This document shows, piece by piece, positions 1 through 64,000 of a stretch of DNA of 64,000 nucleotides. The notes beneath the pieces were generated by a model that did not search any database, was not told the origin of the DNA, and saw only the letters and a program-made list of their open reading frames with translations. Source of the stretch: Lytechinus pictus (Eukaryota). The stretch is taken from the NCBI RefSeq assembly GCF_037042905.1, contig NC_087251.1:26166001-26230000 (forward strand), given 5' to 3'. Position 1 is the stretch's first letter. Each line of letters starts with the position of its first letter. The position numbers were made by a program, and so were the translations under genes.

Positions 1-582
1 ATAATTAATGATCATGATCATCATCACCATCATCATCTCCACCATTATTTTTTACCAGCATCTTTTTAGGTCAGCGTAAATTTATTATGTTGCTTATATA
101 ACGTACCTTGAGTTGGTGTATGAACACATTCATCTATACACCTGCAATGTTGCCTCATTACCTCATAAACAAATAACAGGTGTGTTAACATTCTAGTGAA
201 TCTATAATGCCATTTAATAGCAGGCCATCAAACAGCTGTATAGTCTTTTAAATAAGTGAATTGCATAATGGAGATGACAAGGCCAATCTCTGTGACATTT
301 ATCATAATCATATACATTGCTTAATTTGTCATATGGTATGATTCCAAGGTCATAATTTTTCCCAGTTAAAACCCTAATTTGTATTGGCAAGTGTGACAAA
401 TAACAATTCATTGTTTTTATATGACATTTTATGAATTAGATTGCGTTTGTTAAATTTGATCTCGAGGATGGATGCATCCCTAGTAATAGGTCATTTCAAT
501 CGGCAATAATTTTGATCTTCATTTATTCTATTTTTATTACGTATTCAGCATTTATCATAGGCCTACAGTTATATGATTTTAG

Positions 583-1001
583 TTACATGTTCATAATTTT
601 CATTAAATTGTATTGTTGGAATGATGTTGATCAATGTTGGCCAATACAAATTAAGAAAAGAAATCTGTTATGAAATTGCAAAGAAAAGGATAAAAATTAA
701 AGGGTTTTCATTACCTTTTATTTGTTAGCACTTATACCACTTTCAAGTAAAGATGCTATCAGACAGTCTCAATGGTTTGAAGCACTAGCTATTACATGTT
801 CATAGTTTTCATTCAATCGTTATTTTGGATTGATGTTGATAAATGCTGGCCTATACAGATTCAGAATATAATTCTGTTATGAAATTACAAAGAAAAGGAT
901 GGAAATTAGCAGGTTTATCATTTTATCTGTTAGTACTCGTATGTCATTTTCAAGTGAAGAAGCTATTAGACAGTCTCAAATGGTTTAAATCACCAGCTAT
1001 T
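583..1001. repeat. Diverged tandem duplication, about 209-bp unit, 2 copies
   Basis: TTACATGTTCATA...CAGACAGTCTCAA...AGCTATT repeated. Confidence 0.8.
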
Positions 1002-1284
1002 GTCTCATTGTGTTTTTTTTTTCTTAAACTTTAATATAATGGAGACAGAAATCTTCCAGCCAATATTTTTTTAGTAAAAAAAAATGCTGCTCCATCTAAT
1101 ATTTCAAGCTTGGGCACGATCTTCGTAGAGCAGTTCACCTTATGCATTCTGTCTGTCTCACTGTTGCATGGGAAGACCCGAAGCTGCTGTATCTATTACA
1201 AGATAAGAGAAAGAAGAGAAAACATCATCTTTTCATATGATTTATTCAAAGACAATCATCATGATCAGCCATTATTTCTTCCAA

Positions 1285-1900
1285 ACAGCCCCTCTTCCTC
1301 ATTTCTTTTCTTATTTCCCCTCTCCTCGCTCTCCCTTTTCACCCTCTTTCTCTCCCTCTCTCTCCTGTTCATTTTTCTTTTCCTCTCCCTTTCTCTTTCT
1401 GCCTCTGTTTTCCTTTCTTTCTCTCATTCACCAGTTGCATTTATTCCCCTTTTTCTTGGCCCATTGATTCGCAATCTTGTTATTCTTGTTTTTTGTTTCT
1501 TGTCGTATTATTTCTTATTTTCAGCTATTGAATTTTTATATGATTATTTCTGTTTGCTGCCTCATTTGTACGTAATTATTCAGCCTAATTACACTTTCAT
1601 TTCTTCTCTTTCTTGATTTCATCTCTCTTCTGTCTAAAATTACTTATGGTATGCCAAAGTTATACTCTCATTCATTCTTCTTCCATCACCCATCCTCTAT
1701 TTTTCTATCTTTTTCTCTGTCCCTCTTCTCTCCTTTCTTTCTACATCTTCTCTCATTCTCTCACTATCTCCCCCCTTTCCCCTTTTCTCCTCCCTTTTTC
1801 ATTTCTTTCTCTTTTCCTGTATTCTTCATATCTATCACTTGTCTTTGCTCTGATTCCGTATTCAAAGTTGTCTCCCTCCCACTCTCTGTTATTCTCTCAC
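1285..1900. repeat. CT-rich low-complexity tract
   Basis: Pyrimidine-rich + strand; gives spurious Leu/Ser/Phe ORFs. Confidence 0.8.
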
Positions 1901-2669
1901 TAATGCACCTTCCTACGTGCAGCCACAGTTGAAATACTGATTATTCCCTTGTCGTCCTTGTACTAATAAGGCAAAATCAATATGTATGCATTAATCTCGG
2001 AAACTATAGTAGTCTAGATTGAAATTGAAATGTTCTGCTCTGAAAGCAGATGAAGACAAACTTTAAAAAAAACAAGCGTAATTGAAAATTCATGTATTCC
2101 GAATGGCCAGGAAGCATTTTTTTTTTCCATGCATGGTCTAAAATTACCTCTCATTATAATTGCATGAATTGCTTATAGGAATAACTGGCAGCGCTGTTGG
2201 TGCGTAACCTGAAGCTGGTCGAGGATATGATGTGATTAGAGAGGAGGATTATGCAACCATCCAGTGAATTATTCATGATCACATGACATTACAATGTTGA
2301 ATGATATGTTTAATGAGCAAAAGCATAGTGTACATGCTGTACACATCACGTATCATCAGCTATATCAGCTTATATTGAAATTCACAATGTAGCGGAAACA
2401 AGCCATTTTATCCTGTAGAAAACATAACCATTCTCAACCCAGGACATAAGTGGGTACCATTAGCATGATGCTGCGAGTATCAAATCGGTAGCCATCATGT
2501 AATTTTCAGTAATGTTGATTAATAACTTTTGCTGAAATTCAATTCTGTTCATTACACCAATATATCAAATATTGATTCTTTTGCAGCATGTTTGAATGAT
2601 ATGCATTTTTTGTGAACAAAGGATTATTTATGATAAACCTACATTGCCAGAGGCATAGAACTGAAAAGG

Positions 2670-4792
2670 CAGTGGCGTAACTACGGGGGGGGGGGGGGGG
2701 GGGTTGTGGGGGCACGTACCCCCCAATCGGCTGGCCAAAAAAAAAAATGGGGAAAAGGAGAAAAATACGGAGAAAAGAGAAACGTAGTGTGAAAGAAGAT
2801 ATTATTGTTCATTATAATGTTATATTATATTATAATTATAAGAAACATTTTTTTTCATAACTTTATGAAACGTACTTTGCTCAGGGCCTATGTCTTCATT
2901 GTTCCTGGTGCTCGCATTGTCTGTTTAACGAGATATAAAATCCTGTTGTACTAAAACCTCCCCTTTTCAAGTCAATATACACCAAATATATTTCCTCGCA
3001 CTTCGAGTTATTATTGTTTTATGTAGTGACATATGCTTTTTTTCATGACTACTTAAAGTGATTGCCCCATTTTAAGGTCTTAATATAAAACATTTCCTGT
3101 CCGTGATTTTGTTCGCCTTAGTGGATTGGTGAGATATGTCTGCTTTTCATGAATTCCTAAAATCAGTCCTTAAAATGTCCCTTTTTTCTGATCTGAATAT
3201 AAACAAATTTCAGCTCGCGCTTGCATCATTTGGTTAGTGAGATGCGTATGATAATCATGATTACAATGACTACAAAGAGTGCTTCATGTGTTTAGATGTA
3301 ATTCTAGCAAAATCAGCAAGCACTTGGCACTCGCATTATATGACTATGGTGAGATATGTATACTCTTAATGGATTTCTTAAAAAAATATTCTTTAAAATA
3401 TCCCTGTTTCGGGTCAATATATAAAAAATTTCAGCTTCTGCTTTGCGCTCGCATCATTTGGATAGTGAAATACGTATGGTCTTCGTGAATTCCCACAAAC
3501 CAGCCTTATAACCCTAAATAGACTGGGCTATTTCGACACCTAAGAAGACTGGGGGGGGGGGGGGGGCTGATTCAGCCCCCCCTTATGATCTCGGCCGTCG
3601 ATCGCGCGAAAATTGGCACGTGCGTTACCCATGGCATTATCTACAAAACTATAATATCAAATTCTGCGAAAAATCTCATTGCTCATTAATTATGCTAATT
3701 TATGCGTAAAATCATAAGATTGCTCTAATTAATAAAATAATGCCCCTAAAATGCTAATTTTTGTTTCACATACTCTAGATAGGCATCTGATCAATTTCAT
3801 TTTTCAAAAATTACAACATCACATTTATTTTCTTATGTATTCTATTGTTTTCTAAATTTCTTATGTATTTCTTTGTTTTTCGACTTTTTGTTTTTTATTG
3901 TTTTTTCAATGGAAATTGTCAGGGACTTTATTTTGACCATAAACAAGATAAAATAAATTGATTTTAAGCAGTACAAGGAAAAATAATGATATATTTATGA
4001 ATTTTGGCTAAAAACACTATTTGCATTGGATTTGTACACAAATTAACGTTTTTGAGTAATTTTGGGTCTGCATGCACTTACGAAATGTTGCGTAATTTCG
4101 GAACCGCGTACACGGGGGTCACAATTTTGGTCTCAAAAGTTGCGCGAGACTTGAAAGTAAAAAGTCAGCAAGCGACGCGGTCAAAAAAATTTGAGCGGCG
4201 GATTTATCGCGAAAAATGTCGAGGGGGGATTGAATCAGCCCCCCCCCCCCCCAGTCTTCTTAGGGTTAAAATGCACCTCTTCAGGTCTGAATTTCCTAAT
4301 TTTCAGCTCGCGCTTCGCGCTCGTAATATTTGATTAGTGAGATGCGTATGTTAATCATGATTACAATTGCTTCATGTGTTAAGATGTAATTCGAACAAAA
4401 TCAGCAAGCACTTGGCACTCGCATTAGATGACTATGGTGAGATATGTATACTCTTATTAGATTCCTAAAATATAGTCCTTGAAATAATTGTGGTCAATAT
4501 AATATACAAAAATTTCAGCTCGCATTGTTTGTTTACCGAGACAGATACGTATCATGATTACAAAAATGAGCTTAAAATGTCCCCTTTTTAGGTCTGAATA
4601 TCAAAAATTTTAAGCTCGCGCCTTGCGCTCGCATTATTTGATCAGTGAGATACATATTCGTTTAATGGCACTGTCCTTAAAATTTTTCTATTAGGTCAGT
4701 AATCCTGGCAACAGCACCATTCGTGCGCTCACAAAGTGACTCAAAATTTTTGCTGGTGCCCCCCCAATGCTGTGACCCACGGTACGCCACTG
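2670..4792. mobile_element. Non-autonomous hAT-like element with internal tandem repeats
   Basis: TIR CAGTGGCGTA...TACGCCACTG; perfect 8-bp TSD TGAAAAGG at 2662-2669 and 4793-4800. Confidence 0.88.
3512..4265 (+). mobile_element. piggyBac-like MITE (about 750 bp) nested in the hAT element
   Basis: CCCT...AGGG ends, TTAA on the right and ATAA on the left; inverted homologue at 13656-14407. Confidence 0.8.
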
Positions 4793-4994
4793 TGAAAAGG
4801 TATACATGTACTTGATTGATTCCAAGTATATGAATACTGTGTGAATTGCATACATTCTTGCAATACTTTTAGAGAGAAAAAAATCCATAAATATTACTGT
4901 TTTAATATCTTGGTCTGTCATTTTATTCATGCAATTATTCTATAAACATGACATACTAAGTTGTTGCTCTTTTTATTTGTATAATTTTTTTCAG

Positions 4995-5101
4995 TTTATT
5001 GCCCAGTGCTTACAAGGAACAAGGATAAGCATTGTCAAGACAACTGGTGCAGCTGATGTGGAGGCTACCATCCAATTCATTGTTCACAAAATACAAAAAT
5101 T
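4995..5101 (+). CDS. PACS: PACS exon (FIAQCLQG...IVHKIQK)
   Basis: ttttttcag acceptor, gtaagt donor, phase 0 to 2; joins F-CNQN of the next exon. Confidence 0.85.
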
Positions 5102-8100
5102 GTAAGTTTAATATTTAAACTTTTGTTTTAAGAAGTAGTTAAGACACCAAGACAGCTCTAAGGGCTTTAAGGCCATCGCACACCTTGATAATGATTGGTC
5201 TGTGACCCGATTTTGGAATAAATTGTTTGTACATCTGATTTGAATATTGGAACATGAAATATATTCTAATGTCAAAAGTCTGAATCACCATATAAATATT
5301 CAAATTCATGACTAATGCAATCATCCTTACAAGTAAATGCAATTGAATCTAATCAAAACGACATCATGGCAATTGTATGTTTGGCTGAGATTCAAAGCCA
5401 ATAAAGCTAATAAAGACTTCCAATCACCCCAAGTTTAATATTACCATTCCAGCCTCAAAATAGATATATTTGTTTACATTAGATTTTCAGATAAAATGTG
5501 TGGTTTGTTTCAATTTGGGATCATAGAATAGTCATAATGTCTTTGATGGTCTTTACTTATTGCCCCTAATTATTACCCATCAAGAGAATAATTGACTATA
5601 GAATGTTGTGGGTGGACCGGCCCAAATTGGCCGAACATTAAGAATCCCCCCCCCCCTCCCGCTAGCTGCAAATGCTGTAGCTGTTTTACTTTTCGATGGA
5701 ATATATGAATGGGGTCTGTAAATTTACCAGAATTTTGCTTCTTATTCAGCACCGACTCTTGTTGCTAGGATGAAATTGCACAAAACTTTATACTGCGATT
5801 TTTTTATTGTTATGCAGTTGACTTACTGACTGATGTACATATATGTCTCAAATAAAAAAAATGCAATATTGTAGCAATATTGTGATGTTGTGAAGCATAT
5901 ATAAATAGGGGCTTTGGAAGGTGCTTACCAATGTGTATACTGCTGTGTATTGGTAATATTACTGTAATATTGCAGTTTATACATGTATGACCAGGGGCCC
6001 GTAACACAAAGCTTAGCAATCATTGTAGAACATTTTTCTATGATTGATTGCATTGAGTACAATGTACAATCAATTGTTAAAATCAAGTGTACGATTAATG
6101 GCTAACCTTTGTGTTACGGGGCCCAGTTCTATTAATTCATGGTAATATTTGTTAAAGGGAATGCTTCGCTGTATACTTGTAGTGAAAAAGTAACAAATTG
6201 AATGGTTAACCAGTTCGATTTTACTTGCTATGCACCACATATTCATTATTGATCAATCATTCCCTGAGGTATGAAGTAAACTTTGTACTTGAACATTAAT
6301 GTGCTTGCCATTGAATCTATAATGAATTTATTATTCATAATTTGAAAAAATGCAGGATGACCTCTATGCACAATTTTCCCAATTATATTTCTTGATTTTA
6401 TAATTTCTTGCTCATATGCCAAGGTTGATTTTATTCACATTTGCAAGATTTAATTAATGTCAGAAGTCATACAAAAATGAGTCAAATTTACACATTGATA
6501 TAATTTTCTTTCCAAAGTAAAGCTTAAACCCTATGGTTTCAGATGTCTCATACTATACCTGTTTTATGAATATATGTTAAACCAATATCTAGATAAGTTG
6601 CAAATTGAAATTATGATGGTTTACTTTTACTAAGAATGTAATTGTCTCTTGAGATTGATGTCAAACTGAATTCTATTGTTTTACATGTCTCATACTCTCT
6701 TTCTTTCATTAGGAAGTCAATGACATGTTCCTAGTTGAGTTACAATTTATCCTTACTCGTACAAAGAAAATACTGTCTTTATGAAATTTAAATAGCTGAT
6801 CCCTATTTTGGAAAATGTTTAATGTCTTTTAAACCATATAGCAATTACCAATATCAAAGATTATTGCACTAAAACATTTGTTTATTTTCTATACAAAATC
6901 CATGATTTTGTGTTTGATCTTTTAAAGGACAAGTCCACCCCAACAAAAAATTGATTTGAAAAAAAGGAGAAAAATCCAACAAGCAAACTACTGAAAATTT
7001 CATCAAAATCGGATGTAAAATAAGAAAGTTATGACATTTGAAAGTTTTGCTTAATTTCACAAAACAGTTATATGCACATCCTGGTTCGTATGCAAATGAG
7101 GAGACTGATGACGTCATAATTTTCTCCTCATTGTCAAGTGAAACAGTGATTAATTCCTCCCTGAACATGTGGAATTAGCAGTGTTTAATACTATATGATC
7201 TAGTCAACTTGGTCCTTATTGTCAAATCTGTAAAAAATGAAATATTGTGTAATTCAAACAATAAAAAACAAAAGAAATAGTGAGTGATGGACATCATCGA
7301 CTGGCTCACTTGCATGATACTGAGTTGTGCATATCACTGTTTAGTGAAAAATAAGCGAAACTTTAAAATGTCATAACTTTCTTATTTTACATCCGATTTT
7401 GATAAAATTTTCAGCGTTAGGCTACTTTGATTTTTCTCTATTTATTCAAATCAACCTTTTTTTGGGGTGGACTTGACCTTTAAAGGACATTTTTATTTTT
7501 GCTTTGAGAATTTTGACAATTACAAAAAGGGATAAATGCTCATTGTTCATGATCATGGAATCTTTGTTATGCAATCTCAATAACCATGGTAACAATGCTC
7601 AGTAGCCAATCACAATCAAGTGTTCCATGGAAGTTACTATTGGACTCTTTTTTCTCCTTATTATCTTTAGTTGCAATCAGAATGCCAGAGTCTTGTCACC
7701 CATTAAGATCGGGGTCTGTGGAAGTGATGGCTTCATTGGCTCTGTCCTCAAACCCTACGTTGAGACGTTCTCAGCCAAATCATCAGAATGGCTCAACTAT
7801 GTCAAATTCTACATCGTCCCAACAGGTTGGTCATTGTATTAAAAAAGACAAAACATAGTCAGCTTTAATGCTAACGGTAGAATGGGTTTAGAAGAGGCAT
7901 GTAGTGTTGTACCTTTCTAACTGTCCTTCCATTCATCCGATCTTCCTTACAACAATGTTTATGTTTGTATATCCCATGTGATAATGTGAAAAATATTGGA
8001 CAGATTTGTCATAAATATTCATTTGGTCAAAAGTCACATGACAACATGAATAATGTTGGGCAGATATTCATTTATGGTGTTTAGATACATCACACTAAAA

Positions 8101-11100
8101 CAAGGGTCAAGTTAAAAAATCAAGGCTGAATTTCTCTCTATATATGCAAATGTGTTTCCATGTTGAAACATAGAAAAATGTTATGCACCAAAGAAGTAAA
8201 CAATGCTTCACTGATCACATTCAGTAGTGTATCTGTGTATATGTCTAGTTATATTTTGTTTAGTTGTTTACATGTCTAATGCAAGTTCATACTTGTACAA
8301 TAATGACAGATACAACAATGTCAAAGGTCACATTGTCTCACCTACTGGTTCATTATAACCGAAGCCCAGTTTCCCCAACAAAAGAACATAAACGCACGTT
8401 AATATTTCAGTTTCCTTTATCTAAATATCCCATTCCATATTGGAAAATTGGAAATAGTATGGTGTCTAACTGTTATCTTTACAGGTAACAACTCTGTGGC
8501 CAAATATTTGAGTTCTGTTGACACGAGGTACAGCTCATTATTCCAAGATTCCCTCTGGAAGGAAGTCTGGGAAAAATCAGACAAAGAGGCTGCAGGTAAG
8601 ACTATTCAAAGTATTCAAGATCGATGAGGAAAGGGTCATTGGCCTGTATTCTGAACTTGGGTTTGATTTAAACTTTGGTCTAAAGTTGTGGTTTAACTAT
8701 GGATAGCCAATTGTGACAGGTGTCTCTAGAATTACATGTTCATTTTTTCTCCGTTCATTTGCCACTTGAATCATTCATAAGTGACTGGGAATAAATACTG
8801 AAGTAATACTCTTTATCATTACAACATGGGGAAAGAGCCAAGTATGGTGCAATTTTGACATTTTTTTTGCATTTTTGGCTTTCCATAATTTGAACGCAGG
8901 TTTAGACCATGGCCGAAGATCAAACGGACTTCAGAATACGGGCAATTGAGTTAATGTTTTGTTTTAAGTTATAAACAAGTGTTTGAGTGTGTCTTCAATA
9001 ATAGTTTTCTATACCAGTTCTTATCTTAATTCCTAATTAGAATACACTCTTTCTCGGATTTCTTTCATTTTCTCTCTGTCAAATTATGTTTCTTGATGAT
9101 TCCCTACCTCTATCTCTCTCCTTTTTGTTGTTCTTGTTTTCTTACCTTTTTTTTTTGCTTCCTTTCCTTTTGCTTTTCACAACCGATTACTATTTCTATA
9201 CATGTATCATATCTTGCCATTCTTCTTCTATGTTCTTTTTTGCCAATTAACAGCCCAGTCTAACACCTTGTGTAATTCGTTTAAATCTGAGAAAGAAAAT
9301 TTCTTGGAATAGATGACAATGACTCATTGTGTAGAAGTAACTATCAATGAATCATTATGGAGCATTGCATAATCATTATGTAATCATTGCCCCTTTTTCA
9401 GCACCTGTTGCCTTTGTTAAAGTACTCTCTCATTTGACTTCAGAGAACGTTAGCATACAATTTAGAAAATAAATTAAAGATGAAATAGACATATGGATGA
9501 TGTTGTAAGTTATTCGAAACTCACTATTAGAAGCTAGAAATAAGAGGATCACATCTTCACAAAGAATCAACAGATAAAAAAAATTAAACAGTCACTCTGA
9601 TTATGTAAGATTGGATTATACTCCAGTATAATTTACATTTTTAGCCTTATTTAGATCTTAAGTTACAAAATTATATGACCAATATTTTTTTATGTTCTTT
9701 TTATATTGATTATTCAAATCTATATTTGTTTGAAAATGCAAACAGTCAGCCATTGATTATTCAGTTGCGGAAAAAGAGGTAGAGAAATTTCAAGGGACAA
9801 TCAAGTTTTTATGAAATGGAGGTACTTAAATGGTCACTAAAAATCTATTTCTAATTTTATTGATTCCCATTTTGTAGAACGTTCTATTCCAACAAATTCT
9901 TCATTTAATTGTGTTTTATGACAGCTGATAAGCGAGAAATAGCAAATCGTGTTGAGAAATATCTGTCTGGCGCCACCACGAGTCTTGGTCTGCCCATCGG
10001 AGAGGTGATGCTCACATGCAAGCAGAGGGGATCTGATGACGAATCTTGCCAGAAATTTGTTCCATTTATTAGTGTGAGTAGAAAATGCTCTTGCTGAACA
10101 AGAAAAGCATTCAAGGCACTGTCCGGAATTCTGAAGTCGGATTTAACTTAAACTCAGGTTTAAAGTTTTGGTTTAAGTATGGATAGCCAATTGTTACATA
10201 AAACACTAACAGTAGAGATATCATATTTCAGCTCATTTGGTTCTCAAATCATTCATAATTGTCTAGAAGTATGAATAGATGATTGTCTTCACCATCGATG
10301 AATCAGGAAAGAGCACAGTAAACATAAGAAACATACAACTTAATAAAACTTTTGACACTTTTGGCTTCCCATAATTTTAGCAAAGTGAAACCTGACTTCA
10401 GAATACAACCACTCTATTTTGCGATTTAATGGGGAGTAGATGACTGCAGACTCTCTGAAAAGCACTGGTATTACCTGTAATAACTGTACCGCCTGTTTTG
10501 TTTTGTAATTGCCGATAAATGAGCAAAATAAGAATGGCATCCCAGTCAGATGTCATGTCTTTTTCTAAGTAATAATGATACACTGTTCCCGCATGTGCCT
10601 GTGTGTGTTAGGAGATCTTCAGTGTGATCATTTTTCAGCTAAGATTTCAGGAATTGACAAAGTTAGGTTTATGTTGATGTACCAGATCTAGATTCTAAGA
10701 TGTAAATATAGTGACAAATGAACCTTGATTTTAAAGGCATTCTCTTTTTTTTTTTGCTGCTGCAGCTACATTCTCTTAAATTCATTATTGTCTATTTCTA
10801 TTTTCAGAATGTTTTAATCGGTCCTCCAAGTTCAGCATTAGGAGCAGTGGCCATTGCGGGTGAGAGCTAAATATCATCCAATACAAAAAAGAAATAATAA
10901 ATAGTATTGCCCTTTTTCTCCCATGGACACTTTTAGTTATAACATTGCACCCAATATACTTAACCACTTGGGCCCGAATCCAGGGATATCTTGGGTTATA
11001 GTAATGGGAAACGTACTGTAATCAAATTGAGTTAAAAAGGTTACTAGAATGTAGGTCCCCTACCACACAATAAACCACAAGGGTGAATATTATTGAAGTC

Positions 11101-14100
11101 CCCCACCACAATGAACAGTTGTCCCAGCCACATGTGGTGCCTTACAATTCATGACATAACAATACAAAGTGTTTAAGCTATCACACTTGCCAGTTTGGAA
11201 AACTGCCAACACTTTCACTTTTCTCAGATGAATGAAATAAATACACTTGTTATTTTCTAACCCCCCCCCCCCTTCCGGAAAAAGAAGGGTAGAGAGGCAA
11301 TTAAAAAAAATAACCTTATACGTCTGACCCCCTTTTTCCTCAATTCTTACTTCGCTTCTTATTGAAGCCATAATAATTTGAGAGCACTACAACTTTTCAT
11401 ATGAACTATAAATCAAATAACTTACAACCAAAACAATAATCAGTTCAGTTGACCATCTACACCCTATTAATTTGTTGTGACTCTCTTTTGTGTGTAATGT
11501 TGCAAATGAATAGTGCAAGCCATATGAAAGATTGTCAAGCCACAAACCACAATGTGCCAGAGTAGAATTCAGCACTTTTGCAGTCAAGAATCTTCAAAGC
11601 AGTATTAGTTTAAAGAAGAAAATAAATTGAGGGAGAATTAGTTGTGAATACTCTGAGCTTGAAAGACTTAGAGAGAAGGCAGGATGTTCTGTTGGCATTG
11701 TCTCAGGGCCTTCCGGAACTGTTACGTTTAATTAGCAGCTGTCACTTGTAAACTTAATCCTATTGATTAGTCAACAATAAAAGGTCTGGCACTTGTTTCC
11801 TACTGTTATAATAAGGGGGCTGTAACACAAAGCTTAGCAGTCGATTGTGTAGTATTAATTGCACAAAATATTGATGTAATCAATCATAAAAACCCGCCCT
11901 ACGATTGATAAATAACCTTTGTGTTATGGGGCCCAGAGGCCTGCAAAAAAAATTATTTCCTAGTATTATGGTAGAAAATCGTTTTTTTTTCTGTTTTTTT
12001 TTGGGGGGAATTGGATTTGATCACAAATATTTCTGCAATGGCCCCCACATTAGATGTTCATGTTGAATCTTATTACTTTAATGAGAATGATAACTACTTG
12101 CTCATATTTGATATAATGATTTCTACCATTATAATCATGTGTTATTATTATGTCAATTTGTATAAATACATTACTTATTTAAATTGTTTATAATGAATTT
12201 GATATTGAATTCTAGTTATACACAATTGTATCGGAAATTAATGAAAATTAAGGTCAATCTAATATTATAAATATAATAGCGCACGTATCCACCTTGGTAG
12301 GTGCTCAAGGCGCTTCTATTTTACCCCGGCTAAGCTAGTCTACCGATTCTGGTGTGCACAGCTTTTTGAGGAATTACTTCCTGCCGGTACCCATTTACCT
12401 CACCTGGGTCGAGTGCAGCACAGTGTGGATAAATTTCTTGCTGAAGGAAAACACGCCATGGCTAGGATTTGAACCCACGACCCTCTGTTTGAAAGGCGAG
12501 ATTCAAAACCACCTGACCACGACGCACCCACATTATCTTTCATGTTTATGATTAATACTTTTACAGAGAGTGAAGAGTATGCAATGGGAGGTAGTCTGCT
12601 CTCGTCAAGTCCACCCTCATCAGCCAAGGACAAGGTGGATGGGAGTACCCCACCCCCAAGCCCAGCTGTCAGTACTACCACCGTCCCACAGAGGTATGTA
12701 TAACAAGTGCCCCTCCCTCAAGCCTCGCTGTATAAGATTTTACCTTTCAGAGAGCTGTTCGAGGGAACAAAAAATTGTTTTTTCCGTTTTTCCTTTTTCC
12801 GTTTTACCACTTTCAGTTCGCATGGTTGAACTATTGGAACAGCTTAAATGCTCTCCCTCAAGTTCAACCTTAAAGTAGGCTCGGTTTCTGTGCTAAGGAT
12901 AGGATTTATTGTCTTTTTTATTATTCTGTCCAAGGAATACTGAGGACCCTTGTCCTGCACTTTATTTCAACTGCTTTTTTTAAATTTACTATCCATTATT
13001 ACCCATTCTTCACACTGTACATAAAACACTTATTTGTTTCATTTTCTTCTCATTCACCACTGCAATCCTGAAATATTTTATTATTCCCTCCCTCCTCTGT
13101 CCATCCTAGCAGCAGCAGCAGTACCTCTGTCACCCCTACCAGTCCTCCCACACCAAGCGGCAACAGTGAACTCCTGGACCTCCAGGTGGAGTACTGGCCC
13201 ATGTCGGGGAGCAAGAAGGATAAATCGTCCCTCAAGACCGCGTTCCGCTCCCTCACAGTCTACCGTTTACCGTCCACCAGTGAGGCTCCCGCGGCGACTG
13301 CTGCCCTCTCCATGGTTGTCGTCACCAAGGAAAAGAATAAGAAAAGTAGGTTTATATCTTTAGGTTATAGGCACATTGACCAGCCAGAATAGTATGGCAA
13401 ACTTCAGTGTAATGTCCATTTCATAATATGAATTTTTTTAAATCTCATCCACTGCCAAGCGCAAATTTGATGCCTTATTTGTTTTCAGCTGTAACTTTGT
13501 GTCTTGTTAGTGAAGTTTATCAGTAGGAGGATTGGATTTGCCTGAATACTAATAAAAGTCATGTTCATTTCTTTGTTTTTTTTTTCTTTTATCAGTGGTA
13601 ATGATGATAGAGAGAAAAATGCAGTCCCAAGAGCTAAACAGTAGGATTTGCTTAACCCTAAAAAGACTGGGGGGGGGGGGGCTGATTCAGCCCCCCCTCG
13701 ACATTTTTCGCGATAAATCTGTAACGCGAAAAGCTGGTGCCGCGCCGTTCCATGACTTTTTTCTTTCAAGTCTTGTGCAACTTTTGAGACCAAATTTGCG
13801 ACGCCCGGGTACGTGGTTCCAAAATTACACAACATTTTGTAAGTGCATGTCGACCCGAAATTGCTCAAAAACGTGAATTTGTGTACAAATCCAATGCAAA
13901 TTGTGTTTTTAGCCAAAATTCATAAATGTATCATTATTTTCAATTTTACTTATCAAACTCAATTAATTTCATCTTGTTTACGGACAGAATAAAGTAGCGG
14001 ACGATTTCCATTGAAAAAACAATAAAAAACAAAAAGTCGAAAAACAAAGAAATACATAAGAACTTTTAAAAACAATAAAATACATAAGAAAAGAATTGTG

Positions 14101-15725
14101 ATATTGAATTTTTTTTAAAGTACATTTGATCAGAATCCTTCAAAGTGTCTGTGAATAAAAAATTAGCAGTTTAGAGGCCTTATTTAGTTAATTAGAGCAA
14201 ATCTTTGATTTTACGCATAAATTAGCATAATTAATTAATTATGAGATTTTTCGGAAAATTTGATCCTACAGTCTTGGAGATTATGCCATGGGTAATGCAC
14301 GTGCCAATTTTCGTCGCGATCGCGCGGTCGACGGCCGAGATCATAGGGGGGCTGAATCAGCCCCCCCCAGTCTTCTTAGGCATCAAAATAGCCCAGTCTA
14401 TTTAGGGTTATTATTATTATTTTATTCGGCACTTCATCAAAAACAAAACAGCATGTACAATGCAAAATTGAGAAAAAATACAAAAATACAAATAATTTTT
14501 AGACCCTTTCTCCCCCAACCAGGTAGCCTGGGTAGGGAATAGGTCAACTTAATGGCCATGGCCCACAGGCCTTCCCTCCCACTAAGTTGATGATTGGTGT
14601 AACTTAAGTTCAACTTGTTTACTTTCTATTATCAGCAGTGATGAGGATAGGGAAGAAAACTGCAGTTCCCGAGCTCAAGAGTCAAACAGTAGATGGTATC
14701 TACAGGCTGGTCTGTACATCAAGAACACAGGACTACTCCCTTACAGGTAGGTGTTGGTTAGTCCTACCCCTAACATCACATAGTTAATAAATTCCACCCA
14801 CCTTCCTCAGTGATAAACATGTTCTTATGCTAAGAAAAGCTCCATCTATAGCACTATTTTCCCCTCATGATTGAGATCTCTGATTCATTCAATTGACCCT
14901 GGTTATACAGAATCACCTTACCTAATGCACCTTATCCAGCATTTCTTGTTTCCCTTTTGAAAGATGTTTATTTTTATGACCTTCAGAAATTTGGCTGAAT
15001 ACAATTGTAGTCTGATTTAAATTTCTTCAAAAAAGAGTTTTTATTAATAAAGAAGGTTATTGAACACAACATTAAACAGATATATTGCGCTATGCAAACA
15101 CTGAATCATAATCATCTGGATGGTGTCTACAATCTATAAATTAACACTATTTTCAATATAATTATTATTACACATTCCCATTTATCAAAGAAATGTTATG
15201 AATTAATCTGTACTTCTCTAAAGTACAGATTTATTTGGAATATTTGCTTAAATATCTGGTGGTATGAAAGGATTATAATATTAGTAATGATAAATAGCTT
15301 GTCTGGAATTGCTGCTTATTGTCTATGGTATAATGTAGAGACCTTCCTAAATATGCAGGTAGAGGGTAAATGTAAAAACAATTCATCCAAATTTAATTTC
15401 TTTTAAATGATATTCTTTATTTTGTCACATTGAACCCTTAATAAAATTATTTTGATTTTTCCAAACTGTATCTGTGTTTATCAATATCGCAATTTAACCA
15501 CTTGCCAATTTATTTATTGATCACTGTATGAATACTTACTATAATTTCATTGTGTATGAGCATGTAATTGGATATTTCTCTCAATGTAATTCCATCTTCC
15601 CTACAGTAACTATTGACGGCAACGAGTTATCGCGGGTGAAATTTTTCCAGCTGTCTGCACAGTGGCAGACGCACGTGAAGCTCTTCCCTGTCGCACTGTT
15701 CGGTCACGTGGAAGCGCCCTGCTAG
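4995..15725 (+). CDS. PACS: Phosphofurin acidic cluster sorting protein (PACS1/PACS2 family), C-terminal part; 5' exons lie upstream of the window
   Basis: Exons 4995-5101, 7671-7825, 8485-8595, 9925-10073, 10808-10859, 12567-12693, 13110-13345, 14639-14746 and 15607-15725 are all GT-AG with consistent phases (1164 nt, ending in TAG). Peptides such as [48 protein letters not shown] and [19 protein letters not shown] match the PACS C-terminal region as I recall it. Confidence 0.93.
5995..6123. mobile_element. Small Harbinger-like MITE (relatives near 11815-11934, 24270-24416, 49592-49719, 58319-58497, 58916-59355)
   Basis: TIR GGGCCCGTAACACAAAG...CTTTGTGTTACGGGGCC flanked by CAG. Confidence 0.65.
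6926..7479. mobile_element. Kolobok-like palindromic MITE
   Basis: TTAA-AGG...CCT-TTAA; long imperfect TIRs starting AGGACAAGTCCACCCCAA. Confidence 0.8.
7671..7825 (+). CDS. PACS: PACS exon (CNQNARV...YIVPT)
   Basis: ctttag acceptor, gttggt donor; PACS-like PIKIGVCG...[12 protein letters not shown]. Confidence 0.92.
8485..8595 (+). CDS. PACS: PACS exon ([16 protein letters not shown]...)
   Basis: ttacag acceptor, gtaaga donor, phase 1 to 1. Confidence 0.92.
8641..8944. mobile_element. Harbinger-like MITE, diverged copy of the ~290-bp family
   Basis: GGCCTGTATTCTGAA...TTCAGAATACGGGC, 3-bp TSD ATT. Confidence 0.7.
9925..10073 (+). CDS. PACS: PACS exon (...[10 protein letters not shown]...QKFVPFIS)
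   Basis: gacag acceptor, gtgagt donor. Confidence 0.92.
10121..10410. mobile_element. Harbinger-like MITE (~290-bp family)
   Basis: 3-bp TSD ACT; highly similar to 22181-22474. Confidence 0.78.
10808..10859 (+). CDS. PACS: PACS small exon ([17 protein letters not shown])
   Basis: ttttcag acceptor, gtgaga donor; supplies the phase 0 to 1 change needed between its neighbours. Confidence 0.75.
12262..12528 (-). mobile_element. tRNA-derived SINE
   Basis: Reverse-complement homologue of 52404-52683, with A and B boxes. Confidence 0.8.
12567..12693 (+). CDS. PACS: PACS exon (Ser/Pro-rich, SSSPPS...TPPPSPAV)
   Basis: ttacag acceptor, gtatgt donor; PACS-like TPPxSP motif. Confidence 0.88.
13110..13345 (+). 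CDS. PACS: PACS exon (...LDLQVEYW...SLKTAFRSL...VVTKEKNKK)
   Basis: cctag acceptor followed by tandem CAGs, gtaggt donor; characteristic motifs. Confidence 0.92.
13656..14407 (-). mobile_element. piggyBac-like MITE, inverted copy of 3512-4265
   Basis: TTAA-CCCT...AGGG-TTAT; spurious ORFs 4004..4333(+) and 13485..13916(-) translate to near-identical peptides. Confidence 0.8.
14639..14746 (+). CDS. PACS: PACS exon (...[15 protein letters not shown]...)
   Basis: atcagcag acceptor (alternative start 14636), gtaggt donor. Confidence 0.9.
15607..15725 (+). CDS. PACS: PACS terminal coding exon (VTIDGNEL...[19 protein letters not shown]...APC*)
   Basis: ctacag acceptor; conserved C-terminal motif; TAG at 15723-15725. 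Confidence 0.95.
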
Positions 15726-18700
15726 GTAGATGGCACCAGAAAGACAGCCACAGGATGGCTTGACGGAGACAATCAATGTATGCTGCTTTATAGGTCACAC
15801 GTAAGATGGACCCTGCGCACAATCAGGATAGCTATTTATTGCGATGATTATTGTGATGATCATTTAACCTTTTTGATGATCAATCATCACTCTCATCAGG
15901 ATGTCGGTGACGTTTGTGTATAAAGCTACGCAAGGTCTGAGACAGACAAAATGTTGCTGCTGAATTTTATTTTAAAGACATTATGGTTTCATGCTTTGCC
16001 AATCTCATGTCTCTATAGTTACTGAACACTGTCCCTGAATTCCAGCAGATCACTTTTTATATGATCTTTGAAAGAGTTTACTCTCTGAATATGATCTTTC
16101 CCTCTGAAGAGAGTAGTCATTACCATTTTTATTTTATTTTTTATGTTTTGTTCACAAATCATGACTGACACTCAATTTTAGGACAGGTTGCAGAAAGGGT
16201 GGTTAGCAGTTCAGAATCTCCTCTGAACCTTGTAGCATAGATAGGATATTTCCATCTGATCTTATGCATTAGATGCTGCAATGGGGCAAAGAATATGAAA
16301 GCAACTTGTCCCCAAGAGAAATGGTATGTTTTATGTTAAGCAACCAGTTCTCCATGTTATTTTTAGTTTCTTGTCCTCGTAAGTTGCTGCTGCTGCCACT
16401 CACAACCTTTGCCGGTTTCTGTCCGACACCATCAGTATTATTTTCCATCAATCTATGCTGTCAGTCCCCTCAAATCATGATCTCTTCTGCTCATTTTATC
16501 ATTTTCTTATCATCAAAAAGAAATTGTTTGTTACATTAAACTTTGTTCTTTTATAAGAGGTGCATATTTCAAATGATTTGTTTAAAATTTGGTGCTAAGT
16601 TTGGCTCTGTTGGTCATTGAACTAGTCCATGATGATAAATGATATTCAAAACATTTCCTGGGACATTTTTTTGCACATATTGAAGTACTGAAAAGTTTCT
16701 CTTTATCGATGTCCAGGAATGCTTTAAAGACAGTTACTTCATCGTTTATATGCTCAGTAAATTTGCTCAAGATGCATTTTTCAGTCTGTATTGATCTGGT
16801 CTTTTCCCCGCTAAATCCAAAGTTGATATATGCAGATGAATATAAAGAGGCTGGATGGACATAAGGTTAAAGAGTCATTTGATATATGAAAATTAGGTCT
16901 TATGATGGCTTCCTATAAAGTGTGTATCTGTCTTTTCCCCCATTGTTTTAAGGGGCTGGCAAACATTTTAATAGTCTTTCCAAGTGATTTGTCTGGCCAA
17001 AAGATATTATGAGAGGATCCACTGGTTAAGCATATGAAATGGTCATACAAAAAAAAATGTGATACACACATTCACTTCATTTAAATTTAAAGAAAATAAT
17101 TTGGAAAATAAAAAGGAATGCTTCTGCTTAAGCAGGTTTTCACCCTTAATCATTTTTTTTTCAATTCTTTTTCTTTTTTTTAATTTGTAAATAATTGATT
17201 GCCCCTTTCAAGCCAGTTGTATATGATTTGTTACATGCCCTCATCCCCCCACCAGAAAACAAACAAACGGGAAGACAATGAAAATTTTTTAATTTCTATT
17301 TTCATTACCTTAATATCGCCATCAGTAATGGTTAATTATCAGGTAAATTTGAATTTGTTTCGAATCAGAGATGGTCCATAGAGGAATTGTGCCTACCTCT
17401 TTACTGCATGTTTTTCTTTTCTCATTGTGATATTTTGAGGACACATTCAATGTTCTAAAAAATAACTTAAATATTTTGCAAAAATGTAAAAATGACAATC
17501 AAATAATGATCACAAAAATTTGTGACATAAATCATTAATTCACTGAGGAACTTTTCTAAATTTGAATTGAATCAATCTCTTTGTCTAATTGAAATTAAGA
17601 TTTTAGCAACAAATTAAAGTTGTCAAAATTCTGTTTCATACAAATTCCTACCTTGGATGTCTTGTTCCTTTTCATCGTCATTTCAATCTCCTCATCCTTT
17701 TTGTGAAATCCATCATCTGGTATGAAGCTTTATCACTTCGAGGAGCATTGATCTCCGTGACTGCCAACGGCATACATTTGTGCAATATATAATGATGAAG
17801 ATGAACTTGACTAATGCCAAGCATTGAAGAAATAATATGTCCAATTTTGATCCCATTTCTAATTTGTTGATTTTGTATATTTCAGAGTCCACATGTTTTG
17901 TTTTCCTAAAAAGCCATAAGTTTATGCTTCATTCTAAACAGTAATGATTGATAGTAATGTACCATGTGTAATATCAGTTTACATTATGAATGGGATGTGT
18001 AAGTAAATTATATGAGATTGCAGTAAATATAATTTATCTCCATGCCAAATCAGAAAATGGCTTTAAAGTTTATTGTTGATGTACACAGTAATAAAAACAG
18101 TAGTAATATACATTCATTGATATATAATTGTCTCTAATTATGTCTTAGTTTCATTACCATGATTTTATTTTGTAATAATTATTTTGTAAAATGGGCTGCA
18201 AATTTGAATGCCAAAAGAAGAATGTGAAATATTAATTTTATTTCATTATTCTTTAATTTCTTGAAATAATTTAGTGTTCCTCCAACCCACCCCCCTTTGC
18301 CAAACACATAATGTAACCTTGGTAAAGGTGATTAGTAACATTGTTCAGGATTCAAAATGAGATTCATTCATTCAACAGTGATTCCAATCATAATTGCAAT
18401 CCTTAAGGTCAGACAGGACTGACCAGAGCTTTATAAGCTGAGTGGTCAGTTTTTCATCAAGCTATCCATGATGTTATGATGAGGGTTTAGGGTACTCTAC
18501 GATCATTAAACTTCCCCTGTGTTGGTTTAAAATAACAATATGTTAAACTTTTGATTACAACACGCAAAGAAATCTCAAAGAGTTACCTCAAATTTTTGGC
18601 TACAGACTGCATCCTTCCTCAGTGATGTGACCCGATTTGACCTTTAATAGTGACATAGTGATTGATGATCAGGTCGTAAACATACAGAAAATTATCCATC

Positions 18701-21700
18701 CTTGTTGAGGGAATATTTTGAGGTAATTCTTTGATGTTTCTTTGTGTGTTGTAATCAAAAGTTTAACATTTTGCTAAAAGTACTCTATGTTGTTACACAA
18801 TTCTTCTGGCAGGCATGCCTAACTACATACTATGCTCTGATGATATAAAGGATGAAATACCAAACTTTTGAAATCTTTTCAGTTTGCCATGAAACATTGA
18901 TCACAATTTATCAGATCAATATGTGTGTATCCATTGCCACCACTACAGAGTAACACATACATTCTTCATATTCCTTTAAAATTTCTCAGCACATACATTC
19001 ACGTAACTATTTTTCCAGGTGAAAAGGTGTTCATAAACTAGTATTTCTTTGTTCAATATGTTTAGTAGACAGCGATAGTATTCATATAGACATAGCAGAC
19101 ATTGTCCATGCTGTTTTGCAGTGATTTCTATCTTGACCCCATTTCTGGAAATGCGGGCTTCATGAGGCTGATGCAAGAAGTATGACAATCATCTCACTAG
19201 CCCCACTATACAAAATTAGCTATTGATCGTACGCTTGATTCATATGATAGTTCGAACATAGTGATTAATGGAAACAATCATAAAAAATCTGTCATTACGA
19301 CCAGTTGCTAAGCTTTGAGTAATGGGGGTCATGATTTTTATTTTAGTTTTCGTAGGATTTGACAAGAATGAACAGTAGAGCATTGTGTGCTTTAATGATT
19401 TTGTGTTATCAACTGTGCCAGTTTGTAGTGTGTTCATATATGACATACCTATAACGTTGCAATGGGTGCCATCATTTTTCAGAAGACTAGGTATCAATGG
19501 CAAATGTTTTAAATGTATGAATGGTTGCCCTTGGCCAATCAAATGGCTCCTGTTCAGTACCTATAAAACTTTTTCTGTTTATCACAAGGTTTATGCAACA
19601 GGGCCCCTAGTTTGGTTTATGTATGGGTACAGTTCACACGAAGACTGAACGGTCCCCAAAGTGGTGTGCTCCATTGATATTGTGTGATGTGTGAACACAC
19701 TCTAAATGATTTGGCCACAAAAAGTGGCTCAAAATCTCAATAAAATGACAGTAAACAGAAATGCCTTGTGATTTATTACCCTTTTAATGGCATGTAAGAG
19801 AAATTCTATATTTAAAAGAAAAAAGCAGAGACAAGAATGAAATTCATTGGTGCTATGATTTCTGTAATGCTTGTTGATATTATGTAACAGATGTTGTGTC
19901 CCATACATCTCATTTATAATTCATAAAGGCATGCATCTATACTGTTATCTAGTTCAACTTCACAACTCATGAAAAGCGGTCTCTTATATTTCTGTTCAGT
20001 TTGGTCTGTAATGATATCTTCGTAGATGATTTAGCTCTTCCTACTTAAAATAATGAATGGAGTGTCTGTTGCACCGTTCTATATTGTGTTGAACTGATTT
20101 AAATTGTGTCTATTATTTTTAATGCTATGCAATTTGATTTGTACCCATTTTTAATGCATACAATGCTAATATTTATTCATTTCTTGGGTAATGTTTACAT
20201 GCTCTTTTTTAATTACAATGTAAATGTTTGTGAGAGATACACCAGTGCGTATATTCAGCCAATTTGCTTTATGATGCACTGGATCGTATGGTCATTATCT
20301 TTAAGGCAAATGATAGAAATGTGTGTAAATAATCAATTCTGCTGAAGAGTCTAATCTGTGTATGTATATTCTATTGTCTTTACATTTTGATCAAAAGCAT
20401 TTTAGAATATGATGTTGTGCTTGTAAGATTGAATAGAGTATTTGCCATATATTATCAATGCAGCGTGTTTATTGGAGTTGTCACTGTATATATTCTGTGC
20501 ATCATGCAAGTCTAAGTGATAGTATATATAATGATCAAAGTGTAAATAGCAAACATATATATTTTTTTCGTTATTGTTATTTATCATCATTTTGATAACT
20601 ATGTTGAAAGTGGCTGATGTTTTGTATTTTTGCCATCCACAATTTTTTTTGTCCTCCTTTAATAATATTTTCAAATTTGTATTGATCGGTTTAATATTAA
20701 TTCCAATTTGCAAGATTTAGCTAAGCTGGAGAATGACTTCCAATGGGAAAACATAAAGATGAGTTCTTATCTATAGGTTTATGGCAATAGAATGGAGTTG
20801 GTAGTTGTTGAATTGGTTCTGAGAATTTTTATCATGGAATGGTAGTGCATACATTGTATCAGAGCTTGTGGAATTTTCTATTCTTTTACAAGAAAATTCA
20901 TGTGTATATTACAAGAAAACGGAATCTGAGAAGCAATCTAGGGCCCTGTTACAGCAAGGGGAAAAGGTGTAGATTCCTAAAGCAGCAATAGCAATAAATG
21001 AAAACAGTTCCGATGATAGCAAGAGGCAAATATATGATTCCCTATCGCAGTGCAAAAAAAAGTAGTAGTAGTAGTAGTATAAAATGCCATTGACAGTAAT
21101 GGATGATTGCATGATGACCCAATATAGCAATGGAGGCAAATATTTTTCGAATTATACTAGAAGTGATAATTGTTCCACCGAAGCATACAAGAAACTGAAA
21201 TCCTCCCGTCTCAATTCATACAGGGGTGTAAGGTGTTCATAGTAATATTGGACGAATATGCATTTAATAAGACCATCACAGTAGAAACAATCACATATGT
21301 ACTCTTTTCATTCATAAGTACTGACATTGGGACTTATGTATATGCAATCCCCCTAAAGGCAATCATAGCATGCATAAGGCTCCCATAGTAGATCAGTAAG
21401 CATACAATCTCCATGAAAGCAGTTTACAAATCTCTCCATAGTAACAATGTAACTATTATTTCAGTAAATGAAAAATCCCCACACAAGTTATGGTAGCAGG
21501 CAAAAGAGCCACAGTAGCATTGTAACCAGGTAAAAGTAACCCGCATCCCTTACACGATTTAAAGTCGTAGCAAGCATAAGAGAATCCATATTAAAGTAGA
21601 CCAAAATCCTTATACAGGCAATGGTAGTAGGTATAAGATCCCCAATACCAATGGAACCAAAAAAGGTAAACATAATTTCCCCCAGACAAACAATGGTAGT

Positions 21701-22180
21701 CAGCATAAGGCACTCATTAGTAGCAATGTACCATTATAGAGGCAGTGGTTTTCACTTATAAAGGAATTGCACACCACAAGCTCGATATAGGTATGCACGG
21801 GTTAGCAGTAAGCTCTCCTTGTCGAAAGTGACCAAGAGATTTTTTTGTCTTCCCACATTGTTCTATAGCTTGCCATGTATATATATCTGATGGATGTCAT
21901 TCTTTCTCTTTGTGTTTCAATTTTCGAGAGGACCAACTCAGATCGTAAATCACTGTGGAATTTGATATCCAAATGATTTGCAACCCATCAAGACAAAAAA
22001 CATGACAAATTTCAATCTTTGGTTTTTGTTTAGTTGTAGAGCTATTGGCAAACTATTCTAAATGGACGCCTTTCTTCTCCCTAGGTTGTTCATATGGCTA
22101 TGCTTTACAGATACTGTTTGAATTACATTACATATGAAAAGTCTGTAAAGAAGAGATATCACAAATTTGTCTTATACAAT

Positions 22181-22474
22181 GGCCCATATTCTGATAGCAG
22201 TTTTAACTTAAACTCAGGTTTAAAGTTGTGGTTTAAGTATGGATAGCCAATTGTTACATAAATCACTAACAGTAGAGATATCATACTTCAGCTCACTTGG
22301 CTCTCAAATCATTCATGATTGTCTAGGAAGTATAAATAGATGATTGTCTTCACCATCGATGAATCGGGAAAGAGCACAGTAAACACAAGAAACATGCAAC
22401 TTAATAAAAATTTTGATACTTTTGGCTTCCCATACTTAAACTACAACTTTAAACCTGACTTCGGAATATGGACC
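22181..22474. mobile_element. Harbinger-like MITE (~290-bp family)
   Basis: GGCCCATATTC...GAATATGGACC, 3-bp TSD AAT. Confidence 0.78.
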
Positions 22475-25400
22475 AATGAGTTTTCATTTATGTGAAATGA
22501 ACTGTGTCAAAGTTTATTAAAAACACATGCAAAACAACTCAAATATCTAGATACTCTGCTCTGTGTACATCATCAGAAAATTATTTCATGTCATGCCATG
22601 TCGTTTTCAATCTTGATTGATTTCAAATATGAAAATCTTGCTGTATCCATGTATTTTTTGTATCATGTATTCTACCGTGTGTCTAAATTTCTATACGGAA
22701 GTGGTAATGTTATTTTGAAATTGAATTTATTGTATTAAGCTCTTTTTTCTTGATACTGAACAATACTTGGAGCTTGTTTGTGAATGTATCTAAGGATATT
22801 TTTTTTTCTGTGCTTTTATGCTTGAGGAAGGGGAACTGATTTATGAAATGACGATGCTGGCCATCAAATTTATACCATATTTGTGTTCCCCACCTACATT
22901 ATTTGAAGGCTCCAAAAAGCATAGCCCCATTATGCAAAACTCGCAAGCTATTTCCCATGTCATTCTTAATCCAGGAAGAGGTTGTTTTATTACAATCAAC
23001 TGGTCTAGAGTTCATCAGTATGTAGAAAATTTATTGAAAGGAAGCACATGCCTACATTCCCACCAGTCAAGTTTTCAGATTATCTTGCAATTAACCAGCT
23101 ATTTCTGATTTTAGTATGTGATCCCCCATTGTATAGCTTCTTTACCCATTATATCATCATCATACTGCCACATGCCTTTAATGGGAAGAAAATATATGTT
23201 TCTCACGAGGAAAGTTCTGTTTATTTATTCACATTCTGGAAAAAACTCATAGGATTTAATGGGTATGACAGTAAGAGCCAATCAAAAATGCCCCTTTGTA
23301 AGCTTGAAAATTTTCTTCTTCTTTCTGGAGACTTTGAGTACATATAAAGTATCTGTAAAAGAACTTAGTGTCCTTTTGTAAAAATAACTCAATGATTGTT
23401 TTATTTCTACATATATCCTTTATCATCCCTGCCTCCTTTATCATCCCAGGCCAGAGATCCATTCCATGAAGACTTGTAATGATAACAAATGCATAGTTTC
23501 TATAACAAGTTTATGATCAGCCAATCAATCTGAATGATTTTCATAGCTTTAAACTGTTATTGTAATAAGTTTTATGAAACAGGACCCAGGTTTAGAGGGA
23601 AAAAAAATTCCATGATCTCAAAAATGAAATAAAATATGGAGAATCTACATGTATAGTCCATTACCTGTACCAATCATTTCATTTAAAAGTCTTATTTAAT
23701 GATGGATATGGCATGGGAAATGGCTTGTGTATATTTTTCTTTTTCTTTTTTTGAAGTCAGTTGGTTTACTGATTTAATCTCATTTCTTTCTATTAAGTTT
23801 GTCATAATATTCCAATTATTATTTAACAGTAATTGATAACCTTTCCTTGTTCTCTTATGATAATCTTTCAAGTAGATTTATGAATTAATGTGAGGATTTA
23901 ATGGATTTTATCACAATTTGAACTGTTTCATTGCAATGTTGTTAAACTTTTACAGATTGCCAGTGTTATGGTGCTAGATCAAACTTATTGGGATGGGTTT
24001 TTTTTTTAATGAACATTACCCATACTTGCCCCTGTCTTACAAATAATTACAATTGATCCAATCATTCTCAACCACATAAAACCTTTGATATCATGATAAT
24101 TAATGAAAGAGGCATTAGCACTTAAAGTTTGTATGTGTAAGTGAGTGCACCGATTGGTCTAACCAATGACACATGCACTAGCAATTTTCATTTTAGAGAA
24201 CATATTAAATGGATGCATGCCTTCTAGATAATGATGTGGTTGGCTTTCCATAGTTGAGATTGATTGGAGCAGGGCCCTGTAACACAGAGATTGGCACTTT
24301 ATCATAATATGGATAAAATGTATGATTGATTACACATAGTGATCAATGTAATCAATTGTAATTAACAGTAAAGATCAAACCTACAATCAATCCCTAAGCT
24401 TTGCGCTTCACGACCCAAGTCTTTTAAGATAAGAACAGTAGATCAGTTATTACCTCTATTTGTCATAAATGAAATATTTGATTATGTTAGTATTTCATTT
24501 TTGATAAAATTGAATGTAATTGCAGCCAAAAGGGATTAGAAAATGATTTTTCTCCTAACATACTTGAGAAATGACAGCTCTTTGTGCATCATGTGGTGCC
24601 GGTTGCCAACTTTTGTATGTTTGGGGTTAATGGGAAGTCCACCCTAGATTTCAAGAGACCATTTCATTGCCTTGCAGTATGAAAACACACCCAATCTTGC
24701 AATTGTTATCAAGCTCAGATTTGTGGCAAACTATGTACTATTAAATTATTTCAATAAGAAGACAATTTGATTGCTTCTCTTTATATTATTGGGCACAGAT
24801 CAGTAAGGATAGAATAAAAATCCAATCAAAATGTGAAGTGTTATGCTGTTATCAGTCAAACAAATATCACATTCCCTTTCCTTAGTAGTATAAAACAAAA
24901 TATATGATTCGAGAAAGAATTTCATCTGATTTCTATCAATAATATTGAATTCAATCACCGATATATTTTCAAAATAAATTGAATATTTAGGATATTTGTC
25001 TTATTTTTCATAATATAGTATGGACTTCCCTTTGTCATCTAGCAGAGGACTACTGTTTTAAAATGTATGAAAAGACACCTTTAATATATCAGAATCAATA
25101 TTGAATTTCCAACAGTATGTTTCATAGATTATCTCCCATTGTCTGACTCTTGTGGCAGTTTGAAATATGAACTTTCTACACAGACAGTAAATCTTAGTAA
25201 ACAATAATATTCAGGGTAAATTATATTGTAAGTTGTTCTAAGATAGGAGTCACTTTATCTTATGGAGTATGAAAATATGTTATTGTAAATCTTGAGGCTG
25301 ATAGTATGTGATATTAAATGGCCAAAAGTTTGTTTTTAAGAGGCATATCATATGTTATCCAGCGAATAACATACAGTGCATATGGTTTGATTTATTCATC

Positions 25401-25609
25401 AAAATTGCATTTATAACAAAGTGAAAAAATAAATAAATAAATATGGAATTGCAACCTGCTTCTGTGCCCGACTCCTGTGTTGCTTGCTTTATCATTTTTA
25501 TTTCAGAGTATGTTAACAAATCGTTTTTTGTTTTTTTGTTTTTTTAAATACTTGAATGCTAGATGAGTTTCTTAATCAGACAAATGGCAGATCCTTTTAT
25601 TTGATTTCA

Positions 25610-26140
25610 AAAAGAGAGAGGGGGATAAAGGAAGAAGAGAAAGAGAGTGGGGAGGAAGGGAGAGAGAGTGTGTGTGTGTGTGATAGAGGGGCAGAGTAAT
25701 AAAGCAGGGGAGATGAAAATAAATTGGTTTAGAAATCTTCTTCTCCTTGACAAAGAAAATATTTCAGAATCCAAATAAAACATTTATTTTTCTTTCTTCT
25801 TCTTCAGCTCATTTTCCTCCTTGAAAAAAAATCAAAATCCATATTAAACATTTATTTTCCTTTCGTCTTTTCCTTCTTCTCCTCATCCTTGAAAAAAAAT
25901 AATTTCAAAATCCAAATATTACATCTTCTTCCCCTCCTTCCTTCTCCTCCTTCCCCTACTCCTCTAGAAAAAAAATCCAAATTAAACATTTATTTTCCTT
26001 TCTTTTTCTCTTCTACTTTTGACTTCTTCTTCTACTCTCCTACTTTAATTTCTTCTACATCTACTTGACCTTTTTATTCTCTTACTTTAACAACTTCTTC
26101 TTTCTCTTCCTTCTCCTCCTTCTTCTCGATCCTCTTGTCT
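25610..26140. repeat. GA/GT then CT-rich low-complexity region upstream of MTBP exon 1
   Basis: (GA)n, (GT)n, then repeated TTC/CTT blocks with AAATCCAAAT...AAACATTTATTTT units. Confidence 0.7.
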
Positions 26141-26332
26141 CATCGGGCTTCCCCGGCCCCCGGGGCTTCTCCTAAGACCTTCCCCTCATCAGTAACCGTG
26201 TTTTGCGAATTGTCGAGATGATGAGGAGAGATATATATATAGCTTAATAGAATTAGAGAATAGAGAGGCGGCGGACTGAGACCAAAATTGTCTGCGTTGT
26301 CTTCAAAAGATAGAAAAACTTTCATTTCTTCG

Positions 26333-26405
26333 ATGGATTCCTACTACAAATTTAGCTTGCAGATCCCAAGATACATTATCGCTTTAAGCTCTGAATGGTT
26401 AGCAG
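26333..26405 (+). CDS. MTBP: MTBP putative first coding exon (MDSYYKFSLQIPRYIIALSSEWLA)
   Basis: ATG at 26333 and strong CAG|gtaagt donor; phase 1 matches the 38424 acceptor; RYIIAL resembles the MTBP N-terminal RYLLLV. Confidence 0.7.
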
Positions 26406-29400
26406 GTAAGTCTTTCCTTTTTTTTATGTTGGATATTATTTTCCAAAATAAAAAGCGATCCACAAAACAAATGCAGTTTTTCAGCCTCGGTCCCGCACGT
26501 TCACTTTCCGGTTTGATGCGAACAAAAATTTATCACTCAAAACACCAGTCACTATTAAACTAAAGTAAAGCCTAACGGAAGCAGGTAAAATCTGAGTGGT
26601 AGTCATTGATACAATCTTGCTTTGTAAAGCTGAGCTGTTCCATGATAGGTACCGTATGGGCACTAGTATTCAACCCGGCATAAATCAAAGATTTTGACAA
26701 ATTCCCCCAAATATTTAGAAATAGGGAATTTATCTTAATTTCATACCTTTGTTTGTTATTTCCAGTGTAATCTGTTGTCGGTATTTTCTTTATCAATCTG
26801 TCGACTGTATGCGCGGAGGATCGAATTATGCGGCGATGACCTTTTGCACTGAAATGCACTAGTATTCAACCTAGTGATGATAGATGGCTAATTTCAAAGT
26901 GGTTTAGATTGCTAAATTAGATCTAGATTTATGTAAGTCTCTGGCTTTGATTAATTCCCTGTTTGGTCTCATCTAAATTGGTCTAGTCCATAGTCGGATG
27001 GGACAAGGGCAGATTGAAAGACGGGGCCATCTTTCATCGCTAGGTTGAATACTTGTGCCGACGGATTGAATACTAGTGCCAAAAACCATCTCCGTATAAT
27101 TCGATCGCCCGCGCACACAGTCGACGGGTTGAAGAAAAAAATAACGGAAAAAGAATAACCAGCATTTGCTCTTGGAAATAAGACGGGTCTGAAATTCAGG
27201 TAAATTCTATATTTCTATATATTTGAGGAAACTCTCCAAACGGGTTGAATACTAGTGCCCTTACGGTATGACAAAATAATTTAGACTAGAGTAAGCTGCC
27301 CAGGCGCAGGCCGGCAGAAGTTTTTTCATTGCAATATTTTTTTTTAATTAAAAATGTCTTTTCACAAAATGAAATTTGCATCAATGTTTGTTGAATATAT
27401 ATTTTTTATTGCAATGTGTATTTCCTCCTATCTCAAAAATCTTGAAAAGTATCACTATGTTTTACGCAGCCATTCAACAGCATTGCGCATCACGGCTAAA
27501 AGTCGATGCGTACGAGAGCTGCTGAATTTGCGTCGCATAGCATGCAATATGCAACTCGGAAGTTGCAGTGGCCATTCTCCCCTACATTCAATCGGACACC
27601 ATGTGGAATGGAGGCCTACCGCTAGCATTCCATTAACTTGATTTCTTTGCAAATTCAATGCGGTAGAGCTTTTCAGTTTTTTCTTTTTTCATTGGTCATT
27701 TTGAAGGTATGATCCTAAATTTGCAAAAATGTTCACAAACTCAGAACAAAAGAATTAATTAAAGGAAAGATTAAGTGAGGGAGCAGCGTAAGATCAAGTT
27801 TTCATATTCAGAATGTAAATTTGGCCATTTAAATATATGCACTGGCAATTAAAGACTACTTCACACAACTTTACTTCATTTTGTTTATTTAAGAAAATAT
27901 GACTTCAATAAAAATGAAGATGTTTGGCAAGAGTTCCATATGCACCCCCCACTAAAATTGAAAATAAAATCATGGAGAAGGTTCAGAATAATATATCTAG
28001 CCATAATATAGAACATATACAGGCCTCTACAAAAAAATATTTCGTCACTTGCCCTGTCGGGCAAGTGATGAAAAAAATTGCTTGCCTGATAGATAAAACT
28101 GCTTGCCCTATTTGTTTTATAATTATTTTTATTGACGGCACTACTCTTATTTTTAAAGGTCATACAAAATAACAACAATTGAGAATCATGTACAGTATAA
28201 AAGAACACACATTTAAAAGTTTATTTTCAGCAACGTAGGCCTGAGTCATTACGTTTATTTTGATTTTTTTTTCGCTATTTATGAATGGGGCTTAATTTAA
28301 GGTTTAAAAAAAACTTCACCAAAAGTTGCTAAAATTTCATATTTTGCATCTTTAAATCCACGAAATGGTTATCTGTTTGCCATATTTCCTTAGAATTGTT
28401 TTGATTTAGTTGGAAACTATAAAGAAAGCCAGTGAAAAATATTCAGCTCTTTATTGACTCTGAAGAAGATTGTTTTATGATGTTTAGAAAAAAAAGAATC
28501 AAAAGTGGAGTGGCTAAAATTTCACATTTTGCATCTTTAAATCCATGAAATGGTCATTTATTTTCCATATTTCCATGATATTTTTTAATTAGTTGGAAAC
28601 TATCAAGAAAATTAAGAATATTCACCTCTCTCTTGTCTTTTCTTCATCATTTTATGATGTTACACTCGGTCAATATATTTTTTTATTGTAGGCCCGCATG
28701 TAGACTTTCATGGTTTTTTTTCCATGGTGTTGCAGCATTGATCGTTGATCATATCGTTTGATCGTTTTACACTTGGTCAACATGAAAGTCTACATGTGGG
28801 CAAGCCTTGAAATAAGCACCTGTGAGCCGGGGGCAATTTTTTTTGAAAATTTTTTACAGGAACCGGGGGCAATTAAAAAAATATATATAACGGTGAACAA
28901 CACCGCAAATTTGTTTATAGTAAGCGCAGCTCCTGCAATTTTTTAATTAGTACATGAATAGCATATGCTAAGTATTAGGCTTATTCAAACATTTAAGAAA
29001 TCAGATTTAAATGTTTAAGTGTGTTTGGACACCCTCACTCCACATCCCCTTTACAACCACACACACATGGGCTTATTTATTTTTCATCTTTAATGAACCA
29101 CGATCAATGAACCCCCCCCCAAAAAAAAAAAAAAATCTAAATAAATGAATAAAATAAAAATTAAAAAAAAGAGAGAGAGATGGAGAAAGATAGAATTCAG
29201 ATCAAATAATGATAAATTTAGAAAAAATAAATAATTTATAAGGTTTTTTTTCATGGTTAGAATGTGGGTGTGGGTGAGTGTTTGTGTGTGATTGTGACTG
29301 TGAGGTGCACTTGGATTGCATATAAATTATGTTAAAGAAATGAAGAAATGAAATCAATATCTAACTCAGTCTATTCAAATTCCAGCACATAGCCACAGGC

Positions 29401-32400
29401 TAGCTATGTGCATGTATTGTAGGTTGAATCAGGGACAACTCGGACCACGGGACAACTCGGACTGTGGGCCGAGTTGTCCCACCCGTTTCGTGATTTTTTT
29501 CTCCACAAATTTTCGTCTATTTTTCCGTCATTTCGAAATTTCTTGTAAAGATTTTCTAGAGATATGGTCTGATGGTAATGTTCTTCACTTTCTATTACTT
29601 TTTTTTTGCTGAAATAAATAAAAAAGTGTAATTTTAGGCGTTTTTTTTGACAGCTCGCGATTCCCATAGGCGCGCGTGTATTAACTGTGTAGGTGCTCGG
29701 CTCGGCCCCGCTCAACAACTGACTTGATTATGTGATCATTTCTCCTCAAGTTACCACTTTTATCGCAGAAGATGGACTTTCTTGTATTCCATTAACTCCA
29801 TTTTCTCATCAAAAGGATAAAATTTGGAGTATTTGCAAGATTTTCTTAAAGTTTTTCACCTTTTCTCTCTGGTCGTAAGAAGCGAACAACCGATGAACGG
29901 TCCGCTGCTCTTCATCGCAATTCTACGTAGCTCGGCCGCCTAAACTGGCGGGGTGGGATTCAGCCCGAATCCCCAATGGAAGTGGGCGTGCACAGTCAAA
30001 GAGCTGAGCTTGACTGAGTGAGAGAGTGAACTACAGCTTGAAGCTTGGCAGTGTCGTATAGGCTCTGCCTTTTTTTTGTGTAAATATATATATATTTTTT
30101 TTATTTTTTCTATATTGATTTTCCCTGGTGTAGAGCTTTAAGATTGTAATAATTTAATATGCTTTAATTTCTTTGACTGAGTGTGACTGTGGTGTGGATG
30201 TTTGAGTCGCACAAAAAATACTTTTACGTGGGTGGGGGCTCGGGACGGTTCACTCCTGCCCCCGAAATGTGAACAATATTTGCGATGTCGCTGTGTTGGC
30301 ATGCCGGGCTGAGGGTAGCCATCAATAATTTTTTTTTTTGGGGGGGGGTTAATTTTTAATCAAATTGATTATTTTTAGGCCTATTAACTTTGTTTACATT
30401 TTATTTTTATTTTTTATATTGAGTTTCCCTGGTGTAGAGAGCTGAGTTTTAAGTTGCAATAATCAATATGCTTCAATTTCTTTGACTCTTGAGTGTGACT
30501 GTGGTGTGGATTTTTGAGTTGCACAAAAAATACTTTTATGTGGGTGGGGGCTCGGGGCGATTTCACTCCTGCCCCCGAAATGTGAAAAAATATTCGGGGT
30601 GTAGCTGTGTGGGCATGCTGGGCCGTGCTGAGGGTAGCCATCAATAAAAAAATGTTTCATTGGGGCTTACTTTTTTAATGGAACTATAATTATTTTTAGG
30701 CCTATTTAATTTTTATATAAATTTCATTTTTATATTGAGTTTCCCTGGTGTAGAGAGCCGAGTTTTGGAGATGACGAGAGGGACGAGGAGGTGAGGGATG
30801 AGGATCTTTGATGAGAGGGGTGCATGGAGATGGTGAGAGGGACGAGGATGTGAGGGATGGGGATGATCATGGGAGGAAATCCCAGGGGGGGACGTGTCCC
30901 CCTACCAAAATAGTAAGGGGGACACAATATCAAATGTCCACCCTACTATTTTTCTTCTTGAATAATGGAGAACAAATACATCATTCACAATCGAAATAAT
31001 ACATGTATTTAGGACTAAATGACCCTATATTTTTGAAAACCCTTTTTTTTTCTTGTCAAGTTATTGAATTTTAAAGTTAAACAATATTTTGTGAAAACAG
31101 TCGTCATGAATATTCATTAGGTGGGCTGATGATGTCACATCCCCACTTGTTCTTTTGTATTTTATTATATGAAATTAAGGTTTATTCAAATGTTTTCCTC
31201 CAAGAACTAGAAAAATTGGATTGACAACTGATTTAGTGCATTAGATATTTATTGCTGCAACTTATTTCATTATAAGGGAGACATATTATTCACACAAGTA
31301 TGAAATAATGAAGAAAAAAAAATGATTTATGTAATAACATAAGAAAACGGAAAGTGGGGATGTGACATCATCAGCCCACCTTATGAATATTCATGACGAC
31401 TGTTTTTACAAAATATTGCTAAACTTTAAACTTCAATAACTTTATTATTTGTTAACCGATTTTGATGAATTGACCGAATTGTCGGCATTTTGCTCAGTGA
31501 ATTCTACTCTATGTATTTAGATATAAATATTTTCAGCCCGGACCATCCCTTTAACCGAAGGTTGTAAGTTTCTGAAATGACAGCATAACTTACATGTAGA
31601 AAGTATTTGGACATAGTTCATGAAACTTGGACAATCAAGTATCACTGAACATCCTGCAGCAAGTTTCAGGTCACATTATCAAGGTCAAAGGTCATTCAAG
31701 GTCAATGAACTTTGGCCATGTGGGGGTATTTGTTGAATAACTAATTTTGAATAACTATTTTATAGTAGTTTTCAAAGTCAGCACTGCTCCCGGGCACTGC
31801 TGCTATATTGAATCGTGTAATGCAGGTGAGACTGCCAGAGACGTTCCACTTGTATATGTACAGGGCTCTCTTTTAACTCAGTTTTTTTTTTTATTGAAGA
31901 GACCACTCTTTCTCTAGAAAACAGAAATAATAAATAAATCATTTAAAGGGATGCTCCGGGATGAAAATATTTATATATAAATAGATATAGTAACATCACA
32001 TATTAAAGTGCTTATTTCATAAAAATCTGATAACAAATAGGGGGGTTATTAAATTGAACGTTTAAAAATTAATCTAATTTCATATAATAAAATATAAAGA
32101 AAAAGTGAGGATATGACATCATGAGCTTGCTTATTGAATATCCATGAAGACACGCCAGACCTGTTTCACCAGAATAATGCAAACCATTCTTTAAAATGCA
32201 GCGATAATTTTGTTATTCCTTATCTGATTTTGATCAAATTTTCATTGTTTTCTTTGTTCAAATCATATCATTTTCAGCCTGGAGTACCCCATTATGACTT
32301 ATCTATATAACTCATTAATATTGCCACAATTTGGTCCAGTTGTTCAAATTATCTAGTAAATACAATATATTTTATTATTAGAAAAGCTTGTCATTAGAGT

Positions 32401-35400
32401 CATTGAGAAGGTGATCATAGAGCTAATGCTTGTGTCAACAATTTATCAACTACGTGACCTGCAACTTGCATAATTTATGTAAATATATACCAAAAGTCAA
32501 CAATTTTCTAACTGGTACACCTTAAATGATTACATCCATAATTATGATACCAGGAACTAGAAAATGTAGATTGGAAAACAACACTAGGGCAACTTAGTGT
32601 TAGATACAGATTTCAGTTTTCTAGAATGGGTGATATTCTATTCAAAGAAAAACAAAAACAACATCACTCCAAAGGAACTGCAAAAATTATTTGATAAAAA
32701 CAAAACCCTCTTCATAGTTGCTCTTTGCAATATCGTATTGACCACCCTTCTCCTGTTTTTAAAACCCAGACAAGCATGATTTGTTGCTACCCCCCCCCCC
32801 CTTCCATGTACCTGTCATTTCTTTGTATTTTCCCTCTTTTTCTTTGTTTTTTCTATTGATCGATGTATCAGTGTTTAGTATTGTTGTCTTTTTTTATACC
32901 AGTAATAGAATATAAATTTAATTGAAATGAGAGTGATGAACATAATGAAAAAGGGAGACAATGATAAGATAAGAATGGAGATAAAATATTACAATTTACA
33001 GAATATAACATATACATGTATATTTCTATTTATTCAAAGTTCACAATTCATTTTTATTCAGGTTTACATTTAAAATTTAAACAAGTTAATTAAGTGATGC
33101 ATTTTGGAACAATACTAAATTAAATACATTTTATATTGAATAAACAATAATTGGTAAAAATACAAAACACAAAACTTCTAACTCTATTCTTTCCTCCTGT
33201 AAAAAATTACAAACTAAATGAAATGGACATTAGTTCCAGTGGCAAATCGGGGGGGGGGGGGGCACATTCCGCCCCCCCCCCCCCCCCTTGAGAGGTACTC
33301 AAAAGGCAACTGCTTGTCAAATTTTTCCTGGGAAAAATTATGATTTGGTAGTGAAGACCTTTTGTCAAAAAATTCCTATACAAAATGCCCTCCGGCCCTG
33401 TAGGGAAATTTTGGATCCGCCCTTGATTATATTTCAAATGGGAATAAGACCGAGTGGCCCTAAAACTTGATTGAAAAAAATATTCACAACTGCAGGGCAA
33501 GGCTTCAGTCTCCAAGCTCACGACTGTGCAAGTACATCCACTTCCATTGGCAATTCCGGCTGAATTCCACCCTGGCAGCCTGACATCCACCCTTACCAAG
33601 AAATAAAATTAAAGAAAGTAAATCAGGGAAAAACAAGGAATGGCACAATGAATTACATCAATTTATTTTAAATCCTGTAAAAAATAAGTAATCATTAATT
33701 CAATTAAAAATTAAGCCCCAAATAAAACATTTTTTTATTGATGGCTACCCTCAGCCTGGCATGCCCACACAGATACACCTAGAACATTTTTACATTTCGG
33801 GGGCAGGAGTGAAAATGCTCCGAGCCCCACATAAGTATTTTTTCCGTGACTCAAATTTCCACACCACAAAGTCAAAGAAATTGAAGCAGTAGCATACGCA
33901 GGATTTTTTAAAAGGGAGGGGGTTCAAGCTGAATGAAATGTTGATCAACAAAGGAAAAAAAAGTTCTTTACCACCAATTTTAGGTCGTTTCCTCCCAAAA
34001 AAATGACAAGCAAACAAACAAACCCCCCCAAAAAAAATTAGGGGGGCCGGGGAATGGGTATAAAAAATTTTTTAGGGTGATTGAACGCCTGTAATCACCC
34101 CCTACGTACGCCACCAAATTGAAGCATAATTATTGCAACTTAAATCTCAGCTCTACACCAGCGAAACTCAGTATAAAAAAAAAAGGATATAAAAAATAGA
34201 CCTAAAAATAATTAATTTAATTAAAAATAAAGCCCCCAAATGAACTTTTTTATTGATGGCTACCCTCATCCCGGCATGCCCACACAGCTACACCCCAAAC
34301 ATTTTTTCACATTTCGGGGGCAGGAGTGAAATCGCCCCGAGCCCCCACCCACGTTAAAGTATATTTTGTGCGACTCAAACATCCATACCACAGTCACACT
34401 CAGAGTCAAAAAAATTGAAGCATATTAATTATTGCAACTTAAAGGAAAATGAAACTCTTGGAGCAAGTTAGCTTTTGTGAAAGCAGAAAAATCAAAGAAT
34501 AAGATCAACAAAAGTTTGAGTAAAATAGGACTAGCAATAGAAGAGTTATGAGCATTTGAATGTCGAGATCACTAATGCTATGGAGATCCTCCCATTGGCA
34601 ATGCGACCAAGATCTATGATGTCACAGTTGAACAACTCTCCCCTTTTGGACACTGAAAATATACCCCAAAACATCTCTTTCTGCTCATTCTAATCATATG
34701 ACAAACGATTCATCAATGATATAATGTTGTGAAACCTCTGTACTTGTCCTCTCATAAAGAGAACACCTCACTTTGTGATAGACTCTATAAAAGTGAGAAT
34801 ATAAGTGAAATAAGTACTAAAGTAATGAGCGAGTTGTACGTGTGTGACATCACAGATCTTGGTCGCATTGCCAATGGGAGGATCTACATGGCATTAGTGA
34901 TCTCAATATTCAAATGCTCATAACTTTCTTATTATTCATTCAATCTTCCTCAAACTTTCAACAATATGTTTCTTTGATTTTTTTCTTTGATATGGATTCA
35001 GCTGGTTTCAAGGGTTTCATTCTCCCTTAAACTCAATATTAAAAAAAAAAAAAAAAAAAAAAAATGTAAAGGCCTAAAAGTAATCAATTTGATTAAAAAT
35101 TAACCCCCCCCCCAAAAAAAAAAAAAAATTATGGCTACCCTCAGCCCGGCATGCCAACACAGCTACACCACGAATATTTTTTCACATTTCGGGGGCAGGA
35201 GTGAAATCGCCCCGAGCCCCCACCCACGTTAAAGTATATTTTGTGCGACTCGAACATCCATACCACAGTCACACTCAGAGTCAAAGAAATTGAAGCATAT
35301 TAATTATTGCAACTTAAACTCAATATAAAAAAAATTTAAAAAAATAAAAAAATATATATAAAGGCCTAAAAGTAATCAATTTTATTAAAAAATTAAGCCC

Positions 35401-38400
35401 CCAAAATATTTTTTTTTTATTGATGGCTACCCTCAGCCCGGCATGCCAACACATTTACAACGCGAATATTTTTTCACATTTCGGGGGCAGGAGTGAAATC
35501 GCCCCGAGCCCCCACCCACGTAAAAGTATTTTTTGTGCGACTCAAACATCCACACCACAGTCACACTCAGTCAAAGAAATTAAAGCATATTAAATTATTA
35601 CAATCTTAAAGCTCTACACCAGGGAAAATCAATATAGAAAAAATAAAAAAATATATGTATATGTTTACACAAAAAAAAGGCAGAGCCTATACGACACTGC
35701 CAAGCTTCAAGCTGTAGTTCACTCTCTCACTCAGTCAAGCTCAGCTCTTTGACTGTGCACGCCCACTTCCATTGGGGATTCGGGCTGAATCCCACCCCGC
35801 CAGTTTAGGCGGCCGAGCTACGTAGAATTGCGATGAAGAGCAGCGGACCGTTCATCGGTTGTTCGCTTCTTACGACCAGAGAGAAAAGGTGAAAAACTTT
35901 AAGAAAATCGTACAAATACTCCAAATTGTATCCTTTTGATGAGAAAATGGAGTTAATGGAATACAAGAAAGTCCATCTTCTGCGATAAAAGTGGTAACTT
36001 GAGGAGAAATGATCACAAAATCAAGTCAGTTGTTGAGCGGGGCCGAGCCGAGCACCTACACAGTTAATACACGCGCGCCTATGGGAATCGCGAGCTGTCG
36101 AAAAACGCCTAAAATTACACTTTTTTATTTATTTCAGCAAAAAAAAAGTAATAGAAAGTGAAGAACATTACCATCAGACCATATCTCTAGAAAATCTTTA
36201 CAAGAAATTTCGAAATGACGGAAAAATAGACGCAAATTTGTGAAAAAAAAATATCGTAATGGGTGGGACAACTCGGCCCGCGGTCCGAGATGTCCCGTGG
36301 TCCGAGTTGTCCAGACCCCTTGTAGGTTCATGTACCTTAAGTTTTTCACAAGTTATTTGAAAACGCAGATCTCCACAGAAAATGCCTTTCATTCATGGAG
36401 AGTCTAAATTTGGTGAAAATGTATTCATTAATAACTTGAATATTCATCACAATGAAGAAATCATAAAGTTTTTTGACAGTTTTCAAAAATTAACATGAAA
36501 TCTAAACTCTATCTGAAATGGAAAATCACCATCACTTAGGCCATTACTGATAGAATTCTCACCCAGAGCTCTGGCAGAGAACATGAGCTCAAACTGGCTA
36601 GCTCTAACACCACACTCAAGTGCACGGCGTCCTCCTATTTTTTTTTTAGATGGAGCCTTGTTTGATAATTTATTGTCTGATATTTACCCCTCTCCAAGAA
36701 AAAAATTAAAAAGCTACAATTCACAACTATAAGCTAAGTGATTTTGGATTATTAAGGCTCCGTTTTGACAAGCAAAGTCGGCGACTGTGAGGATAAAAGA
36801 CTCGCACATCGTATGTGCTGTGAACAGGGATTTATCTCCTGTGCAATTCGAATTACTATATCGCAGAATGGTGATATCCCAACTGGAAATGTGTGCATTA
36901 GAAATTGAACATGATGAAGTATGGGAAAACCGCTACCGGAAGCACGCACACATGTATTACCAAAAAAAAAAGACACACGTAGCTCACTTTTTATGGTACA
37001 GAAAAAAGACGCACTTACCTGTTTATCGTAAATTGAAAGTTACTTGATTTTGGCTTTTCAGATATTTAAATTACATGTATGATATGGCTTGACTGCTCAC
37101 TCAAGGCGGGCGCAATTACCTGGAAAATATTTGCGCCCGGTCGTCAAAATTTTGATGATTTTGGGGCTTTATGGGCGCAATTGATGGCTTTATGAGCGCG
37201 AATTTGCGCTCAGCGCCCGCTTATTTCAAGGCTTGCATGTGGGACCACAATAATAAAAAGCATTTACGAGTGTAACATCATAAATCAGAGTAAAGAAAGA
37301 GCTGAATATTCTTCATTTTTTCAGTAGTTTCCAACTAAATCAAAACAATTTCAAGGTAATATGGAAAATAGATGGCCATTTCATGGATTTTTGCAAAATG
37401 TGAAATTTTAGCCACTTTTGGTGGGGTTTTTTTGGTGTGCATCGCAAATTGCTCAAGTAGCGCATGCGCAGTCATTGCACACGTAGAACGTAAGATGCGA
37501 TGGCACGGTTTTTCGAACGAGGTACCTGGCGATAAATTATTGGTAATTGGCGCTGATTTTACATCAGTTTCCACTGGTTTGACATAATCTGAGAGATAGT
37601 TGTGATTATCCAAAAGATATTGAAATTTAGAGGGTCTACTGATATTTTATTTCCAAAACAACCACTTGCCCGATCGGGCAATTGACTTTGAGAAATGCTT
37701 GCCCGCACGTCATTTTCACTTGCCTCGGGCAAGCGGGTTTGTAGCGCCCTGCACATATAATGGGGGAGTGGAAATACATACCAAAATATGGCTTTATTCC
37801 GTCAAATTTCAAGCAGGATCTAGTGCGTGTAATTGTCCATAAACATCGGTTTATTTAGTCAGTAAAGGGTCTGTGAGTCTTGACTAGTCAAACTATTGGC
37901 TGATAATCGTAAAAATACCCCTTCCGGTATCGGCGCTTCTCGCTAGCATAGCGGGAAGAGGTCTTGACTGCAGATAAAACAAGGTGAGTTCGAGTCCCAA
38001 CTAAGGTAAGCAACAGTAAAAAAATGATAGAAAAATCTTAGGTGAACGAACCGGAAGTCTCAACAATCTTTTGTTATTTTTGGTGGGGGGTGCATATGGA
38101 ACTCTTTCCAGATGTTTGAACAGGCCTCCCACCTCTCGAACATGTGTTTGGATATATCGAGCAGCAGAAGTGCATTAGAATTCAAATCAAATATTTGGCT
38201 GATTCAGTGTGATAATAATAATAATATCATGTGTGAACTTCACTTTCTGAATTTTTAGTTGTGATAAAAAATAACTTTTTTCTCTTGCTTTTCTGGCAAA
38301 AAAATGCTTCTCACTTCACTACTGCCATCTTCATCACTGCATGGTGTGGTTCACTGATGCTGGAATAGCTAAAGTCAAATTTCATAAGATTGATTTTGTT

Positions 38401-41400
38401 TTATTTTTTCCTCAAATCTCTAGCTGAAGATGTACAATTATTCCAGCACCTGGCCAAGTCCTTGTATACCAATGAGGAAAGAAGCAATCACTCACCTACA
38501 CCTGAGCATTCTGGGAGGACTACCAATGATTCTTCCTCTGGACCCGAATCAGTCAAACAGGCACCCATCGACAATGTGTGGATTAACATTGTCGTTCCTG
38601 AATATGGGGAGTCATCAGAACCAGGCGCTACAGACACCGTCTTTCATTCAGGATGGAGTAGGGTGCATGAAGAGGATGTTGAGGTCGATGATGACGGCCA
38701 GCAGGTTGTTTTTGCTGACATGAGAGAGAAGTTTGGGAAGGCGAGAAGTGACATGGAAAGTCTTTCAGTGACTAAAATGAGGTGAGGCTGCATCATGTTT
38801 GAATTGAATTTGAATGCAAAGGTTATAACAAGAACTCTGAAGCAATTACAATTAAAAAAAAGATATGAAGCTATTTTCTGTATACTAGTTTTCTTTCTTA
38901 TTTGTTGTTATAATAAAAAAATATAAACCACAATTCATTAAGAAACTGTTTTGATGAAACTGTCTTTATAAGTGTTTTTGTGACTAGTAATATGCATTTA
39001 TCGATGTACATATTTAAGTATTATATGCATTCATATTTTGTCAATATTATTTTTCATACAATGTTTGGACTATTGCAAATTTCTTTTAATGATAAAGGGA
39101 ATCTCAATCATTTAATACCATTTGTAATATTTTTTTCTCTCTCCTTGTCATCTTTGCAAAAGAGAGTACACAGGGATGGTAGCATCTAAACTGGACAAGA
39201 TTGCAGATGAACTCCCAGTTGGAGGTATGTATCTATGTTTGCAAGCACTTGTCAATATTACTTTGTACCAGTCAGTTGATTTCTGCCTATTATTTATTTT
39301 TAAATGATTGTCACTAATTTTATTATTGTTATTTTAATTACTATTTAAAGTACCAATGTCATCACAATATCATTGTTGCTTCTACCACATTTGTAATTGC
39401 TGTAATAATGGTAGAAGTAGCATCAAATCAATAAGAAAATTAAGCCATCTGTATAAATGTGACTCATCACATATCTGTTTGGTGCTGGCATGCTGTCCTG
39501 TCCTCTATGAAAAGATAACATGTTATGCAGTCGCTTATTCTTGTTGAGTGTCTGGGTTTACTAGTAGACCTGAGTTCCCTCATACATGTATTCAGGGTAT
39601 GAGCAGAAAACCACAATTATTTTTGTTTATGTCTAGGTTATCTCCTTGATGTTGTTTGGCTCATGCCCACCAGTACTGACTTTCCCATCCTGGAGCGTCC
39701 GGATGCTTTCCTCTTCTCTGTGCTGCGACGCCTAGAGGTGTGGCACCACGCCCGCATCACCATCATGCTAGGGAAGGGTATGGAGGGGCAAGAGCACCCC
39801 TCCCTGACCCACTGGAAGACGTTCATAGAGAGCAAGGTGGTGGAGTTGAGGTCGTCAGATGGCAAGGATGCCAACGTGGATGACATCTTGTCAGAATCAG
39901 GCTCTCTGGCTTGGCAAGGCCAGGTCAAGTACATATCAAGTCGAGTAAGTTGTGTTGATTCCGAGAGCAAAATTGCATTAGACAGGGGTGTGAGAGTTCA
40001 GATTTTTAGCTGATTTCAGATTTTTTTTTTTCAGCTTAATTTCAGCTTATTTTTGGTGTTCCTCTGTACAAAGAGTATGGGAGCTCTTTTTATTTCAGAC
40101 TTTTTCTTGTGACCACTCACACCCCAGATTAGAGGGCCTTCAGATAGTTAAAAAGAATACCCCTCTTACATAATAAATCTTGTATAAGTCAACTCGTCCA
40201 TGTTTTGAAGCAAAGACTATTTTATCCAATAAAATATTCACCTTTACAACTTTAACAAGTTGAATAAACTAACTGTATGTGGTCCTTCAACATACCACTT
40301 TTACAAAATGTGTATTGTGCTGTAATATATTGTATCACACACACAAAGATATAACCCCCCCAAAAAAAAAAAAAAATAATAATAATAATAATAATGATAA
40401 TAATAATAATAATCTATAAATAAATAAAAATAGAATAAAAATTATTTTCCTGCAAATTATTACTTCACTCAGAGTTAATTTCTTCTTCTACTCATGACAA
40501 ATACATGTATGTACTTGAATGAGTCCTTTGAATTTTGTTTTGTTTTTATGAATATGTGATGTATTTGTTTGTAGGGTACTGCTTTTCCTCCATGGCAAGG
40601 GTTTAGTCTACATCGTCTTGCTGATGACAGCAATAGATCAGAGCCTTTCATTGAGATTCTTAATCCTAGTGCTAATTCTCAGCAAGACGTCGCTGGAAGC
40701 CAGCAATCGATGGATGATTCTTTTGTCTCGATATCAAATCATGAATTAAAGGTAAGCTTGATATATTATGATTACTTGTACTTTGCATTTTATGATTAGT
40801 TCAGCTTGTATGTATCACAGGAATTCTGTGGCTGCATCGCTGCCTGATCCTAAAATGCATTTAGATTAAATTTGATGAACATATATATTTTATATTATAT
40901 ATTTCAAAGTATTTTTCCTTCCTGGTTGCATTTTCCGTTTTAAAGTCTATGTATCAGAAATGAATGAGTAATATTGATAAAGAATGTGAATAGAATATAG
41001 AAATTTGTTGGTTTTTGTAGAATGTAGTGGATTTTTGCATCTCAATTTTGTGCTGATCATTGAATAAGTGATGCCATAAACATGGAGCATAATGTTTATT
41101 TGTATGATTTAACAGGCTCTGCATCAAAGCATGGTCAGTCTTTCATAATCTTTAACCTCTCGTCTGATTACTCCTCTTTACTCTATCACTATTACCAATT
41201 AAGCATGAATATCTCAATCAAATGACCATAACTCTATTTTTATTTAATGATTGAAAATGCATTTGTAATTCCTTACTGTCTCATTTTATTTTCTTCTGAA
41301 CAGTCTAAGTATGTTGTGAATGAAACACTTGAGTTCATCCATCTTGCCAATCTACATGAGATCCCATCCTGGTTTATCCTACCTGGAAAGTTTGAACTGT

Positions 41401-44400
41401 ATCCTTTTTATGCTGAGTATTCATTAGAATACAGTCCAACTTAATATACTTTTCTATTTTCTTCTGCTCTTATAATTGATTTATCAGGGTGAACCTCCCC
41501 TTAAAAGGCATTACATAATTACTTAACTTAATATATGATGACCAACTTGAATGGATCCTAAGTTTTAATTTCTCTGTTTTTATTTTGTTAATTTCTTTAC
41601 AAATGTTGTCTATAGATCCATGGTCATTTAGAACTTATTCAGTTATTTAGTGAGAACAGCTGTCGCAACATTAATTGCATTTTTACACATTCTTGATCAC
41701 GTCAATTAGGATTGAATTGTAAGGTAATGTAAGGTGGTGATTTTTTTACCTGATTGCTAAGAAAGCATGAATGCTTGTAAGCAAGCAACCAGAGGACCAA
41801 TGGCGTAAGGTCCTCTCTGAGGGACCTGGTAATTATGATTTAAATGCCTTACCAATGGGCGCTAGTGCACCAAGTGGGGATCAAACCCAGGTCACTGGAA
41901 TGCGAAACCCCCGCTCTACTGACTGAGCTGTCGCGCCTCCTCAGACAGCAGATGATTTTTTTCCATACAAAAACTAACTTGATTTATATCTGATGTTATT
42001 TATGCAATCAATGTTCAGCAGTTTAAACTCTCTTTCATTACTTGTGTGAAACTGATCACTCCATACTACATACATACCTCTAACCATTCCAATTTTGGCG
42101 GAATTATCCCGATTTTTCGACCTCCATTCCGAATTTTAAAACAAAAATTTTGATTTTTGGGTTAATCAATATAGTGTTGAAATTATTGAAACGGCTGTAT
42201 GATGCGACTAATGCATGCACGTCTGTAAGATTCGACAAACGCATAAACGACTGGAGCGCGCGGCTACGCAAATACGCTAGCTCCACTATATACACAGAGA
42301 GCGACTTTAAACGGTGTGCAAAAACTGCTATTACCACGGTCACATTTGCTCTACGGCGGCCGTACAGCGAGTCGAAAACAGCCGTTTTATTCATTTTTGT
42401 CTCGCCTGCATAGCAGAGCGAGACTATAGGCGCCGCTTTTCTGACGACGGCGGCGGCGGCGTCAACATCAAATCTTAACCTAAGGTTAAGTTTTTGAAAT
42501 TACATCATAACTTAAAAAGTGTATGGACCTAGTTCATGAAACTTGAACATAAGGTTAATCAAGTATTACTTAATATCCTGCCTGAGTTTCAGGTCACATG
42601 ATCAAGGTCAAAGGTCATTTAGGGTCAATGAACTTAGACCATGTTAGGAGAATTATTTTCAAAATCTTAACCGAAGGTTAAGTTTTTGAAATGACATCAT
42701 AACTTAGAAAGTATATGGACCTAGTTAATGAAACTTGGGCATAAGGTTGATCAAGTATTAGTGAACATCCTGCTCGAGTTTCAGGTCACGTGACCAAGGT
42801 CAAAGGTCATTTAGGGTCAATGAACTTTGGCCAAGTTGGGGGTATTTGTTGAATTACCATCATAACTTTGAAAATTTATGGATCTAGTTCATGAAACTTG
42901 GACATTAGGTTAATCAAGTATCACTGAATATCCTGTGAGAGTTTCAGGTAACATGAACTTGCTCAATGGTCATTTAAGGTCAATGAACTTTGGCCGTGTT
43001 GGGGGTATTTGTTAAATTACCATCCTAACTCTGAAAGTTTATGGATCTAGTTCATAAAACTTGGACATAAGAGTAATCAAGTATCACTGAGCATCCTGTA
43101 CGAGTTTCAGGTCACATGACCTTGGTCAAAGGTCATTAAAGGTCAATGAACTTTGGCCGTGTTAGGGGTATTTGTTGAATTACCATCCTAACTCTGAAAA
43201 TTTATGGATCTAGTTCATAAAACTTGGGATATAAGAGTAATCAAGTATCACTGAACATCCCCTGTGAGTTTCAGGTCACAAAACCAAGGTCAAAGGTCAG
43301 TTAAGGTCAATAAACTTAGGCCATGTTGGGGTAATTGTTGAATTGCCATCATAACTTTGAAAGTTTATGGATAGAGTGAATGAAATGTGGACATGGGTGT
43401 AGTTTACAAGTCTTAAGTCACCGTTCAAATGTCATTTATGGTCAATGAACATGGTATTATGTCATTATATGAATGGTGTTTTTGTGAATGATTATTTTAT
43501 AGTAGTTTTCAAAGTTAGCACTGCTGCTATATTAAATCGCGTAATGCAGGCGAGACTGCCAGAGGCGTTCCACTTGTTATTCAAACCACCTATATTTAGC
43601 TGGTACAAAAACTGTTAAAACGACTGTTTTTTACTCGCCGTACGGCTGTTGTAGAACAGATGTGACCGAGGTATAAGTGCGCAATTCCATTGCAAATGCA
43701 TGTGTAATAACAAGCGTACACACAACGGCCGCACTTAGGGCGCTACATTTTGAGGTGTTGTCGTATTCTTCATGTTTTTTATTATTTTTTCTATATTAGC
43801 GTTGACTTCTGGGAAAAAATGGCGGCTGACGTCGGCTAGCAAAAGTGCCAGTTTTTAGTGAGGACATGTTTTCATAATCCACAAACATCTGAAAAACCTT
43901 TAAAAATTCACTTTTTTAGACCTCTTGTTTCGTAACTACGATGTTAAGAATCACCGATGATGATATTTTTTACGCGAAATATGGTGATTTAGGTAAGAAA
44001 ATTTCACTTTTTATTTGAGGTCTTGCCCATGTCGCCGGATGATTTTGTAGTGTGAGAGTGAGTTAGTGAATGTGTAGTGTACATGTCTAGAGTGTGTTGG
44101 TGATTTCAGTGGTTGCTGAGTCTGCTGAACAGCTGCACACCAACCCCGGCCACGCACCAAGTTAAATCTATCCCTACGCAATTTTAACATTGATCTGTAC
44201 TTTATTTTTAGAATAGAATAATTGTCAAATTTTTGAGAAAGAAAGGAGATTATCAACTTCCGATCTCAAGTTGAGCCTTCGGAGCCGAACACCAAATCTA
44301 CTTGCTTCGCTTGCCTTAACTCCCGGCGCCTGCCAAGTTGCTGCGCCTTAGCCTCCCCGGCGCACCGCAAGTGCAGTGGTGGGTGCGGGTCGGGCGCATG

Positions 44401-47400
44401 CAGCTGTTAGTTTCGGCCCCGTTTTTGTCATGGTTGATAATCTGCTTTCTTATACCAACAAGCACTTATCCAATGTAGGTTATGATATAACCTTGTCCTC
44501 AGTCAGTAACCGCTGTGTGGTGAAATAACATGAATAAGATTGTCAATGTTTGGCTTATTTTCTCTTGATGCATGATTGATAGATAGGCTGGATAAATGAA
44601 TGTTTGATTTTTTTGGCACATCAGTTTTTAATACAGTAGGGCTAACTTAAATCTAAATTCATCATAAAAAATATGCCTTGGCCCAAAATTCAATTGAATT
44701 CTTGAAATTAATTTTTTCTAATTAAAAAGAGAATCTGTGGAGATGAAGATCTGCATCAATCTCACTTTCCACCAATAAAGGGCCTCACAAAACTATGCTC
44801 TAAATTAAATTTTTTTAGAGCTCTGGTGAACAAGAAAAATTATTCCTAGTCTATATAAATGAAAACAAATCACACCTGAATGAAACTGGGTGGTTTTTTG
44901 TCACAAAAGTGATATTTTAAAGACCTTTTTTTTAATTTTTAATTGATAAATGAAGGTAGACTCTACATATGTACATAATGGTTAGTTTCGGTCATGTTCG
45001 CGCATTTGGTTTACGTAGCAGATGATGCTAGCCTGCTAGTATATATTATACATACACAAACCCTATTGCAAATCAAAATCAATTCCGGACTCGATGTTTG
45101 CTTCCTTAAATTGTAGCTATATTATAAATATCTGTAGGTAAAGCTTTATAGTACAAGAACATTGTTACTTTCAACATTAAATGCATTGATTAAGTTTGTT
45201 TGGGCTGTATTGTTTCAAATGAAAAGGGTCTAGGAACGGAAACTATCATATGTTAGTCACGTGACATTGTACAAAGAAATATGCCATGTTCTGCCCGCCA
45301 GATCTCAAAGTTTGGGAGAAAAATGAGATGTAACCATTATACCAGTCATAAAGTTTTATACATCAAACTGTAGGTAATCTATTTAGCATTGAGATGACGA
45401 TCAATCTCGACCTTTTTGACCCATAGGGATATTCCAATGGGAAAACAAAGGTGCCAGTGTCTCGAAAATGTGGGTGGTTTCAGACCATTTGCCATAGCAA
45501 GAGTTGTGAACATAAATACTTAAATACTGAATTAATTGTAATAATATTTACATCAAATTAATGGAATTGGATAAAATTTTCACACTATTATCAATCTGGT
45601 GTGAGATTATTAATAGTTATAAAAATATACCCAGATTTCTGCAATATTATGTTCATGAAAACCACTGTTCCCTGTGTTGAAGCTGTGTGTGTGGACTTTC
45701 GGACACTCAAATGCACGCGACTAACCATTATGGGTCATCCTCTGGTGTGGTAATTAGGGTAAATTTGCTTTAAAAAGTGTAGGGAAATGCTACTTTTACA
45801 TGCTGAAAATGCAAAGAGTCCCTACCGTTGCAGCGGCCGGACACCCACTTGGCGCCCTCGTAGCTTTGATACTGATTTTTATTATCAAAGGTTGGCAGGT
45901 ATGTACATATACAACAAAGATCCTTGACTATCACTCACCCAGATGCCTGAAAGATAAAGAAAAAAGGCAGCGCTTCTCTCGGTCTAAGTTCTGGATGCAG
46001 TACCTGACCCATCGATTGCCTGGTGATGGTCAAGGTGCTATATGTCAGTTGAGCTGTCTTGAAGTGGAAGGTCCTGTTCCAGAGGCTCAGAATGCTGGAC
46101 TAAGTACCCAGATTTGGACCAATGGCATCACAAACAATCCTCTAAATCCTACTGGTAATGCTTTCCACTTACAATCATTCTTGGCCATGTTTTGTGTCAT
46201 AGCAAAGTGTTTACATTGGGGGGGGGGCACAATTCATGAAGTTTTCAGCACTGACTAAATTAGCAGGGAAACAGTTGGTTTTGATCAGCTGAGAAACACT
46301 GTTACTATCAATGGTAAAACAGAGGAAGGCAACATGTCAGTAAAGACAACTTTCACGAAACAGTCCCCTGAATTGCAGTTGTGATGATGATTGCAAAGTG
46401 ATTAACAAAATCCAACAAAATGACCAGCCAACTGTCTGAATGTATAAAGGAGTATTATGTGCCAAATGAATGCCGGTAGAAAGTGAAAGCTTGTCCAGTA
46501 TTTGGCAACATAAGCATGGGATCTTGTCAGTAGACAGCCCTTTTCCAAATGCACAAGCACAATATTTGTGTTGGATATATTCAACATCCCTCCTATTCAG
46601 CTCTAATTTTCATTGTTCAATATTTAAATCATTTCAATAATCTTTGATTTGCTTGCACTATGTCAGATCTTACTAGATATAGATCTGTAATGATATGAGA
46701 ACACTTCATCTCGATGTCAAAATTTTTCCACTTGAAAGTATTGTTCTCTGCGACTTCCCTTAGCTTTAACATTTTAGCATGTTTCAACCTTTACAATGTT
46801 ACATCATCTTGTTAGTATATTCATCCTCCTCTGATCTTGACCTTTTACCCATTTCTTAATAAATCAATAATTAAATTTTTTAATATATGCTTGTTGTCTA
46901 TCTCTCTTTTCTGACAGTTCCAAATGTGCAATTGAAAGGTACTCGGCATACATTCTTCTTTCTGGTCCACGGGGATAGGAGGGGAAGGTGTATTGCCTTG
47001 CCACTTGTCTCCCCATTTATGTTGAATGGAGCAGCCCATGCGTTATTAGCCTGTCATGAAGAAGAGGAACGTTCCAGTGATGCTGAAGGTATGTCAATTT
47101 AATTACACATATGTCTTTTGGATGGTGAGGATAAGCCTCTTGTAACTTGGGTATTATTTGTCCTGAATAATAAATTTGTTAAGTTACGGGTATTTTCCTA
47201 TAATCAGGTAGGCATGAATTAGCTCTCTGTCTTATATCTGTTAAATCTTTATCTTTTATAGAAGAAGATCAATCAGCCAGGGAGGTACTTGATTCCCTCC
47301 CAACCGTCAGTGGTCGACGGCTTCGTGAGGAGGAAGAAGAACTGGCTAAGATGCAGATCAAAGCCCTGGCAATGGTTATTGGTAAGGAGTGTGTATCGAT

Positions 47401-50400
47401 TCTATCTGACTTTTGGGGTGTTTCATCATGCTGTTCATAAAGTTAATATTTACTTGACAAACGACTGGAATGTGAAGTGCTTGGATTCAAGACCATGGTT
47501 TCATTTCACTGTTTAATAAGGTCGGCCAGTTTTGTAATCATCTTTTGAAGATGTGATATTAACTTACACTGGAATATTATAAATTATAATTATCATGAGT
47601 ATATGATAATTTAAGCTAGTGTGATTAATGGCGAAAGAGATACTCACTTGGCTTGCATAAAGCTTCTAGTGTCTTTATAATCAGTGTCAATGATGTAAGA
47701 TTGCTTATCTACATATAATATATTTTTTATGCAGAGAAAATCCGCTCTGAAGGTCTTGAGATCAACGTGACACCATCTCTCCTCATCTTCCTCTTCAACT
47801 ACATGAGGAAGGTGTTCTATGAAGGGTACAGTATTGATGAGAACAGATCCAGCCCAGCAAATCAAAGGCCATCAACGGACACTCCAGAACAAAGACCGAC
47901 CCTTGAGGCAGAAAGTAGAAATGAAGAGGAAGCTATGGATGTTGAGAGGAGAGATGAGGGTGGTGTGGCGGAAGCTGAGAATGCAAGTGAGCCTAGACCA
48001 GCTAGGATAGACCTCAGGACCTTACCAACAGGTAGGTTTAGTTATGTCAGATTGGAGGTATCAAACAACAGCCATAAAAGATATCGAAGCCAGATAAGAA
48101 TGATAATAATATTGATAATCCGCAAAAACATAGCGCTTTATACATTGAATTACACCTCAAAACAATTTACAGGTTCATGTATATTATTACCCTGGTCATC
48201 ATATCCTGGCATGCCCCCTTCAGTGTATACACTCTCTCCACGTCATTCAAGCAGTAATGACTATTATGAAGCAATTCCTAGTCAAATGATTTGTTTGTAC
48301 TATGTATATGAAGCAACTCACTAATTTTCTTATGTGGTATTACCCTTGTTTCATAACATGTTTGTATATTCTCTATTAATTTTCTTTCTTCCTTCAAATC
48401 ATTCTGTAGAATTGACACAGAGTCCATCCCAATGGGTTGAGAGACAGGCCTTGCAGAATAGGGAATCGATTGCCAATCGTTTAAGAAGAATCCGATCAGA
48501 GGATCTAACCTTAGGAGGATTTGCTGTACCGTCCACAGACAGCAACAGTAAGTATTATATTGGTAGTATGCATACATCATGGTGTATTGGTTCAGGCTCC
48601 CATCTCTTAATCCAAGGGTTTTGGATTTGAATCCTATACCAGGCGTTTATTTCTTATAGCAAGAGATTTATCCATATTGTGTTGCACTCAACCCAGGGTC
48701 GTTTCATGAAGCTCTTTGTAAGTTACGCAGTGTGACTTTACCCATGACTGGTGTACCTATCTTGGAGTAAATGATATGCCCCAACATTTTTATTGATGTT
48801 GATTCACCTCTCAAGAATGATTAAATTTCTCTCTGATCTTAATATCACATGTTGGTTATTGGCTTTTTGGCCTCATCTGTTATGGTTGTATCCCATTTAC
48901 TTTACCCTTAGTTTGTCTGATAAATATATGGTCTAATTGCCCGGAAGCCTTTTTAAAAAGCATAAAACAAATCTTTTCAACTTGACTTCTGATTTAACCG
49001 AGAATGGTTTCCCATCCATAAATCATAAGTACAGTTGACAAGATTGATTTTTTACATTATTAAATTGTAGTTGAGTCTATCCTTGGATGAATCCGGATTG
49101 TATCAGTATCAGTTTGAAGTGATATTTATCTCGATATTTGTGGAACCAAGGTAAATTAGAAGAAATATGCCAATTTATGTTTTAGGGTCTTTTAGCGTAA
49201 TAGATATTGAAAGCCTTCACACATTGAAACATCATATGTCAATTTCATTCTTTTTTTCTCTCTCTCACCAGCAATCACCTTGAGTGCCAAAGAGTTCCGT
49301 AGTCATTTCAAACCCAACGGCCAGCCCAAGCGAGATGACCTGGTCATTGTCCCACCCTCTGGTGTCCGGCATAGTCCAAGGACGAGATCATCGGTAGCTG
49401 GTCATCATAACAACGGACCAACAGTCCAGGAACTGATGCAGACAGAGTTCTCAGATTCACTTAAACTCAAGTACCATGGTATCAGGTGAGTGTAAAAATT
49501 GGGGTTAATGGAATCTGTCAGTCATTTATTAGTACAAAGGTTTAAATCTGGATTTGCCCCAGTCAAACTGGGGTGGCAAGATTCACCTCAGAGGCCCGTT
49601 GCATAAAACTTTTGCCATAAAAAATCTGGCAAATAAACAACAACTCTGGCAAACAAAATTATGCCATTGAAATTTACACATTAAAAAACTCTGTCAAAAA
49701 GTTTTATGCAATAGGCCCCATATTTGCTGAAGTCACCCTTACCCCCTCCATTCTCTTTGCACAATTCATTGTATACTCGCTACTCTCCTCTTGCTTCACC
49801 TCTGTCTTCTTGGCTGTCCCCTCCTTGAACCACTCACCTCAAACTCAGAAGCTCTTATTAGGACATGCCATTCATCCTTCCATAGTACATTGCCCATACC
49901 AACTTACTAAAATTAATTGTTGAAAGATAATTTTATCATTTATCATTTTAAATTTATTATAGCTGTGTGCATCCAACACAAAAGCACTCAGTCCAACTTA
50001 GATTTATTCACATTAAGATGTGTTTTAAATTATATTTAGCCAGTGCATTTGAATATATTCACACTTACATATTGGTGTACTCATTTATCTGATAGATACT
50101 GCAAAGAGAAGCCTGGTTCTCAAAGCATAGATCAGAAGATGATACATCTCCAGCAGCAATGCATCCAACATGTAAAAGTACTCTGTCAAACTTAGATTTA
50201 TTAACACTAAGTTGTATTTACAATGATATGTATTCAGTGCAATATTCACACTGACAAATAATCATGTTTATCCATTTATTTCATAGTTACTGCAAAGAGA
50301 AGCCCGATTCTCAAAGTATAGACCAGAAGATGATGCGTCTTCAGCAGCGATGCGTCCGTCAAGAGATGTCTTGTACGTTCACCTCTCACCATCATTCTAC

Positions 50401-53400
50401 TCTGGCTATCAGGACCAAGAGGAAACACTCAGAATCACCAAGCACACAACAGGTAGGTCTGACTACTGCAGTGTTGCAAGGTTGAGTCGCTGACAAGCGA
50501 AACAGGTAGTACATGAAATTAATTTTGTATAAAAGGAATTGTTTACTTTGTTGGGCATTTATTTTGATAAATTATTGAACTTTTTTTTTTGGGGGGGGGG
50601 GGTTATATCCAAGTGTTCATTTGGGTAAATACCACAGGTACAGACAGGTGACACATAGTAGATCAGTTGATCACTCCTCCCCCCCCCCCCCTGCCCCAAA
50701 ATGGTTTTGCTGCTCAAAGTTATTATAGTAGTAAATACTAAGCCAGAAATAAATAAAAAAATCCAATACATTTGAATTATGAAGATATCTTTCTTAAAAT
50801 ACCAACACTTATAAAATTGTTAGTTGAGAGTCTCAATCTCATATTTTACCATTGTAAATGTTCCTGAAAAAGAATTTGTCAGGTGATTCAGTCCTTAATG
50901 CAGATCATTTTATTTTTTAATCTAGTTTTATTTATTTTTCTTCATCCTTTTTATGCTCAACACTATTGAAGTAATATCTCATTTCTTTGCTATTTTCTGT
51001 TTCTTGTTTAAATATGCACCTTCCAAACATGGGCTTATTTGAAGTTTAGTGCAACAGAGAGCTTAACATCATAATTTCTACCACTTGAAAGAATTTGAAT
51101 TATATATAAATCTTGATAACTATTTATCCATATTGTCATGCCAAACAGTCAAAGACAAGAAAGCTCTCTCCATCTGCCAAAAAGAAGTCCTCCCAAAGCA
51201 CTCCTAGGAAAAGAATCATGCCTGGTAGGACAGCTAAAACACCTCAGAAGGTTGTGGGTTCAACGCCTAAGAATGGCGCATCCACACCCAGATCAAGAAA
51301 GAAAAGGGCTCGGATATCAACCTCAGGGGGGCTTACTCCAAAGAGGTAAGTAAATATTGTTATGTGGTGAACATCCATGGTATATCAAACAGAACTGTCA
51401 GAACAATTGAGAGGTGTGGGTGATGAATATTGGGCTCTTTCATCAGTTTCATGCATTAGTTTCATGACGAACCAGCAGTAACTGTTCCCAAATTTATTGC
51501 CCTTTCAGCTTTCTTTGTGTCTCGGTCTTCCCTGGTTTGGGAAATGTGCAATGCTGATTTATTCAGATATTAGATCTAAATAGTTTACTTAATTCATGGA
51601 GAATAAGGAATCAGAGGTAAGTCATTAATCAACATAAGAAATATGTTGTTAATAATGAGATTTGTAAACCATATTTTTTTAGTTCCCTTTTGTTTTGATT
51701 TGGTTTTTTTATCGCTTAAAGAGGAAACGTGTATACTGCAGATTTCATTTTGAAATAATGTTATTCCATTCTATCACTGTAAATGTGTAGAGTAGAAAAG
51801 TAGAAACGTAAAAGGAAAAATGAAAATACAAAAGGACAAGTAAGAAATATTTTATTTCCAAGATAAACATACAATCTTGCGCATTCAATGCACTTCTGAA
51901 TTCTTGCTATACATGCTTAAATCATACTTTAAGAGCGTAAAGGCCTTAAAGTGGATTGTCACTTGCTGTAACTTTCGTTTGATGTAATTTTTCCCAGACT
52001 TAGGCGCTCCACCCCTGTCAAATCAACCAAACCTGAAGAGATGACCTCTCCTCGGCGGTCAGCCAGGAAGCTTGCCAAGGATCTCCATCCTGCCACCACC
52101 AACACCACCATCTCCTCCTTCACCTCTCCATCTACCTCCTCCACCCACCAACCCTCATCATCATCAGCTGCATCATCATCGACACCATCTAAGAGAACTC
52201 AGAAGCATGCCAAAGTTACTGTCAAGAGCGCGGAATCCAAGAAAGCAAGGAGGTCCTCAGTGTCGAGATCAGAGAAGCATAAAATGGTAAGAAATTCTGC
52301 ACGAATCTTTTCCCTCTGTCTTTCGCAAAGTAAAAACGTTTTTTATCATTCAAATCTAAATGCAAAAGAAATGAGTGTGTGCCATCATCACTTGCCTACT
52401 GTCGGCGCGTCGTGGTCTATTGGTTCTGACTCGGGCCTTCCAAACAGACGATCGTGGGTTCAAATCCTAGCCATGGCGTGTTTTCCTTCAGCAAGAAATT
52501 TATCCTCACTGTGCTGCACTTGACCCAGGTGAAGTGAATGGGTACCCGGCAGGATTAATTCCTTGAATGCACGAGCGCTGACAGGCAGCTCGAGCTATAG
52601 CTGGGGTAATAATAATAACAATGGGCCTCGGAACAGATGTTTCGAGATAGATGGCGCTATACAAATGCCTATTATTATCATTACTGACTGGGATTTGCCA
52701 ATAACTGTTTCTGTGAAAATAAGCAGAGCTCAGAGATGCCATAAATTTCTTATTTTACATCAGATTTTGATCAAAATTTCAGTGCTATTCTCAACTAAAT
52801 TTTGAATATTGGTTCATTTCAACTTATTGTTGGGGTGGACTTGACATTTATTGACCTTTAAAAAGTGGCATATCATTATTAAACATTTACCACACACACA
52901 CATTCCATTGCCTTATATGTTCATTGCATTCATTGTAATTTTTGTCTTTCATTTCTTTAAACCATTTTTATAGAAATTACGTTCCATTGTTGAGGAGACC
53001 CTAGCAGCCAAGGGGATTGATTCTAGTCATGTGTGCTTTAAACCTTGTGTTACAAGACTATATACACAAACTAAGATGTTTGTAAAGGTAAGATAGGACA
53101 TTTTTAATGATTACATGTTCAGAGTTAAAAGCTAATGTTGGCATTGGAAGCAGTGTTGGTGTTATGGCAATTTTGCACCAGCCTCTATACCAGACCTGAA
53201 ATTGATCCGGTTCAAGAATCAATGTCACACGGTGTTGAGATGTCAGTAAAGTGATTAGTATAACTTCATTTTACCTATGTTCAATGCTGTAGTCAGAATC
53301 ATAAGCATTGTTTTTCACTCTCAACACCAATACCTACACTGAACCTAAAATTTCCAAAGGGATTAGGTGCTTCTGATATTTATTAAAAGATGAGAGGACA

Positions 53401-54303
53401 GTTATGCTTTTAAGATTATTTTTTAATGTTCATCATTTAAAATTTATAACGCCAGAAAAAATCTGTATATGTTGTCTGAATAATCTTTTCAAAGGAGGTA
53501 GAAATCGTATTTTATTCAGTTTTATAAGGATCAATAGTATTAGGATAATTGACACAAATATAAAATTGATCATAACTGAAAGGGTAAATATGAAGTGACA
53601 CCGTTAGAAATGAAAAGTAATAGAAATAAACAGTTCCATGGCATTTGCTCCGGTGACATTTGCTCCGCTGTTATTTTTACACACAAATGGAATGACCAAC
53701 TTCAACCCTGGATTTAATACTTTACCCTATCCTAAACAGGACCCTAAACCTAACATAAAACACTATTGCAACCCTTACCCCAACCATATATCTTAGACAA
53801 TATAAATCCCGGAGCAATTGTCGCCAGAGCAAATATTGTGTCACCAAAATAAACATGACAATAGAAAAGCTAGAAACTTGCTAACTTCAAAGAGGGGAAG
53901 GCAACCAGTGCACAACTGAGAAAGATTCTTAAAAATCTTTACTTTTTCTAAATGATTTATAAATAATAATAATAATAATCCGCTGTTAAATAGCGCTTAA
54001 TACATCAAAACGTCTCTAAGTGCTTTACAGATATATTATTACCCCGGTCGTCGGATCCTGGCATGCCCGCATACAGTGTATGCACCTTTGCTTCACATGG
54101 AGTTACTAATGTTCACGATGACTTCCTCTGCATTCTATGAAAGCAATTCAGTAATTAATGTATGAATTGGATCTGTATTTTATTGTTTTATCCAGGATCT
54201 GAAGTCATCAAAGGGTCTGTATGATGAGATGAGGAAGATTGCTGAAGCCAATGCTGACTTTGTAATCACCTTTGAACAGAATAGAGTAGTAACAAAATCA
54301 TGA
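26333..54303 (+). CDS. MTBP: Mdm2-binding protein (MTBP), complete 17-exon gene, about 1032 aa
   Basis: Exons 26333-26405, 38424-38781, 39163-39224, 39637-39944, 40575-40751, 41304-41398, 45943-46154, 46918-47088, 47262-47381, 47735-48031, 48410-48547, 49272-49485, 50287-50452, 51149-51345, 51998-52286, 52974-53087 and 54196-54303 sum to 3099 nt with every phase matching. Motifs LDKIADELP, WHHARITI, WQGQV, LEFIHL, VPNVQLKG, PSQWVERQALQN, LSAKEFRSHF, YHGI-YC, SRSEKH and DLKSSKGLYDEMRK match vertebrate MTBP as I recall it. Confidence 0.92.
26652..27266. mobile_element. Tc1/mariner(pogo)-like MITE
   Basis: TA-CCGTA(T/A)GGGCACTAGTATTCAACCCG TIRs with TA flanks; the motif is repeated internally. 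Confidence 0.8.
31947..32290. mobile_element. Kolobok-like MITE in the foldback spacer (partial relative at ~31060-31550)
   Basis: TTAA-AGGGATGCTCCGGG...CCTGGAGTACCCC degenerate TIRs. Confidence 0.6.
33887..34116. mobile_element. hAT-like MITE inserted in a foldback repeat unit
   Basis: 8-bp TSD AATTGAAG on both sides; CAGTAGCATACG...CGTACGCCACC ends; the uninterrupted site is visible in sister repeat units. Confidence 0.78.
34443..35026. mobile_element. Kolobok-like MITE inserted in the foldback right arm
   Basis: TTAA TSD; the sister unit near 35310 shows the empty site GCAACTTAAACTCAATAT. Confidence 0.85.
37937..38005 (+). pseudogene. tRNA-Cys(GCA)-like relic or SINE head with Pol III A and B boxes
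   Basis: A box TAGCATAGCGG (37944-37954), anticodon arm TTGACTGCAGAT, B box GTTCGAGTCC (37988-37997); acceptor stem not intact. Confidence 0.55.
38424..38781 (+). CDS. MTBP: MTBP exon 2
   Basis: ctctag acceptor, gtgagg donor; open frame within ORF 38390..38785. Confidence 0.82.
39163..39224 (+). CDS. MTBP: MTBP exon 3 (...KLDKIADELPVG)
   Basis: Long pyrimidine tract, aaag acceptor chosen by phase, gtatgt donor. Confidence 0.75.
39637..39944 (+). CDS. MTBP: MTBP exon 4
   Basis: tctag acceptor, gtaagt donor; LDVVWL...WHHARITI...WQGQV. Confidence 0.9.
40575..40751 (+). CDS. MTBP: MTBP exon 5
   Basis: tgtag acceptor, gtaagc donor, open frame, phase 0 to 0. Confidence 0.82.
41304..41398 (+). 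CDS. MTBP: MTBP exon 6 (...TLEFIHLANLHEIPSWF...KFE)
   Basis: aacag acceptor; U12-type donor GTATCCTTT. Confidence 0.88.
41757..41940 (-). mobile_element. tRNA-derived SINE (second family)
   Basis: Minus strand reads GAGGCGCGACAGCTCAGTCAGTAGAGC...GGGTTTGATCCCC, a tRNA-like head. Confidence 0.65.
42334..43672. mobile_element. Small TA-flanked MITE interrupted by the Helentron-like element
   Basis: About 55-bp imperfect TIRs CC(A/T)CGGTCACAT...AACAG(C/T)CGTTTTA. Confidence 0.68.
42394..43576 (+). mobile_element. DINE-1/Helentron-like non-autonomous element with central ~180-bp tandem repeats
   Basis: T-run start; subTIR GTCTCGCCTGCA with a 5' hairpin; (GGC)n; about 5 tandem units; 3' subTIR TGCAGGCGAGAC. 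A 3' fragment recurs at ~31550-31852. Confidence 0.78.
45943..46154 (+). CDS. MTBP: MTBP exon 7
   Basis: U12-like branch point TCCTTGAC then CAG; gtaatg donor; phase 2 to 1. Confidence 0.85.
46918..47088 (+). CDS. MTBP: MTBP exon 8 (VPNVQLKG...)
   Basis: gacag acceptor, gtatgt donor. Confidence 0.9.
47262..47381 (+). CDS. MTBP: MTBP exon 9 (...LDSLPTVSG...)
   Basis: tatag acceptor, gtaagg donor. Confidence 0.88.
47735..48031 (+). CDS. MTBP: MTBP exon 10
   Basis: tgcag acceptor, gtaggt donor, open frame. Confidence 0.85.
48410..48547 (+). CDS. MTBP: MTBP exon 11 (PSQWVERQALQN)
   Basis: tgtag acceptor, gtaagt donor. Confidence 0.9.
49272..49485 (+). CDS. MTBP: MTBP exon 12 (ITLSAKEF...YHGI)
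   Basis: accag acceptor, gtgagt donor. Confidence 0.9.
50287..50452 (+). CDS. MTBP: MTBP exon 13 (YCKEK...RLQQRCVRQE...)
   Basis: catag acceptor, gtaggt donor. Confidence 0.88.
51149..51345 (+). CDS. MTBP: MTBP exon 14 (basic, S/T-P rich)
   Basis: aacag acceptor, gtaagt donor, phase 0 to 2. Confidence 0.85.
51998..52286 (+). CDS. MTBP: MTBP exon 15 (...SRSEKHKM)
   Basis: cccag acceptor, gtaaga donor. Confidence 0.88.
52404..52683 (+). mobile_element. tRNA-derived SINE
   Basis: A box TGGTCTATTGG, B box GGTTCAAATCC, shared core, (ATT)n tail; partial relative at ~48577-48697. Confidence 0.82.
52974..53087 (+). CDS. MTBP: MTBP exon 16 (KLRSIVEETL...HVCFKPC...RLY...)
   Basis: tatag acceptor, gtaaga donor; MTBP C-terminal domain. 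Confidence 0.92.
53631..53845. mobile_element. Small MITE with degenerate TAACCC-like internal repeats
   Basis: ATTTGCTCCGG...CCGGAGCAATT inverted ends; AAATAAAC direct repeat on both flanks. Confidence 0.5.
54196..54303 (+). CDS. MTBP: MTBP terminal exon (DLKSSKGLYDEMRKIA...*)
   Basis: tccag acceptor; TGA at 54301-54303. Confidence 0.93.
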   Translation, partial: DLKSSKGLYDEMRKIAEANADFVITFEQNRVVTKS

Positions 54304-56808
54304 TCACTGTCCTTTGCACAGATCAAGTAGTACATTGTAATAGTTTTTTCTTTGAGAGAGAGAGAGAAAGAGAAAGATGCAACAAGAAATAGGTTCCTTT
54401 GTGATGTTCAAAATCTTTTAGGGGAGCATTTCACGATGGCATTTGTTAGGTATTTCAGAGGATGTATATAGAGAAGGTGGTAATCCAAATTTGAAATGAC
54501 TTCATCAAAGTATGAAAGAACATCTCAGTAACTCTTCACTGTCATATTTCCTGCACCTCTATCATAATGCATGACTCCCCCAATTTAGTGTTGATGAAAA
54601 AAGGTACAAACTCCAAGTTTTGGCAAGTAAGATTAAAATAAAACTTTTACCGATGCCTGCTTCAGCTGAGTATGTTCTTTGACCATGGACATTGTTAATG
54701 AATGCAAGGCAGCATAGGTTTCTTCACTTCCACTTGGAAAAAATATAATCTGTACCTGTTGTCTTCCTGATTAATTTATTCACTCATGAGTGATGTAAGA
54801 AATGTATTATATCAGGAAATGATGAGGAGTTGCTTTTTCGTGTCATGGTTAATCAAGATCATAATCTTCAATAATATTCTTTAATGTATTAACCTTCTAA
54901 ATTGGATAATTTTTATTCTTATGCGCACAGTTTAAGCTACTGAAACCCTTCTATCAGACTTAGTGAAAGTCACCGACGGGTCTATTCACATAACCTACCA
55001 ACTATCCCTATTAAAATGGACAGTCTCAAGTTTTGGTGAAAGAGAGCCACCTCAACCAGTGTCTATATTTTTGTTAAAATTCAGATTTTTAGCCAACTAG
55101 CTGTATACTCTAATCAATTATTGGATGCTTTGTTAACCTTTTAAGACCCCTATGCCACCACCCCCCCCCCCATCTCGCATTGCAGTGACATGATTTATTC
55201 TATACATTGGTTGAGACATTTTTCACTGTGTACCTGGACAGCATCTTATGGCACATCTTTCAGTGATTTCACTATTCTTCTCAATCAATCAAAATCGAGT
55301 GTTTCAGTAGTTTATAACAGTTGCTAATGTAAATCCCTGACAAATCACTTTGTGGAAAGCTACCCTGAATGTCTTATTCACTGAGTCTACAGCATCACTT
55401 TATATGACACTCTGGACATGCAGATAATCTGAAGTAGTGTTGCACAATACGATATAACAATAATATTGTGTCATTGAAAATTGAATGAATAGATCAGATT
55501 GGGTCCATGGTGTATCACCTTTCATATTGCTAACAATTGAGGTTTCAATGTGTTTTGTACAGAAATCTACCTTGAAATGCTATAAAACCCAGACATTATC
55601 CCATTACCCCAATCCAACTCACTAGGGTCCCTGGGAAAGAGTCATAAAAATGTCATCCCTATTCAAGCAATATATATTCCCTACTCAAATGTATTATACT
55701 TTTAGTCTTTCCTGAAAAAGGGTGGTTTATTAACATTCTTTAACACTTAAACAATTATTCAGTTGGGATGGGTTATCTCCACATCATGGATTTTACAGCT
55801 GGCAATCGTGCAGCCCTAATCTTGAGTACCTGCTGGTTAAAGGAGGATGAAAATTTGTTTTCTAGTCAATGTACACAAGATAATTAATACTAATATAAAA
55901 TATATTACCTCTATGCAATTATGCATTCCTTTTTAACTTTTCATTTTCATGGGGAGGATTTTCCCATTTCCCCTTCCTTGATACATGTATATCTCTGTAC
56001 AGTAGACTCAGATATGAATTTACTCAGAATTATGGTTACCTGTACATGACTTAGCAGATTGTATGATTGCTATGACTTCATTACAATTACGCATTGAATT
56101 TGCTTTATACTTATAAAAAGGAATGCAATTGTCATGAATTGAATTACAATATTCTCATCAAAATTTCGATCTTTGGATAGTAGAATGTTCCATGGTCAAA
56201 TAAGCGTTGTACATTTTTATCCTAAAAGTGGGGTTGCAGACCAGTCATAGTGTTTTCAGCCTTAAGTGATATGTGCTAGTTAAAGACTATTTATTACAAA
56301 TGATATACCTTCTATAAAAACATCTGGATGATTCATAAATAATTTTTAGTGGCAACAAATTTCAAAGACCATAATCCATGTTTTATTTATTACTTTACCA
56401 TAGGCAGCAAATCCTGTCTCAAATGTGTAAGAAAATATTCATTGTGTATTAACTTTATATTCCCATTTTAGTCCAAGAAAAGTTTGAATCTATATCTGAT
56501 CTTCACTCCTTGAAAGTTAAATTTTGGACAGTTGCTAAAAATATTGTTTTGGGAACATATTTTTTTGTTTGTTTTCAGGGTGCTAGAAACATCCTTTACT
56601 GTTTTTCGATTTCTACACAACTTGATTTACTCCTACATTGAGTGGTGTCAAGTATAGTGTTGAAAGCAGGTGTTGGTGTTGCTCAACACCATCACTAGCA
56701 ATAACACTGTAGTTGAATTTAGGCCAATGTTTGATGTGATCTTCTGAACCAAGTATCATAGTTGGCGTTGATGATCTACATGCATTGTACAATTGACTAA
56801 TTCTAGAC

Positions 56809-57664
56809 CAGGGGTTCTCAAACTTTTTCTTTGAAGGGCCAGATGAGATTCGAAATACCAGTAAACCTGAAAGGGCCAGGGTGAAGTGGATACTTAGAAA
56901 AATAAAATGTGCGCGAAGCGCGAATACCCTTGCGGCCGGGGTCCTAGATGCTCTCTGGTGCAATCTGGTCCTTATTTTTGGAGAATTTAATCCAACAAAT
57001 TTATAAGTTTCATATGGAACACAGGCAATAAATAAAATACAGCGAGAGTCAATAGTAATGACAACGAAATTGTAGTTCTTTGTTAAAAGGAATGTAGATT
57101 GTACCTATGTCAATTTTAACACATACCTGGAATTGAAGAGAAAGATAAAGTTTTGTAGAAGGCCTATCAATATTTTTTTGTAGTCAAAGTAGATTGGCCA
57201 ACATATTGGTCTCGTGCTCGATTGCGGTAAAATGAATGCATACTTGTCTGTCCATTCTTCATGGAAAACAAGATTTTCAGCATCCACCTTTCTTTTCTTC
57301 GCAGAATTTGATGCCATCTTGACCTGGCTAACAATTAATGATGACTAATTTAACCCTGAGAAAATCCGCAGAACTGAACCGACAATTAAGTTTACGTTTT
57401 AACCAAATAGATCGCGTGTTGCAATGTGTGCGCGCGTGTTTTCAAATGCTATGTGTTATCAATGTTTTTTCAATGTAGCGCCGCGCTGGTCTTCTAAAGT
57501 AGAACAGACAGAAAAGATTCCACTAAACTTGATTTAAAAGTTAAATTAGTTTGACTGTCATTACTTTTATTACGGTGTCATGGATACACAATGTAATCAT
57601 ATTGTGACTGAAAAGTGATGGAAAAAAGCCAGCAGTCTCGCGGGCCGTAGTTTGAGAACCCCTG
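56809..57664 (-). mobile_element. Internally deleted hAT (SPIN/Charlie/Buster-type) transposon retaining the transposase N-terminus
   Basis: Perfect TIR CAGGGGTTCTCAAAC; perfect TSD TTCTAGAC; ORF 57105..57317(-) KKRKVDAENLVFHEEWTDKYAF...PIC resembles the SPIN/GTF2IRD2-type transposase start. Confidence 0.88.
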
Positions 57665-59522
57665 TTCTAGACCCTAAGGATTGGTTCAGGGTTTGATGAT
57701 GGTGTTGGCAATTTCCAGCTCATGAACAGAATGAAAACAACACTGAAATTAGCTTTTACAGCAAAGATGAGTGCAAATTATCATATTTCTAATGAGTTTA
57801 ACAAGTAAGAATATAACTCTTTTGATTTCTAAATGGGTTTTTGCATTCCATATGATGAGATTTAAGTGCAATTTCTCCCCATTGTCGCTTTCATTGTCAA
57901 GACTTTTTGTGTGAAGTTGAGATGATTGCACAGCTGTGATATTACTCAGTATTGAGCTATCAATGATGTATTTAAAATTTTCTTACTTAGCTCAGTCCGG
58001 TGTTGGAGCATGATTCAGCAGCTTTTTCACGCTCTCAACACCTGCACCAACACACTACTTGAAATCACCCACTGTATGCAACTAAGACTGACTAAATCCA
58101 TGGCAGGGTAATAATAGTCTGTAAGCCAAGCCAAGTATTTGGATATTATTTCACTGAGCACCCTAGATATATTAACCAGATTTTAATTGGTAATGTTACC
58201 AGACAATTCACCTTTAATAATTTAAGGAGCTTGAAACACAAACTTTTGTATCCATAGTTAATCATTTGTGAGCCATGTTAACAGCTGTTAGATTCATCCA
58301 TTCAGATAATGGACCAGCTGGGTGCTTCATAAAGCTGTTCTTAAGTTTTGAGCAACTTTACAAACGATCGGTGAATCTTTCTTGAGGTAAATGATACAAA
58401 CCAGATTTTAATTGGTGTTCATGTAGTTCCTACGAAAGGATCACCAGTCATTCGTTAAGTTGCTTGTAACTTACGGACAGCTATATGAAATGCCCACCTG
58501 TGTTAGGAAGAGATTCATTTAAACACAGCTCAAAGAATCAAACACAAGTCCCTCTTGCATGTTTCTTATTGGTTGAAAATCAAGTTGTGTTTGATTTTAG
58601 GAATGAAGTCTGATCGCAGCTCTTCCTGCAACCAAGAAGACTTTCTAAACATCATGTGGGTGCCTCTAAAGATTAAAGGTGCAAAATTCTACTGTGTGTT
58701 ATAAGAAATGTTTTGGAAGAAAAAGAAAAACCTTTCAAAGTTAATTATTTCTGTTACAAAGCTGTAAATAATGAAATACAAAGAGGTCATTAGATTAGAA
58801 TTTGTTTTGAGAAAAATATTATTAAAAAGCATGAATTTTATGAAAAGATGCAAATGCTTGTGTTTTTTATTTATGTGGTTTTATCTTTCATGAATGAATA
58901 ATAGACTCCAAATCAGGGCCCCGTCTTACAAAGAGTTGCGATTGATCCGATCAATCACAAGTATGGATGGCTAGCAATGTCAACATCTAAAATGCAAATT
59001 TGTTCAAAATATTTTCTGGATATGATGTATATTCATACATTCATCATTCTCTTGAAGAATCGGTGTGATTCTCTTTGTTTACTAAGGAGATTTTGCAAAT
59101 TTCCTGTAAAAAAAACTATGGTATGGATGGATTTCCATACAGTTTAGATTGATTGGATCAATCGTAACTCTTTGTAAGATGGAGCCCAGGGGGCCATTTC
59201 ATAAAGCTGTTCGTAAGTTAAGAACGACTTTGGTGATCCTTTCTTGTGGTAATGATATTCACCATTAATGTTCATTGGTGATTATTCAGGGCATAAGAAA
59301 GGTTCACCAGTCGTTCTTAAAGTGGCTCTTAACTTACGAACAGCTTTATGAAACAGCAAGCTAATGAGTGGTACCACTTTATATATTTATATATATGTGT
59401 GTGTGTGTGATATTCTTTCTAAAAGGAATTAATAGACAGAAATAACTGTCTTTTCTGTTGAGAAATCGTATCACGATTCAAGTACCCAATGAAGTTGATG
59501 TTGAATCGACACAAACGGTAAT

Positions 59523-61191
59523 TTACGAGGAGTTGTTGGATAGCAGTATCCCGCTGGCTTCAGCCAGCTCTTCCTCCAGGACTTGGATGTTCATGTCCGA
59601 GTCAATGTTCCTTTGATTGATGGCCAGAGCCCTCTTCTCTGCTGTTAGACTTCTCTCATCAGCTTTATAGACTTCATTGCTTAAAGAGATAACTACCAGC
59701 TCCAACTTCAACTCCATGCTCTGATGCCAGGCTCTGTCCCGATATTAGAATTCAAAATAAAATTATTTAACAAATGACAAAATGTATTCTGTCTATAGTT
59801 ATTGAAAAATATTGGTATTTAATATTTCAAATATTCATTCATCTCATTCCATCACTCATGATTTATTTATTTTATCAATTCAGACATTCAAGTTGTTTGA
59901 CATTGTATCTATCGAAGTTTATATTTTGTTTATGTAACACTCATTTTTTAGTTTTCTGATGAGACCATCATATCAGTCGTATTGAATATATCAAGCTCAA
60001 AATGATTTGTTAGTAATGATACTCGTCCATTTTGATTTGGTCAGAGAGGTTTTGAATTTGCAATGTTTATTCAGAGCGCCCTTTTGTATAAGATTCCTCT
60101 GAAAAAAAGCCCCATATAAATCCAATAATTGTCATTATATTCCTGGATCTCTAAGATTTATTCTGGGGTGAAAATATACAGGAAATGAAGATTAATTAAA
60201 TTGATTGAAATTTTTATTATTTCAAAGCCTTCATTGAAGAAATTTTATGTTACAAGGATGAACGGTGTTCTCTACTATTATTCAGTTTTACACTTTATCA
60301 AGCAATTTAAGTGCATTTAAGCTATAATTTGTTTTATTTAATTAACACCAAACTGAGCTGATTGACTGGAGGGGTTAGGCCTGAGTGGGGTAGGGTGGAT
60401 AGTTGGATCCTTGAAGACCAATATAGCTTCTGTTTGTGATCATGGCAATGTGAAGAATCTTGATAGGGTATGGACAATTGTTATATTTACATTTAATTAG
60501 TGAAACTTACAAGCATTGGCTGAGAAATATATATACATGTGAAGTATTTGTAGAAGAGTCCAATATCAGAGATAGATTGCAGAGAGCAATAGACAGAAAG
60601 AAAGGAGATAAATGGACAAGAGCTAGAGAGAGAGAGGGGGGCGAGGAGGGGGAATAGGCAGACAGAAGAAAGAAACACTAAAAAAAAGTGATGATGAAAT
60701 GATTATGACAAATGTTATTTAGTAATCAATATTGACATAACAATTTCTATATTATTTTTGCAAAAAAAAATAAACAAACATACAAATTATGATAATGAAG
60801 TAGGAAAATAGGTATTAAAGGGATATGGAGAAAAATTAAATTATTTCAGCGTTTAAGCATTTGTATATATTTGTTAAGTTTTTTTGGGGATGATTGCTGT
60901 GCTGAGTGGGGTTTTTTTAGGGGGGGGGGCTTTGGTTAAAGCAGCTTTTGCTTGTTGCTTTAATTGCTAGCAGAATTACATTAGGCCTATTTTTTACTTT
61001 GTGTTTGTTTGTCGATCATGTAAATAGGATAGTGTTGCTTTGCATCCAGGGAATTAACCATTAATGGCAACAGGAGAAGCTTACCCGATACACGCACGGC
61101 AGCGGCCTACCAAAGACCCAGGGTATGGAGATTGAATGCAATACATCTCCGAATGTTGATTCCAAGTGATATAAAATACAAATTGTTTGAT
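59523..61191 (-). CDS. Possible two-exon coding fragment ending in a coiled coil (weakly tropomyosin-like); exons 61191-61085 and 59733-59523
   Basis: Phase-compatible tag|...GG|gtaagc and gacag|A junctions give one open frame ending NIQVLEEELAEA...*. Confidence 0.35.
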
Positions 61192-62078
61192 CTACGAATC
61201 GGAATGTGAACAGTGTAAGAAAGAAGTGATACATGGAAAGAATGCGTTCTGCTTAAAACCATAAAAATCAACTTCCAAATATCATTCCCCCACCGCCCTA
61301 TTACCAAGATAAAATTTTGTAACATATCACAAATATATGCTAATCGAATTATTACGCCTTCATTATAATTTATGATTTGCAATTTCTAATGAATCTAATT
61401 TGTGAAAAAAAAATGCGCGACAGAGATGTCATAGACGTCACGGCTCATCATTTTGCAAGTATTATTCAAGGATATCAGGAAAAATTAACAACCAGAAAAT
61501 TATTATGAACCCTCGAATAAGCATCGCCGTCATTTACAATCCATACATTTCGAGCCATGCATATATATTTCCGTTCCCCCATCTTTTAATCTTTTTCATG
61601 CATTTGGCCGGAACAAATGAATGACTTTTCCTACTTTTAATTTACTTATATGTCTGGAAACCACTTGAACTTTGGACAAAGAAGCTCGGCTATATGTAAT
61701 TTAAGTGCCTGTCAAGTATTTCCAGGATGCCACGCCCATTTTTTTTTTACCTATAGAGGCGACGGGCTAGAGGCTTTCAGCATACCACAGGGCTAAACTG
61801 CGGCGTGATTTCCCTTTTGGGTTTATTTTAAGTCGGCAAAAGGGCAACTTATCCTATTTTTGTAGAAAAGTAAGTAAAAAAAAACATTATTCTTATGGTT
61901 CTTTCACTAATTATTCATGTATTAATCATTAGTTCTTATGACAGATTTCTGAGATAAAATCTGCTCCGTCATCTCTCTTACTGTTTTCACTTCCTTGTTG
62001 CAATAATTTCGAATGTCACAAAATTATTGTTAAAACTAAATTTCTTACATCTTTAGATCAACAAAAGGAAAATCCACA

Positions 62079-62129
62079 ATGTCTTACAGACAGGTAAGGA
62101 ATATTTATCTATATTGTCTAAAATTTAAC

Positions 62130-62182
<53 letters not shown>

Positions 62183-62455
62183 TAGTAGTAGTAGTAGTAG
62201 TAGTAGATGGTAGTAGTGCTAGTAGTAGTGGTAGTAGTGGTGGTGGTGGTAGTAGTAGTATATTAAATCTTGGTTTTGAACATGAAAAGTAATTCGAAAG
62301 TTATGACTAAGTGTTAATGAAAACTGTGTTTGTTAAAAGGAAGATTTGTTGAGCAGATTTTTAATGGCTTAATTTTGTTTAATAACATAAAGATTTATCA
62401 CATATTGATTCATCATATTTATTTAGTAGTAGTAGTAGTAGTAGTGGTAGTAGTA

Positions 62456-62494
<39 letters not shown>

Positions 62495-62501
62495 ATAGTA
62501 A

Positions 62502-62572
<71 letters not shown>

Positions 62573-62620
62573 TGGTGGTGGTGGTAGTATATAGTAGTAG
62601 TAGTAGTAGCAGTAGTAGCA

Positions 62621-62657
<37 letters not shown>

Positions 62658-62682
62658 CAGTAGTGGCATTAGTAGCAGTAGC

Positions 62683-62716
<34 letters not shown>

Positions 62717-62988
62717 TATTAAATCTTGGTTTTGAACATGAAAAGTAATTCGAAAGTTATGACTAAGTGGTAAATGAAAACTGTGTTTGTTAAATGGAAG
62801 ATTTGTTGAGCAGATTTTTAATGGCTTAATTTTTTTATGACATAAAGATTTATCACATATTGACTTATCATATTTATGTATTTACGATGATACTAATTTG
62901 GTTTATTTGATAGCAAAGAGAGAATGAAGAAGAGGAGGATCGGGAGACAATTCGGTTCAGAAAAATTTTCAAGGAAGTTTCGGGTCCG
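62079..62988 (+). CDS. Probable 5' exons of a penta-EF-hand (calpain small-subunit/sorcin-like) gene; coding exons 62079-62093 and 62914-62988, continuing beyond
   Basis: Strong splice signals (CAG|gtaagg; tactaat...tag; CCG|gtaaga), phase 0; MSYRQ-QRENEEEEDRETIRFRKIFKEVSGP resembles the EF1 lead-in of the calpain PEF domain (ESEEVRQFRRLFAQLAGD). Confidence 0.5.
62130..62880. repeat. (TAG)n microsatellites within a ~455-bp tandem duplication
   Basis: (TAG)n at ~62130-62260 and ~62424-62716, each followed by the same TATTAAATCTTGGTTTTGAACATG block. Confidence 0.9.
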
Positions 62989-64000
62989 GTAAGAAAATAT
63001 TAATTGTTTATTACAAAAGACAGAATTGGGAAGAGATTGTATGTGAGAATGCAAGGAGAATGTAAAATGACGATTGTATATTAGAGGGGAATATGAAAAA
63101 GGAGAAGGGGAGAGGAAAATGAGAGTTAGAGGGGGGATCAAAACACGACAGATTGCAACTAGAAATCAAGTTCTGAAGAAGAGTTTTCGCCAACGTATAG
63201 CCCAAACAAATTAGATATAGCAATTATACTAATTTCTGATTGGTACATATACATGTACATTAACATTTCACATAAAAATCTATATTTTGGAGCCTTTGTT
63301 CATAAACTAACGATCATGGATATTGGATATTCTATTGAAAGTAAAAAAAGAAAATTTTCAAGTTCGTTCTATATATGCAATATATTATTTTGATAGTATA
63401 TACAATGACTTTAAATTAAAAAAACTGTACTGACAATTATGTGACACTGCAGGCAAGATGCTTGGACCTTTCGAAGGCCTTTCAGACAAAACAATTTTAT
63501 GCGAAGCGTTATGAAAACAAAACAGAAATCTACAGAATACATCATATTCACAAACCACAGAGGGTTCACACTTTATGCCCAACCTCAAAAGATTTGGCAG
63601 TTACTTTTGATAAGGGTTGTAACAAAGGAAAATTTAAACAATTCCCACACTGCTCTGCTCATCTATAAAATTATATGCGCTAGGGTAGGACTTGGATATT
63701 TAACAAATTTTGCAGTACACGTATAACTATTGATTGAATTGCAGCAATGGATATTATTTTCAAGGGTTAAACCATGCAATACAAACATTCCTTCTTTTGT
63801 TTTAAGATGATTGGGTATATTTCCCAAATTAGATCAATTTTTATGAACTTTAATTAAATGATATTATATTTTTTCACATAAACTACCAAAGCATTATTGC
63901 GAAAGCGTTTTTATTTTTTTTGTCATCTCACTTTCCAAGCGACTCATACAAGCACATTTTTCTCTTTTTTTTTGGGGGGGGGGGTGTATAAAAGTTGATT

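Follow-up and report, generated by a model that had tools for sequence, protein, structure and literature searches.

Five nested insertions in one MTBP intron

In Lytechinus pictus, a nest of five transposon insertions, each lying within the one before, sits in the first coding-region intron of MTBP. The nest is unusually tidy, five deep and built from known kinds of element, and we consider it very probable that it arose by five cut-and-paste insertions, moved in trans, that landed in turn within this one intron. The window, by which we mean the whole stretch of 64,000 nucleotides that was analysed (G000:C7:26166001-26230000), comes from a genome of 812 Mb. Its relevant features are given below, with strand for those of the gene.

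26333..26405, plus strand: MTBP coding exon 1, from tblastn and a peptide walk; GT donor at 26406
26406..38423, plus strand: MTBP coding-region intron 1, roughly 12.0 kb with GT..AG borders, from protein mapping and RNA reads
38424..38781, plus strand: MTBP coding exon 2, from protein mapping and RNA reads
27926..38109 (pieces 27926-28019 and 37760-38109): layer 1, 444-bp MITE with GG termini, Merlin-like by its ends; TSD 27918-27925 / 38110-38117
28020..37751 (pieces 28020-28800 and 37244-37751): layer 2, 1.29-kb non-autonomous element with CAGG termini, hAT-like by its ends; 8-bp TSD 28012-28019 / 37752-37759
28801..37235 (pieces 28801-29425 and 36329-37235): layer 3, 1.53-kb non-autonomous element with a 17-bp perfect TIR, hAT-like by its ends; 8-bp TSD 28793-28800 / 37236-37243
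29426..36319: layer 4, a foldback measuring 6.3 kb once the TTAA MITE is left out, putatively Mutator/Tm1-like; 9-bp TSD 29417-29425 / 36320-36328
30766..33690: interior of the foldback, a mosaic of older repeat pieces; no coding frame found
33887..34116: 230-bp MITE carried by the foldback; 8-bp TSD 33879-33886 and 34117-34124
34443..35026: layer 5, 584-bp MITE with RR..YY ends, putatively Kolobok-type; TTAA TSD 34439-34442 and 35027-35030

The identity of the host gene rests on homologues: translation of the frame at 39660-39950 agrees at 100% with a Lytechinus pictus protein named by its source as MDM2-binding protein-like. A genome search with the Pfam model MTBP_N came back blank and is uninformative, since its controls were blank too. 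Splicing of exon 1 to exon 2 was seen in a raw RNA run carrying the same species label, where 36 reads at 38422 run on into the end of exon 1; RNA depth is zero in the bins at 38184-38389 within the intron, in an animal that possibly lacked the nested allele. If "intron 1" is taken to mean the first one within the coding region, the first-pass annotation was right that the nest fills most of it, since it occupies 85% of the roughly 12.0 kb.

All six TIR/TSD pairs reported in that annotation were recovered in place. The outermost, 27926-38109, carries the 8-bp TSD AGATGTTT on both sides and a 27-bp TIR in which 26 of the 27 terminal bases are complementary. Next comes 28020-37751, flanked by AACATATA and CACATATA, with 12/14 end bases complementary, followed by 28801-37235, which has CATGTGGG on both sides and is complementary at 17/17 positions. 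The pair 29426-36319 is flanked on both sides by TTGTAGGTT; its outer 7 bases are unlike between the two ends, and inside them complementarity between the arms is about 98% for the first 770 nt and 90% when 1.3 kb is considered. Further in, TTAA stands on both sides of 34443-35026 and AATTGAAG on both sides of 33887-34116, the ends of which are imperfect. Emptied of their contents, layers 1 to 3 measure 444, 1289 and 1532 bp, in agreement with the sizes of about 0.45, 1.3 and 1.5 kb initially proposed. Seven of the 70 frames scanned fall in the nest, and these seven gave zero Pfam matches.

Empty sites and order of insertion

A check set in advance asked for uninterrupted copies of the emptied layers 1 to 3 elsewhere in the genome. 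For each outer layer, one half was matched to the genome, the best matches were taken as sister copies, and their other half was then inspected. Such copies were found for all three layers, each with a single target site. All nine layer-1 copies run through the layer-2 site as a single alignment, seven of them with exactly one copy of the target, and one of the nine has a small indel there. The layer-3 site appears as a single CATGTGGG in 11/11 layer-2 copies, and the layer-4 site as a single 9-mer in 10/11 layer-3 copies, the remaining one being locally rearranged. The layers thus show the TIRs, TSDs, dispersed uninterrupted copies and single targets that define nested non-autonomous TIR transposons, and the nest of five insertions is real at this locus.

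That the nest might be an artefact of assembling repeats is, in our judgment, scarcely credible. No spanning read was seen, the reads examined covering 36330-39400 only, but at every junction the duplicated 4-9 bases are exactly those that occur once in the empty copies, and a collapse or chimeric join would not make four duplications in register.

The order of insertion follows from containment together with the single-copy targets in empty sister copies. Successive insertion of elements from different superfamilies, and the relative chronology drawn from it in the first-pass annotation, are thereby supported for layers 1 to 4 and the TTAA element, with superfamily labels taken from ends and TSDs. 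Mean substitution distance to the fetched sister copies was 5.7% (n = 9), 4.3% (n = 11) and 3.4% (n = 11) for layers 1 to 3, 2.0% and 2.6% for the left and right arms (n = 12) and 1.1% for the interior (n = 8) of layer 4, and 1.2% (n = 3) for layer 5, all of these being rough lower values that are biased low because sister copies are best matches. The distance falls inward, in agreement with containment. Measured instead to the majority base, the distances of layers 1 to 5 were 2.5, 1.8, 2.0, 0.6-1.8 (1.8% for the right foldback arm) and 0.9%, a measure by which layers 2 and 3 are not separable (1.8% vs 2.0%).

In the history that we favor, each non-autonomous element would have been mobilised in trans by a transposase encoded elsewhere, in the order layer 1, layer 2, layer 3, foldback and Kolobok-type MITE. 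The nest would be tolerated because it is spliced out and keeps clear of the splice sites, by 1.5 kb at the donor and 0.3 kb at the acceptor, and it may have grown concentrically because every insert widens the neutral target for the next one. No new mechanism is required. Earlier papers describe nested insertion as a record of activity order in the TinT approach (PMC3014933) and nested inserts in over a third of the coding MULEs found in maize and in rice (PMC3903597). Both concern the same element-in-element chance insertion, whereas the present case has five short DNA transposon layers of four apparent superfamilies in an echinoderm intron.

None of the five layers departs by more than about 2.5% from the majority sequence of its family. 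The nest offers a clean worked chronology of five recently active sea urchin DNA transposon families. Since all layers are young, stages of the nest may still segregate and could possibly serve as ordered markers at MTBP. Our literature search found no description of this locus or these families, which may already be named in Repbase. In a sister species (organism B), the families of layers 1 to 3 are abundant in both sequencing runs. Two DNA contigs from this species are anchored on exon 2, and their match to the window ends at 38242, 133 bp before the nest; one of them continues for 632 letters beyond that point, with no layer-1 piece among the pieces listed, which are a minority of all pieces.

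Superfamily assignment of the layers

The labels of all five layers are provisional ones, derived from termini and TSDs. Full-length copies of layer 1 (444-468 bp) made up 5/9 of those fetched, and its TSD is a perfect 8 bp at this locus and in 3/6 other copies with both ends. Merlin elements are marked by 5'-GG termini, a TIR of at least 24 bp and an 8-9-bp TSD (PMC8101967). Layer 1 has all three, and its GG ends and 8-bp TSD suggest that it is Merlin-like, a placement made by ends only.

The TIR of layer 2 starts with CAGG and that of layer 3 with CAAG. The layer-2 TSD is perfect in 3/8 copies (one of them within a TA run), one more matching at 7/8 bases, and the layer-3 TSD is a perfect 8 bp in 7/8 other copies with both ends located. 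A CA(G) start is a mark of hAT elements, and P elements also give TSDs of 7-8 bp, so that hAT-like is put forward tentatively, as the likeliest label for both layers. Non-autonomous hAT/Buster elements have a short TIR and an 8-bp TSD (PMC12637253), and layers 2 and 3, placed by ends only, resemble them in both respects.

Layer 5 is 97-99% identical to all 39 of its non-self top matches, and its ends read AG..CY in the window and in 3/3 fetched copies. PiggyBac elements combine a TTAA TSD with CC..GG termini, and this family was rejected for layer 5, the ends of which are of the RR..YY type. Kolobok elements are recognized by a TTAA TSD with 5'-RR..YY-3' termini (PMC9587614); layer 5 has both, and it is probably Kolobok-type, being placed by ends only.

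A foldback element that arrived with its cargo

Layer 4 has asymmetric 7-bp ends, followed by 17-bp terminal repeats, then by a unique arm portion of about 670 bp and arm modules of about 290 bp. A genome-wide search with one end of the foldback found 79 termini, of which 63 are exact and 16 differ by one mismatch, compared to 0 for the control. In the six copies with both ends, the TSD is a perfect 9 bp in two (the window and C10); three others have 8-9 bp with an end ambiguity of one to three bases, and in the sixth the TSD is unclear. The TU elements of sea urchins are foldback elements as well and may be of similar build.

Long modular TIRs, tandem sub-repeats, asymmetric 7-bp ends and a 9-bp TSD characterize the Tm1/Phantom group of Mutator/Foldback elements, and layer 4 has each of them, so that its ends and TSD point to a Mutator/Tm1-like element. 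Tm1 of root-knot nematodes is a close match to its anatomy, sharing 7-bp terminal motifs that are asymmetric, lie outside the inverted repeat and are followed by GGA, short tandem sub-repeats in the TIR, a TSD of mostly 9 bp and non-autonomous copies holding nested insertions (PMC3169594). Unlike Tm1, layer 4 has arms of 1-2 kb, modules of about 290 bp and MITE-derived cargo (PMC3169594), and a Phantom-type transposase was looked for within its ends and not found. Tetris (PMC4079207) and Galileo (PMC3573991) share with it long modular TIRs, a variable middle, growth of the TIR by recruitment of internal sequence and chimeric copies; the Tetris paper mentions foldbacks of sea urchins (PMC4079207). 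Galileo differs in belonging to the P superfamily, with 7-bp flanks (PMC3573991).

The MULE transposase domain PF10551 had 17 matches in the genome, none adjoining the 79 foldback termini, in a search that intron-split or diverged partners could have escaped, and the foldback interiors that were read held zero transposase frames. The long frames in two larger foldback copies are taken as inserted LINEs: the one in L058 is an inserted LINE, and the one in L057, without a Pfam match, was read by us as a LINE.

Outside 34444-35025, each base of layer 4 is matched at 90% identity or more in a set of 19 loci that belong to 12 other foldback copies. The exception corresponds to layer 5, which is private to this foldback copy. 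Pieces of the interior are 92-99% identical to other foldback copies and about 80-87% identical to free-standing relatives. Apart from the TTAA MITE, the content of the foldback is thus cargo common to the family, and the element arrived preloaded with older MITE pieces.

This bears on the 230-bp MITE at 33887-34116, which the first-pass annotation had placed in a later inner layer. Both of its junctions are kept in 19 of 39 non-self matches at 88-96% identity (two of the 19 being the arms of one copy); three more non-self matches are partial, and 17 are free-standing relatives at 73-85%. Because other matches carry both junctions, a later insertion at this locus is ruled out and the MITE came in with the foldback, having inserted a single time in an ancestor of that element and then been copied along. 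The rule that inner means younger therefore breaks where an element carries cargo. Three fetched foldback copies appear to be without the 230-bp MITE.

Foldback copies vary in module number and interior order. By our reading, the interior is oriented one way relative to the ends in five copies and the opposite way in seven. One copy has 1980-bp arms that are 98.4% alike, with the 230-bp MITE on both. This variation of arms and interior resembles the TIR dynamics of Galileo (PMC3573991).

Chance, targeting and mobility

An insertion hotspot had been proposed to account for the depth of the nest. Elsewhere in the genome, 4/22 other layer-2 or layer-3 copies hold a TIR element in the half unused for selection, five further copies of layers 1 to 3 break off, and two other foldback copies hold LINEs (one by our reading). 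A time-ordered null, crude in that it takes 4-9 events in 15.6 kb and lets 453 first-look candidates stand in for copy number, gave 0.001-0.026 depth-5 chains per layer-1 copy and an expectation of 0.45-11.6 such chains when the layer-1 family is counted by itself; for five insertions placed in this intron, the probability that all are concentric is P = 0.012. By this rough null, the nest lies in the tail but is about what chance yields in a transposon-rich genome. Since such chains are expected and 4/22 other copies are nested, a hotspot is unnecessary. A chromatin-feedback model for clustered insertion has been described (PMC12709442).

A narrower form of targeting, in which the foldback transposase favors a short stretch of layer-3-family elements beside a TACATGTA-like palindrome and nesting is partly directed, appears improbable to us, although it has some points in its favor. 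We read 300 bp of flank for all 79 foldback termini. Two lie in hosts of the layer-3 family, and their 9-mer targets adjoin in the host alignment, a pairing that uniform targeting does not predict. Assuming 600-2000 copies of the host family, its chance in a 40-bp window comes to 0.002-0.008 by a hand estimate. The second foldback copy (C2:41.09-41.10 Mb) sits in a layer-3 relative about 75-82% identical, and the two insertions are independent, since their TSDs differ and their end polarity is opposite. By our reading, the second host has at that site an 8-bp repeat around an 18-bp filler, like an older footprint. In addition, ACATGT occurs within 40 nt of 7/79 termini, compared to 0-2 occurrences per window in six windows that lie further out. 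Against this, the pair is single and was noticed post hoc, the other 77 termini lie away from that site, 0/11 other layer-3 copies have an element there, and target base bias is weak (A at -2 in 41/79; T at -7 and at -6 in 32/79 each). The motif, too, was picked post hoc, with three of its seven cases on one duplicated flank, and site bias says nothing about layers 1 to 3. Of the termini beyond the pair, one matches layer 3 weakly at another place, and another is 127 bp away from a layer-1 relative.

A modest site preference of the foldback may exist. The broader proposal is that the foldback prefers one site in a hAT-like MITE family and acts as a shuttle for older MITEs, which it carries between its arms, inverting and duplicating them, so that deep nests arise partly by transposon-into-transposon targeting. 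As a whole we judge it unlikely: the shuttle role is shown by the copies described above, and the targeting derives from one pair among 79 insertions. If the preference were true, it would provide a case, in an animal, of a foldback that targets a different family of transposons.

Returning to serial insertion as the preferred account, the finished nest might still have moved, or might still move, as one 10.2-kb unit between its outer TIRs, an idea to which we give very little credence. The outer ends of layer 1 agree with the family ends, and some foldback termini have the same flank at several loci (L120/L123/L125 and L110/L127), indicating that carriage in larger units or segmental duplication occurs in this genome. 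However, queries with the left and right junction series gave no non-self match that reached more than about 15 bases past any of the junctions (0/39 non-self matches among the best 40 per side), and a 0.44-kb MITE grown 23-fold would be a poor substrate, given that in a hAT assay, a different superfamily, activity dropped sharply between 5.1 and 8.5 kb (PMC12637253). The suggestion that the whole composite could travel as cargo finds no support for the outer composite, of which no second copy was seen among the best 40 matches per side and which bears no sign of having moved, and it holds one level further in, where the foldback composite plainly has moved.

Reciprocal nesting of the foldback and relatives of its host

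At a second locus, G000:C2:41093900-41100300 (L060 and L036), a relative of layer 3, the hAT-like host of the window's foldback element, also hosts a foldback copy. The target there is the 9-mer adjoining the one that the window foldback occupies within layer 3, and at this target site the layer-3 relative carries an 8-bp repeat flanking 18 bp of filler. The opposite nesting was found at L057:4800-5800, where a foldback copy hosts a layer-3 relative of the L060/L036 kind.

The foldback copy at L057 also contains an apparent truncated LINE fragment. Another copy (L058, G000:C11:19980900-19988000) hosts a LINE at L058:713-5687, with open frames of 292 and 1,033 amino acids that match reverse transcriptase and endonuclease.

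Several foldback termini on different contigs were found to have common flanks, namely, L120, L123, and L125 (98 to 100%) and L110 and L127 (92%). These common flanks could reflect either segmental duplication or transport within a larger element.

MTBP gene model and other repeats in the window

The 909-amino-acid MTBP protein model P0004 closely matches the window, with its start falling within coding exon 2 (38424-38781, + strand). The model lacks the first 123 residues, yet the exon 1-exon 2 junction is present in RNA reads (window 26333-38781). Further downstream, an MTBP exon is partly duplicated in tandem (50097-50168 and 50285-50452; 75% at the protein level).

A later MTBP intron contains a 163/192-bp tandem array (42470-43577), which is about 80% similar to a piece of the foldback cargo (31551-31853). 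The 5' part of the nest-bearing intron, outside the nest, holds a diverged palindromic element (26650-27268; arms 68% identical). Elsewhere in the window, two segments of about 770 bp in inverted orientation (3508-4269 and 13652-14411; 84%) enclose a frame with a PACS-1 match (13072-13389); they are possibly an older foldback or one repeat present in two copies.
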